Assembly (NCBI RefSeq): GCF_006345805.1
Contig: NC_042998.1
Span: 9,486,001-9,550,000, forward strand
DNA: 64,000 nt
Origin: Octopus sinensis
Lineage: Eukaryota
Direction: 5' to 3'
The notes beneath the pieces were generated by a model that did no database searches, was not told the origin of the DNA, and saw only the letters and a list, made by a program, of their open reading frames with translations. Positions 1 through 64,000 of this stretch are shown one piece after another; the first letter of the stretch is position 1; each line of letters opens with the position of its first letter. Position numbers and translations under genes: made by a program.

Positions 1-870
1 GCCTGGGTTGGACATGCTGAATATCAAGACCTACCCAACCCATGCCAGCATAGATAAAAATAAGACCTAAAATGATGACTGCAAGTCCAACTGAAATTGT
101 TTATTGCTTCAGTTTAAAGTTTCAGTTTAGCCTTTGGTTTTTATACAGCAGAAACAATCCCACCAAACATCTCCACAGATAATGCCATTTTAAAGAACTT
201 TCTTTTGATATTCTAACAAAAAAAGTTTAAAGTGAAAGATAATTAAGTCTTCATCATCATCATTTTAATGTCCACTCTTCCATGCTTGCATGAATTAGAT
301 GGAAGTTGTTGAGGCAGATTTTCTATGGCAGGATCCTCTTCGTATCACCAGCATTCACATGTTTACAAGCAAAATAATATTTCCTCATTGCTGGACATGT
401 CAGAGAAGAATAGAAATGAACATCACCACTTGTATGATGGTGACACTCATTTACAGCTGTCATTTGATGTCCAGACAACACACACACACTCTCTCTCAAG
501 ATGTTTCCATCTATCAAGTCCCTTCACAAGGACTTGGTTGGCCTGGTGCTATCATAGAAGATACTTATCCATGGTGCCATGTTGTGGGAGTGAACCCAAA
601 CGCATATAGTTGGGAAGCAAACTTCTAAACCACTGTGAAAAGTGAGCCATCAGAAGTTTTCTTGTATCCATTGAGATTATGAAAAAGTATGGTTATTCTA
701 AATCACATTTTATAGACATTCTTATTTGTCAGAGATCGTTATTATATATTTTCTTAAATATTTATTACATACTTGGCTTTTTTTTTTTTTTGTCAGTGTC
801 ATATTTTAAATTGTTTGTTTGATTATTTCTCTCTGGACATGTTTTAACGAGTTTCATGGTTGTTTTTCAG

Positions 871-1011
871 TGGTTTGGCTTATAATGTAACTTCTGAGCA
901 AGCTATGAAACATTCAGAAGTGAAAAGTCTTATTCAAGAATCAATAGTAAAGTTACAAAAAGCCACAGACAAGTTCTTGATAACAATCACCCAATCTTTG
1001 GACAAAATTCC
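871..1011 (+). CDS. IQGAP: IQGAP exon (GRD): GLAYNVTSEQAMKHSEVKSLIQESIVKLQKATDKFLITITQSLDKIP; first exon visible, gene starts upstream of window
   Basis: ttttcag acceptor and gtaagt donor. Matches IQGAP1 ...YDVTPEQAL...TDKFL...SVDKIP. Confidence 0.93.
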
Positions 1012-1527
1012 GTAAGTTACCAATTTTCTTGAATATTTAAGGATTCTTTACCAATGAAAATAAAGAAAGAAAAAATATTTTTTTCTTGCAATGCTTACAA
1101 TTTAAAAATTATTCTATGATTGTTTTAACAATGCACAAGTTTTGTGAAAGTGGGAAGGGTCAATAGATGTTACCCCCAAAATATTACAGTTTAGACATTG
1201 TAGTTTATGCAAGTTTGACATACAGAAAAATTATCAGCTTGGAAACAATTGGAACCAAAACTAAATACTAGAAGGTTCTGTTGCCTTAGTTATTCCCATA
1301 ACGTTTAAAATATTCTGTATTGCATAAATAAAACTTTTATGAAGTAATTTGTTTTATTACAGAAAAGTATTTTATGGCTGATGTGAAACTTCAATATTTA
1401 ATATATAAACATGAAAGCAAAGCAAAAATTCTACCTCCATGCAATTACTTCATTTCAATACAAATCTCTGATCAAATCACTTTGCAAATCAATTCAACAC
1501 TGAAAATAAAAACAAAGCATCCACTTA

Positions 1528-1570
<43 letters not shown>

Positions 1571-1599
1571 GAAATTATTGTATACAGTGCTCAGGTGCA

Positions 1600-2130
1600 C
1601 CACAACTTGTCACAAAGTGCGTATAGAGTATATGCAGTAATGTACAAATGTCTGGAAAGGGAACAGTGTATGAGTCAGATACATGCTTGTGTGTGTATGG
1701 AGGGGGAGAAAATCAGGTGTAGTGTTGGCGAATCTCAGGAAGCATGGAAGTTTTGAAGGATGCAGTGCTCCGACAACTAACAACTGATGCTGGCAGTTTG
1801 TTCCTTGCTTCAGCAACTCTCAGCGTGAAAAAATGTTTCCTAAAGTCGTGGGAGCTGTGCTGTTTTCTGACTTTGTAAATATGTCCATGGGTGTTAGACA
1901 GGTGGAGTTTCTACTGCCTCAGCTGCTTCGTTATTACCAAATATTAATACTTCTATGCTGCAAGGCAAACCAAATGAAAGCTTGTGCTGAATAGAAATAA
2001 ATGCCATTCTTTGGGGGAGCACACACGTGTGCCATGTGGTTACTCATAGGATTCACAAATACACAAGAATGGGCTGGACAAGAAAGGAACTGCAACGTAC
2101 TAAGAAGCCATCTATATTGCACATATAAAC
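1600..2130 (-). mobile_element. CR1-type LINE 3' end (IQGAP intron)
   Basis: Minus frame RKHFFTLRVAEARNKLPASVVSCRSTASFK. Confidence 0.75.
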
Positions 2131-2661
2131 ACAATTATTTGTAACATGCTGGAGTGTGCAGTTGGACCTAATTAAGACAGGTAAATTCAAAGTGTTGGAT
2201 CTGTGGGCCACAGCTAGACATTCAGATATTTATCTATAGGCTATCTATTACTTAAGTGGGGCTAACTAGAGGCTAGAAATCTTGAAATTACACACACAAA
2301 AACATATTTTCTTAACAATATTCACTTAGTTATTTAGTCTGGTCATATTAAAACATATCACCCAAGCCATTTTTGTTGTATTCCCTGTATGCAAATTAAA
2401 ATCTTTTATTGTTGTAGTAAGTATTCTGAACCAGGTTCATAAGACACCACCACAGCATTTTTAAAGGTTTCTTTTGTATTTAAAACTGGCTTTGCATTCA
2501 TGTTTTCCTGTTTCATTCATGCAAAATCTCAGCAAACTGAACATGAAAATAAGTGACTAAAGTTTAGATATTTCAGTCAAAATTTTAATATTTGAATGTT
2601 TCTATTAAAAAAAAGCTTGCTGCAAATATTTCAATTGTTTGATGATTGTTCTTACTGTTAG

Positions 2662-2746
2662 GTATGGAATGCGTTACATGGCCAAAGTCCTGAAAGCTGC
2701 TTTATGGAAAAAGTTTCCTCTTGCTCCTGAAAAAGATGTCCTCAAA
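2662..2746 (+). CDS. IQGAP: IQGAP exon: YGMRYMAKVLKAALWKKFPLAPEKDVLK
   Basis: AG/GT boundaries and phase match the previous exon. Homologous to YGMRFIAKVLK...KFP...LLK. Confidence 0.95.
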
Positions 2747-4029
2747 GTATGTATATTATATAATTTAGCCCTTTTTTTTTTTCCTTAATAGTTATTCTAG
2801 CTCTCTTCAGATATACATTGATTGAATTTATTAGTATTCAATTAATGTCACCTAATTAATGTTGACATTGTTTATTCCAGTGTCAGGAAGTGAACTGTGG
2901 TGGTTGGACATTTAGCAGGTAGTGTTTTGTCATTCCTATATGCAAGTGTGTGTCTCGATCCTAATAGGATTACTGCAAGGGCTTTGACAGAAAACATAAA
3001 ATCTTGTTGACCATTTAAAAGTCTGGGATTGGTTTAGTCTTTCAGTACAGGAAACAGTTGTAACATTGCATATATAAGAAGCCTTTACAAAATGAAGTTA
3101 AAGGATCCTTTTAACGTTAATTTCCAAATTGCCATTTAGTGAAGGCAGTAGATTAATATAAAAGGGTATTAAATTTTTCTTCTTGCATAAATTCCATGAT
3201 TACCAGTTCTCTGGTTTAATTAATTTTCAGTTACTTAATGCAAATTGAAAATACTTGAATATAACTGGTTAAATTTTCTTTATTTTAAATAAAGAAATAA
3301 TTTTAGTTATAGTTTAGAGTTTAGAACTATGCTTCTATTTTTCATATTAGGGCTTTGGTTGAAATTTGAAGATGGAAATTTTAACACACTGAAAAATCTA
3401 AGTTTTTTAAATGTGACCAAGAAATAATGGTCTATTGATACTTTAAAAATAGAAATATTTTCTTTAATTTATTCTTTACAATGTCTTCTCTTAAACAAAA
3501 CATATGCTAATTTCAAAACCTGATTAGGCATTAAAATGAACAAAATATTTGTTATGTTACAAATTAAGTTTAGAAATTTTTCAGAAATCAATAATTCAGC
3601 TTGATTTCAGAAAATCTATCATCAGGTCGATAATGTTACTGATGAAATTCTTTCTCTATCTTCTGCCAGTTGTAAGTATCATTATTGATTACCACTATTA
3701 TACTTTTCATTAATGATTTAAGTTATTCATTGCAACTATTACACTTTAGTTATACTTTGATAAACTTCCAATTTTTTCGTAAATTAGGAATTTAAACTAA
3801 GCACAAATTGCTGTTTCTGGGTCTATAATTGTAGATAGTTGATATCTTTTAAGGGAAATGCTGTTATTCAACAGTCCAATTAAAATATTTAGTGCTGGCC
3901 TTCTTTTTCTTGACTCAAAATGCATCGCTGTAGTCTGTGCAGTTTGCTGTGGTTTTAATATTGTGCTTCTGTTTATTTTGCTCATCCAGCATCCTTCTCA
4001 TCCAGTCATTTTCATCACACTTTATCATA

Positions 4030-4415
4030 GTGGCTGTGTGGTAAGTAGCTTGCTTACCAACCACATGGTTCCAGGTTCAGTCCCACTGCGTGACACCTTG
4101 GGCAAGTGCCTTCTGCTATAGCCTTGGGCCGACCAAAGCCTTGTGAGTGGATTTGGTAGACGGAAACTGAAAGAAGCCCGTCGTATATATGTATATATAT
4201 ATGTGTGTGTGTGTGTGTGCGTGTATGTTTGTCCCCCTAGCATTGCTTGACAACCGATGCTGGTGTGTTTATGTCCCCATCACTTAGCGGTTCTGCAAAA
4301 GAGACCGATAGAATAAGTACTGGGCTTACAAAGAATAAGTCCCGGGGTTGAGTTGCTCGACTAAAGGCGGTGCTCTAGCATGGCCGCAGTCAACCGACTG
4401 AAACAAGTAAAAGAG
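4030..4415 (+). mobile_element. SINE family A (tRNA-like head, internal TA/TG microsatellite)
   Basis: Multi-copy family in this window. Confidence 0.9.
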
Positions 4416-6642
4416 TATGTAAGGTTTGATATATTGAACAAGGAACAAATCAATATGTTAGGTCTGGCCTGTGATAATTAGGCCAGTTATTTTGATATTG
4501 ATATGTGGGTGACATCAACAATGAATTTCTCATTTAAAGCCAACAGGCACTTCAACAATCCAAGAAAAGAGTTTGCTCTGTTTAGGCTTTGATGCATTTT
4601 ATCTTAATAATCTAATTCATATTAATCGCCCATGCCAACAGCCAGGCACCTGATATTTTTCTGACATATTCAGTTTTTTATCAGGATTTCATTTTTTCTG
4701 AGACAGAAGACTAATCTTCAACCACAATAAGAACTGACATTTTAAGAACTAAACTAAGTGGTTACCTCTTCATTGCTGTTTGCTGTTATTGCAGACTTGT
4801 AGTGACTGTCACATCCTTCAATTATAAAATTCTCTTTCTTTTTCTAAAAGGAAAATAATCTGGGATCTTCAAGAAATGGTTTTCATCTCAACATTACATA
4901 ATTTTGTTTTGTGTATTATGCATTTTTGTATTTTCATTTCTATTTACATCCCATTAGATACTGATTGATCTTAGTTAATTTTTTAATTTCCTTTTTGTTC
5001 CTCTTCATAAATAATGAATTCTGAACCTGTTGATTTTAAATCAACTACTTATGTTGTGCATGGTATTTGGTGATGCTTTCTTATTTTTTATACATTAGAA
5101 TGTGATTTTCCTTGTATTTTCAGCTAATTTAAATTTGTGCATGTTTAAACTAATGTCAATAGGACTTTCAAACCTTGTCACTTACAAAATAAAAAAATCC
5201 ACATTCATTAACTACAAAAATGGGTGTTAAATGTATTAGCTATCAGGTTTTTTAGCTCCAATGAATATATATTTTATGCTTCAATCAAGTATCATACTAG
5301 TTCTGTTTTGCTGGTCTATCTCTCTTGAAATATATTTTGGTTTTAATAATTTTTAAACTTTTTATTTGGTATTTCTTATTTTTCCTTGTTTAAAACCTGT
5401 AACAAAATAGGAAGAAAAAAATGTTATGTATATCCCAACCTATTTTATCATTATCCTGTTAGATTTGCTTTTCTATGGTGGCATTGGTTGGACTGGTCAT
5501 GATGATTTAAGTCAGTTCTGAGATAGGTCAGGGACTGCATCTCATTCATATATTACATTTGTAGTATGGTTTCTACTGCTGGATACTCTTATTGCCAACC
5601 ACTTTACTGAGTATACTAGGTATCTTTGTACCAGCAGGAGAGTTGTCGTCTCCCTGTTACAGTTAAATATTCCTCTCTGCTTTACATTGTCTCCTTTTAT
5701 TCATTCCTTTCTCACACAAGTGGATAGGAAGAGTGAGTGAGAGTGTTAGATAGCAATTGTTGGTAAGGATGTTGAATAGAAGCAACATAAGCGAGAGTGT
5801 GGTTGGGGAGAGAAAAAGATGATGCATTTTGGATGCCGTTAAGGAAATAAAATAAAAGCAGTAAGAATGAGGGAGCTTTAAATGTAAATATAAAAACAAC
5901 TTAGCTTCTTGAACTTATGCGACAACTGCATCTTGGACTCAGAATTTACTGAAGTGACATGATGAGGAAAAGACTAATAGAAGAGACTGATTGCTTAATG
6001 AATGTCAGTAATGTGTGAGAGAAAAATTAGAGAGAGAGACAGAGATGGTTAGCAATAATGCCAAGCAATGATAAGGAGGTGATTGAAAGTGAACGATCCG
6101 AATGTGTTACATCCCTTGTTAATCAGGTAACATGATGAGAGAGAGAGTAGTGAAGAGAAAGGTAGTGTTGGATAGTAACAAAGATGAGTATTAGCTAGAA
6201 GACTTAATATGAAACGTATATATTATACATCTCAACTACCATCATTTAATAATAAACATCTGAGTTTCTCCATGGATTTTCTTGTATGTATCTTTATCCA
6301 GAGTTATCTAATCTTGAATTATTTTTTTTATTTTTTTTACAAGAAATATTTATTGTATTTGTATATTAATGTTTGTTTAGTTTGTGCAATTTCCCAAGAT
6401 CTTACATTTTTTTTGTTTGATACATTCCGTTTATCTAAAATACATATTTCATTATAATATTATTATCTGGGTATATATTATATGCCATTATAAAGAAATG
6501 TTATACTATCATTAAAATATTTTATTAATCTATTGTACTCTATTCACCATTTTTTGTTGTTTTTTTTTTTATATTCAGTGAAAACCATGTTATTCTGGTA
6601 CTTAGTATTTTACTATAGAATGGTTTTGTTTTTCTTTTGCAG

Positions 6643-6807
6643 ATTGTTGGTAACCTTATCTATTACCGCTACATAAACTCTGCCATCGTAGCCCCAGATG
6701 CTTTTGATATTATCGATGTCGGCGCCAACAAAGCTCTTAGTGCTGACCAGCGGAGGAATCTTGGATCAATTGCTAAGATCCTTCAATTTGCTGCATCTAA
6801 CAAGGGG
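6643..6807 (+). CDS. IQGAP: IQGAP exon: IVGNLIYYRYINSAIVAPDAFDIIDVGANKALSADQRRNLGSIAKILQFAASNKG
   Basis: IQGAP-specific YYR motif (replaces RasGAP FLR) and DQRRNLGSIAK. AG/GT sites. Confidence 0.97.
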
Positions 6808-6945
6808 GTGAGATCATCTTACTAGTTCTTTATATCTTAAAAAATTTATATAAACCTCTTTAATTTGTAAATGGTCAATATCAAATTTTGGTAAACCAAA
6901 GCAAATTTCTTAACTACATAGCCATGTCGTATATTTTAGGAATAA

Positions 6946-7321
6946 CTAGCGGCATTGCTCGGGTTTGTAAGGGAAATAACTATATAAGCATTTTTAGAGA
7001 TGTAAAGTATAATAGCCATCTCAATATGGTTAACCACAAAGGGGGGGGGGTTACTGTAGCTTTTTACGTTCTGAGATTTAATAATAAACTTTTAGAGAGT
7101 TACTATGCCAAAAATGCATTAAAATGGGAAAAATTGATGGTAAATTTTTTTTTAAATCGTAGACTCATTGTAGACGCACGCTAATACCCAGAAGGGCTCG
7201 ATATGAATCACGACTATAAGATACCCGGTTTTGGTTAAACTGCACCGCAAAATGTGGGAGTAGTTAGGAATCTAAATCGTAGGAGACAGACAGCACAAAA
7301 CCTCACTTTGATATATAAAGA
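6946..7321 (-). mobile_element. Non-autonomous Helitron-like element
   Basis: 5'-TC and 3'-CTAG ends inserted between A and T. Same family as 43625-43921 and 46985-47369. Confidence 0.75.
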
Positions 7322-7492
7322 TATTCTAGATTTTAATTTCAAAAACAAAAATTGTTCAGTTTTATTAATTAAGCTGGTGAGGTTTGCATTCACTTTAATT
7401 TTGGAATGGTTAGGTTTTGTCATTTGACTTGTGAAGCAAGAATGTAAATATATCCTTTTTTTATTTTTGTTTTTTTAATTGAATCCTTATAG

Positions 7493-7560
7493 TTTGCTGG
7501 TGATAGTAGCCATCTTTCTTGTATGAATGATTACATCAGAGAAGCTCATAAAAAATTCAA
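7493..7560 (+). CDS. IQGAP: IQGAP exon: FAGDSSHLSCMNDYIREAHKKF
   Basis: AG/GT sites and in phase. Homologous to FLGDNAHLSIINEYL. Confidence 0.92.
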
Positions 7561-7600
7561 GTGAGTATTTTCATTTTAGCTTTTTCTTTTTTTAATACCC

Positions 7601-7995
7601 TTTTACTTGTTTCAGTCATTTGACTGTGGCCATGCTGGAGCACCGCCTTTAGTCGAGCAAATCGACCCCAGGACTTATTCTTTGTAAGGCTAGTACTTAT
7701 TCTATCGGTCTCTTTTGCCAAACCGCTAAGTTACGGAGACGTAAACACACCAGCATCGGTTGTCAAGCGATGTTGGGGAGGACAAACACAGACACACAAA
7801 CATATACACACACATACATATATACATATATATGATGGGCTTCTTTCAGTTTCTGTCTACCAAATCCACTCACAAGTTTTTGGTCAGCACGAGGCTATAG
7901 TAGAAGACACTTGCCCAAGGTGCCACGCAGTGGGACTGAACCCGGAACCATGCGGTTGGTAAGCAAGCTACTTACCACACAGCCACTCCTATGCC
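7601..7995 (-). mobile_element. SINE family A
   Basis: Reverse complement of the 4030-4415 family. Confidence 0.9.
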
Positions 7996-8481
7996 TAATG
8001 AAAGAATTTTGTGTAAAAAGCTTTCAAGATTTACCTCTTGGTCATTAAATACTTGTTGGTTTATACAGCTTGCAAATGTAAAATATTTATTTGTTCTTAT
8101 TGCTGTCTTGGGGGAGAGGGGCAGTCATTTTGCCAATTCTTTTAAGCAGACCACTTATTGTAGTTTACTGATACTAATTGCTCTTACCGAAGTCAAAAGA
8201 TATTGTCATCCATAATTAAACATTGATCTAACCCTTTAGCATTTAAACCAGCCATATCTGACCCAAATATTCTACCTGTGTTTTATGTTCAAACTAGCTA
8301 GATCTGGCTTCTCACTCCTACCCACCAATGTCACCCTAAAAATTAAACAATATGAATAAATAAGCATTATATATGACAGAGCAATCTTAATGATAAGTAT
8401 AAGTTTAATTGAGTGTTCGAATTTGTTATAGAGAAATTACTTGATTATAATAATTTTTTTTTTCTTTAAATGCTATTTCAG

Positions 8482-8614
8482 AAACTTTTTCCAAATGGCT
8501 TGTGAAGTTGAAGACTTAGAAAATAAGTTTAACATCGACCAATATACGGATGCCACTATGGTGTCAAAGCCAGTAATCTACATGTCTGTTCAAGAAATCT
8601 GTGATACTCACCAA
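8482..8614 (+). CDS. IQGAP: IQGAP exon: NFFQMACEVEDLENKFNIDQYTDATMVSKPVIYMSVQEICDTHQ
   Basis: AG/GT sites and in phase. Homologous to FFQTACDV...KFNVDEY...KPVIYIS. Confidence 0.95.
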
Positions 8615-8866
8615 GTTAGTATTTACTGTATCACTAAATATCTCATGTAAAAACCAGATTGCATTATTATTCAGTTGGTTTGTTTGTTTTTAAAGTCAGT
8701 TGTTAGTATGTTGTGATATCTTAGTTTAAATAATTTTTTACATTCTATGTTAGAATACGATAATGAAGGTTAATATTTATAATGTAGTTATTGTTAGAAT
8801 ATCTAGTCAGTCAATCAGTGTTTGATTTTTCTATTTGGAAAGTGTTTCATAGAAAGTTATATAATA

Positions 8867-9160
8867 TCATCATCATCATCGTTTAACGTCCGTTTTCCTT
8901 GCTAGCATGGGTTGGATGGATTGACTCGGGTCTGGGAAGCCAGGAGGCTGCACCAGGTTCCAGTTTGAGCTGGCAGTGTTTCTACAGCTGGATGCCCTTC
9001 CTAACGCTAACCACTCCATGAGTGTAGTGGGTGCTTTTTACGTGCCACCGGCACAGGGACCAGGGGAGGCTGGGAAACGTCCACAATTGGTTGGTACTTT
9101 TAATATGTCACCGGCACGGGTATCTTAACTACAATTTCCATTTGATTTTCATTTTGATGA
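8867..9160 (-). mobile_element. RTE 3'-tail element (IQGAP intron)
   Basis: (CAT)n-GTTTAACGTCCG...; same tail family as 43260-43440. Confidence 0.85.
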
Positions 9161-9460
9161 AATATATAAACAGAATAATTTGATACTTTCACTTCAATCA
9201 GTCATTAGACAGCAGCCATGCTTGGGCACCACTTTGAAGGGTTTAGTGAACCAAATGGAAGAGGAACACACATACACAATCATAGACAGACAGACAGGTA
9301 AGTAGATAGATAGATAGATGTACATACAACAGGCTTCCACATAGTTTTCATACATTCGTGTCATTTAATTTGGAAGAAATTTCTTAAGAGGGAAAGAAGA
9401 AAAAAATCTTCTGAAATACAGATAATTTGATAAATAAATAATCTTTTATTTTATTTGCAG

Positions 9461-9563
9461 CTTTTACTGAAACATCAAGATACCATTGCACCAGATCATA
9501 ATGATTCACTACATGAACTGCTGGAAGATCTTGGGGAGTGCCCCACGGTTGATGCTTTATTAG
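9461..9563 (+). CDS. IQGAP: IQGAP exon: LLLKHQDTIAPDHNDSLHELLEDLGECPTVDALL
   Basis: AG/GT sites and in phase. Homologous to LLLDHQDAIAPEHNDPIHELLDDLGEVP. Confidence 0.95.
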
Positions 9564-10060
9564 GTAAGAATATTCTTTTTTTCGGAAAGATTATTTTAAG
9601 ATTGTGCTTCTTTGACAAATGACATGCTCTGAGACCAAGTATAAAACTGAAGCAATTACATCATAAAAAGAACCATTTTCGCCATTTAGACACTCATGAA
9701 ATCTGTTAAATTAACTGTTAATTTATTTTGTGAGGTGTTGCACAGCTGCAACCTGACCATTGTGATAGTTCTAGTGGAACTGGATCATAATAGTACGATG
9801 AAAGATTTTGGTAACTTAAGAATAGTGGAAATAGCAGTTTCTTGTACTTTTAAATGGCTAAACTGACTCTTTTATGTTGTTATTGCAAAAAAATCAATTT
9901 TCTCGAAGATGTGTCTTTTGTTGTTTTTTTTTTTCAGTCATTTGAAATTGAAAATCATTTTCTGTAAGGAAAATAATAAATGCAAATGTTTATAATTAAG
10001 AGCAGGCATTTAAATTATCCTCTCAGCAAATGATTAGATATTTAAGTTATGAGCTCAGAT

Positions 10061-10356
10061 ACGTGGAGGAGCAATGACCCAGTGTTTAGGGCAGCGGACT
10101 CGCAGTCAGAGGATCGCAGTTTCGATTCCCAGACCAGGCGTTGTGTGTGTTTATTAAGCGAAAACACCTAAAGCTCCATGAGGCTCTGGCAGGGGGGGGG
10201 ATCCCTGTTCTCTTTCGCCCCAATTTTCTCTCACTCTTTCTTCCTGTTTCTTGGGTAACGCTGCGATGGACTGGCGTCCCGTCCAGCTGCAGGGAACACA
10301 TACGCCATGGAAACTGGGCCCATGAGCCTGGCTAGGCTTGAAAAAGGGCACAAAAA
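10061..10356 (+). mobile_element. SINE family B (tRNA-derived head)
   Basis: Box A/B-like head ...GTTTCGATTCCC and an A-rich tail. Confidence 0.7.
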
Positions 10357-10394
10357 AGAGCTTAGATTCATCCCTTGTAATAGTAATTTAATAA

Positions 10395-10780
10395 CAGTCC
10401 CACTGCGTGGCACATTGGGCAAGTGTCTTCTACTATAGCCTCGGGCCAACCAAAGCCTTGTGAGTGGATTTGGTAGACGGAATCTGAAAGAAGCCTGTCG
10501 TATATATATATGTATATATATATATATATGTATATGTATATATATGTATATATATATATGCATGTGTGTGTGTGTATCTATGTTTGCCCCTTTAGCATTG
10601 CTTGACAACCGATGCTGGTGTGTTTATGTCCCCGTTACTTAGTGGTTCGGCAAAAGAGACCGATAGAATAAGTACTGGGCTTACAAAAGAATAAGTCCTG
10701 GGGTCAAGTTGCTCGATTAAAAAGGTGGTGCTCCAGCATGGCCGCAGTCAAATGACTGAAACAAGTAAAAGAGTAAAGAG
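10395..10780 (+). mobile_element. SINE family A, 5'-truncated
   Basis: Family match. Confidence 0.9.
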
Positions 10781-11125
10781 TAGATTCATATTCTTAAAAC
10801 TTCAGTATCCCAATAGTTAAACAACAAAATTTAACACTAGAATTTCTCTGTGAAGCTTATGATATTGAAAAAAATATTAATGACCGTTTTCATTTTGAAA
10901 AAGTATATTATTTCTTTTCATTACAAAGTTAAATAGCTGATATTAGGATGTTCATGTACAAAAAAAAACAATTTCACCAACAATTTGAATAAAATTTAAT
11001 CCATATTTATTGCTTGAGTTAAAATGCCATTTTGAGTCTTTAAGAAGTTTACAATAAGAAAATAATAAAGAAAATATCTAGTCTCCAATATCAGTGTTGG
11101 AATGAAATTTTATTTCAATTTTTAG

Positions 11126-11270
11126 GTGCCGAGATCAATGCAGGGGGTGAAGATGGCCTAGATGAGAGTGTACGAGCTCAGTTGGCTAAAACTGAAATTA
11201 CTCTCACTTTAATGAATAAATTTGAGGTCCCTGACGACGATATGTCTGACATTAAAGGAATGATGATCAG
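11126..11270 (+). CDS. IQGAP: IQGAP exon: GAEINAGGEDGLDESVRAQLAKTEITLTLMNKFEVPDDDMSDIKGMMI
   Basis: AG/GT sites and in phase. LAKTE.LTL.NKF.VP motif. Confidence 0.94.
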
Positions 11271-11753
11271 GTAATTTTGTTATTTTTTTTATTTTGTATC
11301 TTTTCCATTTATATAGATATTTGAGAAGTAAAACTATTTGGCTACTTAACCACATGATCATTAGTTAAAAAAACACGCAGCTACAATCCCTTCATGTACA
11401 AACACATCACTCAACATACTTCAGTCTACCCAGCTAAATACATTTATTTCTCTTTTTACTAAACTAACATGCAAATGTTCTGTCAGCTTCCAAATAATGA
11501 ATAATAATCATTAGTGAATTTTTTAAAGAATATCTTCAAAATATTCTTATACTTTCAGTGACTACAACACAATTTCTATTCTTATCAATCTATTTTGTGA
11601 AGATGGAGACCAGATTGTTTTGTTTTGTTTTTTCAATAAATTTGTTTTCTTTTTCTTTTTTTTTTTAAGATTAAATCTATGGTCATTGAAATGCTTCTAT
11701 AATTTAAGGTTAAGAACTTACTCAAATTTTTTTTATTAACTTTTTTTTTTTAG

Positions 11754-11841
11754 AACAAAGAAAATGATAGTTGATGTAATAGCATGCCAATCTGGAGAAA
11801 CTCTTTCGCAGATTTTGGAAGTACCATCGACAGATGAACAA
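11754..11841 (+). CDS. IQGAP: IQGAP exon: TKKMIVDVIACQSGETLSQILEVPSTDEQ
   Basis: AG/GT sites and in phase. Homologous to TKRLIVDVIRFQPGETLTEILETP. Confidence 0.94.
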
Positions 11842-12995
11842 GTAAGGAGAATACTTTAATCTAATAGTTTATTGTCAAGATGTATTTTAAAACTAAAACC
11901 TTACTAAATGTTTATAATTGCTCTATTTTTAAAACATCATTATTTGCATGTACCCAACAGCAGCTAGCATATTTTGGATTTGAATCTGCCAGAATGCATT
12001 AAAAATAAATATGCGAATCATTTCAAATCTTGCTGTGCATGGTGCAAATAACAATTTTTTATTGGGTAGTAGATATCATCATTGGCTGTCCATTGTAAGT
12101 TGATGTTGACTGTTCTGTTCAGGAACAAAATGCCTTGGATGGTAAGGCAGTTGACCTCGTCACTCCCATCAGACTGCCTCTCTGAGCCTCCACACCAGGT
12201 ACCAAGTAGTGTACAAGAGTGCAACAAGCATTGTTGATGATACAGATCTTCTGCTTGGCTGTAATAATCTTCAAGCTGTTGGTCTAGGACTCTTCTGTCT
12301 TGTCGGTTATCCAACATCCTGCTGCTACTGTCTTTACCATATCCCTGGCATGAGAGGCTAAGCGGTTGCTAGAACTTGCCCAAGGTGCCACACTCCAAGT
12401 GGAAGATGTGACATAATCTCACTTTTATGACCTATCACTGATGTGGGTGTCATACCATATCAGGTTGGTAGATATAAGCACTAATTGGCAAACAGTTTTG
12501 TTCACTGAAATTATAAACCAAACCAGTGTCTTGTTTAGGCTTAAAGGTCTGGGTACTTCTGGCTGGTGAGACACATGTTGAAACATTGGTGTCCCAGAAT
12601 ACCTTGTGCCAATGAGCCAAATGTGTTGTTGTAAAAGGTAAAAATTGTTCTCCAGTGATGTACACAACAGCAACAACTATATATGCCTGCATTTGAATCT
12701 GCCAGAACCCGTTAAGAATAAATAATCAAATCCTTGATTGCATTATTTTGTTTTGTTGCAACTTGAACTTTATTTAAAATGCAAATTGCATTTTTTTTTT
12801 CTTACATTCAACTGTTTGCTTTAAAAACAAACTTGAATTTGAGAATTTTTCTAAGCCTTTTGATTTATAGTTTTAGTTGAGGGAAAACTTATTTAATCTA
12901 TTGTAAGGTTGTGTGTCTTTTAAGTATTGATATTATATAATAAACATTATCCCAGATAGCTACCACTTTCATTTTTAAAATGTTTTGCATTTCAG

Positions 12996-13099
12996 GAAGA
13001 CATTCACCAAGCATTGATTAAAAAGCGTGACATGATAGATAAAAAAGCTTCCAATCAAGGAAAATTAGAGAGACAAACATCTCTGTTGGGTGACAACAG
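12996..13099 (+). CDS. IQGAP: IQGAP exon: EDIHQALIKKRDMIDKKASNQGKLERQTSLLGDN
   Basis: ttcag acceptor and gtaagt donor. Phase links the neighbouring exons. Confidence 0.85.
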
Positions 13100-14208
13100 G
13101 TAAGTTGTGTTCGTACTTTTAGTGACAAAATGAAATCATTTTCAAGTAACAGAGAAATTAAAATATTGTCCACACATAGAACAGATGCAACAATCAGACA
13201 AATTACAGAAGCTACACACATAATAGAAAATAAACCTAGCCTGAATAGAAAACTAGAATGGAACACTAGCACACACCACAACATATGACGGTAGAGGATC
13301 CTGAAAACATAATAAATACACAGATAGATAAACTAATAGAAATAAATAACTATTATTTTTTTTTTTCAATTTATTATTATTATTACTAGTATTGTTGTTA
13401 TACATACATACAAGCATATGTAATGATAATAATAAGTGGATGTAAACACATGAACAAAATAAGAATAAACAACAACAACAAATTACGTGAATGTATATAA
13501 ACAGAAGATACACACTAAATAAACATAGACGCACATAGAGATATAAGCATGCGCAAATGAAGACATACAATAGAAATACAAAATGGCTGACGGTTAGTAA
13601 GGTGAGACACAAATAAGAAAGAAGGAAACAAAGGACCACTGATGCAGTCACAGGAGTGTGACGAAAGAACTCTGACCGAAATAAGATTAAGATTAATGTA
13701 AAAAATAAATAACACTGAAGCAAAGTAACACCAAATATATAGTGCGTGTGTTTTTATTGGCTAAACTGGCAAAATGACCATTCCGAAATATAACAATAGA
13801 GATTTTATTGTTCTTCAAAATATATTGTCATTGACTCTGAATTATACCTTGTGTGGTTATGAAGTTTGCTTCCCAGCCATGTGAATCTGTGTTTAACCCC
13901 AATACATGGCACCTTGGGTAAGTGTCATCTATTATTGCTCTGGACCAATCAAAGCCTTGTAAATTTGGGAGACAGAAACTGCAAACTGCCTGTTATATAT
14001 TCTGTGTTAACTTGGAAAGTTGTTAGTTGCAAGCTATGTTGTTGTTATTTCTGCCAACAAATCATCCACTTGCTGCTTACCTTTGATGGTATGAAGACTA
14101 TCTCGTTGTTAAGCAATGCTTTAATTTTATATTTGTCTAACCCATGCTTATTCGAAAAGAAAATGGATGTAAAATGAACAAATTTAACGTTAGCCTTGAT
14201 TATGATTA

Positions 14209-14413
14209 CAGTAGTACTTCAGAGTTTTTGAACAACTCTGATCACGAATGAATCGTGCTTTATAAATAGATAGATATATATAAAGCACAATTTATTCGTG
14301 ATCAGAGGCATTTGTAAACCGAGGTATGACTGTATTAAATGAATATGAGAAAGACAAGAGATAAAGTACGATTTGTTCGTGATCAGAGTTGTTTGAAAAC
14401 CGAGGTTCTACTG
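14209..14413. mobile_element. Tc1/pogo (Tigger-like) MITE
   Basis: TA|CAGTAG...CTACTG|TA with imperfect ~45-bp TIRs. Confidence 0.7.
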
Positions 14414-14616
14414 TATTTAGTAAAACAATGTCGTTAAAAAAAGTATTTAATGTCATAAAAGATTATGTAGTAAAGCAGTTTAACAAAGAGTAATTAAAGT
14501 TACAAAGATGATGTAAAACAATGTTGGTATAAATATATCATACAAAATGCATTTGTTCAAACTTCATATCAACAGTTCTGAAATGCATAAGTGAATATTT
14601 TCATTTTTCTTTATAG

Positions 14617-14731
14617 GCTACCCCTGGAAATGATGAAAGGAAAAATTAAAAAGAATCTCCAAAATCTTGAACTTGCCAATTTAGTAACTCGAAAAAATAA
14701 ATACCAAGACATCATTAATTCTATTGCACGG
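14617..14731 (+). CDS. IQGAP: IQGAP exon: LPLEMMKGKIKKNLQNLELANLVTRKNKYQDIINSIAR
   Basis: AG/GT sites and in phase. KNKYQ.IN.IAR motif of RasGAP_C. Confidence 0.94.
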
Positions 14732-15649
14732 GTAAATATTTTTTTAACAAAATACTTGCTGTAAAAAAACATTAATGAATTCCAAAGAGCAAACAGACAG
14801 GATAGTATTTAACCCAATGTAATATGACTTCGAGTCTTTTGATAAAATTTCTCATGTTACATATTAAATGTGAGAAAGGAAAAAACATCTTGACTTTTTT
14901 AAGGAATATCAAACATCTTCATTATTAATTTAACTAGCTCAATCAATTGAGAATTACTTGCAAACCATGTGAAACTGTTGCCTTTTAAGATAATACTAAT
15001 TTTGAGGTGTTAATGGTTATATGCAGGATAATCATTTCATTGTATTTTTAACTTCTCTGTTTCATTATTATCAAGTTTACCTAAATCGAAAGTATTTACC
15101 ATCTTCAATTGAAGAAGGGTTCGTGCTATGGACATTCGAAAGTTAATATACTTAATCCATCAAATGGATTAAGATGCAAGCATAGCTGTAATGTGAAGTT
15201 CATTTTATGAACTAGATTATCAGTATATAGAACTCCCCAGGGACATTCAGTTTTAAAACTTTTCTGTGAAGGCTTGTAGGACTAAGAAAAACAGGAGAGG
15301 AACCTTGAACTTGCATATATATATGCTCATGCACACGTATGTGTGTGTGTGTGTGCATGCATGTTTTTGGCTACATTTACACTTAGAAAATTCACTTAGC
15401 TATGGATGGTGACATTGCTCTCCTTTCCTCCTGTTAACAAGTTGACTGCTGGTTTTGTACCTTCAAAGACATGTCAAGCAGGATATCCCTTATTTAACCA
15501 CAGGAAGGGCAACCAGCTATAAAACAATACCTTCAAAATATATTTGTATAACTCAAGCTAACATGGAAAAATGAATAAGTACAAACATATTGTATTATCA
15601 GTCCTATATACTTCAAATTAAAAAATATCTTTTCCTTTTACACCTATAG

Positions 15650-15816
15650 GATATTCGCAACCAACGGCGTTATAGAAATACGCGTAGACAGGAATTGATA
15701 CGGCTACGAAGTGCAGTAAAAAGTTTGCACAATAAAAGGGCTTTCTATGAAGAACAAATCGACTATTACAACCTGTATGTGAAAACCTGCTTGGATAATA
15801 TGGCTCACAAGGAAAA
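15650..15816 (+). CDS. IQGAP: IQGAP exon: DIRNQRRYRNTRRQELIRLRSAVKSLHNKRAFYEEQIDYYNLYVKTCLDNMAHKE
   Basis: DIRNQRRYR and FY.EQ.DYY..Y.KTCLDN motifs. AG/GT sites. Confidence 0.96.
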
Positions 15817-17556
15817 GTTAGTAAAAATCATTATTCTACCTGCAATGTTTTTCTTTTTTTACATTCAATTCAGTTTCAAGTTATTTCATTGGTAGTGAGT
15901 ATTTTATTAACTATTTCCCCATGTTGTCAAAAGCTAGAAGAGTTTGTTTGCACTAAAAGGGTTTTGTCACTCTTCTGTCATTTCATCTGTGGCCTCCAAC
16001 TTCCCCATACCTTTCTAAGTCATCTCTTACTACAAGCAACTTTTGCATATAAAACATGTTATCTTCATGTTTTACTTGTAAATACTAATGCAAATGGCTT
16101 TCAGTTCTCAACTACTTTTTGATTCTGCCTTTCTTAAAACTTGTTGCATATAATCAACACACTCCCCTTACAAACTGCTGATCCTTTGTATTCAATGTCC
16201 AAATTTCACTATCATACAGCATCACACACTTATGTGTCTTCATAATCTTTACCATTTTCTTATATACACTCTCTCACATATATATATGTGTGTGTGTGTG
16301 TGTGTATATATCCTTTGTGAACAAAGGAGATGGCACTGAACTTCTTTAACCTTCCTTTCTTATACTTGTTACTCTACTCTCTCTCTTCAACCATTACGTT
16401 ACTCTACTTTCTCTTCAACTATCACAGCACTCATTTGATGATGTAAACAACCAAAAACTTCAAAACTATCTGTTATATCTAGAAAGCATGGCTATGCAAT
16501 GAAAAAGCTTGTTTTTGCAGCCATATAGTTCTAGGTTTGATCCTTCTCTGCAACACCTTAGGTAAATGTTTTCTACCATAGCCTCAGGTCAATCTATGCT
16601 GTGTGAGTGAAACTGAATTGACCGAAACTCTGCGAAAGTCTGTCCAAAGCACTGTACCTGTTGTAAGTTGATACCTGAGTGCCTTTAACAGACTCCAATT
16701 GATTGTAAGCATTCAGTCCAAAGATAACCCATGATTTGTGATTTCTTTCCTTAGCTTAAAGGTCAAGTGTTGTCTTTGACTGTTTGCAGGTTCTTCAAGA
16801 CTAAGCAATGGAGAAAAATTAATCAATACAGAAAAAGGCCATTTGAGCAGTTCACGAATTACATGATGGTTGCTCTTACTGCTAACTATTTTTTTGCATC
16901 TGTCATGCCTGAAGTCCTGATTCTCCATCAGTCTATCTCAAATTTCATATTTTTGTGCCTATTGCTTGCACTTATAACCCAATATTTAATTCCTTTATAC
17001 ATCGTTTTTACATACCAAGCAAGAGTACTTTTCAGATGGCTCTGGATATTGCCATGCTGATCTTAGGATGGTCTAGAGTCCCAAATCCCAAGTTTGAAAA
17101 TTTTTCTCATGTTCTTCAGTTCATTTTGTAACAACTAGATCTTAAGATTTCATATATTATTTCATTTCTTCACTTAATTCTTCAGAACAAGCATGTTCTG
17201 CTTATAACCTAGTGATCCCTTAAAGCAAATGATAATACCCATTATGGTCATCAGCACATTGCTATTAAATTGTTATTGATCTAAGTTGAATTGTTAAACT
17301 TTTCTTTAAGTTCATATTCTGTCATGCGAAGTGTTTCAGAAGCCTTTAAGAGTTAGGCTAATTAGTAAAAACAAAATGTTCTATTGATGAGATATTGTCT
17401 GCTCATAAGAATGAATGTTGAAATTTGTATCATATTAAGTGACCAAATACCAAAATTTTTTGTTGCTGCCATTTGAAGTAATAACTTCAAAAATTAAAAA
17501 GTGACAGTGTCCCAGGAAATTTTTAACATTCTTTTTTTTTTTGTTTTAATCTCCAG

Positions 17557-17679
17557 TCGCAAATCAAGGTCTTTTACCCTGTTTCGTAAAGATGACAATC
17601 TGATCACTGTGAAATACAGTGCTGCCCAGCTTTATGAGAAGGGCTTGATTTTGGAAATAGAAGATTTGGCTGTCAACCA
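17557..17679 (+). CDS. IQGAP: IQGAP exon: RKSRSFTLFRKDDNLITVKYSAAQLYEKGLILEIEDLAVN
   Basis: Homologous to LKYTAARLHEKGVLLEIEDL. AG/GT sites. Confidence 0.94.
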
Positions 17680-17944
17680 GTAAGTTCACTGATTATTATT
17701 CATAGGTGTTACATTACAACAAACTTTTGCAGCTGACTTAGATCTTTGACTGTGGTACAAATGTTAGTAATACTTATGTTAGCTCACAGTCTGTAATATA
17801 ATACTTATCAAGACCTGGAGTAGTCAGACTCTACTCTTTCAAGAAAAAAGTATTAATAAAATTTTATAAAATTAAAAACAAAATCCTGATTTTGCATTGT
17901 AGGACTTACTTTATTAAAAGAAAAGACTAGCCATATAAGGTTTA

Positions 17945-18125
17945 TATATAGGGGGAGAGTTCACGAAAAAACCAAACGACGAAGACAGGTGGTGTACAAA
18001 ACAAACATGTATTAGTATAATGCTCAGGAATAGAAAAAGTCTTTTACATTTCGAGCCTACGCTCTTTTACAGAAAGGGACACAAAAAAACGAGAGAAAAA
18101 AAATGTGTGTAGTGGCTACTGATCT
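17945..18125 (-). mobile_element. Penelope-like pseudo-LTR with degenerate hammerhead (18039-18078)
   Basis: Minus strand reads CTGTAAAA-GAGC-GTAG-GCTC-GAAA-TG-TA. Flanked by TA repeats and adjacent to a GIY-YIG tail fragment. Confidence 0.5.
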
Positions 18126-18127
18126 AT

Positions 18128-18168
<41 letters not shown>

Positions 18169-18349
18169 AAAAGTGAAAAAACTACAGAAGGCTTGTTTTA
18201 AAAGGTTAAGAAATATATATTTGAGTCATTATGTCAGAAGAATGTTATAAATTTGTTTCATACAGTAACATAGTTTTTGAAGAAATTACCGGTTTCGTGT
18301 ATAACTTTTCAAATTTCTCAAAACATTATGATTTTGTTCATTAAGAAGT

Positions 18350-18600
18350 GTAAAGAAGAGTTCCAGGTAAGGGGAGGTAATAAGTGATTTCTTCCGGTGT
18401 AAGGGAGATAATTGCTTAATATTTCTTGCCTTTTTTTTTAAAGGGGTGAGTTTCTCTGTATAAGAATGGTTAAGTTTGGGCTTATATTTTTCAATGAAGA
18501 ATGTTTCCTTGTTTAGTCTAATTTGTGTTGGTTTTCCTATAGCACATTGATAGGAAAGATTAAAAATTGTGGTAGTAGTTGCTTATATATATAATTGATC
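18350..18600 (-). mobile_element. Penelope-like GIY-YIG endonuclease C-terminal remnant
   Basis: Minus frame IRLNKETFFIEKYKPKLNH matches the R..KE..FI....P.LN motif of PLE endonucleases. Confidence 0.55.
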
Positions 18601-19005
18601 TGTTGGTTTGGGATTTTTGCTGAGAATCAAAGAGCAATGTCTATGAGGTTAGCAACCAACTTCTAGACACCATTGAGATATTGATGTGAGAATATCTTTT
18701 ATTAGACTGCAGCCATGCTGAGGCACCACCTCAAGAGTTTTTAATCAAATAAATTGACTCCAGCACTTTTTTCAAGTCTTGTACTTTATCAGTCTTTTAC
18801 TAAGCTGCTAAGTTACAGGGATAGAAATACATCAACATTTGTCAAGCTATTGTAACACATATATATTTCACTTAGGCATTGCAAGACTAATAAACTGGTG
18901 TAGAACTCAATTTGTGTAGAGTTTTTAACAGTGAAATATGAAGTTGGTAATACATGCCTGGTAACTAACTAACAATTAAGTATACTTTTTATTTTTACCT
19001 TACAG

Positions 19006-19114
19006 GTTTAAGAATGTTCTTTTTGAGATTTCCAATACCGAGAAGACTGGTGTTTTTGAAGTGAATGCCAAGTTTTTAGGAGTTCATATGGAAAAGGTTG
19101 AACTTGTGTTTCAG
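19006..19114 (+). CDS. IQGAP: IQGAP exon: FKNVLFEISNTEKTGVFEVNAKFLGVHMEKVELVFQ
   Basis: Homologous to FKNVIFEISPTEEVGDFEVKAKFMGV. AG/GT sites. Confidence 0.95.
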
Positions 19115-19613
19115 GTAAGAAAAGTTATTTCAAAGAACTGTCTTTGTGTGTGTGTGTGTGTGTGTGTGTGTTCAGACTTTTTTAACCCTTTAGTGTTCTG
19201 ATTATTCTATCAAACATAATGCTTATTGATTCACATTGATTTGAATTAATCATGCATTATCTCATATCTTCAAGATCTTGATGGTGTAATTACTTAATGT
19301 AGAATAACATTGTAGAGTAGGTGTGAGGGCCTGGATATGGTCAGCCTGAACATAAAACAGATTAAATATTTTGGCCGGTTTAAATACTAAAGAGTTAAAC
19401 TAGTTATTACAACTTTAATTACACTCAAACAATTTTCAGATAGATAATTTATATTAAACATGCTTATTGTTCATTTTGGCCTGATCTTAATTTAATAGTT
19501 GTATAAATGCAAAGTCTAATTGTGTTTTATAAACAAGCCTCTCTGATATCACCATTTTAGCTTCCTGCTGGAAAATGGCCTCTGATGGTGATTTTAGTCA
19601 AACTTTGGCCACT

Positions 19614-20151
19614 GGTAGAATGTGTCATAAAACATCTTTTACTCTTAGCATTTTTGAGAAAAACTTATATTTACGAAGTTATTTCACGTTAAAGTTGTCC
19701 TGTTTTGGTAATTTCAACCAATCAATGACGTGTATTCAGTTGAATAAAATTACTGCTGTTGTTTGTCAACAAGAACTTCCGGTGGTGTATATTTGATTTG
19801 TCGCTGTTATTTATGACAGCCCTAATACCCTAACCCTAAAACCTTAAAGCTAAAACCAGTACAAATGCACAAACGATGTCATAAATAACAGTGACAAACG
19901 AAAAATACACCGCCGATAGTTGTTGACAAACAACGGCAGTAATTTTATTCAGCTGAATACACGTCATTGATTGGTTGAAATTACCGAAATACGAGAACTT
20001 TAACATGAAATAACTTTGTAAATATAAGTTTTTCTCAACAACACTAAGAGTAAAAGATGTTTTATATGACACATTCTACCAGTGTCCGAAGTTTGAAAGT
20101 GTTTAGTTACAGAATTTTTTTTTAAATCTGTTGGTCAAGAGGCAAAGATCC
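19614..20151. mobile_element. GGATCTTT-family MITE with long internal inverted arms (last IQGAP intron)
   Basis: 19614-19810 is inverted relative to about 19890-20085. The right TIR ends GGCAAAGATCC. Confidence 0.75.
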
Positions 20152-20237
20152 CTTATATTTCTAGCCAGTATAGAATGATGGATCTGAAGCTAATCATGAC
20201 TGTGTGTTGAAATTATTTTTTTTTTTTATACTTTTAG

Positions 20238-20351
20238 GATTTGCTCCAGCTGCAGTATGAAGGTGTTGCTGTAATGAACATGTTTAACCGTGCAAAAGTG
20301 AATGTCAATTTACTGATATTTCTCCTGAACCGTAAATTTTACGGCAGGTGA
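20238..20351 (+). CDS. IQGAP: IQGAP last coding exon: DLLQLQYEGVAVMNMFNRAKVNVNLLIFLLNRKFYGR*
   Basis: Near-identical to the IQGAP1 C-terminus DLLQLQYEGVAVM...KVNVNLLIFLLNKKFYGK. TGA at 20349-20351. Confidence 0.97.
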   Translation, partial: DLLQLQYEGVAVMNMFNRAKVNVNLLIFLLNRKFYGR

Positions 20352-21567
20352 ACAGGAAAGAAATATATCTTCCAAGTGTCTGTCTGCACTGAACTTCCCC
20401 TGTCGAGGATTGGCTTTCTACTCAATAACAACATAATCGTATTATGCAGACAAAAAATAGTTGAAATGTGAACATAAAAAAAAAAAAAAAGATTCATGAG
20501 GTTTTTCCAGCTTATAGGAAGGAATTCATTCCATCAGTTATTATTGGGAACACGAATGAATAATTATAATTTTATGTTTTTCATTGCATGTAAATATTCT
20601 CGATGGATTTCTTAGTCTTCTGTGTCTGCAGCACATGGATGAATTTAGCTTTACAACTTTTTATTTAAAATAAATATAACTCCAAACTGGTTCTGCTAGA
20701 ATTATTGGAACAAGGCAGTTATTGTCTTTTTATATATATATATTGTCAATATATATAATCTCTTTCAGTTTTACAAACCAATTTCTTTATAATACAGAAA
20801 AAAATGTAAATTATAATTCAGATTAATGCATCATTTTGTTTCACATATCTCTATTTTGTGCATATGAACTCAAAACTTGCTTGAAAGAATGTGCACCAGA
20901 ATGTGGACTGTGAATGGGCTTTTGTTTTGTTTTGTTTCCTTCATTTTCTTGTGCTATTTTTCTTCTTTTCTTAAATAATTATAATTTATGATAGTTTATG
21001 TTACTTACATGTTCAGATATTAATAGATTTTCTTGATTTATTACTTATTTTAATTTCATTATTTAGCTTTGTTATTTAGTCTGTAACTTAGGTCTATCCA
21101 TGACTATTGCATACAATTGTCTGTTATAAACATATACTGAAAAACCAATAAATTCCTAATAAAGAAAAAAAAATTGTCAACATTTATTTAAAGTAGTTAT
21201 TTTTGTGTGTTTGACCTTGTTTTGTTCTTTTTAATTCGTTTGTTTTTCATTTTCTAGTACACTTGGTATAATCACAAACATACAAATGTTGTGTGAGTGT
21301 GTGAGTGTGTGTACTTATATATAATGGAAGATTTTCAATATATCTTTCAATTATTGTCAAATGCAAGTAAAAACATTGTTGGGTTGCTTATTTACTGTAT
21401 TCATTTCTAAAACTTTTTGTATCATAACAAATGCTTTGTTTCTTTTCTTTGCTACACACTATCTGGGAAAACAAGATTTATATATATGACCAGGCATGAG
21501 CCCAAAATCTAGTTGTCTTAAATGATTTTCAAGAAAGTAAAATCTAATGAATGTTTTTTGTATTAAG

Positions 21568-22044
21568 CAGGGCCAGTGCCAGGGTATCCAGCACCCTAGG
21601 CCAGTGCTACAATATGCACCCCCTTCCCCCCAAACCTACAACGAGAGTCTTCTATTTCAATTTTTTCTACTTCCTCCTCCAGCCATCACCCTCATTACAC
21701 CAACTTGAAAATGCAGTTAAAAATTTATAATTAACTTGTGAACAATAAATCTATAGTTTTATGATCATGTGTATCACTGAGTAAATTTTCTACCGAGCAA
21801 AATTTGAAATATTTTATGCTAAACTATGTAACAGGTCGTTAACACCACACAAGCCTCTCGCCAAACCCACTCATGTCTTCCAACTATTTTTTGTTCTAGC
21901 AGTGACTTCACCTGCTCCCTTTTATAAGTTTTTGTGTTTTTAATTAAATCCCCCCAAAAAAATTTGTGTATGTTGCACATGGCACCTCTGACTTTAGTGT
22001 CTCAGGCAATCACCTAGTCTGCTAGGAAATAGCACTGGCCATAG
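21568..22044. mobile_element. Old hAT-like MITE downstream of the IQGAP stop
   Basis: CAGGGCCAGTGC ... GCACTGGCC ends; degenerate. Confidence 0.45.
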
Positions 22045-24218
22045 CCTCAAGTTACAAACACTAAGAAACTATCCATAACAGTTAATTTCACTTGAGATTC
22101 ACAGCCTAGTTTTGCACCATAACACTGGAAATTATAAATAAATTAGTTTGCTTATAATTATTCAGTGGTAAATATTCGAAAGTAAAAGACAAGTATTTAG
22201 GATCATATTTACTCATTAAGGCTTATAATGAATCAATATATTAAAGCTACTTGTTATTTAGTAAATCCTTCTGTCTCATGTGATTTGTGTTTCCCCTGTT
22301 TTTGCAACTTGTAATCGATGTAAATATTTTCCCTTTCATTAACTTCAGATTGTGGAATGAAGGTTATTTTATCATTTATATGGGTTTTTTTTTATTAACT
22401 GTAAAATACTTTCCTCAGACGGAAGGACCTGTTTGAAAAGTTTACCAATTTTCACAGTATATTAAAAGAAATCATATTTTGTCATAATCTGCAGTATTTG
22501 TATCAAAATTTTAAAAAATACAAAAAGCTCTACACAAAAACTTCATACATGTTGTTTATAGAGCAGCAAAAACTTTTTTTATACCATTCCAAAAGCTTTT
22601 GACACCTAAATGTCTTAATGTTTACTCTCTCTCTCTCTCTCTCTCTCTCTAATATGTTATTAGATAAGAAATCTGTAGTCACTTTTAATAATTGGACAAT
22701 TGTCTCTATTAGTATTTTGAGCTGAACCAATTAGTTAAACAACATTTTTAGTATTCTTGTTTAAAATTCTTTTTGAGCAATTTTTAAGTTGTACGTAGCA
22801 TATAATTAATATATTAGTGGCTCATGAATTACTAAAACTATAAGCTGAAGGTGAACTTATCCCTATCTTGAGAATCATTTGCCTTAAATTATCAACATTA
22901 ATTACTACATATATAAAGTAATCACAGAAGACTTTTTATTAAGAACAATATTTAAAGTTCTAATTCTTTTATGGTTTATAATGTAGAGAAAAATAATTAA
23001 GCTGCCACTAAAATGTTGTTGATTCCAAGGAGCTACTAGACTAGATACAGTAGAGAGTCCAGGATAACAAACTACCAATTTGGACATCTTACTACTCTGT
23101 TATAATTATAACTTCATTTTTAGTCTGAGAATAAAACTGCAATTTGTACAAGTTTTTTCTCTTGCTTTTTTTCTTTTGGTCTAAAAAGATGAACTTTAAG
23201 GTTAAAGTGAATTTCTTAATTTTTCACTCTCACATACATACACACTATTACGGAAGTGAATAAATGTTTTGTATTTAAAATGAACATTTTTCAAATCTTT
23301 GTCTCTTGTTTCTAGAAAGACAGTTTTTCAGTCGAAACAATGATACTTGTTTGTGTTTCTTTTATTGTATACTGTATTACTAACTTAATCTAATAAAATA
23401 TTTCCAACAATTTTTAACCATTTATTTTCATAATGATTGGGAATAAATCCAGTTACTTTAAAACTTCACGGTGAAATATCAAAGAAGCTGGTCTTATTCA
23501 AGGAACACTGTTTCAGTTTATGGAACTTTCAAATATGAATTTTTATTTGTATTGCAAATGTCACATTGTCATATTATAGTCACTCCAGAACTGTATTAAT
23601 GTTTTTTTCTGTAAAACACAGATAAAAAGAATTGCTCACAGACTTTGTAACCTAAAATTTAGAGGGAGATAAATCATGTTATGTCCCTTTTTAATCCGTT
23701 TCTGACACCCTGTTTATACTTTTTGTACATCCACCTATGTTTTCATAAGTTTTACTGCACTAACTCGAGATTCTGCCACAACAAAAAAAATATTGGAACT
23801 AATTTACCAATAGAATAATGGGTATAGCTGCATGGTATAAAGTCTCTTCCCAACCACACGGTTATGAGTTCAGTCTCACTCCATGACACCTTGGCAGGTG
23901 TCTTCTATTATAGCCTTGGGCCAACTACAGCCTTGGGAGTGGATTTGGTATAGGAAAACTGAAAGAAATCCTCATGTATGTTTTTGTATTTTTCCCTGTA
24001 CGACACTGCTTGATAACTGGTGTTGGTATGTTTACATCCCCATAACTTGGTGGTTTGGCAAAAGAGAAATATTAGCATCACACAGCATATCATTGTTATC
24101 ATTCAACATCCACTTTTCCATGTGTGCATGGGTTGGACTGAAGTTGTTGAAGTGGATTTTCGATGGTTAGATGCCCTGTCAACAACTATCACATGAAGTC
24201 AAAGGAAACATACAGATA

Positions 24219-24585
24219 GGCACAGGAGTGGCTGTGTGGTAAGTAGCTTGCTAACCAACCACATGGTTCCGGGTTCAGTCCCACTGCGTGGCATCTTGGG
24301 CAAGTGTCTTCTGCTATAGCCCCGGGCCGACCAATGCCTTGTGAGTGGATTTGGTAGACGGAAACTGAAAGAAGCCTGTCGTATATGTGTGTGTGTGTCT
24401 GTCCCCCTAGCATTGCTTGACAACCGATGCTGGTGTGTTTATGTCCCCGTCACTTAGCGGTTCGACAAAAGAGACCGATAGAATAAGTACTGGGCTTACA
24501 AAGAATAAGTCCCGGGGTCGAGTTGCTCAACTAAAGGTGGTGCTCCAGCATGGCCGCAGTCAAATGACTGAAACAAGTAAAAGAG
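24219..24585 (+). mobile_element. SINE family A
   Basis: Family match. Confidence 0.9.
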
Positions 24586-24599
24586 TAGATAGATTAGTG

Positions 24600-24852
24600 T
24601 GCATTCCAGAAATTTGGACTTCTTCAGGAGAGACATTTGTTAATTTCAAAGAATATACGAAACTAATCTTTTGCAAAGTAGGATCCTCCGACTTTAATGC
24701 ACCTGTTTGTGGTGTTCCAGTCATTTTGTGTAGGCCTGATAGAAGTCCTCCAACGTGAAGATGTCTAGGGCCCTTGTTGCAGCCACCATCTTCTCAATAT
24801 CACGAAAACGACTGCTGCTGAGGTTCTTCAGCTTAGGGAGCAATGTCTAGAC
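24600..24852 (-). mobile_element. Mariner transposase remnant, C-terminal part
   Basis: Minus translation DIAP...PKL...RFRDIEKM...LEDFYQAY...CIKVGGSYF resembles the mariner C-terminus. Confidence 0.7.
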
Positions 24853-26307
24853 ATGTGTGTATACATATATATATATATATGTATATATGTATATATATGT
24901 ATATATATGTATATATATGTATATATATGTATATGTATGTATATGTATATGTATGTATATGTATATGTATGTATATGTATATGTATGTATATGTATATGT
25001 ATATATATGTATATATATGTATATATATGTATATATATGTATATGTATATATATGTATATGTATATGTATATGTATGTATATGTATATATGTATATGTAT
25101 ATATATGTATATATGTATATATATATATATATGTATGTATATGTGTATATATGTATATGTATATATATGTATATATGTATATGTATATATGTATATGTAT
25201 ATGTGTATATGTATATGTATATATATGTATATATGTATATATATGTATATGTATATATATGTATATGTGTATATGTATATATATGTATATGTGTATATGT
25301 ATATATATGTATATGTATATATGTATATGTATATGTATATATGTATATGTATATGTATATATATTATGTATATGTATATATATATATATATGTATATGTA
25401 TTATATATATATATATATTATGTATTATTATATATATATATATAGTATATATATGTATATGTATATATATATGTAATATATGTATATGTATATATATATG
25501 TATATGTATATATATGATATATATGTATATGTATATGTATATATATGTATATATATGTATATGTATATGTATATATATATATGTAATGTATGTATATATA
25601 TATCTATATATGTATATATATATGTATATATATGTGTATATATATGTATATATATATGTATATATATGTATATATATATGTATATATATATATGTATATA
25701 TTATGTATATATATGTATATATATGTATATGTATATATATGTATATATATATATGTATATGTATGTATATGTTATATATGTATATGTATGTATATGTATT
25801 ATATGTATATATGTATATATATATATGTATATATATATATATGTATGTATATGTAATATATATATATGTATGTATATATGTAATATATATGTATGTATAT
25901 ATATGTATATATATGTATATGTATATATATGTATATATATGTATATGTATGTATATATATGTATATGTATATATATGTATGTTATGTATATATATGTATT
26001 ATATGTATGTATATATATGTATTGTATATATATGTATATATATATATATGTATATATATATGTAATGTATATATGTATATGTATGTATATATATATATGT
26101 ATATGTATATATGCATATGTATATATATATATATGTATATATGCATATGTATATATATATATATGTATATATATGCATATGTATATATATGCATATATTA
26201 TATATATATATGTATATATATATATGCATATATATATATATATATTGTATATATATATATGTATATATATGCATATATATATATATTATATATATATGTA
26301 TATATGC

Positions 26308-26341
<34 letters not shown>

Positions 26342-26438
26342 GCATATATGTATATATATGCATATATATATATATATGTATATATATGCATATATATATA
26401 ATATGTATATATAGCATATATATATATATATATATATA

Positions 26439-26479
<41 letters not shown>

Positions 26480-26565
26480 GCATATATATATATATGTATA
26501 TATGCATATATATATATATATGCATATATATATACATATATATATATATAGTATATGTATATATA

Positions 26566-26602
<37 letters not shown>

Positions 26603-27059
26603 TTAATAAGGGTGAGAGAATTAGATACTAATTTAATAGTATATTTATTCAACACCAAGTGGCCTAGTGCTACGAGAAACCTGGATTATTATAATATTTT
26701 ATAACATATTATAATATTTTTACAAAATAAATATAAGAGAGTGGTCACTATATTGCTCACTCTAGCACCAGTTAATCCAAAAGGTTTCAACCACGAAAAT
26801 ACATGTTTCCCATGAAAGCCAGTACGACTGTTAGTCCGTGTGAGCTAACAGTCGTACTGGCTTTCATGGGAAACATGTATTTTCGTGGTTGAAACCTTTT
26901 GGATTAACTGGTGCTAGAGTGAGCAATATAGTGACCACTCTCTTATATTTATTTTATATTTATTTTATATTATATTATATATATATATGTATATATATGT
27001 ATATATATATATATATGTATATTATGTATATATATATATAATGTATATATATATATATA

Positions 27060-27119
<60 letters not shown>

Positions 27120-27487
27120 GTATATATATATATATATGTATATATATGTATATATATATATATGTATATATATGTATATATATATATATGTATATATATG
27201 TATATATATATAATGTATATATATGTATATAATGTATATATATGTATATATGTATATATGTATATGTATGTATATGTATATATATAATATGTATATATAT
27301 GTATATATATATATTGTATATATATGTATATATATATATATGTATATATATGTATATATATATGTATATATGTATATGTATATGTATATATATATATGTA
27401 TATATATGTATATGTATATGTATATATATGTATATGTATATATTGTATATGTATATATATATATGTATATATGTATATATATATATG

Positions 27488-27522
<35 letters not shown>

Positions 27523-27720
27523 GTATATATATGTATATATATATATATATGTATATATATGTATATATATGTATATATATATATGTATTATATATATGTA
27601 TATATATGTATATATATATATGTATATATATGTATATATATATGTATATATATGTATATATATATATGTATTATATATATATATATAATATATATACACG
27701 TGTGTGTATACATATATATA
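24853..27720. repeat. Giant compound (TA)n/(TATG)n/(TATATG)n microsatellite interrupted by a unique island at about 26599-26955
   Basis: Direct reading. It generates the spurious YI/CM-rich ORFs. Confidence 0.98.
26724..26955. repeat. Perfect palindrome: 111-bp arms with a 10-nt spacer
   Basis: 26724-26834 is the exact reverse complement of 26845-26955. The spacer is TCCGTGTGAG. Confidence 0.95.
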
Positions 27721-28050
27721 TATGTGTGTCTGTGTCCCCCAGCATCACTTGACAACCGATGATAGTGTGTTTACGTCCCCCGACACTTAGCAGTTTGGCA
27801 AAAGAGACCGATAGAATAAGTACTAGGCTTCCAAAGAATAAATCCTGGGGTCGATTTGCTCGACTAAAGGCGGTGCCCCAGCATGGCCACAGTCAAATGA
27901 CTGAAACAAGTAAGTTTCTTGGTAGGCTTTTTTGATGTTTATAAAGGTGTTAAAATGTTTTTACTTTATTCCTTGTGACCTGACAAAAGTTGAAGGATTG
28001 TTTGGCAACTGGTTGTGGTAGCTAGGTATGTGGAACAGAAGGTGATGTAG

Positions 28051-28700
28051 AGACTGTAGAGAGAGTGAGGGACAGTCTTGATGCCAATCTCTGTTATGGA
28101 GTTGGTTACCAGGATGGAATTGTGGTCTGACACGAGTGGAAGAGCTCTAACCTTTTGCTATGAAATCTCTTCTTGAACTCCCTCAAAACCTTAACAAAAT
28201 GGTCTTTGTCAAAGGAAGTTCAATGAATACAGATGATGCCCTTGCTGTTGAAGGAGGAGTTCATCATGAGCTTCCCAGTAGACGTGCTTTGTCTGGCCTT
28301 CTTAGATCTGTGGGAGCCAAGATGCTTCCATTGGGCACTCTGTTTCTTGATCTCTGGATCATAACAGTTGATCCAGTTTTCATCACAGGTCACCAAAGAC
28401 CTGTGCTCTTGGATTGGAACTAATGAGCTCAACAATCACCCTGCTGTCACCAATTCACCTTCCTTTCTCTTCATCACTGAGCACCCTGGGAACAAACTTT
28501 GCACAAATGTTATGCATGTTCAAATCTGCGTACAGTTGCCATACCAACTCCAAAAAGTATGCTGATCGTTTTTATAGGCACATGATAGTCTTCATCCAGA
28601 AAATTGCAAATTTTTCTCAACTAGTTCTTATGTACTGACATCCTTCTCCCTCCTACACTTCTCATCATCTCACATCTTCTCTACTGTCCCTGAACCTTTT
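28051..28700 (-). mobile_element. Mariner transposase remnant, N-terminal and catalytic part
   Basis: VTCDENWINCYDPEIKKQSAQWKH...KLMM...SKGIICIH...TVPHSLYS are mariner DD34D-region motifs. Confidence 0.82.
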
Positions 28701-28900
28701 GTGCTAGTGAAAAATGGATGCTTGGCTCATGTAGCATTTTTGTCTGACTGACCTAAAAATTTTTATTGCATAGCAAGCTTCCAAATTGTCTTCACATCCT
28801 GACTGCATTCAGCTAACAAGTCAACTGTGACAAGCAGTCTCTATAGTAACTAACAAGCAGGTAAGATGTGTTTGAAGTGTTGTTAGTTATCTTATTCAAT

Positions 28901-29468
28901 CATCATCATCGTTTAACGTCCGCTTTCCATGCTAGCATGGGTTGGACGATTTGACTGAGGACTGGCGAACCAGATGGCTGCACCAGGCTCCAATCTTGAT
29001 TTGGTAGAGTTTCTACAGCTGGATGCTCTTCCTAATGCCAACCACTCTGAGAGTGTAGTGGGTGTTTTTACATGCCACCGGCACGAGGACCAGTCAGGCG
29101 GTACTGGCAACAGTCACAGACAAATTGTGTTTTTTTTTACGTGTCACCTGCACACCAGCACAAGTGCCAGTAAGGCGACGCTGGTAACGATCACACTCGA
29201 ATGGTGCTTTTTACGTGTCACTGGCACAAACGCCAGTTAGCCGCTCTGGCAACGATCACACTCGGATGGTGTACTTAGTGCTCCACTAGCACAGATGCCA
29301 GTCATCGAATTTGATTTCGATTCCACTTGCCTCGACAGGTCTTCGCAAGCAGTGTCCAATGAAGGGAAGGTATGCATAAGTGGGCTGGTTACGGTCTCAC
29401 TTGGCTTGCTGGGTCTTCTCAAGCACAGCATATTTCCAAAATTCTCGGTCACTGGTCATTGCCTCATT
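28901..29468 (-). mobile_element. 5'-truncated RTE 3' end
   Basis: Same (CAT)n tail and subrepeats as the 8867-9160 element. Confidence 0.85.
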
Positions 29469-29964
29469 AAAAAAATTTCTCCCAGTCTGTTAAAACCAGG
29501 ATGGTTGGAATGTATAGCTAGTGTTACTGCAACAAAGTTTGCCTCTCTACATTAAATGAGTTCTCACTCATGCTGTTAGATAAATATTTAAGAGCACCTT
29601 AGCATTTACTTTATATCTCTAAAATCTTTCACCCAGCATGAAAACATTTTACGGGTATCACTGACTAAGAACTATCAAGGGAATGTGAAATTATATTTCT
29701 ACAACCTAATGTTCCTGATTTCTTAAAAGTGTTTACACAAATATAATTCTTTCAAAAAAAAAAGCACCAAAGACACTCCAGAGTGAGAATCCACCATGTT
29801 GCCAGGGCTGTTTCATCAGGTGTCCATTTCATACAAGACAGCACCAATCATCTCTCCAGCATCTGGATAATCTTTATCTGGAATGAAAAAGTTGGCAGGT
29901 CAGCTTATTAGATGCATAGTAATTAAATACTAAAATTACAATAATATTGGACAATTATAACTCT

Positions 29965-30362
29965 CTTTACTCTTTTAATTGTTTCAGTCATTTGACTGCG
30001 GCCATGCTGGAGCACCGCCTTTAGTCGAGTAACTCCGGGACTTATTCTTTTGTAAGCCCAGTACTTATTCTATCGGTCTCTTTTGCCGAACCGCTAAGTG
30101 ACGGGGACGTAAACACACCAGCATCAGTTGTCAAGCAATGCTAGGGGAACAAACACAGACACACAAACATACACACATAATACATATATATATATATACG
30201 ACAGGCTTCTTTCAGTTTCCGTCTACCAAATCCACTCACAAGGCATTGGTCAGCCCGGGGCTATAGCAGAAGACACTTACCCAAGATGCCACGCAGTGGG
30301 ACTGAACCCGGAACCATGTGGCTGGTTAGCAAGCTACTTACCACACAGCCACTCCTGCGCCT
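29965..30362 (-). mobile_element. SINE family A
   Basis: Family match. Confidence 0.9.
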
Positions 30363-31600
30363 ATTTAAAAACTGCTTCTCTTTAAAAGAAAGTCTAAGGC
30401 CTTCTGGAATGCATCTTGTATATATATGTACAATGGACTCCCTTTAAGTTTCCATCTACTAAATCCACTCACAAGGCTGCAGAAGAGGAGACTTTCCTAA
30501 AATGCTGGGACCATGTGGTTGGAAAGCAAATTTCTTACTACAGTCACACCTGTACAGACAAGAAAATTGGTTTGCATATAAGTAAAAACAGTTTGTTACT
30601 CTCAAATAATAACCTAATATTATAAAAGTGAGGGGGATCTTCTGTCTGTCTGTCACATGCTCTATTAGAGGAAGGGAAGGAGAAAAGGTTGTTAAACAAG
30701 GGAAAGTATGTGTGAAGGAAAACAAGATAGTCTCTATAGTAACTAACAAGTTTTTATTTAAAATGTGGGAATTTTAAATGCAAGTTTGTCAAACAATATA
30801 GTCAATTTTTGGTTATTTGTGTCTGTATTTCTTTGTCTTTCAACATAGAGACAATACAACCCATACTTTAAAAAAATACTTTCACTATAGCGACAGGTTG
30901 AAAGAGGAATTCACTGAGAGAAAGAGAAAGGGTGTGTGTGTGTGAAAGATAATTAAATTTGTTTCAAGAGAAACCAGGTTGTTGCTGAGCAAGTGTGTGT
31001 ATCTGAAAGATAAATAGATAAATTGTTATCATAGTAACTAATGAGACTTTCACTATATAACAGTCTACTATTAAAAGAAGATACGTACATGATTAATATT
31101 TTTACCTGCAGCATAGCAACAGGTAAAAACCTAGTAATAATAATAATTAGCAAAAATCATCAAACTGATTGTTACTCTTCTTCTGAATTTGGTGAGGTGT
31201 GCATTTTAGCAGTGTTTACAACATGCGATGTTTATTAAGACTTCAGTCTTGCAGCTATTTCTGTGTCTTGGATGATCTACAATGAGTGAGAGAGAGTGTT
31301 TTTAAAACCTTTCAGCTGTGCTCTGGTGTGTTATATGTATGTAGAGGTTTGGAGGGTATTTTTTACAAGTAGGGGAAATGACTAAGGGTTAAAATTTGCT
31401 GCAGCCACAAACTGTGCTTCTTGCATGTCTATCATTTTTAGTATTTTTGTTACATTGTGTAAATGGTCATCTATCAGTATAATTTATATGCAATCTTTTC
31501 TGATGAGTATTGTACTGTTTTCTATCTGATTTATTAAATATGGCAGAATTGTTTGCATATCAGACAGAATGTTTAGTGGCATTTCTTACAACGCTTTCAT

Positions 31601-31967
31601 TTGTTTCAGTCATTTGACTGTGGCCATGCTGGAGCACCGCCTTTAGTCAAGAAAATTGACCCCAGGACTTATTCTTTGTAAGTCTAGTGCTTATTCTATC
31701 AGTCTCTTTTGCCGACCCGCTAAGTTACGGGGACGTCAACACACAGCATCAGTTGTCAAGCGATGCTGGGAGGACAACACAGACAAACAAACACACATAC
31801 ATACATATATACGACGGGCTTCTTTCAGTTTCCATCTACCAAATCCACTCACAAGGCTTTGGTCGGCCCAATACTATAGTAGAAGACACTTGCCCAAGGT
31901 GCCACACAGTGGGACTGAATATAGAACCATGTGGTTGGTAAGCAAGCTACTTACTACACAGCCACTC
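31601..31967 (-). mobile_element. SINE family A
   Basis: Family match. Confidence 0.9.
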
Positions 31968-31969
31968 TA

Positions 31970-32112
31970 CATTCTCAGTTCAAATTCCTCCAAGGTCAAC
32001 GTTGCCTTTCATTCTTTCGGAGTAAATAAAATAACTACCAGTTAAGCACTGGGGTCAATGTAATTGACTTACCCTCCTTCTCCAACTAAAACTGCTGGGC
32101 CAGTACCGAAAT
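31970..32112 (+). mobile_element. SINE family C fragment; second copy at about 56275-56430 (-)
   Basis: GCCTTTCATTCTTTCGG...TACCAGTT...CTGGGGTC motif shared by both copies. Confidence 0.7.
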
Positions 32113-32114
32113 CA

Positions 32115-33367
32115 GACAGTAGGGAGGGGCCAGACTAGATTGACATAATCCCTAATGGATCTAATATATTGTTTATACACTATTCTTAATTGTTTCTTTC
32201 TGTTGGCTAAATGTGGTGCTTGTAAGTGTTCCATGTAAATTTGCATCATTTTGCCTGCTTTATGATGTCTTCTGCATATTGTAAGTGTTTTGTCACTCTT
32301 AGTATTTTTATCTTGTTGAGAGTGATGGTTGATTGCATTTGATGTTTTAAGGTGTTGTTGGTTAAAAGAGGGGTCAGCAGATTTGATATTAAGTCTGTTA
32401 TGAATTAGGTTTCTCGGCGAGGCATGCAGGATTAGAGTGGTTTTGCAATCATGCAAAAGTAGACATGAACCATGTCATCTGCATATGAGGCTGTGTGTAT
32501 GTCTGCTCTGTGGAAGTGTAATGAGGCCATCTAAGGTATAGGTTGAAAAGAGTAGGTGAAAGACTGACTCCCTGTTATACTCCATTTGAGAAACTGTGTT
32601 ATTCTTGTTCACTAAATAAGCTTGACAGTAGTTTACTGACCAGTGATTTTATGTTCTATATGAAGTGGATAGTGTGTATGGAGATGAAAATTTGACTAAC
32701 ATTGGTGGTTGTTAGAATGGTGTGTGTGGGGATAGTTTTTGATGTGGAAGCCATCAATGTATTAGGCTTGTAAGTTGCAGTGGTCTTCATTATGTGACAT
32801 TTGTGGCTGATTTTGAAGAATGTTATGATAAGGGCATTTGCTTGGTGTTGGGGTGTAGGTATATTATTTGGGGTTGATATTGGGACCTGGAATGTGATAT
32901 ATCTTCCATAACAATATTAAATTGTTTGGTAAATTATGTTGGGTCCAAATGTTTGCCAGTTTTGTACATATTTTGTTTTGTTAATTGTTTTGATGTTGAA
33001 CTATATTTCATACTTCAGTTGTGTGTGTGTTGGTGTGTTTGAGGTTGGGTATCTCTTGTGTGTAATTGGAGTTGTATTGTTTTATTTTGATTCATAGAAT
33101 GCGTTTTTGCATGGTTCTTATATTTAGCTGAATGTACTGTATTGTCTGTGATGGTCTTTGTTGAATTCTGAAAAACATTTTTATCTATGGGTGTAGGAGT
33201 GGCTGTGTGGTAAGTAACTTGCTTACGAACCACATGGTTCCGGTTTCATTCCCACTGCATGGTACCTTGGGCAAGTGTCTTCTACTATAGCCTTGGGCCG
33301 ACCAAAGCCTTATGAATGGATTTGGTAGACGGAAACTGAAAGAAGCCTGTCGTATATACATGTGTGT

Positions 33368-33403
<36 letters not shown>

Positions 33404-33940
33404 GTGTGTGTATACATATATATATATATATGTGTGTCTGTGTCCCCCAACATCACTTGACAACCGATGATAGTGTGTTTACGTCCCCCGACACTTAGCA
33501 GTTTGGCAAAAGAGACCGATAGAATAAGTACTAGGCTTCCAAAGAATAAATCCTGGGGTCGATTTGCTCGACTAAAGGCGGTGCCCCAGCATAGCCACAG
33601 TCAAATGACTGAAACAAGTAAGTTTCTTGGTAGGCTTTTTTGATGTTTATAAAGGTGTTAAAATGTTTTTACTTTATTCCTTGTGACCTGACAAAAGTTG
33701 AAGGATTGTTTGGCAACTGGTTGTGGTAGCTAGGTATGTGGAACAGAAGGTGATGTCTGGCTAAGAGTTCTAATTGACTTGGAGAGGCGAATGTGTATTA
33801 TTTTGGATGTAAAGGGGGTTTGGTTGCAATGACATGCTACCTTATATCTGTCCCATTTGAAACAAAGATGTATTGAGTGCATGGAAGTCTCCTTCCAATG
33901 ATGATGTCTGTAATTGTTAGAATGTTGGGTTTGCATAACC
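32115..33940 (-). mobile_element. Highly decayed Jockey/I-like LINE interrupted by the SINE at 33189-33620
   Basis: RT-thumb-like VYKQYIRSIRDYVNLVW and endonuclease-like IIG-GDFHA near 33880. A homologous fragment lies at 56690-56935 (+). Confidence 0.6.
33189..33620 (+). mobile_element. SINE family A (donor of the duplicated block at 24851-28048)
   Basis: Family match. Its private variants are shared with 27695-27912. Confidence 0.9.
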
Positions 33941-34040
33941 TGATGGGGCAGTGGATGAGGTCACAAGAGGCTCTGCATTTCTAGTACAGTGATGTCTATT
34001 AATTTAAGGGATCTCATTTCTTATATCTCTGTGGGTCTTT

Positions 34041-34330
34041 ATCATCATCATCATTGTTCGACCGTGGTCGAGACAATGGAATTTACCATGCTACGCCAGA
34101 CTTCACGGTCTATCATGGCATTATGGAGGTCCTGTTGCTGGATGCCTGTATCCCTGGAGATTACATCAGGGTAGGAGAGTGTGCGCCCTCTGGTATTGCG
34201 AGTAGATGGCTTCCAGAGGAGAAGAGTAGAAATTGCCTCGTTTTCAGCTCTACAACAATGTCCAGCAAACTGGACTCTTCTACCTTTCATAGTTTTTATA
34301 GTTTTATGTATTTCATAAATACATCCCAAT
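34041..34330 (-). mobile_element. RTE-type LINE 3' end (different family)
   Basis: RRVQFAGHC...RGRTLSYPDVI...DREVWRSMV followed by a (TGA)n tail. Confidence 0.75.
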
Positions 34331-35859
34331 TGTGAAAGGGTCTGTCTAATCTTATTTGTGCATAATTTGGAATATTATAAAGTTGAGAAGAAAATAGTTG
34401 AATAGACATTGAGAATAAATTATATCTGGGGTATGTGCAATCAAAGCAGTAAAAAAAAAAAAGGTTGAGATAGCAAAAACATCAATTGAAAATATGTCCA
34501 ATATATTAGCATCAAGAAACCAGGAAAAAGATTATTAAAGCTATGCATGATCCATTCTACTAAATGAAAATGAAACTTGAATATAATAGACTACACACCA
34601 TCAACATATTCTAGAGAATATCTTGAGTTAGACGCAAAACCAGGGATGAGAAAAACTAAGAAAACTTCTTTAGATGCTATGGAAGAGAGGAAACTAAAAT
34701 ATTTGGGACACTAAAACAGAAAAGATGATTTATAAAATCTGTTAATAGAAGGCAAAATAAATGGGAAGGAAGAGGAAAAGCAAGTATTACAGAGATGGAT
34801 ATCAAGAACTGGAGAATTAAATTGCAGTGAGTTTATAAGAAAAGCACAAGAAAGCCTGAGACAATAGTCCATGATTTTTAAGTTGCTGAGAGCAGATGAT
34901 ACCTAGTAGTGATATGTTAAGGTTATAGGAATGTTTCCTAAATTACACCTATGTAGATGCTGTGTTTCATGAAATCTTTTGACTTTCAAAAGGCTGGTGT
35001 ATGATTTTAACCTTGTATTGTGAGTAGTATTCAAATTTTTGGGACATCGAATTTCTGGTGGTGTTTATTATTTTTTTTTAAACGTATTTGGTACAGGCCT
35101 ACAAGAAGGTCTTTGTCATTTGATAAGCTAGAGAAACTTACCAAATCTTCTGTGACACACATCAATGGGTGCATTTGGTTATTTGAAATAACTACTCCTT
35201 GAAAAGGGGTCACAAAGCATACTATGAGACAAGAAGCACCATTGTTTCTAAGAAGAAAATCCGTTTTTAGCTGGATAGGAAATTTGAAACTTGAAAATGT
35301 TTTTAAAATTTGGTGTAAGACAGAAGACTGTGCATATAAGTTTAATAATGCAAAATAATATTAATATCTATAAAAGAATTATTCCGTCCAGATCGACTTT
35401 GCCTTTCAACCTTTCAAATCAATAAAGTATCACTTGAGTATTTTTTGGCCTTCTGCCAAAATTTGGAATTAATATTTATAAAAGAATTAAAGCATTCCAT
35501 TTGTAGGTAAAGTTTGTTTCATTCGTTAAAAAATATATAAAATAAAGTACTTCTGATCAAGGATCACCAAACCTGACACACTTTTCGTTTCTAGGGCTCC
35601 ATTTACCTTACTCTTATGTATTTTACCTATCAGTCCGCCAGATCTCATAACCACCCTTCTCATCCTTCGGGTCCCATTAATTGTGGTTAAAGAAGTTTTG
35701 ACGGCCTTGCAAAAACACATTTCCACTTTTACCACCATCAACACTATATTACTATTGTTGTTTTCTTTACATGACGATTAGCGCCAGTTAGATTCTATTA
35801 TAACAAATGGTATGTAATTAAATTTCTATCTTCGTCTGAATTTTACTTAAACAAAAATT

Positions 35860-36031
35860 GGGTACTACTTGAGAACAGTGGTCCCGTTGCGCGCACTCGC
35901 GCCAGCTAGTCATGACTAATCGATCCTTACTTTGTGTTATTTACTTTGCTAGGTAGTCGTTGTAGGATCGACTAGTCACGACTAGCTAGCGCGGATGCGC
36001 GCATCGGGACCACTGTTCTCAAGTAGTACCC
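35860..36031. mobile_element. GC-rich fold-back MITE with 26-bp perfect TIR and 7-bp TSD AAAAATT
   Basis: GGGTACTACTTGAGAACAGTGGTCCC is inverted at both ends, and the arms extend about 68 bp. Confidence 0.85.
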
Positions 36032-36900
36032 AAAAATTCTAAGTCAAGAGCACAGGTTTGTTGATATTTACACGCGACATTTTAAATGTTATTGTTGCAG
36101 TTAATGAAACTATTCATGACAATGTGCCACTATTTCTTATTTTGTGTACCCTTAACGAACTTCGTGCCGAAGAATGAAAATAAAATTTTGCTGCTAATTA
36201 CAACTCATTAGAAAAAAACCCAACAGACATCGTACTTGTAAAATGATGTTGTCACGTGTTCACATTCAAAATGAAGTCGCTGACTTTTGAAACTTTGCAA
36301 AATATTAACGTAGAGGAAAACTATCACTCACGACTAAGTTATTTATTGCAAACAAGTTTAGCTATTACAAATAATTACATAATTACGACGCCATTCTGGT
36401 TTGAAGAGGTAAATGTATACAAAATGAGGAAGAAGCTCTGCAAAAGAAGGAAACCACCCTAAGCCACTGAAGAAATTTGAGTCACTAATTGTAAAAGATT
36501 ACTGAGTATCTACATAAATATAAATTAGCAAATTCTCACGTAAGAGTCGTTTAAAGCTGATCTAACTAAAGATTGCCAACCAGTATTCTACACTGGGAAA
36601 ATAAAAAGAGAATCGGTTGTAAAGCAATTGATATCGACTATTTTCATTCTGCGGCTGGAAAGACGTTCAGACGTGACACTTTGAAGCATAGTCTCTTAAT
36701 ATTGCCGAAGTCATAAAGAAATGAGTCTCCATCTTAAGACAAATGTACATTAAACCAAAACAGGAAATATCGTGGTAAGATGAATTGCTCAGCCTAAAAT
36801 GTAAACACTTTTAAAATACCGAAAGAATTACAGATAAAAGCGTAACTGTTGCATATCATTGCTATTCATGATAAAGATAAACTTTCATGAAAATATATTT

Positions 36901-36916
36901 GGCCCTGAAAAGGGCC
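36901..36916 (-). promoter_or_regulatory. Histone 3' stem-loop GGCCCT-TTTC-AGGGCC (copy 1)
   Basis: Canonical 6-bp stem and 4-nt loop about 30 nt after the stop codon. Confidence 0.95.
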
Positions 36917-36945
36917 GTTGATAGAGAAATTACTACAGCAAGTGT

Positions 36946-37305
36946 TTATTCGCTGCTAGTGTATTTAGTGATTGCCTTCGTACCCTCTGACATTGCGTGT
37001 TTGGCCAATTGGCCAGGAATCAAAAGCCGAACGGCAGTTTGAATCTCTCGACTACTGATGGTCGAACGTCTGTTGTACTGAGCCAAACGACTGGCTTCGG
37101 CAGCGATTCTCTCGAACAAATCGTTAACGAAGCTGTTCATGATGATCATCGCTTTGCTGGAGATTCCAGTATCAGGATGGACCTGTTTCATAACCTTATA
37201 GATATAGTTGGAATAGCTTTCTTTCCTCTTTCTCTTTACTTTCTTGCTTTTCGATCCGGCTAAATTTGGCTTGACGGGTTTCTTGATATCTTCGCTGTCT
37301 GACAT
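36946..37305 (-). CDS. H2B: Divergent histone H2B variant, copy 1 (119 aa, [10 protein letters not shown]...TKYTSSE)
   Basis: Intact intronless histone-fold ORF with ATG at 37303-37305. It has a 3' stem-loop and an upstream TATA/CCAAT/E-box. Confidence 0.96.
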
Positions 37306-37359
37306 CTTCAACGATCACTGCAAGCTCTACGAATGATTAGCTGATCTCTGGCAACTGAC

Positions 37360-37441
37360 TTTATATCTAGAGCGTAGGCACAAACGGAAAGTAACTGTTT
37401 GGCGCGCTTGAATTTCATTGGTTGAAATAGTTTCTCACGTG
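37360..37441 (-). promoter_or_regulatory. H2B copy 1 promoter: TATAAA (37360-65), CCAAT (37417-21), CACGTG (37436-41)
   Basis: The same motif order and the intervening AAGCGCGCCAAAC recur upstream of copy 3. Confidence 0.75.
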
Positions 37442-37564
37442 ATCAGCATACTTGAGCCTACCTGAAATCCAATTTTTTTTTTCTGTCCCCTCTGTGTTAA
37501 GCCTTATGTGGCTAATAAAGAAAGTAATTATACTCTATATATTGTGTGTGTACGTATGTATGTA

Positions 37565-37644
<80 letters not shown>

Positions 37645-37811
37645 TATAACATTGATGTATTAAATAATAATTTAACACAAATATTCAGTAAACATTGTTA
37701 TATTCAAAGTGGCTGTATTGACTATATAAACAGGTAGATAATTTTATCAGTCATGTAATTAATTATAATTAGTAAGATGTGAGATAATAAAGATAAGGCA
37801 ATAGGAAAATA

Positions 37812-37867
<56 letters not shown>

Positions 37868-37868
37868 G

Positions 37869-37949
<81 letters not shown>

Positions 37950-37980
37950 AGAAGTATTGGGGGTGTTGTACATATTTAAT

Positions 37981-38188
37981 ATATATGAAAGAAAAAAGAT
38001 GTTCAGAATGCTGGATGGTTGTAAAAATATATATTTATTTACATATCACATAGTTTCATCAGAAAATCTGATGAAACTACAGGAGTAGTTGAAAGCGCTA
38101 ATATGAAGTAATAATATATGATATGTAAATAAATATATATTTTTACAACCATCCAGCATTCTGAACATCTTTTTTCTTTCATATATAT
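37981..38188. repeat. TA-embedded palindromic element surrounding the hammerhead motif
   Basis: About 70-bp near-perfect inverted arms (37981-38050 and about 38118-38188) plus an inner 12-bp inversion. Confidence 0.9.
38063..38110 (+). ncRNA. Minimal type-I hammerhead ribozyme motif (Penelope-like class)
   Basis: CUGAUGA (38068-74), stem II AACUAC/AGGA/GUAGUU, GAAA (38091-94), palindromic GCGC, then UA cleavage triplet ending at 38100. Stem I is weak. Confidence 0.68.
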
Positions 38189-38325
38189 ATTTGGGTATTA
38201 TCTGGTAGTTGATCATTGATTAAGGTGTGTTTCTCCATTTTCTTATTTTGTATATATATATATATATATATATATACAAACATACACATTCATAGATTCA
38301 TATATACAGACACACAAACACTACC

Positions 38326-40988
38326 CCCCAGCAGAGGCTAGTCATTAGTGATTTTAAGTTCAAGGCCAGAAGGATACCAAGAAGCAGACCAATCCAAAAA
38401 AGAAGGATTTGGAAGCTAAAGAACCCTTCACATGGCCAGAGATTTAGGGACATCCTCATCAAGAAATTTGATGAGAGGGAGGAGGAGCTACCTTTGGACA
38501 TAGAAGGTAGCTGGAAATTCCTATGGGACAGTTTGCTGAGTGCCACAGACTAAGTCTGCAGATGGTGCAAAGTCACTTCCAGACCTGGAGTGGAATAGTA
38601 TGATTGACAAAGCCATTAGAGCAAAGAAACAGGCGTGGAAGGGTGGGGGTAGCAGGGAGCTGTACCAGGTAGCCAAAAGGGAGGCTGGGCAGCAGGTATA
38701 CATAGCCAAGGGTGAAGCAAAAAAGAAGAAGTTTGCCAATGTCCAGTGATGTGAGGACCAAAGAACTGAGGTATTTCAGATTGTAAGACAGTGTGTGAGA
38801 GAAAATTGTGAACTGCTGAACATGGAGAATGAATGGGAGGAGGAGAGCCCATCAAATGTAGCCCCAGTAGAAAGACCAGCTATCCGAATAGACAGCTCCC
38901 TTGTAGATAAAGCAATTAAGGGTATAAAGCCAGGAAAACCCCCAGCCCATCAGGAATAACTGCTGAGATGCTTAAAACATCTGGTGATGTGGGCTTTGGC
39001 CTAATCACCTGCATTGTAAACCAGGTAGTTCATGATGGAGTCATATCCCATGACTGGCGTAGCAGCACCATAGTCAACTGCTACAAGGGTAAATAAAGGT
39101 GATGCTCTAGATAGAAATAACTACAAGGGTATCAAACTACTGGATCAGGTGATGAAGGTCACAGAGAGGGTCATAACCCATCTCATTAGGATGAGAGTCT
39201 GCTTAGATGAGATGCAGGTCGGTTTTGTGCCGGGTAGAAGCACCACTGATGCCATATTCTTGGTTTGACAACTGCAGAAGAAATACCTAGCAAAAGATTA
39301 AACCCCTGTACTTAGCTTTTGTGGGCTTGGAGAAAGCCTTTGACAGGGTTCCCCAATCCCTTATCTGGCAGGCGATGCGGAAACTGAGGATTGACAAATG
39401 GTTTATAAGGGCTGTACAGGCCCTATACAGAGAGGCCATTAGTAAGGTTAGGATTGGCAATGAGTATAGTGAAGAATTCCAGGTAGAAGTAGGGGTTCAC
39501 CAAGGTTCAGCCCTCAGCCCCCTTTTATTCATCATAGTCCTCAAGGCAATATCAGGAATTCAAGATGGGTTTCCCCTGGGAGCTCCTCTATGCTGATGAC
39601 CTGGCCCTCATAGCAGAATCACTACCAGAACTAGAAAAGAAATTGAGTGTGGAAGCAAGGTTTAGAATCAAAAGGCCTTAGAGTCAATGTAGCAAAAACC
39701 AATGTTCAAGTAAGCAGGAAAGCAAACACATTGCATCCCTGCTTGATCTGTAGAAAAGGTGTGGGTAGAAACTCCATAAGATGTACCCAGTGTAAGCTAT
39801 GGACACATAAGAGGTGCAGCAACATCAAAGGAAGATTAACCGAGAAGACAACTTTCGTGTGTGGCAGATGCACAGAGGCAATAAACACTACAGATGCTCA
39901 GAAAACAGATTCCATCACATGCCAAGGGGAGCAACTAGATGTAGTTGATAGCTTCCACTACCTAGGTGACCAAGTTAGTAGTGGGGGTGGATGCTCAGAG
40001 AGTGTTACCACTAGAATAAGAATAGCCTGGGCAAAGTTCAGAAAGCTTCTACTTCTACTGGCGACAAAGGGCCTCTAGCTCAGAGTGAAAGGTAGATTGT
40101 ATGACGCATGTGTGCGAACTGCCATGCTTCACGGCAGTGAAACATGGGCCATGACTGCGGAGGAAATGCATAGGCTCAAAAGAAATGAAGCTAGCATGAT
40201 CCGCTGGATGTGTAATGTCAGTGTGCACACATGACAGAGTGTAAGCACCCTGAGAGGAATTTTGGACATAAGAAGCATAGGATGTGGCATGCAAGAGAGA
40301 TGTTTGCGCTGGTATGGTCATGTACTATGGATGGATGAGGAGATATATGCGAAGAAGTGCCAATCCCAAACTGTTGAAGGAATCTGGAGTAGAGGTAGAC
40401 CCAGGAAGGCATGGGACGAGGTGGTCAAGCATGACCTTCGAACGTTGGGCCTCAAGGAGGCAATGACAAAAGACCGAGACCTCTGGAGATATGCTGTGAC
40501 TGCGAAAACCTGGCAAATAGAGTTCACAGCTGTATCTTACACCAGTTTCGCATAACCACCTCCAGCCCATTCAAAAGTACCTTGGATTGTAGGGCGACCT
40601 GCTGTCCTTGAGGAGACCTATTGAGTCAAGTACATCAACATCAAAATGAAAATCAAATGGAAATTGCAGTTGTGATACTCATGCCGGTGGCATATAAAAA
40701 GCCCCATCCAGACGTGGCCGATGCCAGCGCCACCTTGATTGGCTTCCATGCCGGTGGCACATAAAAAGTATCAGCCAATCATGACCATTGCTAGCCCCCT
40801 CTGGCCCGTGCCGGTGGCACGTAAAAAGCACCCAATACACTCTGTAAAGTGGTTGGCGTTAGGAAGGACATCCAGCTGTAGAAACACTGCCAGATCAGGC
40901 TGGAGCCTGGTGTAGCCTCCTGGCTTCCCAGACCCTGGTCAAACCATCCAACCCATGGAAAACAGACGTTAAAGGATGATGATGATGA
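38326..40988 (+). mobile_element. Decayed RTE-clade LINE (end of APE, RT with PHD-like insert, (GAT)n tail)
   Basis: LEKAFDRVP, GVHQGSALSPLLF, YADD, YLG, WYGHV motifs. Many stops and frameshifts. Confidence 0.9.
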
Positions 40989-40990
40989 GT

Positions 40991-42702
40991 AATGCTCTAA
41001 ACAAAAATAATTATAGAGGCATCAAATTGATGGACCAGATGATGTAAAGTGCAGAAAAGGTCATAGCTCAATTAATTAGGAAGAGAATTAGTATAGATGG
41101 GATGCAGTTTGGATTTGTGCCAGAGAGAAGCACCACTGGTGCTATCTTCCTGGTGAGGCAACTGCAGAAGGAATACTTGGCCAAAAATAAACCTCTGTAC
41201 CTGGCTTTTGTTGGAGAAAGCTTTTCTCTTATCTGGTGGGCAATCTGGAAGCTAGGGATAGATGAGTGGTTAGTGAGAGCTGTACAAGCCATGTACAGGG
41301 ATGTTGTTAGTAAGGTGAGAATTGCTAATGAGTATAGCAAGGAGTTTAGTGCACAAATAAGAGTCCACCATGGTTCAGTTCTTAGTCCCCTCTTATTTAT
41401 CATATAACTGAGGAATTTTGACTTGCTGCCCTTGGGAGCTCCTCTATGCCAATGACTTTGTTCTTACTGCTGCATCACTACCAGAACTAGGGAAGGAATT
41501 TCAGGCATAGAACCACAACTGGAATCAAAATGCCTTAGAGTTAATTCAGCAAAGACCAAAGTATTGGTAAGTAGAAAAACAGCCAAGTCACAGACCTCTT
41601 CAGGGAAATGGTTCTGCTCGATATGTAGAAAAAGTGTCAGGAGAAACTCCATAAAGTGTATCCAGTGCAAGCTACGGGCACATAAGAGGTGCAGCAGTAT
41701 CGCTGGAAGACTAACAGAAAAAGTAGTCTTTACATATGGCAGATGTGCAGCTACATTGAACACCAGGAATGTACAAAAATAGACTCCCTTAAATATCAGA
41801 GGGATCCTTAGAAGTAGTAGGCACTTTCTGTTACTTAGGTGAACAAGTTAGTAGTGGGGGAGGTTGATCTGAAAGCATAGCTACTACAATAAGAATAGGC
41901 TGGACAAAGTTCAGAGAGCTACTACCTCTGTTAGTAATGAAGGATCTCTCCCACCTTCAGAGTGAAAGGCAGATTGTACGATGCCTGTGTACGAACAGCT
42001 CTGCTACATGACAGTGAGACATGGACTGTGACTACTTAGAATATGCAAAGGCTTGAAAGAAATGAAGGCGGTATGCACCACTTGATGCATATACGACAGT
42101 GTTAGTGATTTGAGAGAAAAGAACTGGGTACATAAGGCATCAAGTGGAGCGTGCAAGACAGAAGGCTGTGCTGATACTGCCATGTAATGCATATGAATGA
42201 AGACAGTTGAATCAAGAGGTGCCAGTCTCTAATTGTAGAGGGAACATGTGGAAGGGGCAGATCCAGGAAGACGTGGGAGAAAGTGGTGAGAAAGGATCAA
42301 CAAACTTTGGGACTCACAGAGGGGACGACGGGACTGAGACTCCAGGCAGTTTGCTGTGCTTGAGAAGCCACGTCGAGCTAAGTAAAAGCTTGGTTGTCCT
42401 TGCATATAGGTTTGTCCCCTGCGTCCCTCTCCAGCTGAGCAGCCCTAATCTTGTAGGCTCGTAGGTGCTGGTGCCACGTAAAAAGCATCAGTACCAGTGC
42501 CACATGTTGGTGCAGCGTAAAAACACCCAGTACACTCTGTAAAGTGGTTGGCTTTAGGAAGGGCATCCAACCGTAGAAACCATGCCAAGACAGACAAAGA
42601 GCCTGGGCAGTGCTCCAGCTGGCCAGCTCCCATCAAACCCATCCCAGCATGGAAAACAGACATTAATTGATGATGATCATGCAGCTGATGATGATGATGA
42701 TG
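40991..42702 (+). mobile_element. Second, more decayed RTE copy in tandem
   Basis: QFGFVPERSTTGAIF, VHHGSVLSPLLF, the same Cys/His insert and a (GAT)n tail. Confidence 0.85.
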
Positions 42703-42840
42703 GGGGGAGGAGGAGGAGAAAGAGTGGGGAGGATATACATACATTTGTGTGTTAAATTCTTTAACACATCTAGCTGTATTATAAAAATAATTACATATTT
42801 TGAAACACTATTTCAACAAAAACATATCAATATTATTCTT

Positions 42841-43437
42841 AAATCAAATCAAAATCGATGAACATCAATGGAATTTGGCACGTAACAAACACCATCCGAT
42901 CGTGGCCATGCTAGCCTTGCCTGGCCTCCGTGCCGGTGGCACATAAAAAACACCATCCGAGCGTGGCCGTTCGCCAGCCTCGTCTGGCACCTGTGTCGGT
43001 GGCACATAAAAAAAACACCATCCGAGCGTGGCCGTTCGCCAGCCTCGTCTGGCACCTGTGAAGGTGGCACGTAAAAAAAACACCATCCGAGCGTGGCCGT
43101 TCGCCAGCCTCGTCTGGCACCTGTGAAGGTGGCACATAAAAAAAACACCATCCGAGCGTGGCCGTTCGCCAGCCTCGTCTGGCACCTGTGTCGGTGGCAC
43201 ATAAAAAAAACACCATCCGAGCGTGGCCGTTCGCCAGCCTCGTCTGGCACCTGTGAAGGTGGCACGTAAAAAGCACCCACTACAGTCTCGGAGTGGTTGG
43301 CGTTAGGAAGGGCATCCAGCTGTAGAAACACTGCCAGATCAGACTGGAGCCTGGTGCAGCCTTCTGGCTTCCCAGACCCCAGTTGAACCGTCCAACCCAT
43401 GCTAGCAAGGAAAACGGACGTTAAACGATGATGATGA
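42841..43437 (+). mobile_element. RTE 3'-end element with internal ~63-bp tandem array and 40-bp target-site duplication
   Basis: Identical direct repeats at 42801-42840 and 43438-43477, and a (GAT)n tail. Confidence 0.88.
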
Positions 43438-43624
43438 TGAAACACTATTTCAACAAAAACATATCAATATTATTCTTCTATGTATATATACCTAATTGTA
43501 TACCTTATATACTTCTATATGCCCCCATCTACATTACTAAATAATAGCGCTCCTATTCTTTTTTACACCCTATTCTCTATTTACTTCTGTCTTTGAACTT
43601 CTAATTTTTAATTTCATATTCATA

Positions 43625-43921
43625 CTAGCATTATTGCCCAGCGTTGCTCGGGTTTGTAAGGGAAATAACTATATAAGCATTTTTAGAGTTACTTCCCTTA
43701 TATATTAGCAAAAAAATGCATTAAAAATGGGAAAAAATGATGGTAAATTTTTTTTTAAATCGTAGACTCATCGTAGACGCGCGCTAATACCCAGAAGGGC
43801 TCGATATGAATCACGACTATAAGATACCCGCTTTTGGTTAAACTGCACCGCAAAATGTGGGAGTAGTTAGGAATCTAAATCGTATGAGACAGACACACAA
43901 CTTCACTTTTATATATAAAGA
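43625..43921 (-). mobile_element. Non-autonomous Helitron-like element
   Basis: TC...CCCGAGCAACGCTGGG hairpin...CTAG; no TSD. Confidence 0.78.
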
Positions 43922-44206
43922 TATCTTTTTGTTGATATCAATCCCAATATTTCGTACATGCTGTTGTTTTTTCTCTATCTCTAGATTGTTAAAACGGTGT
44001 CATAATGTGATTATGACATCACAATATCAGTAACGTTTATTTAGAAAATGTTATGAATTGGGCTTTGATGTCAAAAAATTTTCAGTCTTTTTCCAACTTC
44101 CGTCATGACTTAAGACTTTGGGATATGTGAGTGAGCCGCAGGGTTCACTCAAATATCTAAAGATTCGTTTTACGTGAACATCACCTGTTAGGAAGGGTGG
44201 CTTTTT

Positions 44207-44485
44207 TCTCATAAATAAGTGACAAACTGAGTAGACACCGCAGGAAATTGTTGTTGACAAACAACAGTAGAAATTGTATTCACCTCAATAGATGTCATTG
44301 ATTGGTTGAAATTGCCGAAATGCAAGAAATTTAACAACAAATATCTTACAAACCGTAGAATTTTCTCAAGAATGCCAAGAGAAAAAGATGTTTTATGTAA
44401 CACATTCTACCAGTTTACGAAGTTTAAAAGTGTTTAGTTACAAAGAAATTATTGTAAAAATCTGCCGGTCAAAATGAAAAGATCC
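44207..44485. mobile_element. One-ended GGATCTTT MITE upstream of H2B copy 2
   Basis: Right TIR ...CCGGTCAAAATGAAAAGATCC. Confidence 0.75.
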
Positions 44486-44906
44486 GAAAGGTTAAATTAC
44501 CAGACAGCTGAAATGAGGCTGGGGGTATGGAAGTATTATTAACAAGAAACCAAGTAAAAGAACTTGAAAAAGAACTTAACAACGTTTATATGTTAGTAAG
44601 GAAGAATATAAACTCAGACAAGAGATATGAACTTGAGAAGAGGTATGGGGGGAAAACTAGAGGACCACGTAATTTTCGAAATACTGTAAGAGGAGGACAT
44701 AGGATAAGAGTACAGGTAAGTGATGTTATCCGATGGGGCGGGTAACATCACTTTCATCTTTCATTTTCACCCTCTCATTTTTATCATACATTTTTTTTTT
44801 TTGGCATTTTATGTCCCCAATGTTTTGTTTGTTTTTATTTATCTTTGTCAGCCCGTCCTGGGTAATAAAGAAATTGCATTCGTAGAGCTTACAGTGATCG
44901 TGGACG

Positions 44907-45260
44907 ATGTCAGACAGCGAAGATATCAAGAAACCCGTGAAGCCAAATTTAGCCGGATCGAAAAGCAAGAAAGTAAAGAGGAAAGAAAGCTATTCCAACT
45001 ACATCTATAAGGTTATGAAACAGGTCCATCCTGATACTGGAATCTCCAACAAAGCGATGATCATCATGAATAGCTTCGTTAACGATTTGTTCGAAAGAAT
45101 CGCTGCCGAAGCCAGTCGTTTGGCTCAGTACAACAGACGTTCGACCATCAGTAGTCGAGAGATTCAAACTGCCGTTCGGCTTTTGATTCCTGGCCAATTG
45201 GCCAAACACGCAATGTCAGAGGGTACGAAGGCAATCACTAAATACACTAGCAGCGAATAA
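44907..45260 (+). CDS. H2B: Divergent histone H2B variant, copy 2 (117 aa)
   Basis: Intact ORF nearly identical to copy 1 (6-bp indel in the basic tail, ISS to ISN). Confidence 0.95.
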
Positions 45261-45289
45261 ACACTTGCTGTAGTAATTTCTCTATCGAC

Positions 45290-45305
45290 GGCCCTTTTCA
45301 GGGCC
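45290..45305 (+). promoter_or_regulatory. Histone 3' stem-loop (copy 2)
   Basis: GGCCCTTTTCAGGGCC. Confidence 0.95.
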
Positions 45306-45943
45306 AAATATGTTTTCATGAAAGTTTATCTTTATGAGTAACAATGGTATGTAACCATAGAATATTTATTCACCTGGATAAAGAGAATCTCTTACCATAC
45401 ATAGAGACATGACAGAGTAGGGTATGACAGGTCCTATTTCATTCACAAATTTTGTTCATATCCTTGTTCACAACATTATTCTTATATTCCACGCAATCGA
45501 GGTAGACTCTGCTTTAATCTTTTTAATACTATGAAATTAACGTACTGGTCATGTACTGTAGTCGATTGTATCCTCCCATAAAATATATCAGAAATTATCT
45601 AATATATTGAACGTCGAGAAAGACTGGTGTGATGGCACCTGAATGAAGCAACTATTCAGAATGTTTTACGTTGCTTCCAAGGAGTATTTTAAAGCTAGTT
45701 GTGCTGAACTGCGTAAGTTATCAAAACATGGATGTTTGGATTTAAGATTAACTACCGTAATAAAGGAATTATTTTCGAAAATATTTTTTATTTGAAGAGA
45801 AGAATAATTTTCAAGATAAGACTGCTTTCGGGCCGAGACAAGTGTAGAAGAGGGGGTAGTCCTTTCAAAATTCTGACATTCGCAGGCCTTCCGTTGTCTA
45901 TGGGAGATTCGGGTCGACATACCAGTTGAATCCTAGACCATTG

Positions 45944-45981
<38 letters not shown>

Positions 45982-46670
45982 AAGTATTATATATACAAAC
46001 ACATGTATGTATACGATACGTACATACGAGAATGTGAATTGAATTTAGTTGTCATGATGTCATAATATCGGTCAAGTTAATTTGGAAAATGTTATAAATT
46101 GGGCTTTGAATTTAAAAAAAGTTCAGTCTTTTCTTACCGTGGGCTGGCGAGTTCACTCAAATATCTAGACTCGTGTTGTGTCAGCATCACCTAGGTTTTT
46201 GGTGCTTATGAAGTCGGCTTTTTCAGCTTCCACTTCTTAAACACCCTCTGTCGATGCTGGTCTGTACCAAAACGTAAATTCAAATTGAACGGTTTTGTTA
46301 CACCACCGTATGCGTTTTAATAAAGCTTACCCGCTTCTACTTGATGTCTGTGTAGTTTCAACCAAAAATAGTCGATATATTCCTATAGAATATTTAATTG
46401 AACACACACTTGTGTACCAGAAAAGCTAGAGTGACATTATACATTCTGTAGAACGTTTTGTCGTCGTAATGTCGTAATCACGCCAAAATGTCAATTTCCA
46501 AATCCTGTTTTCTGATTGGATAAAAATTACCAAACTTTAAACTTCTGAAGCATTTTCCAAACTTTTTCGGGGGCAAGTGAATAGCGTGAAAAATTACATC
46601 AATATTCCAAATTTTAAAATTTCAAGAAGTGAAGCCAAATAGAAAAGATCCCTCCTTTACTTTGTAATGT

Positions 46671-46758
46671 GGATCTTTTCACTTTGACCGGCAGATTTTA
46701 AAAATAATTTTTTGTAACTAAACACTTTTTCCAATGTGGATCTTTTCTGAAAAGATCC
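46671..46758. mobile_element. Internally deleted GGATCTTT MITE with 8-bp TSD TGTAATGT
   Basis: TSD at 46663-70 and 46759-66. It contains fused ends GGATCTTTTC-T-GAAAAGATCC. Confidence 0.75.
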
Positions 46759-46984
46759 TGTAATGTTTCTATGTATGATTGGAGATCTGCTTTCGGAATA
46801 CCTTCGTCTACACCGTCACTAACCTTCAGTTATTTTCTAAAAACGAAAGGTGCCATCATTTGGCCATTCGTACATGTATGCTGACCAATAACCAGTAGAC
46901 GGGACTTGCAGCTATCGACGTGGGATTCCTCAATGTGGTTGCTCAACATGCTAGAAATAACAGCCAAATTACATATACTACTAA

Positions 46985-47369
46985 TCTTTATATATAAAAG
47001 TGAAGTTGTGTGTCTGTCTCATACGATTTAGATTCCTAACTACTCCCACATTTTGCGGGGCAGTTTAACCAAAAGCGGGTATCTTATAATCGTGATTCAT
47101 ATCGAGCCCTTCTGGGTATTAGCGCGCGTCTACGATGAGTCTACGATTTAAAAAAAAATTTACCATAATTTTTTTCCATTTTAATGCATTTTTGGCTATT
47201 ATATAAGGGAAGTAACTCTCTAAAAATGTCTACGATGAGTCAACGATTTAAAAAAAAATTACCATCATTTTTTTCCATTTTTAATGCATTTTTTTTGCTA
47301 TTTCTCTCTAAAAATGCTTATATGGTTATTTCCCTTACTAACCCGAGCAACGCCGGGCGATACTGCTAG
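46985..47369 (+). mobile_element. Non-autonomous Helitron-like element with internal duplication
   Basis: A|TC start, CCCGAGCAACGCCGGG hairpin, CTAG|T end. Confidence 0.8.
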
Positions 47370-47586
47370 TACATTATAAAACAATGGATACATTGAGCAA
47401 TATAATTTTTTTTTAAATACAAACCTACGCGTCTAGAATTTTAAAAAATGTTGCTGCGAAAATCAGAGGATAAATTACTGAATCTGAAAAATAGTCATAT
47501 AAAAATTGTAAAACAATTTCAGATGAATACAATAGTCACATATCATTGCTACTCGTTAAAAGATAAACTTTCGTCAAAATATATTT

Positions 47587-47690
47587 GGCCCTGAAAAGGG
47601 CCGTACATTCAAGAAAGTATAGTACCAAGTATTTATTTGGTAACTACTTTCGTACCCTCAGATAGTGCGTGTTTGTCTTTAAGTGTACCA
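47587..47690 (-). pseudogene. H2B: H2B 3' remnant (KHALSEGTKVVTK*) with intact stem-loop at 47587-47602
   Basis: Minus-strand translation matches the H2B C-terminal helix. The downstream flank resembles that of the pseudogene at 50 kb. Confidence 0.75.
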
Positions 47691-47826
47691 AATACGACAT
47701 TGAGTTTATGAATTGAAGGTGCCTATTCTGCAACCGACAAATATCGCGTGTGTAACAGTGCTTAAATAATGATACCTATAATTTCATAACTAAAAAATCG
47801 TTACTTAGTAAAACTATTAGACTTTG

Positions 47827-48224
47827 GGATCTTTTCGGTTTGAACGGCAGTTTTTCTAGCGGTGTCATATGAAATTGTCACCCATAATTATGACCCTAGT
47901 ATCGATCTATTGTATTTCAATCTCTTTTAGCGTTAGGGGTGGGAGAAAGGTATCTTTTTTTCTTCAGAAATGTAAATAAACCCAATCTGTTTCTTAAACG
48001 AGGGACATATTCATACGGCACAGAATGTTTTCACCTCAATAGGCGTCATTGATTGGTTGAAATTGCCAGAAAAACAACAAATATCTTACAAACTATAGAA
48101 TTTTTTCAATAAAGCCAAAAGAAAAAGATGTTTTATAAACACATTCTACCAGTATACGAAGTTTAAAAGTGTTTAGTTACGTGGAAATTATTTTTAAAAA
48201 CTGCCGGTCAAACCGAATAGTACC
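47827..48224. mobile_element. GGATCTTT-TIR MITE with perfect 8-bp TSD AGACTTTG
   Basis: TSD at 47819-26 and 48225-32; imperfect TIRs. Confidence 0.85.
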
Positions 48225-48343
48225 AGACTTTGTATTCTAAACATTTTCTTTGTCCAGAAATTGTAGCCATAACCAAGTCTACAGTAATATCCTTATGTTT
48301 AGCGCAATCATCGTAGACTGTACTTTTAAACTTTGAAAGAAAA

Positions 48344-49580
48344 TTGACTTCACACATCAGCAAAGTCATGGAACGGATAGTCAGAGGGAAACTAATTGCA
48401 TTCCTTGAAGAAAATAACTTGCTGAATGATACCCAGCGTGGCTTTCGACCAGGTAGGAGCTGCCTGATCCAGATCTTACATTATGACTGGGTGTTGAGGC
48501 GGTTACTCAACAACTCAAATGTGGACGTAATATACCTTGATTTTGCAAAAGCTTTTGACAAGGTAGATCATGGTATGATATTCCACAAACTGCGTGATCT
48601 TGACATAGCTGAAAAACTTGCAGAGTGGTTACATGACTTTCTGAAAGACAGGATTCAGACAGTAGTGTCTAATGGAGCCACCTCTATGAACACACAAATA
48701 GTGAGCGGTGTTCCACAGGGCACTGTCTTGGGACCACTGCTTTTTATAGGGGCTCTATCTGATATGCCCTCAAGTGCACGGATAGCCACCCTTGCAAGCT
48801 ACGCAGATGATACAAAAGTCTCGCAGAAAATCCAGAACCCCAGCGATGTTGCACATCTGCAGCAAGCAGTGTCCAAAACTGAATATGAAACTTACAGGGT
48901 ACACTGGTCCACAGGGAATTTCAATCCCAGAACCTAAATCAGTGAGGGACCTGGGTATAGATATAAGTGATGATACCTCTTTCCAAGTGCACATTACCAG
49001 GATGGCGACAAAGTGCAGACGACTGGCTGGATGGATCCTGAGAACATTCAGAACCAGAAATAAGGAAACCATGATGGTCCTCTGGCGGACATTCGCCCTC
49101 AGCCACCTGGATTACTGCTCACAGCTATGGTCACCCACCAGTGTGAAATTAACAGCGGACCTTGAAGCAATCCAGAGAAGATTCACAAAGAAAATCGTCT
49201 CTTTGCAACTGCTCAGCTACTGGGAAAGGCTGAAACAGCTAGGACTCTACTCCCCGGAGAGAAGGCGGGAGAGGCATGCAGTAATATACATCTGGAAGAT
49301 CCTGGAATGAATTTTCCAGATGTATATTACTGCATGCCTCTCCCGCCTTCTCTCCAGGGAGTAGAGTCCTAGCTGTTTCAGCCTTTCCCAGTAGCTGGAA
49401 GGAACTGTGCCAAATTTTGGCATTGAAAGCTACACCAATGCCAGAACGGGACAACACTGCATAGTGCCAAAGATCCCAGCAACGCCATCGCGCTTCAGGA
49501 CCAGTTACTGCAACAACCTGGGTTTCAGGGGCCCACAGATTTTTAATATTTTCCCAAAGAGCCTGAGGAACCTAGAATCC
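48344..49580 (+). mobile_element. CR1/L2-type LINE RT fragment
   Basis: QRGFRPGRSC, YLDFAKAFDKVDH, SGVPQGTVLGPLLF, YADDTK, LDYCSQLWSP. Disrupted. Confidence 0.9.
49214..49397. repeat. 84-bp fold-back duplication inside the CR1-type LINE
   Basis: 49214-49297 versus 49314-49397, with 1 mismatch. Confidence 0.92.
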
Positions 49581-50155
49581 TATTTCTTGTCAAAATAATT
49601 TTAAAAATTCCCCATTGTGTTATTATGACATCACAATATAGGTAACGTCAAGAAAATGCTATTATTTAGCTTTGATTTCAAGGATTTTTCAATCTCTTCC
49701 CACTGTCTTCGGTGTTTAGAGTCTTGCATAGAGTTAGGCTGTGGAGCTCAACTATATCATGTTTCCAATCAAAGTAGTCCTTTCATTTGCTCATATGCAG
49801 ATGAATAGTGAATAAATTACAAACGACACTTGGAACTATTGACCTGGGAAGGTTGTGGTTGTTCAACATGCTAGAAACAACAGCCAAATTACATTCGAAC
49901 TACGCACGTCCCCAATGTCTTTAAAAATGGAGATATTGGACAATATAATCCAAAATATACAAAATAGACGGGTAGAATTTTTTAAATGAGGATATAAGAA
50001 AATAAATTGCTGAATCTGAAATATGAACAACCATTGAAGAATTCTGAGAGGTTATCAGATAAATATCATCGTTACTCGTTAAAAGATAAATTTTCATGAA
50101 AATATATTTTGGTCCTGAAAAAGGCTGTCGGTCAAGAAAATACAACAGCAAGTGT

Positions 50156-50862
50156 TTATTCGCTGCGTGTATATCTGGTAACTGTCTTCGTACCCTCAGA
50201 TATTGCATGTTTGGCGAATTGACCAGGAAGCAAAGTGGGATAGCACTTTGAATCTCTCGACTACTGATGGTCGAACGTCTGTTGTACTGAGCCAAACGAC
50301 TGGCTTCGACAATGATTCTCTCGAACAAATCGCAACGAAGCTGTTCAAGATGGTTGTTGCTTTTGGATATTCCAGTATCAGGATGGACCTGTTTCATAAC
50401 CTTATAGATATAGTTGGAATAGCTTTTCTTCCTCTTTCTCTTTCTTGCCTTTCAATCTAAATTTGGCTTGACATATTTCTTAATAGCTTCGCGGATCTTT
50501 ACCTTTTGACCGGCAGATTTAGAAAATAATTTTTTGTAACTAAGCACTTTCAAATTTCGCATACTGGTAGAATGTGTCATAAAAAACATCTTTTACTCTT
50601 AGCATTTTTGAGAAAAGTTGTTGACAAACAACAGCAGTAATTTTATTCAGCTGAATACACGTCATTGATCGGTTGAAATTACCGAAATACGACAACTTTA
50701 ACACGAAATAACTTTGTAACCAAACTTTCTCAAAAACGCTAAGAGTAAAAGATGTTTTATATGACACATTCTACCAGTGTACGAAGTTTGAAAGCGTTTA
50801 GTTACAAAAACTTATTTTCTAAATCTGCCGGTCAAAAGGTAAAGATCCCTTTGCTCTGACAT
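50156..50862 (-). pseudogene. H2B: H2B pseudogene with frameshifts, a degenerate stem-loop (50111-50126) and a MITE inserted at 50493-50848 just after the start codon
   Basis: Alignable to the intact copies along its length. ATG at 50860-62; small deletions in ISSKAM and FVNDL; TATA at 50922-27 and CCAAT at 50993-97 upstream. Confidence 0.9.
50493..50848. mobile_element. GGATCTTT-TIR MITE inside the H2B pseudogene
   Basis: About 50-bp TIRs; flanking CTTCGC/CTTTGC duplication. Confidence 0.88.
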
Positions 50863-51298
50863 TATTTACAATAACTGCAAACTATACGAATACATTGCCG
50901 ATCTCCGACAGCTAACTCTTATTTATAGTTAGCTAGTAGACTCCATAGGGAAGTCACTGTTTGGCGGGCTTGACTGTTTTTGCTTCAATTTCATTGGTTA
51001 AAATTGTTTCTCGCGTCAGCATCCTACTTGGAGCTACGTGAAGTCTAATTTGCTTCCACTAAACTATTTTCGATGATAGCTTAAATGATAGATCTGTCAC
51101 GTCTGGTAGCAAGAAAGGAAAGCTACATTCGTTCATTTCGTAACGGTCTTGAGTTTCCAGTAAACTGTATTCATTTTGTAAAATAATTATGAGGGATATT
51201 TTTCTGTTTGGCTACACGCGTGGAAATTGTAAAGTTCAATGATTACTTTACAAAACTACACCAATACGCCAAAAATGAAATCAATTGGAACAAAAACT

Positions 51299-51951
51299 GA
51301 AACGAAAATCCGAAAAAAAAAAAAATAGTGCAACAGGTGTAAAAAAATGTGTAGGAAATGATTAGGAAAAAAAAAAAGAATGCGCGCAAAGCAATGGGAG
51401 GATGGCGAGAGGACTTCGGAAAATTCACAAGATCCGAGTTTTTCCATCATAACTTTTACGAAAATGGCTTTGAAATCTTATACAAATATCTTTCAAAGGC
51501 ATAGATTACGATTACGATATACACAAATATATACGATTATATATATATATACACAAATACGGACGTAGTAGAAAACAGCTACTTAGTTCTGTTCACTACT
51601 CTGATTGACTGGTATTGGCGCAATTTGTCTCTTACTCTATTGCGCGCCAATATGCAACCCAACCAATCGCAGCCTTCTGATAAGGTCACGTGAGACAGTC
51701 TCTTCTAAACTTCCAGTGAGCCGATAGATTTTACCCACAAATTTCTTTGTAATTGTAATGAAAGCCTTTTCAAAGGTATTTCTATACAATTTCATTGCTA
51801 AAAGTTATGAGGGAAAAACTCGGATCTTGTGAATTTTCCGAGGTCTTCTCCCCAGCCTCCCGTTGCTTTGCGTACATTTTTTTTTTTCATTTTCGTTTCC
51901 TACACATTTTTTATACACCCATTGCACCTTTTTTTTTCTGATTTTCGTTTC
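51299..51951. repeat. Diverged ~210-bp inverted arms with a ~230-bp spacer
   Basis: Shared core GGAAAATTCACAAGATCCGAGTTTTTCC is inverted at both sides. Confidence 0.8.
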
Positions 51952-52474
51952 TGGATCAAGTTGTAAACATTAACTGAAAATGGCAATATATATGACAGGC
52001 ATTGCTGGTATGGGCAGTTAAGAAGATTTTTTCGCGACCACATAGTTCTGAGTTCAATTCATGGCATCTTGGGAAAATGTTTTTTTTTTATTATAAACTC
52101 AAAACAATCAGTTTATCATATCTTGTGAGTGGAATTTGATTCGCAGAAATTCCAGAAGTACACCGTATGTGTGTGTGATGTGTGCTGCTGTCATAAAAGC
52201 GTCATCCGAGGTGGACGGTGCTCTCCTACCCTGCCAGCTTTGTTACTGTCCAAAATATATCTTGAGTTGTTGTAAACGGACAGAAATAAACGTAGCCTGG
52301 GTAGTTTTAGTTCATCTAAAAAAGATATTTAATCATTGTGAGTGCACAACCACTGAACAGTGCAATTGTAAGATGCAAAACCAATGTTACCTTTCTGATT
52401 GGTTACTTGCCATAATCAGGAGTATAAGTACTCAACACTATAAGAAGTATAACCATTGAAATTTTCTTTTAGAG

Positions 52475-54420
52475 CAGTGGTTCCTAACCTTTTTACTACC
52501 ACATCTCCCCTAGGAATTTGTCCATCTCTCCATGCCCCCCACCCCACCTGCAACTTTGAATAAAATTCCCTCCCAGATTTTAAAGAAAATGTAAAATATG
52601 TTTTTAGTCTTTTTATTGAATATGAATTAGACACATTATACAAAATATGAATAATTTTAAATATAATCACATTATACAAAAAATGAGATACTTGACACTG
52701 CTTCTTAGCTACAAAATCTTGAATGTGTGGTTGAATGCCAGAGAGCACACAATGTAAGTCCCTTTCAATGTTCAGCATGTTTCTGTTCTTGGTCTTGACA
52801 GCAACAAGCGTGGAAAATGCAGCTTCACAAAGATACGTGGATCCAAACACAGCTAAAATCCAAAGAGCCTGCTGTGAGATCAGAGGATAAACAGGAAGAC
52901 ACTTGATCCAGAACATTTCAAGATCCAGTTCTTTGAAGTCTTCCATAGTTGGGGAGTTGAACTTCAGCTCAAGAAACTCCTCTTGCACTTCATCCAAACC
53001 ATCAATTATTTCACACTGAAATGGGTTCCTGATGAATTTCCAAACTTCCCGCTTTTCATCTATATCTGGGAAGTATCTGATGAATTCTGTTTTCAAGACA
53101 GAGGAGTGATTATCTGTTTCTTCAACTCAGAATCAAGGTTACTGTGAATGAGAGCAGAATCCAAGTAACTAAAACTGATTGTATTTCCCTGCTGAATTCG
53201 ACATTTTCAGAGGTCGAGTTTGGCCATGAAGGTTTGAATGGTGCCGTGGTACGTGAGAATGTTGTTTTTCCCTTGTAGTTTAAGGTTGAAAGAATTTATG
53301 CTTCAAAGATGTCCACCAGGTAAGCTAGAGACAGCTGAAAGCCTTCAGATTGGAACTTATCATTGAGATCTGCTTTCTGTTGCAAATCTAGAAATATTGC
53401 TACTTCTTGTAGTTCATAAAGCCATCCAAGCATGTTCCCCTTTGATAGCCTTTGTACATTTATGTGAAAAAGCAATGCTTTATGTTCAGATTATCTTTAT
53501 GCAACAGTTTGAAAAGATGACTGTTTAAGGTTCTACCTTTAAAAAAGTTGATAACCTTGATAGCCATGTTCAGGACATTTCTCATTTCAGTAGGTAAGGT
53601 TCTGGATGCCAAGGCTTCACGATGAAGTATGCAGTGTGTACCTGCAGCAGATAGATTTTTTTTTCTCTCTCACCCTAGTAATGAATCCAGACTGCAAACC
53701 AAGCCTGGCTGGAGCTCCATCAATATGCATCCCTACCAGAGAATCCCACAAAAGTTGGTTTTCCTGAAAGAAGTTTGATACATCACAAAAAATAGCTGCT
53801 GCTATTGTACAACTATCCATAGAGTGACAGAACAGTATTTTCTCTTTTACACAGTTGCCTGAGACAAAACGAATATATTACCAGTAGCTGAGAACCCTGA
53901 GTGATGTCAGTCATTTCATCACACTGGATGGCAAAAACAGGAGAATCCTCTAACTTGGTTGAGAATTTGATCTTTGGTGTCTTGAGACTGTATTGTTTGA
54001 TAGTGAAATCAGGGAAAGCTTGTTTGCACTATCTTTCCCCAGAACAAGTTCTGCTGCACGGAGTAGACTTGGTTTTATGAGAGACTCTCCAATGTTATGG
54101 CTCTTCTTACTCTTTGCAATCAACATGGTGATCTCACAGCCACTGAAATTTGTTGCCTTAATGCCCTACTGACGCCTAATTTAGCTTGCTTCAAGGAATG
54201 TCTTTTTGTTTCAAAGAATGCCTTGGGCTTCTCTGCAAGAGCAGGACGTGTTGTCCTCAAGTGGTGTTCCAAGCATGAGGGCCACATTCCATCATTGCTT
54301 AAGGTTTTGTAACATATCACACAATGGGGGACTTCTGTATCATCCTTTTGGGAAGACACAGAGCTAAATCGAATATATTCGTCAAGATACTTCCATTTCT
54401 TTGGACTCATTGTAAATTAT
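52475..54420 (-). mobile_element. Decayed hAT (Buster/Charlie, ZBED8/SCAND3-like) transposon
   Basis: BED finger CVICYKTLSN...HH, hATC motif FGSTYLCEAAFS, TIR CAGTGGTTCCTAACCTTTT at 52475 preceded by an nnnTAnnn site. Frameshifted, and the other TIR was not found. Confidence 0.88.
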
Positions 54421-55287
54421 TTGATGTGCAATGGAAAAAACAGAAATGTGGACAAAGATAAGGCAAGTGTAAGGTAATGTCAAGGCCCAAGTTAGAATGC
54501 TTGGAGTAAAAAGTTCTGAAAAAAATTTATAACAAAACATTTGGAATAAAAGTTAAATTAAAAGTTATATGGAAAATTTGAACAATAAAATATTGTATTT
54601 ATTTGTATGAAAATATATTAAAAAAAGTTTCTTTAAAAAAGAAAAGATTTTGCATAGCTTTTAGTTTTATCTAGTACTTTCTGTAACATTTAAATCTGAA
54701 TTTTAGTTTAACATTTGGCTTTATATTATAATTTCATTTCTTACAAAAAAACTTACTATATTTTTAACATAAGCATTTGATATTAAAAAGTTTGGTTTTA
54801 TTGTTAAAATCTTTTATTTTTCCAATCTGTGTTTTAATTTTTTGAGACTTTATTAAATTGAGCAATTACATACTTTTTGTTTTATTTCCTATTTTTAAGT
54901 ATATCATACTTTTCATTTTGCTAAAATTTTACAGAATACAAACAGACCAAATGATTATTGAAAACAAATTTTGAAATTGGCTAAATCAATACTGTATTTT
55001 TTTATTATTAAACTTTAGGATACAAATTCTATTTTTATATTTATGAATGTATTTATTTCAAATGTGATAATCTTTGGCACTTATTCTATTCTATATACAA
55101 ATTTATTCAACACTTATAATTATTTACAAAACTGATACAGTGCACCGGGAATTAAAGGCCATTGCGAAATGAACGAATTTAGTTTTCCTTTTTGGCTACA
55201 AGACTTGACAAAACTATCATTTAAGAATCACGTGGGAAATAGTTTAGTGGAAGTAAACTAAATTCAGGTAGCTTAAAGTAAACTGAT

Positions 55288-55370
55288 CACGTGAGAAACA
55301 ATTTTAACCAATGAAATTCAAGCGCGCCAAACAAGTGACTTGCTTCTGGAGTCTGCTGACAACTATAAAA
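55288..55370 (+). promoter_or_regulatory. H2B copy 3 promoter: CACGTG (55288-93), CCAAT (55308-12), TATAAAA (55364-70)
   Basis: Motifs are shared with copy 1. About 280 bp of 5' flank is alignable to the pseudogene flank. Confidence 0.78.
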
Positions 55371-55427
55371 AGCGGCAGTTGTTGGAGACTGGCAAAGCAT
55401 TCGTAGAGTTTGCAGTCAACGTGAATA

Positions 55428-55787
55428 ATGTCAGACAGCGAAGATATCAAGAAACCCGTCAAGCCAAGTTTAGCCAGATCGAAAAGCAAGAAAGTAAAGA
55501 GAAAGAGGAAAGAAAGCTATTCCAACTATATCTATAAGGTTATGAAACAGGTCCATCCTGATACTGGAATCTCCAATAAAGCGATGATCATCATGAACAG
55601 CTTCGTTAACGATTTGTTCGAGAGAATCGCTGCCGAAGCCAGTCGTTTGGCTCAATACAACAGACGTTCGACCATCAGTATTCGAGAGATTCAAACTGCC
55701 GTTCGGCTTTTGATTCCTGGTCAATTGGCCAAACACTCAATATCTGAGGGTACGAAAGCAGTTACTAGATACACTTGCAGTGAATAA
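55428..55787 (+). CDS. H2B: Divergent histone H2B variant, copy 3 (119 aa, ends [10 protein letters not shown])
   Basis: Intact ORF with promoter motifs and stem-loop. Confidence 0.95.
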
Positions 55788-55814
55788 ACACTTGGTGTGT
55801 TTCCTGAAATCATC

Positions 55815-55830
55815 GGCCCTTTTCAGGGCC
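55815..55830 (+). promoter_or_regulatory. Histone 3' stem-loop (copy 3)
   Basis: GGCCCTTTTCAGGGCC. Confidence 0.95.
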
Positions 55831-55909
55831 AATTATATTTTCATGAAAGTTTATATCTTTATCATGAATAGCTATGATAAACAACCGATATGTTTCTAAC
55901 TAATTTTTT

Positions 55910-56038
55910 GGATCTTTCGGTAAAGCCAAGAGAAAAAGATGATGTTTTATAAACACACTCTACGAGTGTACGAAGTTTAAAATCTTTTAGTTACATAGAA
56001 ATTATTTTTAAAAACTGCCGTTCAAACCGAAAAGATCC
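55910..56038. mobile_element. Short GGATCTTT MITE about 80 bp downstream of the H2B copy 3 stem-loop
   Basis: Both termini are present. Confidence 0.8.
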
Positions 56039-56689
56039 CTTTTTTTCAGTATTCCTTAAGTGTTTAGATTTTAAATCTAGCAATTCTTATTTCTGTAATT
56101 TCCCCCCATTTTTTTTTTTTTTAATGAATGGTGTACACCTGTTCATGTGTATTTGTCGTACAATGCAGAATCGTTTATTTATGAATTCGGCAATATACAG
56201 AGAATAAGTTTCGAATCATCGCAACTGAGCGTCTTTCACAATCTACTCTTTGTGGAGCCAGGTTTATATTGATATCAAATTTTGGAACAAGGCCAGCAAA
56301 TTTGGGGAACGGGGTAAGTCGATAACATCGACCCCAGAGGTCAACTGGTACTTATTTTATCGATCCCGAAAGGATGAAAAGTTAAGTCAGCCTCGGCGAA
56401 ATTTAAACTCAGAATGTTAAGATAGACGAATTTTTCTTCATTAATTTCTTTGGCACGATGTCCTTTGAGGGTACAGTAAATAAGAAACAGTGATACACTA
56501 TAATAAGTAATTTTATTAGCTACTAAATTCACAGTAAACGATGTAAGCAAAATAAATAGAAATAAAAAACTCGAAATAGCGAAAGTGAATGTAAACAAAC
56601 TTGCGCGTAATTTTCAAAAATGCTCTTAACTTGCGATTTCTGGTTGGTGTAGATTACGAAGTATATTTGCAAAAGAACTAATGCGAAAC

Positions 56690-56935
56690 ACAACGCTCAG
56701 AAACAACATAATTGGAGGGAGATTTCCATGCACTCAACACACCTGGGTTTCAAATAGTACAAACAAGAAGTAACGTACCCTCACAACTAAATCCCCTTTA
56801 CATCTAAAGTGACACACAGCTGCCTCTCCAAAACAACTAGAACTCTTAACTAGACATAACCTTCTGTTCTACATACCTAGCTACCACAACCACTTGCGAA
56901 ACAACCCCTTAAGTTTTATCGGAGCACCTGCTAAA
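56690..56935 (+). mobile_element. LINE endonuclease fragment homologous to 33700-33940
   Basis: IIG-GDFHALN motif and an alignable flank. Confidence 0.55.
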
Positions 56936-57797
56936 TATCATAACACATTCTAGGCTTATTGAGCAAACACCTACGGATGGGCAAATGAATGGGAGAGATA
57001 AGAAATTTAGGGAGGATTGGTGTCGGGTTTGGTGATGATATTCCGAAAACAGATCTCCAACCATACATAGAAACATTACAAAGTAAAGAATTTGTGTTTG
57101 GATGTAGTTCCTTACTTGCTTCACGACTATGTACTTTCATAAAAGAATATGTTGAGATTGGAGGTGGGATTTGCTTGCTATGCTTAGCATGCCTAGCAAC
57201 CACGTAGATGCTCACTCGTTGGCTCTTAGGCATTTTATGTGTATACATAAGCTTTGCCGATTTATTTGAGGGAGAGAGAAAGATAGTGAAAGACAGAATT
57301 ATGTGTGTGTATGGAAAGAAAAAGATAGGGTACTGAGAGATGCATGGACATATATAAATGTGGGAAATGAATTTACTCTTCATTCGTCCCGTCGAAAGAC
57401 TTCAATAATTTCGCTAGTGTCATGACGTCACAATATCGATAATGTTTATCTAGAAAATGTTATGATTTCAAAAGACTTTCTGTCTCATCTCATCTTCGGT
57501 GACAAGAAACTTCGAGATATGTAAGCCGTGGGCCTTAACGAAATGTCTAAAGGCAGGTGTGAAGTCAACATCATCTAGTTTTTGTGTGTGTGTGTGTGTG
57601 CATGGAGTTGTTTTATACACCTTTGAGTTCTTCAACAGCTGTGTTATGCTGGTCGGTACCATTACATAGTTTCATGTTGTACGGTATTGTTATATAACCA
57701 TATGCGTCTTAAAGAAGCTCATCCACTTCTGGATGGTACGTGATGGTTCCAACCAAAAACATACTCCACAGTCGATATATTCATACAGAATGATTTG

Positions 57798-58437
57798 GGA
57801 TCTTTTAGGGTTGAACGGCAGTTTTTTCTAGCGGTGTCATATGAAATTGTCACCCATAATTATGACCCTAGTATCGATCTATTGCATTTCAATCTGTTTT
57901 AGGGTTAGGGTGGGGGGAAGGGTATAATTTTTTCTTCAGAAATGTAAATAAACCCAATCTGTTTCTTAAACGAGGGACATATTCATACGGCACAGAATGT
58001 TTTCAACTCAATAGACGTTGGTTGAAATTGAAGAAAAAAAGTAACAAATATCTTACAAACTATAGAATTTTCTCAATAAAGCCAAGAGAAAAAGATGTTT
58101 TATAAACATATTCTACCAGTATACGAAGTTTAAAAGTTTAGTTTTAGGGTGGGGGGAAGGGTATCTTTTTTTCTTCACAAATGTAAATAAACCCAATCTG
58201 TTTCTTAAACGAGGGACATATTCATACGGCACATAATGTTGTTTACCTAAATGGACGTCATTGATTGGTTGAAATTGAAGGAAAAAAAAAACAACAAATA
58301 TCTTACAAACTATAGAATTTTCTCAAAGCCAGGAGAAAAAGATGTTTTATAAATACATTCTACCAGTATACGAAGTTTAAAATTTTTTAGTTTCCTAGAA
58401 ATTATGTTAAAAACTGCCGTTCAAACCGAAAAGATCC
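57798..58437. mobile_element. GGATCTTT-TIR MITE with internal tandem duplication
   Basis: TSD ATGATTTG/ATGTTTTG (1 mismatch). Confidence 0.85.
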
Positions 58438-59389
58438 ATGTTTTGTTATACACACTTGTGTACGTTTGAAGAGAATGTGACATTAGGTAGCAAGAAGCAT
58501 GATGAGCACGAAATAAAGGTTACTTAAAATATTATCATACATACAAAAAAAAAAAAGGTTATAAACAAGGTAATCTATGTTTGTTGATTTTAATATATTT
58601 GAGAATATTTTCTTCTTACTTCTGTAATGAAGTAAAATGGTTCCTTCATTTTCTGAGAAAACACGTCTACATGTCTTTGGTTACATGTGCGTCTGGGTCT
58701 GTATGTACGTGGTGAACATTTATTGAAGTCCTCTCTGTGTCCTCACAGGCACAATTCTTATATACCTACACATAAAATGTGTGTACATAAGCTGGACAGT
58801 ATATTAGCTGAAATGTTGTGTTAGCAACAAACAAGATGAGGACAAATATTCGTAAAATAATATAATATATTAGATATATATAGGCACAGCCGTAAGATGC
58901 ATTACAGATCTATAGCAATTGGAAGGGCATGACCCAACTCAAACATTAACTACTGTGTGATGTGAGGGCTAAGGGGAAATGAAAGTGTCACCTCTGGAGT
59001 TAGCAAATGACCACTATACCAATAGGTAACTGGACAGAATAAATTTACAATCTATAAATGTCTTTCAATAACCAGTCACTCATCTGGGAAGGCCTTGAAA
59101 TCAATGTTACCATCGGGGGACTATGTGTGACCCAGTAATAATAAAAACACTCAGAGGAGGTCTGCAACCAAATAACTTTACTCAACACTTTGCAGCTGAA
59201 TCAGTGGAGGCAAAGATGCCTCTCATTTACTTGACAATTTATGCAGCACATTGCAGAAATCACTATCTAAGTGTATGTCAAAGCAAACTCTTACACTGTT
59301 TCACCATTGAATTACAAATAATGCTCATCTTCTATGCTTGGATGACCCCACAGCTTCCAAGAGTACAACTATTCGTCTTTGCTTAGATA

Positions 59390-59990
59390 AAATTGTGGAT
59401 GTTAAGTCCCCATGAAGGGGTCTTTCTAACTTGTAACTTATAAATATTACTTCATTTGTATCTAATATCTATGGTTAAAATTTCATCAACAGCAAAAATA
59501 TATGAATTTTCATGGGGGTTATAGCCTTTAGGCATAGAATATAATTTCCAAATTTCATAAAGATCCATTCAGTGCAGTTGATGTAGTTTTGGATCATAAA
59601 AAATTACTAAAATTTGGGAGTTAAGGCCCCCATTAGGGAGTCTTAGAATCCTCATGGGAAATGGAAACTTTGAGAATACTTCTTGATGTGTGTCAATTAC
59701 CCATGGTTGAAATTTCATCAACATTGAAAATTTATGAATTTTCATGGGGGTTCTGCCCACTTTAAGCCATCTCAAATTCAAACCAAACATACTGCATTAT
59801 ACCCGCCTTTATGCATTCCAAATATTATAAGGATCCATTCAGTAATTTTGGTCCATGAAATTGTATGAAACACACAGCATTACCCTTCTCCTTAGGCTTG
59901 GATTTTGTGTTCCAAATTTCATCAGGATCGTTGCAGTAGTTTTCGAATGGTATAAGTAACACATGTAGACATTGGCTTTTATATAATAGA
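59390..59990 (-). mobile_element. Old Helitron-like element with subrepeats; related fragment at about 61390-61570
   Basis: AAATTTCATC...GATCG and CTTTTATATAATAGAT ends typical of small Helitrons. Degenerate. Confidence 0.45.
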
Positions 59991-60022
59991 TATGAATATG
60001 CTCATGTATGGGTGTGTGTGTG

Positions 60023-60060
<38 letters not shown>

Positions 60061-60071
<11 letters not shown>

Positions 60072-60610
60072 AAGATAGATTGATAGATACAATTGAATGG
60101 GCAAACAAGAATATGAGACACTACCTAGAGCTTTTTTTTTTGATAAACCTGGAACTTGTTCTATCAGTTTCTTCTTGTCAAACTAGTAAGTTATGGGGAT
60201 GTAAATAAACGAACAGCAGTTGTGAAGCAGTGATGAGGGAGAAACACAGAGACAAAGGCACACACAAACACTTACATATATACATACATATATATATACG
60301 ATATGATTGATTTCTTTCAGTATCTGTCTACAAAATCCACTGACAAGGCTCTGGTTGGTCTGAGGCTATAGCAGAAGACACATGCAAAGTCATCACACAA
60401 TGGTACTGAACCTAGGACCATGTCTTTTGGAACTAAGTTTCTTACCACACAGCCACACCTGCACCTATGTGTGTGTGTGTATGTGTATATATATATATGT
60501 GTACATATTACATGTACATGTATATATATACACATATACATGTATACATATACATCTATATCTATACATATACAGCTATACATATACATCTATACATGTA
60601 TATATATATA

Positions 60611-60653
<43 letters not shown>

Positions 60654-61175
60654 AAGATAGATTGATAGATACAATTGAATGGGCAAACAAGAATATGAGA
60701 CACTACCTAGAGCTTTTTTTTTTGATAAACCTGGAACTTGTTCTATCAGTTTCTTCTTGTCAAACTAGTAAGTTATGGGGATGTAAATAAACGAACAGCA
60801 GTTGTGAAGCAGTGATGAGGGAGAAACACAGAGACAAAGGCACACACAAACACTTACATATATACATACATATATATATATACGATATGATTGATTTCTT
60901 TCAGTATCTGTCTACAAAATCCACTGACAAGGCTCTGGTTGGTCTGAGGCTATAGCAGAAGACACATGCAAAGTCATCACACAATGGTACTGAACCTAGG
61001 ACCATGTCTTTTGGAACTAAGTTTCTTACCACACAGCCACACCTGCACCTATGTGTGTGTGTGTATGTGTATATATATATATGTGTACATATTACATGTA
61101 CATGTATATATATACACATATACATGTATACATATACATCTATATCTATACATATACAGCTATACATATACATCT

Positions 61176-61220
<45 letters not shown>
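60061..61220. repeat. Near-identical tandem duplication, period about 584 bp, containing a SINE-A remnant
   Basis: Identical ORFs are offset by 584 (60317/60901, 60382/60966). Confidence 0.92.
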
Positions 61221-61221
<1 letters not shown>

Positions 61222-61577
61222 TCTATATATATACATATGTATATTATATATATGTATGTATGCCTGTATATATGTGAGATAATAGCTTCACTTTAATAGT
61301 TTCAGTATTAAAGTGAAAATATCTAACATTACAATAGAGAGATGTTATTGTTTCACTTTTGACACATAATACTGAAATAGTGGAGGAGATATGATATTGC
61401 TCTGGGCTTGCACTAGGCAAGAAGTTAAAAATCTTTTTGGCCTATGACACTACACGAACCCTAAGTAAGGCATGTGTAAAATTTGAATGAAATTGGTTGT
61501 GAAGTTTTCAAGTTTTAGGGATTCACACAGACAGACAGACACACATTCTCATCTTCATATATATAATGATATATATA

Positions 61578-62496
61578 TATATTGAGTGATCCCATAAATA
61601 ATGTGGTTTTTTTATACTTCTTTTACTTTTCAAAATTAAGATAAAGTTCTTTTTTAATCTAAAATATACCCTCCTTCATTTTCTACGCTGCTCTTCCATC
61701 TATCTGGTAGACTTACAAAATTCATTTGTCCGTGACGAAAATACTCCTCCAGTGCTGTTCTGACCTCATCTACAGAATTCATACTTTTCCATCCTTATGA
61801 TTTTGAAGACTGCAGAATAAATGATAATCAGATGGGGTAATGTCTGGTGAATATGGTGGGTGGGGCATCACTCCCTATTCGAACTGCACTAACCTTTGGA
61901 ATGTCATCCTCGCTGTATGTGGCCAAGCATTATCCTGATGGAAGAACACCTTTTGTCTTGAATCCAAAGATGGTCATTTTTCTTCTAGCACTGACTTAAG
62001 CCACTCTAGCTGTTCGTAGTAGATCTCCTTTGTTATCGTTTGGTTTGGGTTTAAAAGTTCAAAGTGGACTAAACTTTTCATATCTAACAGATAACAACAC
62101 CTTACTTGGGTGAAAACCTTTAGCCTGGGGTGCCAGTGTTTCTCCTTTCTCTACCCACTGTCTCTGGTACTTGACATTTTTATAGAGAAACCATTTCTCA
62201 TCACCACTCACTATTCGGTCCAAAAGAGGTTCATTTGTGAGACGTGACAGCAAAGAAGAGCGCACATACACTCTCTGGATGTAATTAGACTGGGAAAGTT
62301 TGTGAACAAAACACTGACCCAATTTGTTGACTTTCCCAATGGCATGCAGGTGCCGATGAATGGTTAAATGATCAAATCCAAGCTTCTCTGCTATTTCCTC
62401 AACAGTTACAAAGGGATTTTGTTCCACCAGGGTTTGCAGGATGTCCTTGTCAAGCTCTACAGATCTTCCAAGATGAGGCTCATAAGTTCTGGAACT
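61578..62496 (-). mobile_element. Second mariner (Mos1/SETMAR-like) remnant, 5'-truncated by the Penelope fragment
   Basis: HTH-like VEEIAEKLGFDHLTIHRHL and IVSGDEKWFLY. TA plus TIR-like end at about 61578. Confidence 0.85.
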
Positions 62497-63465
62497 CTGA
62501 GTAAAATGATTATGTGTAAGGGAGGTAAGTAGTTCTGGATTTGGTGCAATTAGGGTAGATATAGATCTGTAATATGAATGGTGTATGGGGGTTAGTGGTA
62601 TTAATTGAAAGGTTAGTAGTGTTCTGTATTATGTGTTCATATTAAGTTGTGGAACATATTTAATGATGAAAGTTGCCTCTTTATTCATTCTTTGTTGTAC
62701 TGAGGTGTTCTGTGAACATTGATAGAAGGGGAAAATTAGGAAATTAGGATTATGATTCTTAGCACACCTTTCTATGTGTTCACTAACTTGTATCTATCTG
62801 TATTGTGGGTGGCGTATTTGTTCTTTGTGGAGAGTGGTTCTTCGATGGAGTGATATTCCTGTTTGGCCAATATAATTATTACCACACCCTAAGCATGTAA
62901 TGGCATAGAATAGATTTTCCGAGGCACAGGTGAAATTTGATTTGATCTTAAATATTTCACCTTGTTTAAAGTGGAATTCTGAACCCTCCAAAAGGTGGGG
63001 GCATGTACCACAGTTAGGTTGACCACATTTTTTTCACTTTTGGTTCTGTTGTTAATCGGTATAGTCTTGCGCTGGTTAATATTTTTTTCACTGATTTAGG
63101 TTGCATTTTGCTCTTGATAATTTTGTGTGAGCCTAAAATTTTGTTCATTGTTTTATCTCCTGTGAGGATGGGAAGATTTTTGGATGATAATGTTGAAGGC
63201 TTCGTTGTTTCTAGGGTTACATGTGGAAATGTATGGGGGTATTTTTAAGTCTGGTTTAGTATTTCGGTTGACTTCCTTTAATGTTCGTATATCTTCCACA
63301 ACTTAATATGAACACATAACATAATACAGAACACTACTAACCTTTCAATTAATACCACTAACCCCCTTAAATTCCATACACCATTCACATTACAGATCTA
63401 TATCTACTCTAATTGCATCAAATCCAGAACTACTTACCTCCCTTACACATAATCCTTTTACTCAG
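62497..63465 (-). mobile_element. Penelope-like fragment with GIY-YIG endonuclease and inverted termini
   Basis: ORF 62794-62991 reads NFTCASENLFYAITCLGCGNNYIGQTG. 62497-62654 and 63294-63465 are inverted copies of each other. Confidence 0.82.
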
Positions 63466-63599
63466 GGACTAGTAGACCTCACACCATTCATTAATCAGTG
63501 TGCATTCAAAGCAATGATAAGTAAATTCACAAAACCGGTATGCTTTTGAATCTCTTTAACAATTCATGATAATGACTTTTACTCCTACCTCAGCCACTT

Positions 63600-63960
63600 T
63601 GCCTCTGTGAGACCCAACGTTTAGAGGCTGATTTTGTTACATGCCACCAGCATGGGTGCACTTGGCTTGAAGGGTCCTCTTAAGCAGAGCACATTGCCAA
63701 AGGTCTTGGTCACTACTCATTGCTTCTGTGAGGTTCAACATTCGAAGATCATGCTTCACCACTTTGTCCCATGTCTTACTAGGCCTACCTCTACCACAGG
63801 TTCACTCCACAGTTAGAGATCAGCTCTTCTTTACACAGCTGTCCTCCTCCATACACATAAAGATGTTAAACAGATATTATATCTAAAAATAATTGCTCAA
63901 ATGTGCTCACATCCATTTCAGTGGAGACATCACCAATTTGAATTGAATTTTGAATAAAAT
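63600..63960 (-). mobile_element. RTE RT C-terminal fragment
   Basis: Reverse complement of GRPRKAWDEVVKHDLRTL-like sequence. Confidence 0.7.
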
Positions 63961-64000
63961 GCTTTGCACATAGAACACAGCAAAAGAGTCCTTTCTCCAA

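Follow-up and report, generated by a model that had tools for sequence, protein, structure and literature searches.

Why do H2B genes lie apart from all other histone genes on an octopus chromosome, and do they encode a variant in its own right or relics of the canonical gene? Among the core histones, H2B has, to our knowledge, the smallest number of known variants. Cephalopods, for their part, combine an unusual genome organisation with neural complexity. The accessible text of a 2025 survey counts only three H2B variants across molluscs, without details: the oyster M. gigas has two of them and O. vulgaris the third, and none is given for O. sinensis (PMC12210499). Our literature searches on octopus testis, spermatogenesis and histone H2B found no paper on an octopus H2B variant, and searches by the variant accession numbers or the NCBI product name found nothing; the octopus H2B variant described here is previously uncharacterised and lineage-restricted.

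H2B genes stand alone in a 64-kb window

The window, a 64-kb stretch of Octopus sinensis CM016860.1, contains three intact H2B open reading frames (ORFs), one pseudogene and one 3′ remnant in mixed orientations:

36877..37470, minus strand, copy A gene unit (coding sequence 37305-36946, 119 aa; stem-loop region 36921-36877)
44877..45355, plus strand, copy B (coding sequence 44907-45260, 117 aa; stem-loop 45285-45329)
47511..47675, minus strand, H2B remnant (stem-loop 47563-47607)
50063..51193, minus strand, H2B pseudogene (frameshifted coding sequence remains 50159-50492; degenerate stem-loop 50111-50126)
55263..55917, plus strand, copy C gene unit (promoter module 55263-55427; coding sequence 55428-55787, 119 aa; stem-loop 55810-55854)

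Querying the window with the variant by tblastn recovered full-length H2B at 37305-36949 (minus), 44907-45257 (plus) and 55428-55784 (plus), frameshifted pseudogene matches at 50490-50227 and 50233-50159 (minus), and 13 residues of the remnant at 47674-47636. With human core and linker histones as tblastn queries, the best match for H2A, H3, H4 or H1 in the 64-kb window was no better than E=2. These searches confirm the H2B-only, mixed-strand cluster described in the initial annotation, as well as its claim that no other histone type is present. The ORFs are uninterrupted and intronless, all three match the Pfam Histone domain PF00125 (E 3e-22 to 8e-21), and the best PDB matches of the variant are all H2B chains (E about 1e-51). 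Histone3 was the only family to reach threshold in an Rfam scan of the window, and no tRNA genes were found there. The only NCBI gene model spanning copies B and C is a chimera.

Among the hallmarks of replication-dependent histone genes, an intronless ORF and a stem-loop no more than about 50 nt past the stop codon are present, and location in a multi-type cluster is absent. Histone orphons, solitary genes dispersed away from tandem clusters, have been described in sea urchin and Drosophila. The octopus genes resemble them: they are of a single histone type, carry a promoter and 3′ signals of their own, sit among repeats and transposable elements (TEs) away from the multi-type cluster, and include frequent pseudogenes. 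Unlike orphons, which are stray, near-identical duplicates of the canonical gene, the octopus copies form a conserved subfamily with a diagnostic signature and are under purifying selection.

The encoded protein differs from canonical octopus H2B

The canonical H2B of O. sinensis, P0039, has a different tail and departs from the variant at about 11 positions of the fold. Its gene belongs to an H4-H3-H2A-H2B quartet in a separate sequence record; the accessible text of the molluscan survey likewise places canonical clusters on other chromosomes (PMC12210499). Because P0039 is distinct and lies in quartets elsewhere, the concern that the species' canonical H2B might have this same sequence falls away. 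The location outside the canonical cluster proposed in the initial annotation also holds, with no other histone in 64 kb and the canonical genes in H4-H3-H2A-H2B units.

Variant and octopus canonical H2B are 84% identical (about 88% in the fold domain, with P0039 and O. bimaculoides P0041, both labelled 'histone H2B, gonadal', as the canonical forms). The intronless ORF and residues M45, L69 and S90 are common to both. In contrast to the canonical protein, the variant bears a shorter, acidic tail, and its signature comprises this short MSDSED tail together with N39, I60, R85, I102, Q105, M111, I118 and E125. With the exception of E125, the entire signature is common to six proteins from three Octopus species. 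None of the 75 other H2Bs sampled carries N39, I60, I102, Q105, I118 or E125, and two of the 75 carry M111; a profile search left a gap of about 50 bits between the variant and the next single-domain H2B. A search with the 42-residue N-terminal tail by itself gave no matches, as none of the candidates had three 5-residue words in common with it, and carries no information on the distribution of the tail. Of the seven fold substitutions listed initially (human numbering), L45M and I69L are not variant-specific, because canonical octopus H2B has both, and H82Q and K125E vary between Octopus species rather than being fixed. The variant genes further differ from the canonical gene in lacking a divergently paired H2A or nearby H3/H4, and in lying on a different chromosome.

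Mammalian H2B.1 offers a comparison. Its changes lie mostly in the tail, and E105 is kept. H2B.1 (TH2B/TSH2B) is about 85% identical to canonical H2B and, like H2B.W and the octopus variant, retains the histone stem-loop (PMC8857922). The origin of H2B.1 and H2B.W is independent and vertebrate-specific, and germline expression has been shown for those two; H2B.1 lies inside a histone cluster paired with H2A.1, whereas the octopus variant has no H2A in the window. The cephalopod-type M45, L69 and S90, common to the variant and octopus canonical H2B, indicate that the variant arose independently of H2B.1/TH2B.

By analogy, the variant might nonetheless be a germline, sperm-stage or early-embryo H2B, made in gonads or cleavage stages only, as are mammalian H2B.1/TH2B or the sea-urchin stage-specific H2Bs. 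Many lineage-specific H2B variants are germline-restricted, with H2B.1 and H2B.W keeping stem-loops (PMC8857922), and the accessible survey text describes molluscan histone expression as generally gonad-biased (PMC12210499). We regard this assignment as rather unlikely: the sequence holds no germline pointer, the promoter module is that of the canonical proliferation-type H2B, and the 'H2B, gonadal' label is similarity-derived and attached to canonical octopus H2B as well. Sperm H2Bs carry basic SPKK extensions, and the less basic tail of the variant is the opposite of these.

Promoter and stem-loop of copies A and C match those of canonical H2B genes

The promoters of copies A and C align block by block with the canonical H2B promoter (E-box, CCAAT, GC box, TATA), and the block order TCACGTGA, ACCAATGAAA, GCGCG, CTATAAATA is common to variant and canonical H2B. 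In copy A, the motifs and the predicted start site are positioned as follows:

37441-37436, minus strand, E-box CACGTG
37421-37417, minus strand, CCAAT
37407-37401, minus strand, GCGCGCC
37365-37360, minus strand, TATAAA
37334, minus strand, predicted start site, the A of TCATTC

The CCAAT and E2F-like GCGCGCCAAA promoter motifs suggest an S-phase-coupled, non-polyadenylated mRNA. In line with the initial annotation, stem-loops are retained and have degenerated in the pseudogene: GGCCCTTTTCAGGGCC lies 30-32 nt past the stop codon in A, B and C and persists intact in the remnant, and the pseudogene holds AGCCTTTTTCAGGACC. With Rfam Histone3 (RF00032), for which the gathering score is 34, copy A reaches 36.5 bits, copy C 34.0 bits, and B and the remnant 27.7 bits. 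We dropped the gathering score as a test of a functional stem-loop, as only one stem-loop passes it in the two canonical octopus histone loci L004 and L005; canonical octopus stem-loops score no better than variant ones, and those of A and C are perfect. The 3′ flank ATATTTTCATGA is common to variant and canonical octopus H2B. Positioned 13-22 nt past the stem, CATGAAAGTT resembles CGTAAAGTT of octopus H3 and is a candidate for pairing with U7. The stem-loop is followed by AAATA instead of ACCCA, which counts against reading the copies as working genes. An AATAAA overlaps the variant stop codon.

Exact-protein look-ups for transcript-derived contigs found the variant only in two genome assemblies; its absence from read-derived assemblies is not evidence against expression, since canonical octopus H2B is absent there too.

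Copies A and B are 95.3% identical over 488 nt (from -30 to +98), and A and C 87.1% over 660 nt. We also considered that a transposon carried the H2B units, which was unsupported, with inter-copy homology extending only about 480-660 bp across gene, promoter and 3′ flank. The homology of B to A begins at 44877, at the CATTCG of the predicted transcription start, and the E-box/CCAAT/GC/TATA module is therefore absent from B. So exact a boundary raises the possibility that B is an RNA-mediated retrocopy or a 5′-truncated DNA duplicate that is not independently regulated and, if expressed, borrows an upstream promoter. The sequence upstream is unrelated to A and carries splice-like signals, with a possible exon at 44527-44715, a donor CAG/GTAAGT at 44715/44716 and an acceptor AG at 44850-44851. 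This origin is possible but doubtful, given that the 3′ homology runs about 55 nt beyond the stem-loop, past the normal cleavage site, that neither a poly(A) tract nor a target-site duplication was found, and that the reading frame of the upstream ORF would not match that of H2B. Furthermore, O. vulgaris has the same structure, and copy B has accumulated 0 non-synonymous and 4 synonymous differences between the species.

The variant is conserved among Octopus species and under purifying selection

The O. vulgaris locus is colinear, at about 96% DNA identity, and encodes the same or near-identical proteins, of which orthologs are annotated (CAI9718800.1). The same or near-identical proteins are also found in O. 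bimaculoides, whose orthologs (P0017, P0124) were compared at the protein level only. With these three species, the family so far appears restricted to the genus Octopus. The O. vulgaris variant counted in the molluscan survey, whose sequence, locus and properties are absent from the accessible text, may belong to it (PMC12210499). Within the family, the copy A protein is P0013, an exact entry annotated in O. sinensis; the copy B protein lacks one KR of the KRKRK run and is identical in O. vulgaris; and copy C represents a subtype with K120R among its changes. The initial proposal of a distinct, lineage-specific H2B variant family is borne out by the difference from P0039 and by the diagnostic residues kept in three species.

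Pairwise dN/dS among the copies is 0.06 for A-B, 0.17 for B-C and 0.32 for A-C, well below 1 throughout. Among the five intact copies, synonymous events number 12 and non-synonymous events 10, where neutrality would give a ratio of about 1:4 (P=4e-4). Between variant and canonical H2B, dS in the fold is 1.3-2.7 (saturated), dN is 0.065-0.083 and omega is about 0.02-0.05. A shift in codon usage was ruled out as the source of the saturated dS (GC3 0.48-0.54 versus 0.58-0.60), and the saturation implies that the family is old. The combination of saturated dS and a fold dN of only about 0.07 therefore argues for strong purifying selection during most of the history of the lineage. The variant protein evolves faster than the canonical one, with 4-5 fold-domain changes between O. 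sinensis and O. bimaculoides versus 0 in canonical H2B.

Could these genes be decaying orphons, that is, dispersed H2B duplicates without present function whose ORFs stay open through youth or mutual gene conversion? Three of the five members are a pseudogene, a remnant and a promoter-less copy, and single copies carry odd changes at invariant positions: D45H in the HPDTG motif of O. vulgaris copy A, P103R in P0124, and S85I and K120R in copy C. The D-to-H change and P103R hint at relaxed constraint in some copies; copy C, moreover, holds 8 of the 10 non-synonymous events, which weighs against its being a working gene. A conversion-like tract is present in the O. vulgaris pseudogene, and gene conversion could hold ORFs open without selection on each copy. 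Decay is nevertheless improbable as an account of the family, in view of the saturated dS from canonical H2B beside the low fold dN, the synonymous excess among copies, the retention of the same diagnostic residues in three species, and the intact promoter motifs and stem-loops of A and C in flanks that have diverged by roughly 20-25%.

Gene death and gene conversion shape the family

The pseudogene is interrupted after codon 3 by an inserted palindromic repeat (50493-50854, about 360 bp). The pseudogene extends to 51193 because this repeat separates its parts; the promoter remains at 50855-51193 include a degenerate E-box and an interrupted GC box. A pseudogene also occupies the syntenic place in O. 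vulgaris (L001:15626-15874). The palindromic repeat near the H2B copies is also common in other parts of the window, which likewise gives no support to carriage of the H2B units by a transposon. Of the C/pseudogene subtype, the remnant retains 165 bp from the 3′ end of a gene (47675-47511; DNA-level match 71.6% over 183 nt, E=8e-21), made up of the 3′ UTR and the final ~17 codons, which carry a 15-bp deletion. The TE-disrupted pseudogene and the 3′ remnant are a record of gene death, and to this extent the birth-and-death mode proposed initially stands. It is not pure, since paralogs carry species-specific residues in common and the O. vulgaris pseudogene contains a conversion-like tract; judged from these sequence patterns, the family evolves by birth-and-death combined with gene conversion.

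Discussion

Taken together, a model for the octopus locus emerges. We observe directly how its genes are built, that they are conserved in three species and under purifying selection, and that they are distinct from canonical H2B; the genes probably constitute a small solitary ('orphon-like') H2B variant family, confined to the genus Octopus so far. The family would descend from the H2B member of a divergently arranged canonical H2A-H2B pair, retaining the H2B-proximal promoter (E-box, CCAAT, E2F-like GC box, TATA), the intronless ORF and the 3′ stem-loop, with loss of the H2A partner and movement of H2B to another chromosome. The family turns over as copies duplicate locally in either orientation, are disrupted by TEs and undergo gene conversion with one another.

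From these features we infer transcription, S-phase coupling, nucleosome incorporation and biochemical consequences. Since the promoter module, intronless ORF and stem-loop are kept, transcription and processing of A and C most likely follow the route of replication-dependent histone mRNAs (SLBP, U7, no poly(A) tail). The product is predicted to adopt a normal H2B fold and would enter nucleosomes with ordinary H2A. Its N-terminal tail would be shorter and less basic, with an acidic tip (net +8 versus +13), its alphaC/acidic-patch surface would be altered by E105Q, V111M, V118I and K125E, and subtype C would lack the K120 ubiquitylation site (K120R). The altered tail and surface should affect how acidic-patch/alphaC readers bind and how the tail contacts DNA.

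On human nucleosomes, RING1B-BMI1 loses its activity when H2B carries E105A, a change at an acidic-patch residue (PMC12448860). At its boldest, and we think it a long shot, Octopus would possess a replication-type H2B with a deliberately altered acidic-patch/alphaC surface (E105Q and K125E, with K120R in one subtype) that makes chromatin refractory to E105/K120-dependent readers and writers, a replication-coupled, insensitive marking in particular cell types. If true, such chromatin would be insensitive to, for example, PRC1-type H2AK119 ubiquitylation and H2B monoubiquitylation.

The variant is a natural experiment on the need for H2B E105, K120 and a basic tail, and a cheap, concrete target for chromatin biologists, requiring one peptide antibody and one recombinant nucleosome. 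The locus is a compact case of an orphon histone family in which duplication, TE disruption and gene conversion act jointly, and it documents, in cephalopods, an H2B variant that is conserved and under selection, keeps the stem-loop and has an acidic-patch residue changed.

Gene content and genomic setting of the H2B cluster

The H2B cluster noticed in the initial annotation is confirmed. An ORF listing together with tblastn recovered its three intact ORFs (copies A, B and C), its pseudogene and its remnant. All three ORFs (3/3) match Pfam Histone, and ordinary H2B chains are the nearest solved structures to the variant. The reported absence of other histones was also borne out, as tblastn of the whole 64 kb with human H2A, H3 and H4 and the H1 globular domain returned nothing better than E=2.

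H2B copies and associated features in the window
36946-37305, minus strand: copy A, intact H2B ORF, 119 aa (ORF listing and tblastn)
44907-45260, plus strand: copy B, intact H2B ORF, 117 aa (ORF listing and tblastn)
47511-47675, near 47.6 kb: short H2B remnant, last ~17 codons and 3' UTR with intact stem-loop
50490-50159, minus strand: pseudogene, frameshifted H2B copy (tblastn)
50493-50854: palindromic repeat of ~360 bp that splits the pseudogene after codon 3
50855-51193, minus strand: degenerate promoter of the pseudogene
55428-55787, plus strand: copy C, intact H2B ORF, 119 aa (ORF listing and tblastn)

The sequence corresponds to O. sinensis GCA_006345805.1, CM016860.1, ~9.486-9.550 Mb, with an exact match to the fetched locus. 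A colinear O. vulgaris locus on OX597815.1 (~96% DNA identity) has copy A, copy B and the pseudogene, and the copy B protein is identical between the two species. In O. vulgaris, an IQGAP gene ends ~9 kb away from copy A, the equivalent window position being ~22 kb. The 3' end of this IQGAP-like gene, which is annotated in O. vulgaris and encodes CH, IQ and RasGAP domains, maps from O. vulgaris L003:17517-20360 to window ~21376-24192, so that in either species the ordinary gene closest to the H2B family is IQGAP.

The variant genes are already present in public annotations under generic names, and the database name 'gonadal' is a similarity label that canonical genes also carry. The O. sinensis NCBI protein P0004 ('late histone H2B.L4-like', 150 aa) is a chimeric model, in which the part of copy B that starts at its internal Met is fused, over a distance of ~10 kb, to the latter half of copy C (window 44907-55787; O. 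sinensis L007:10001-20773); a correct protein entry is missing for copy C.

Distinction from canonical octopus H2B

Canonical H2B of O. sinensis (P0039) and O. bimaculoides (P0041) differs from the variant and sits in H4-H3-H2A-H2B units, supporting the proposal that the family lies outside the canonical cluster; canonical octopus H2A and H2B form a divergent pair ~260 bp apart. PMC12210499 places canonical O. vulgaris clusters on OX597823, OX597841 and OX597842, chromosomes other than OX597815.

The variant tail begins MSDSED, is shorter than that of canonical octopus H2B, and carries 11 basic and 3 acidic residues, for a net charge of +8 versus +13. In human H2B numbering, the fold changes relative to canonical octopus H2B are I39N, S60I, S75A, H82Q, K85R, V94I, L102I, E105Q, V111M, V118I and K125E. 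None of 75 other H2Bs taken from the search matches has N39, I60, I102, Q105, I118 or E125, and L102, E105 and V118 are invariant among them. Two substitutions listed in the initial annotation, L45M and I69L, are already canonical in octopus H2B; H82Q and K125E vary in O. bimaculoides, whose members lack H82Q and one of which has a terminal K, not E.

Promoter and 3' signals

Copies A and C have 650-660 bp in common, consisting of ~160 bp upstream, the CDS and ~130 bp downstream. Their upstream parts can be aligned, block for block, to the promoters of canonical H2B in the two octopus species; the common blocks are TCACGTGA, ACCAATGAAA, a GCGCG(CC) box that resembles an E2F site, and CTATAAA(TA), with residual similarity between blocks. 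TATAAA lies 31 nt 5' of TCATTC, the likely initiator, for a predicted 5' UTR of ~29 nt. A perfect GGCCCT-TTTC-AGGGCC stem-loop follows 30-32 nt past the stop codon, preceded by TCAAC as in canonical genes. Stem-loop retention holds as claimed, perfect in the intact copies and degenerate in the pseudogene, with Rfam Histone3 scores of 36.5 (A), 34.0 (C) and 27.7 (B and remnant); in the two canonical octopus loci a single stem-loop reached the gathering score, at 36.7. Downstream of the stem-loop, ATATTTTCATGA is common to variant and canonical H2B, and CATGAAAGTT is like H3 downstream sequence. On the most economical reading, the unit would go back to an ancestral H2A-H2B pair, as its H2B half.

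Homology of copy B to A spans only 44877 (CATTCG of the predicted start site) to ~98 nt past the stop, and the whole promoter module is therefore missing from B. Since the 3' homology extends beyond the normal cleavage site and copy B has neither a poly(A) tract nor a target-site duplication, a classical retrocopy origin is not demonstrated. Upstream of copy B (44527-44851), a 63-codon ORF runs up to a consensus splice donor, CAG|GTAAGT (44715/44716); beyond it come a polypyrimidine tract and, 55 nt ahead of the H2B ATG, an AG acceptor (44850-44851). The ORF is not in a frame that carries on into H2B, and it has no Pfam match.

Selection and mode of evolution

Nei-Gojobori dN/dS and non-synonymous:synonymous differences
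A vs B: 0.06, 1:4
B vs C: 0.17, 8:11
A vs C: 0.32, 9:7
B, O. sinensis vs O. vulgaris: 0, 0:4

Among the copies dN/dS is 0.06-0.32, rather than the ~1 that the initial annotation had named as contrary to its proposal. Counting each variable site once across five intact sequences gave 12 synonymous and 10 non-synonymous events against a neutral expectation of ~80% non-synonymous (binomial P=4e-4), with copy C involved in 8 of the 10. In the fold region, variant versus canonical H2B gives a saturated dS of 1.3-2.7 and a dN of 0.065-0.083, while canonical H2B of O. sinensis and O. bimaculoides gives dS 0.24 and dN 0; GC3 differs little between variant and canonical genes. Measured against the split between the Octopus species, the variant lineage is therefore an old one, and purifying selection has acted on it through most of its history.

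The birth-and-death mode proposed initially accounts for gene death, seen in the pseudogene (several frameshifts) and remnant, but it does not act alone, as the copies have evidently been homogenised too. In O. vulgaris the centre of the pseudogene hardly differs from the intact copies, whereas in O. sinensis it is heavily mutated. The pseudogenes of the two species (L001:15626-15874 in O. vulgaris vs window 50159-50492) differ far beyond the ~4% genomic divergence; that of O. vulgaris has a large internal deletion and a middle section almost identical to intact genes, suggestive of a recent tract of gene conversion. The A-C flanks are ~20-25% diverged versus a CDS dS of 0.10-0.13, and O. bimaculoides paralogs share V69, H76, N20 and N117 (alignment positions) versus all O. 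sinensis and O. vulgaris copies. With death and homogenisation both evident, the family evolves by birth-and-death combined with gene conversion. Copy C, the pseudogene and the remnant have in common a K120 to R subtype; A and B have the other subtype. O. vulgaris copy A (CAI9718800.1; L003:10001-10360) has His for Asp in the otherwise invariant HPDTG motif, which could reflect relaxed constraint, polymorphism or assembly error.

Repeats surround the copies, including fragments of non-LTR reverse transcriptase and a hAT remnant.

Repeats in the window
19598-20154, 44250-44486, 48026-48220, 50493-50854, 55922-56042, 57998-58446: partly self-complementary family of ~240-360 bp, MITE or foldback-like
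39321-41407, 48344-49310, 52416-54410, 62059-62427: transposable-element remains

One copy of the ~240-360 bp repeat disrupts the pseudogene and others lie 0.1-0.4 kb from B, C and the remnant; we found no evidence that this family mobilised histone units. Among the transposable-element remains are fragments of non-LTR reverse transcriptase, one of which carries a PHD-like zinc finger; the others are the C-terminal dimerisation domain of a hAT transposase and part of a mariner-type transposase. A near-perfect ~155-nt hairpin (49228-49382) within a reverse-transcriptase-bearing element matched a number of unrelated miRNA families on either strand, all below threshold (best 49 bits, cut-off 73), and is most likely a transposable-element inverted repeat. 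A minisatellite (42887-43272; 65-bp unit, 6 copies, 93% matches) results in overlapping repetitive minus-strand ORFs, and an imperfect (TA)n-type dinucleotide array (24860-27723; ~2.9 kb, 1438 copies, 70% matches) accounts for a GC trough of 18-26% and positive GC skew.

Distribution and known counterparts

Single-sequence and profile searches of 5.8 billion proteins, a collection in which many cephalopod genomes have no annotated proteins, found variant-type proteins in three species only, O. sinensis, O. vulgaris and O. bimaculoides. These score 265 and 257 bits, against 205 bits for canonical Argonauta H2B, the next single-domain match. UniProt holds at least three O. bimaculoides members (A0A0L8H502, A0A0L8H5A0, A0A0L8H5L6). 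The saturated dS predicts older orthologs, in tension with these Octopus-only matches.

Literature searches turned up no published account of the variants, their signature or the locus. Solitary histone genes, or orphons, are a known kind. The H2B variants H2B.1 and H2B.W also bear a stem-loop (PMC8857922), and in PMC12210499 a single H2B variant, left unspecified, is counted for O. vulgaris and 0 for O. sinensis. The initial interpretation is supported in part: the evidence backs a family of variants that lies outside the canonical cluster and is under selection, and the germline role suggested for it is a possible one. The family is best filed alongside the known stem-loop variants and orphon genes as a previously uncharacterised H2B member.

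Predicted consequences for the nucleosome

Because the variant keeps its fold-stabilising core and HBR-like KRKRKESYS segment, it would be expected to be incorporated into nucleosomes with ordinary H2A. Its changes concentrate in two regions. One is the N-terminal tail, where basicity is reduced, several lysines are lost and the tip is acidic; the other is the alphaC helix, which adjoins the acidic patch. E105 is one of the two H2B acidic-patch residues, and E105A abolishes RING1B-BMI1 H2A ubiquitylation on human nucleosomes; K120 is the H2B monoubiquitylation site and K125 an acetylation site (PMC12448860). Given these roles, interactions that depend on the acidic patch and alphaC are predicted to be different in variant nucleosomes, and the subtype of copy C should evade K120 ubiquitylation.

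What the first reader, a model, noticed from the sequence alone, without database searches (positions are those of the whole stretch)
55428..55787. H2B sublineage lacking the monoubiquitylation lysine (K120R)
Seen: copy 3 ends [10 protein letters not shown] and the pseudogene ends [10 protein letters not shown], while copies 1 and 2 keep K ([10 protein letters not shown]). Copy 3 and the pseudogene also share about 280 bp of 5' flank. Known: H2B K120ub (RNF20/40) supports H3K4/H3K79 methylation and elongation, and K120R is the standard experimental null. Inference: a natural non-ubiquitylatable H2B with an intact promoter and stem-loop exists alongside a K120-retaining paralog.
Basis: partly seen in the sequence, partly recalled or inferred. 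Interest (0 to 1): 0.72.

Follow-up and report, generated by a model that had tools for sequence, protein, structure and literature searches.

The report
Octopus H2B variant lacking ubiquitylation lysine
One intact gene in an octopus-specific cluster of divergent histone H2B genes really does carry arginine where H2B is normally mono-ubiquitylated, but mammals have similar lysine-less H2B variants and nothing here shows that the change is selected or the gene expressed.

Summary
The window is Octopus sinensis chromosome CM016860.1. Copy 3 (55428-55787, +) is an intact 119-aa H2B ending [10 protein letters not shown]. Its codon 114 (AGA, 55767-55769) aligns without gaps to human H2B K120. The neighbouring pseudogene also has AGA, in O. 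sinensis and in an independent O. vulgaris assembly, so R120 is inherited and not an error.

- These are not canonical H2B genes. They form an H2B-only, Octopus-specific variant cluster of three intact genes, one pseudogene and one relic. All intact copies have an acidic short N-tail, E105Q in the acidic patch and K125E. Canonical K120 H2B sits elsewhere in an H4-H3-H2A-H2B unit.
- Gene conversion homogenises the histone fold. The last 48 nt, which hold K120R, diverge at about the flank rate, with 5 nonsynonymous and 4 synonymous changes, not distinguishable from neutral.
- Two of the three members of the lineage to which copy 3 belongs are dead.
- Copy 3 keeps a CCAAT block, TATA box, stem-loop and downstream element. 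Expression and a copy-3 orthologue could not be checked.
- Primate H2B.W1 (E105Q plus no K120) and H2B.N are precedents.

Verdict: a real, modestly interesting new member of a known kind.

The parts
55428..55787 (+). Copy 3: intact intronless H2B-variant CDS, 119 aa plus stop, ending [10 protein letters not shown]
   Evidence: ORF list. Pfam Histone PF00125, E=3e-21. Gapless alignment to solved H2B chains.
55767..55769 (+). Codon 114, AGA (Arg), equivalent to human H2B K120. Copies 1 and 2 and canonical octopus H2B have AAA.
55722..55724 (+). Codon 99, CAA (Gln), equivalent to acidic-patch residue E105 of human H2B. Gln in all three intact copies and in the pseudogene.
   Evidence: PGQLAKH against canonical PGELAKH
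55288..55370 (+). Copy 3 promoter: CACGTG at 55288-55293; 27-nt CCAAT block at 55306-55332, identical to copy 1's; TATAAAA at 55364-55370
55810..55854 (+). Histone 3' stem-loop (GGCCCTTTTCAGGGCC, 55815-55830) followed by the downstream TATATTTTCATGA element
   Evidence: Rfam RF00032 at 34.0 bits against a gathering score of 34. The downstream element is shared with canonical octopus H2B.
36946..37305 (-). Copy 1: intact K120-retaining variant (119 aa, [10 protein letters not shown]; protein P0017)
36877..36921 (-). Copy 1 histone stem-loop
   Evidence: Rfam 36.5 bits
37397..37423 (-). Copy 1 promoter CCAAT block, 27/27 identical to copy 3's
   Evidence: Also identical in O. vulgaris copy 1.
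44907..45260 (+). Copy 2: intact K120-retaining variant (117 aa; protein P0121). It lacks the shared promoter; homology to the other copies starts about 30 nt upstream of the ATG. Stem-loop at 45290-45305.
47540..47680 (-). 5'-truncated H2B relic (KHALSEGTKVVT...) with an intact stem-loop at 47587-47602. A 15-nt deletion removes the K/R codon, so it says nothing about K or R.
50156..50862 (-). Pseudogene, the closest relative of copy 3. It ends [10 protein letters not shown] (AGA at 50174-50176) and has an in-frame stop, frameshifts and a degenerate stem-loop.
50493..50848 (.). 356-bp MITE with 136-nt inverted arms, inserted after codon 3 of the pseudogene. The insertion is shared with O. vulgaris.

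Best explanation
Copy 3 is an intact paralogue in an Octopus-specific, H2B-only cluster of divergent H2B variant genes that keep replication-dependent-type 3' signals. The cluster evolves by birth and death of copies, with gene conversion across the histone fold. K120R (AAA to AGA) arose once, before the copy 3/pseudogene duplication and before the O. sinensis/O. vulgaris split. It survives in the C-terminal approximately 48 nt that conversion does not reach. If copy 3 is expressed, its protein would enter nucleosomes as an H2B that Rad6-Bre1 (RNF20/40) cannot mono-ubiquitylate at the canonical site. It also has a weakened acidic patch (E105Q) and no K125. The most likely evolutionary reading is a tolerated, near-neutral substitution in a redundant, already divergent variant, not a demonstrably selected 'ubiquitin-blind' specialisation. 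Shown here: the sequence, homology of the position, inheritance, cluster anatomy, the gene-conversion pattern and the regulatory motifs. Inferred only: expression, nucleosome incorporation, loss of ubiquitylation and any downstream effect on H3K4/K79 methylation.
For: - The window is identical to O. sinensis CM016860.1.
- R114 aligns to human K120.
- AGA is shared by copy 3 and by the pseudogene in two species. The MITE insertion and the broken stem-loop are also shared between species, so the pseudogene died before speciation.
- With canonical H2B DNA as outgroup, AAA (K) is ancestral. GTT and TCT are also ancestral and are retained by copy 3.
- The variant family (P0017, P0021, P0121-P0124) was found only in Octopus. 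All full-length members have PGQLAKH, and all but O. bimaculoides P0124 (C-terminal K) end in E.
- Canonical H2B lies in an H4-H3-H2A-H2B unit. The window holds no H2A, H3 or H4.
- Copy 1 against copy 2 gives dN/dS 0.04. Copy 2 between species shows 0 nonsynonymous and 4 synonymous changes, so the family is constrained.
- Of 16 nucleotide differences between copies 1 and 3, 9 fall in the last 48 nt (P=4e-5). That segment is 81% identical, similar to the flanks at 76-83%; the first 309 nt are 97.7% identical.
- Gene conversion is seen directly. In the histone fold, the O. vulgaris pseudogene is 96.9% identical to copy 3 but only 85.4% identical to its own O. sinensis orthologue.
- The promoter block is 27/27 identical in copies 1 and 3 and in O. 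vulgaris copy 1.
- Copy 3's stem-loop passes the Rfam gathering score.
Against: - There is no expression evidence of any kind. Copy 3 is not annotated as its own gene; it appears only inside a chimeric copy 2 + copy 3 model, P0005.
- Copy-3-specific changes (about 4 nonsynonymous to 2-4 synonymous) and the last 16 codons (5 to 4, P=0.13) do not reject neutrality.
- An intact ORF may partly reflect repair by gene conversion and not selection on copy 3 itself.
- The dead relic also keeps a perfect stem-loop, so stem-loop integrity is weak evidence of function.
- Near-neutrality of K120R is itself inferred from few sites.
Confidence: 0.5

Rival explanations
1. Selected specialisation. Copy 3 would be a dedicated 'ubiquitin-blind' H2B variant that shields the chromatin it occupies from H2Bub1-dependent H3K4/H3K79 methylation, for example in the germline, convergent with primate H2B.W1.
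For: - The E105Q plus no-K120 combination matches H2B.W1 (PMC11514470).
- Copy 3 keeps an intact promoter block, TATA box, stem-loop and downstream element while the spacer sequence around them has diverged.
- R is a conservative, charge-keeping replacement that preserves nucleosome structure; an engineered K120R nucleosome has been solved, PDB 9e3d.
- R120 is rare among H2Bs.
- The copy 3 CDS has no indels, whereas the copy 3/pseudogene 5' flank alignment carries 22 gap positions at 76% identity.
Against: - The segment holding R120 diverges at the flank rate with 5 nonsynonymous to 4 synonymous changes.
- The other R120 copy became a pseudogene before speciation.
- There are no expression data and no orthologue.
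- Other copy-3-specific changes (S91I, A110S, S123C in human numbering) look unpatterned.
Confidence: 0.2
2. Copy 3 is silent or on its way to becoming a pseudogene. The ORF looks intact only because it is short and its histone-fold part is periodically overwritten by gene conversion from functional copies. K120R would then be one of several drift changes.
For: - Gene conversion demonstrably rewrites even a dead copy.
- Two of the three members of the lineage to which copy 3 belongs are dead.
- dN/dS is higher for copy 3 (0.14-0.32) than for copy 1 against copy 2 (0.04).
- Copy 3 is not annotated as its own gene, and its exact protein is absent from the 15-billion-protein collection.
- The stem-loop score sits exactly at the Rfam threshold.
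Against: - The 27-nt promoter block is perfectly conserved against a 76% flank background. I estimate about a 2% chance of such a run from the identity.
- The TATA box, stem-loop and downstream element are all intact, whereas the true pseudogene has lost its stem-loop.
- There is no stop or frameshift even in the unconverted tail.
- Over the whole copy 1/copy 3 path, nonsynonymous changes are fewer than neutral expectation (9 of 16, P=0.03).
Confidence: 0.25
3. R120 is a sequencing or assembly error in the O. sinensis assembly.
For: Copy 3 itself is seen in only one assembly. The O. vulgaris locus that could be fetched ends about 740 bp short of it.
Against: - The same AGA codon is present in the paralogous pseudogene of O. 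sinensis and in its orthologue in the independent O. vulgaris assembly.
- The codon is not in a homopolymer.
- Neighbouring derived changes (GTT, TCT, ATA) go together with it.
Confidence: 0.03

Closest known systems
Primate testis-specific H2B.W1 (H2BFWT)
   Same: It is a lineage-specific H2B variant that has Gln at the E105 acidic-patch position and lacks the K120 equivalent (PMC11514470). H2B.W genes carry a histone stem-loop in the 3' UTR (PMC8857922).
   Different: The origins are independent (mammalian X-linked against a cephalopod cluster). H2B.W is about 50% identical to canonical H2B in the histone fold and has long N- and C-terminal extensions (PMC11742582). Octopus copy 3 is about 83% identical to canonical H2B in the fold, with a short acidic N-tail and a normal-length C-terminus. 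Expression and nucleosome destabilisation are shown for H2B.W1 but are unknown here.
Mammalian H2B.N
   Same: It is a germline H2B variant without K120 (PMC11742582, PMC8857922).
   Different: H2B.N loses K120 by truncation of the whole alpha-C helix and acidic-patch residues, and may not act in nucleosomes. Copy 3 keeps alpha-C and has a point substitution.
Canonical replication-dependent octopus H2B (P0309, in an H4-H3-H2A-H2B unit, locus L004)
   Same: It is intronless and has the 3' stem-loop plus the TATATTTTCATGA downstream element. It shares the histone fold and the KRKRKESYS motif.
   Different: Canonical H2B has K120, E105, K125 and a long basic N-tail, and it is paired divergently with H2A. 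The variants form an H2B-only cluster with their own CCAAT/TATA promoter, which is absent from L004.
Engineered H2B K120R (for example PDB 9e3d)
   Same: It has the same substitution at the same position and is the standard non-ubiquitylatable mutant (established knowledge).
   Different: It is a laboratory mutant of canonical H2B. Here the change is natural and sits on a variant background with E105Q and K125E.
Sporadic natural K120R copies in multicopy H2B families (for example Ochlerotatus camptorhynchus 'histone H2B-like', P0273)
   Same: It is a full-length H2B model ending KAVTRYTSSK.
   Different: It is otherwise canonical, its status is unknown, and it is unrelated to the octopus cluster.

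Membership tests
Histone H2B (core histone fold) | Pfam Histone (PF00125) match above the gathering score | tested here: met
   76.3 bits against a cut-off of 26.4, E=3e-21
Histone H2B (core histone fold) | Collinear, gapless alignment to solved nucleosomal H2B through alpha1-alphaC | tested here: met
   Residues 19-118 align to 2pyo_D residues 22-121 without gaps, E=1e-49
Replication-dependent (canonical-type) histone gene | Intronless ORF with a 3' histone stem-loop (Rfam RF00032) in place of a poly(A)-type end | tested here: met
   34.0 bits against a gathering score of 34, exactly at threshold. The 16-nt stem-loop is perfect.
Replication-dependent (canonical-type) histone gene | Downstream element after the stem-loop shared with bona fide canonical genes of the same species | tested here: met
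   TATATTTTCATGA follows the stem-loop in the canonical O. sinensis H2B and in copies 1 and 3; copy 2 has one mismatch. Binding to U7 was not tested.
Replication-dependent (canonical-type) histone gene | Located in a repeated unit with H2A, H3 and H4, and encoding the canonical protein | tested here: not met
   No H2A, H3 or H4 in the 64 kb window, whereas canonical H2B is in an H4-H3-H2A-H2B unit. The protein is about 83% identical to canonical H2B over the last 81 residues, which hold the fold, and its N-tail is unalignable.
Replication-dependent (canonical-type) histone gene | S-phase-coupled expression | not testable with these tools
   No expression data are reachable
Substrate of Rad6-Bre1 / RNF20-RNF40 at H2B K120 | Lysine at the K120-equivalent position | tested here: not met
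   Arg (AGA) in copy 3. Lys (AAA) in copies 1 and 2 and in canonical H2B.
Substrate of Rad6-Bre1 / RNF20-RNF40 at H2B K120 | Intact nucleosome acidic patch for docking of the Bre1 RING domain | tested here: inconclusive
   H2B E105 is Gln and E113 is kept. The Bre1 contacts quoted in the passages read are H2A E61, D90 and E92 (PMC10959955), so the effect of E105Q is unknown.
H2B.W (mammalian) | E105Q-equivalent change and absence of K120 | tested here: met
   Q99 and R114 in copy 3, compared with PMC11514470
H2B.W (mammalian) | Orthology or shared descent, long divergent N- and C-terminal tails, about 50% identity in the fold | tested here: not met
   The family was found only in Octopus. It has a short N-tail, a normal C-terminus and about 83% fold identity. 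The resemblance is convergent, not membership.
H2B.W (mammalian) | Testis-restricted expression | not testable with these tools
   No RNA or protein data are reachable
Histone pseudogene | Stop codon, frameshift, insertion or loss of regulatory signals | tested here: not met
   Copy 3 has none of these. The neighbour at 50156-50862 has all of them.

The most novel reading that the evidence does not exclude
Octopus has independently evolved a small family of stem-loop-bearing H2B variants with a weakened acidic patch (E105Q), an acidic short N-tail with a CK2-like motif, and no K125. Within it, a maintained paralogue has also lost the K120 ubiquitin acceptor. That would be a cephalopod counterpart of primate testis H2B.W1. 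It would imply that 'patch-weakened, ubiquitin-blind' H2B is a recurrent solution, probably for germline chromatin, and that loss of K120 follows once the variant is uncoupled from Bre1-dependent signalling.
Probability: 0.2. Interest if true: 0.6.

Novelty: new member of a known kind. Interest (0 to 1): 0.4.

Why it matters
H2B K120 is among the most conserved modification sites in eukaryotes, and H2B variants are the least studied histone variants, especially outside mammals and plants. A natural K120R sitting beside K120-retaining sister genes on the same E105Q background is a ready-made paired comparison. It could show what H2B ubiquitylation and the H2B part of the acidic patch contribute. 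It is also a possible case of convergence with primate H2B.W1. If copy 3 proves silent or drifting, the locus still shows clearly how birth-and-death evolution plus partial gene conversion shape a young histone variant cluster.

Tried and rejected
- Retrieving the O. vulgaris orthologue of copy 3 failed. The loci around copies 1 and 2 (L002, L003) end at window-equivalent position 54687, about 740 bp short of copy 3, and no downstream gene call was available to anchor another fetch.
- The O. bimaculoides variant proteins P0021 and P0124 are not on record in the contig index, so no O. bimaculoides DNA was obtained.
- A 44-aa C-terminal query returned only short fragments.
- An 81-aa query found no further octopus R120 model.
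- I first read the relic at 47.6 kb as 'VVTK-stop', which would have been evidence for ancestral K inside copy 3's lineage. The alignment shows a 15-nt deletion across that codon, so I dropped the inference.
- Copy 2 as a retrocopy was rejected. Its homology starts near the predicted transcription start, but it extends about 95 nt past the stop codon, beyond the mRNA cleavage site.
- Pairwise dN/dS was rejected as a clean test of selection, because gene conversion is demonstrable.
- I looked for a stated Bre1 contact with H2B E105 or E113 in two structure papers. No match for E105/E113 turned up in either paper; the contacts quoted in the passages read from the human complex paper are H2A residues. 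The idea that E105Q already blocks Bre1 therefore remains speculation.
- Sequencing error was rejected.

Full report
**Observation.** The ORF at 55428-55787 (+) encodes a 119-aa protein, [38 protein letters not shown]...[17 protein letters not shown]. It matches Pfam Histone PF00125 (E=3e-21). It aligns without gaps to solved nucleosomal H2B chains from the KRKRKESY motif to the C-terminus. Residue numbers here plus 6 give human H2B numbers. R114 (AGA, 55767-55769) is therefore human K120, Q99 is E105, E107 is E113, and the terminal E119 is K125. Copy 1 (36946-37305, -) and copy 2 (44907-45260, +) end [10 protein letters not shown]. The pseudogene (50156-50862, -) ends [10 protein letters not shown]. 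The shared 5' flank of copy 3 and the pseudogene is about 315-334 bp at 76% identity, a little more than the 280 bp quoted.

**Source and independent confirmation.** The window is identical over 28,986 bases to Octopus sinensis GCA_006345805.1 chromosome CM016860.1. The syntenic O. vulgaris region (OX597815.1, loci L002 and L003) is 94-96% identical. It contains copy 1, copy 2, the relic and the pseudogene. The O. vulgaris pseudogene has the same MITE insertion after codon 3, the same degenerate stem-loop and the same AGA codon (KTVTRYTNSE). K-to-R therefore predates both the copy 3/pseudogene duplication and the species split, and it is not a sequencing error. With canonical O. sinensis H2B DNA as outgroup, AAA (Lys) is ancestral. 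Copy 3 also retains the ancestral GTT (Val118) and TCT (Ser112), which copies 1 and 2 have changed. The copy 3 lineage and the copy 1/2 lineage are thus sister lineages.

**What the genes are.** They are not the organism's canonical H2B genes. Canonical O. sinensis H2B (P0309...[23 protein letters not shown]) lies in an H4-H3-H2A-H2B unit on another scaffold. The window holds H2B-like sequences only, with no H2A, H3 or H4. They sit among reverse-transcriptase, hAT and mariner fragments and MITEs. The full-length family members were retrieved only from O. sinensis, O. vulgaris and O. bimaculoides (P0017, P0021, P0121, P0122, P0124). They share these features:
- a short N-tail that begins with the acidic run SDSED
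- Q at the H82 position, R at the K85 position, and I at the G60 position (S in canonical octopus H2B)
- Q at acidic-patch position E105
- E instead of K at the C-terminus, except O. bimaculoides P0124, which ends in K

The Argonauta H2B that was retrieved is canonical. The family is under purifying selection. Copy 1 against copy 2 gives dN/dS 0.04, and copy 2 has 0 nonsynonymous and 4 synonymous differences between species. All intact copies keep a perfect 16-nt histone stem-loop. Copies 1 and 3 also carry intact the TATATTTTCATGA element that follows the canonical gene's stem-loop; copy 2 has one mismatch in it. These are variant proteins with replication-dependent-type mRNA 3' signals.

**Cluster anatomy.** The pseudogene has a MITE insertion, a stop codon, frameshifts and a broken stem-loop. 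The relic (about 47540-47680, -) is 5'-truncated and keeps a perfect stem-loop. Codon states (GTT ACC, TCT) group the relic and the pseudogene with copy 3, so only one of the three members of this lineage is alive. A 15-nt deletion removes the relic's K/R codon. Copies 1 and 3 share an E-box, a CCAAT block and a TATA box, and the pseudogene carries a modified version of the same promoter. The 27-nt CCAAT block is 27/27 identical in O. sinensis copies 1 and 3 and in O. vulgaris copy 1, and it is absent from the canonical locus. The surrounding flank is only 76% identical. I estimate about a 2% chance of such a run in 160 nt. Copy 2 lacks this promoter; its homology starts about 30 nt before the ATG.

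**How the sequences evolve.** Copies 1 and 3 differ at 16 of 357 nt, 9 nonsynonymous and 7 synonymous, giving dN/dS 0.32. Nine of the 16 differences lie in the last 48 nt (P=4e-5). That segment is 81% identical, like the flanks at 76-83%, while the first 309 nt are 97.7% identical. Synonymous sites in the fold are far too similar for the age implied by the flanks, which points to gene conversion. Conversion is also seen directly. In fold codons 40-103, the O. vulgaris pseudogene is 96.9% identical to O. sinensis copy 3, including the copy-3-specific Ile85. It is only 85.4% identical to its own O. sinensis orthologue, although their flanks are 92-100% identical. This also hints indirectly that O. 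vulgaris has, or had, a copy-3-like donor. Three consequences follow:
- An intact histone fold in copy 3 is weaker evidence of selection than it looks.
- K120R sits in the segment that conversion does not reach.
- In that segment the 5 nonsynonymous and 4 synonymous changes cannot be distinguished from neutral (P=0.13). The same holds for the copy-3-specific branch overall, at about 4 nonsynonymous to 2-4 synonymous.

Over the whole copy 1/copy 3 path, nonsynonymous changes are fewer than neutral expectation (P=0.03). Copy 3 has no indel or stop codon even in the unconverted tail.

**Mechanism.** Established knowledge says that Rad6-Bre1 (RNF20/40) docks on the acidic patch and transfers ubiquitin to H2B K120 (PMC10959955). 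K120R abolishes this, and an engineered K120R nucleosome has been solved (PDB 9e3d). Inference: a copy 3 protein, if made, would assemble into nucleosomes, because its fold and its H2A/H4-contact regions are close to canonical. Those nucleosomes could not carry H2Bub1 at the canonical site and so could not stimulate Dot1L or COMPASS through it. There is also no K125. K108, K116 and the K34 equivalent remain. S112, which lies near Rad6 in the Bre1 model, is retained. Whether E105Q already lowers Bre1 activity on all family members is unknown. The Bre1 contacts quoted in the passages read are H2A residues.

**Comparison with known variants.**
- Primate testis-specific H2B.W1 has exactly this pair of features, Q at E105 and no K120 equivalent (PMC11514470).
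- H2B.W genes carry stem-loops (PMC8857922).
- H2B.N lacks K120 through truncation (PMC11742582).

The octopus genes are not members of these mammalian families. Their distribution, tail architecture and 83% fold identity show independent origin. They are a convergent, new member of the general kind 'lineage-specific H2B variant without the ubiquitin acceptor'. K120R also occurs sporadically elsewhere, in a mosquito H2B-like model (P0273) and a metagenomic fragment (P0234). That is 2 non-octopus cases among 328 retrieved C-termini.

**Verdict.** The strongest points for a live gene are the conserved promoter block, the intact processing signals and the intact tail. The strongest points against special significance are neutral-like evolution of the segment holding R120, the two dead members of the same lineage, the absence of expression or orthologue data, and the existing mammalian precedents. 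Copy 3 is not annotated as its own gene. It appears only in a chimeric O. sinensis model (P0005) that joins the C-terminal halves of copies 2 and 3.

**Limits.** The O. vulgaris copy 3 region lies just beyond the retrievable locus, no O. bimaculoides DNA was reachable, and there are no RNA or protein data.

Noticed in passing
It is a 5'-truncated relic (KHALSEGTKVVT...) with a perfect histone stem-loop (47587-47602) and a 15-nt deletion at the K120 codon. It is 97% conserved in O. vulgaris.
   Followed up: yes
window 50493-50848; other copies at about 19598-20151, 44250-44485, 46671-46728, 48030-48212, 55922-56038 and 58066-58437: A MITE family of 356 bp with 136-nt inverted arms that are 91% complementary. 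One copy interrupts the pseudogene after codon 3, and that insertion is shared with O. vulgaris. Other copies lie about 420 bp upstream of copy 2 and about 135 bp downstream of copy 3.
   Followed up: partly
window 44870-44906, upstream of copy 2: Copy 2 lacks the CCAAT/TATA promoter shared by copies 1 and 3; its homology begins only about 30 nt before the ATG. Yet it is the most constrained copy, with a protein identical in O. sinensis and O. vulgaris. Its promoter is unidentified. An octamer-like AATTGCAT sits at about -30.
   Followed up: partly
L001 10001-20773, equal to window 45015-55787: The O. sinensis gene model 'late histone H2B.L4-like' (P0005, 150 aa) is a chimera. It joins the C-terminal part of copy 2 to the C-terminal part of copy 3 across about 10 kb. 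Copy 3 has no gene model of its own.
   Followed up: yes
L002 15626-15874 (-) compared with window 50233-50490 (-): The orthologous pseudogenes are only 85% identical in the histone-fold region, although their flanks are 92-100% identical. The O. vulgaris one is 97% identical to copy 3 there and has a 96-bp deletion. This is a recent gene-conversion tract into a dead gene.
   Followed up: yes
window 24860-27723: A 2.9-kb degenerate (TA)n/(CA)n microsatellite. It produces the long artefactual 'YIYIYI' ORFs on both strands.
   Followed up: no
window 42887-43272: A 65-bp tandem repeat with 6 copies at 93% identity. It underlies overlapping artefactual ORFs on the minus strand.
   Followed up: no
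window 39321-41407 and 48344-49310: Fragments of non-LTR retrotransposons: an RVT_1 reverse transcriptase (E=5e-21) and a PHD-like zinc-finger ORF, between the H2B copies.
   Followed up: partly
window 52416-54410 (-): A remnant of a hAT-family transposase. One ORF has the Dimer_Tnp_hAT domain (E=2e-6). A second ORF upstream of it on the minus strand (54120-54410), Cys/His-containing, has no Pfam match. The remnant lies between the pseudogene and copy 3.
   Followed up: partly
window 60317-60589 and 60901-61173 (-); also 57898-58379: A tandem duplication with a 584-bp offset gives two identical 90-aa ORFs. A separate 239-bp repeat with 2 copies starts with TTAGGG-like motifs.
   Followed up: no
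L004 1903-6378 (O. sinensis VCDQ01000926.1): The canonical histone unit H4(-) H3(+) H2A(-) H2B(+), with a 262-bp divergent H2A-H2B intergenic region. The canonical stem-loop is GGTCCTTTTAAGGGCC, against GGCCCTTTTCAGGGCC in the variants.
   Followed up: partly
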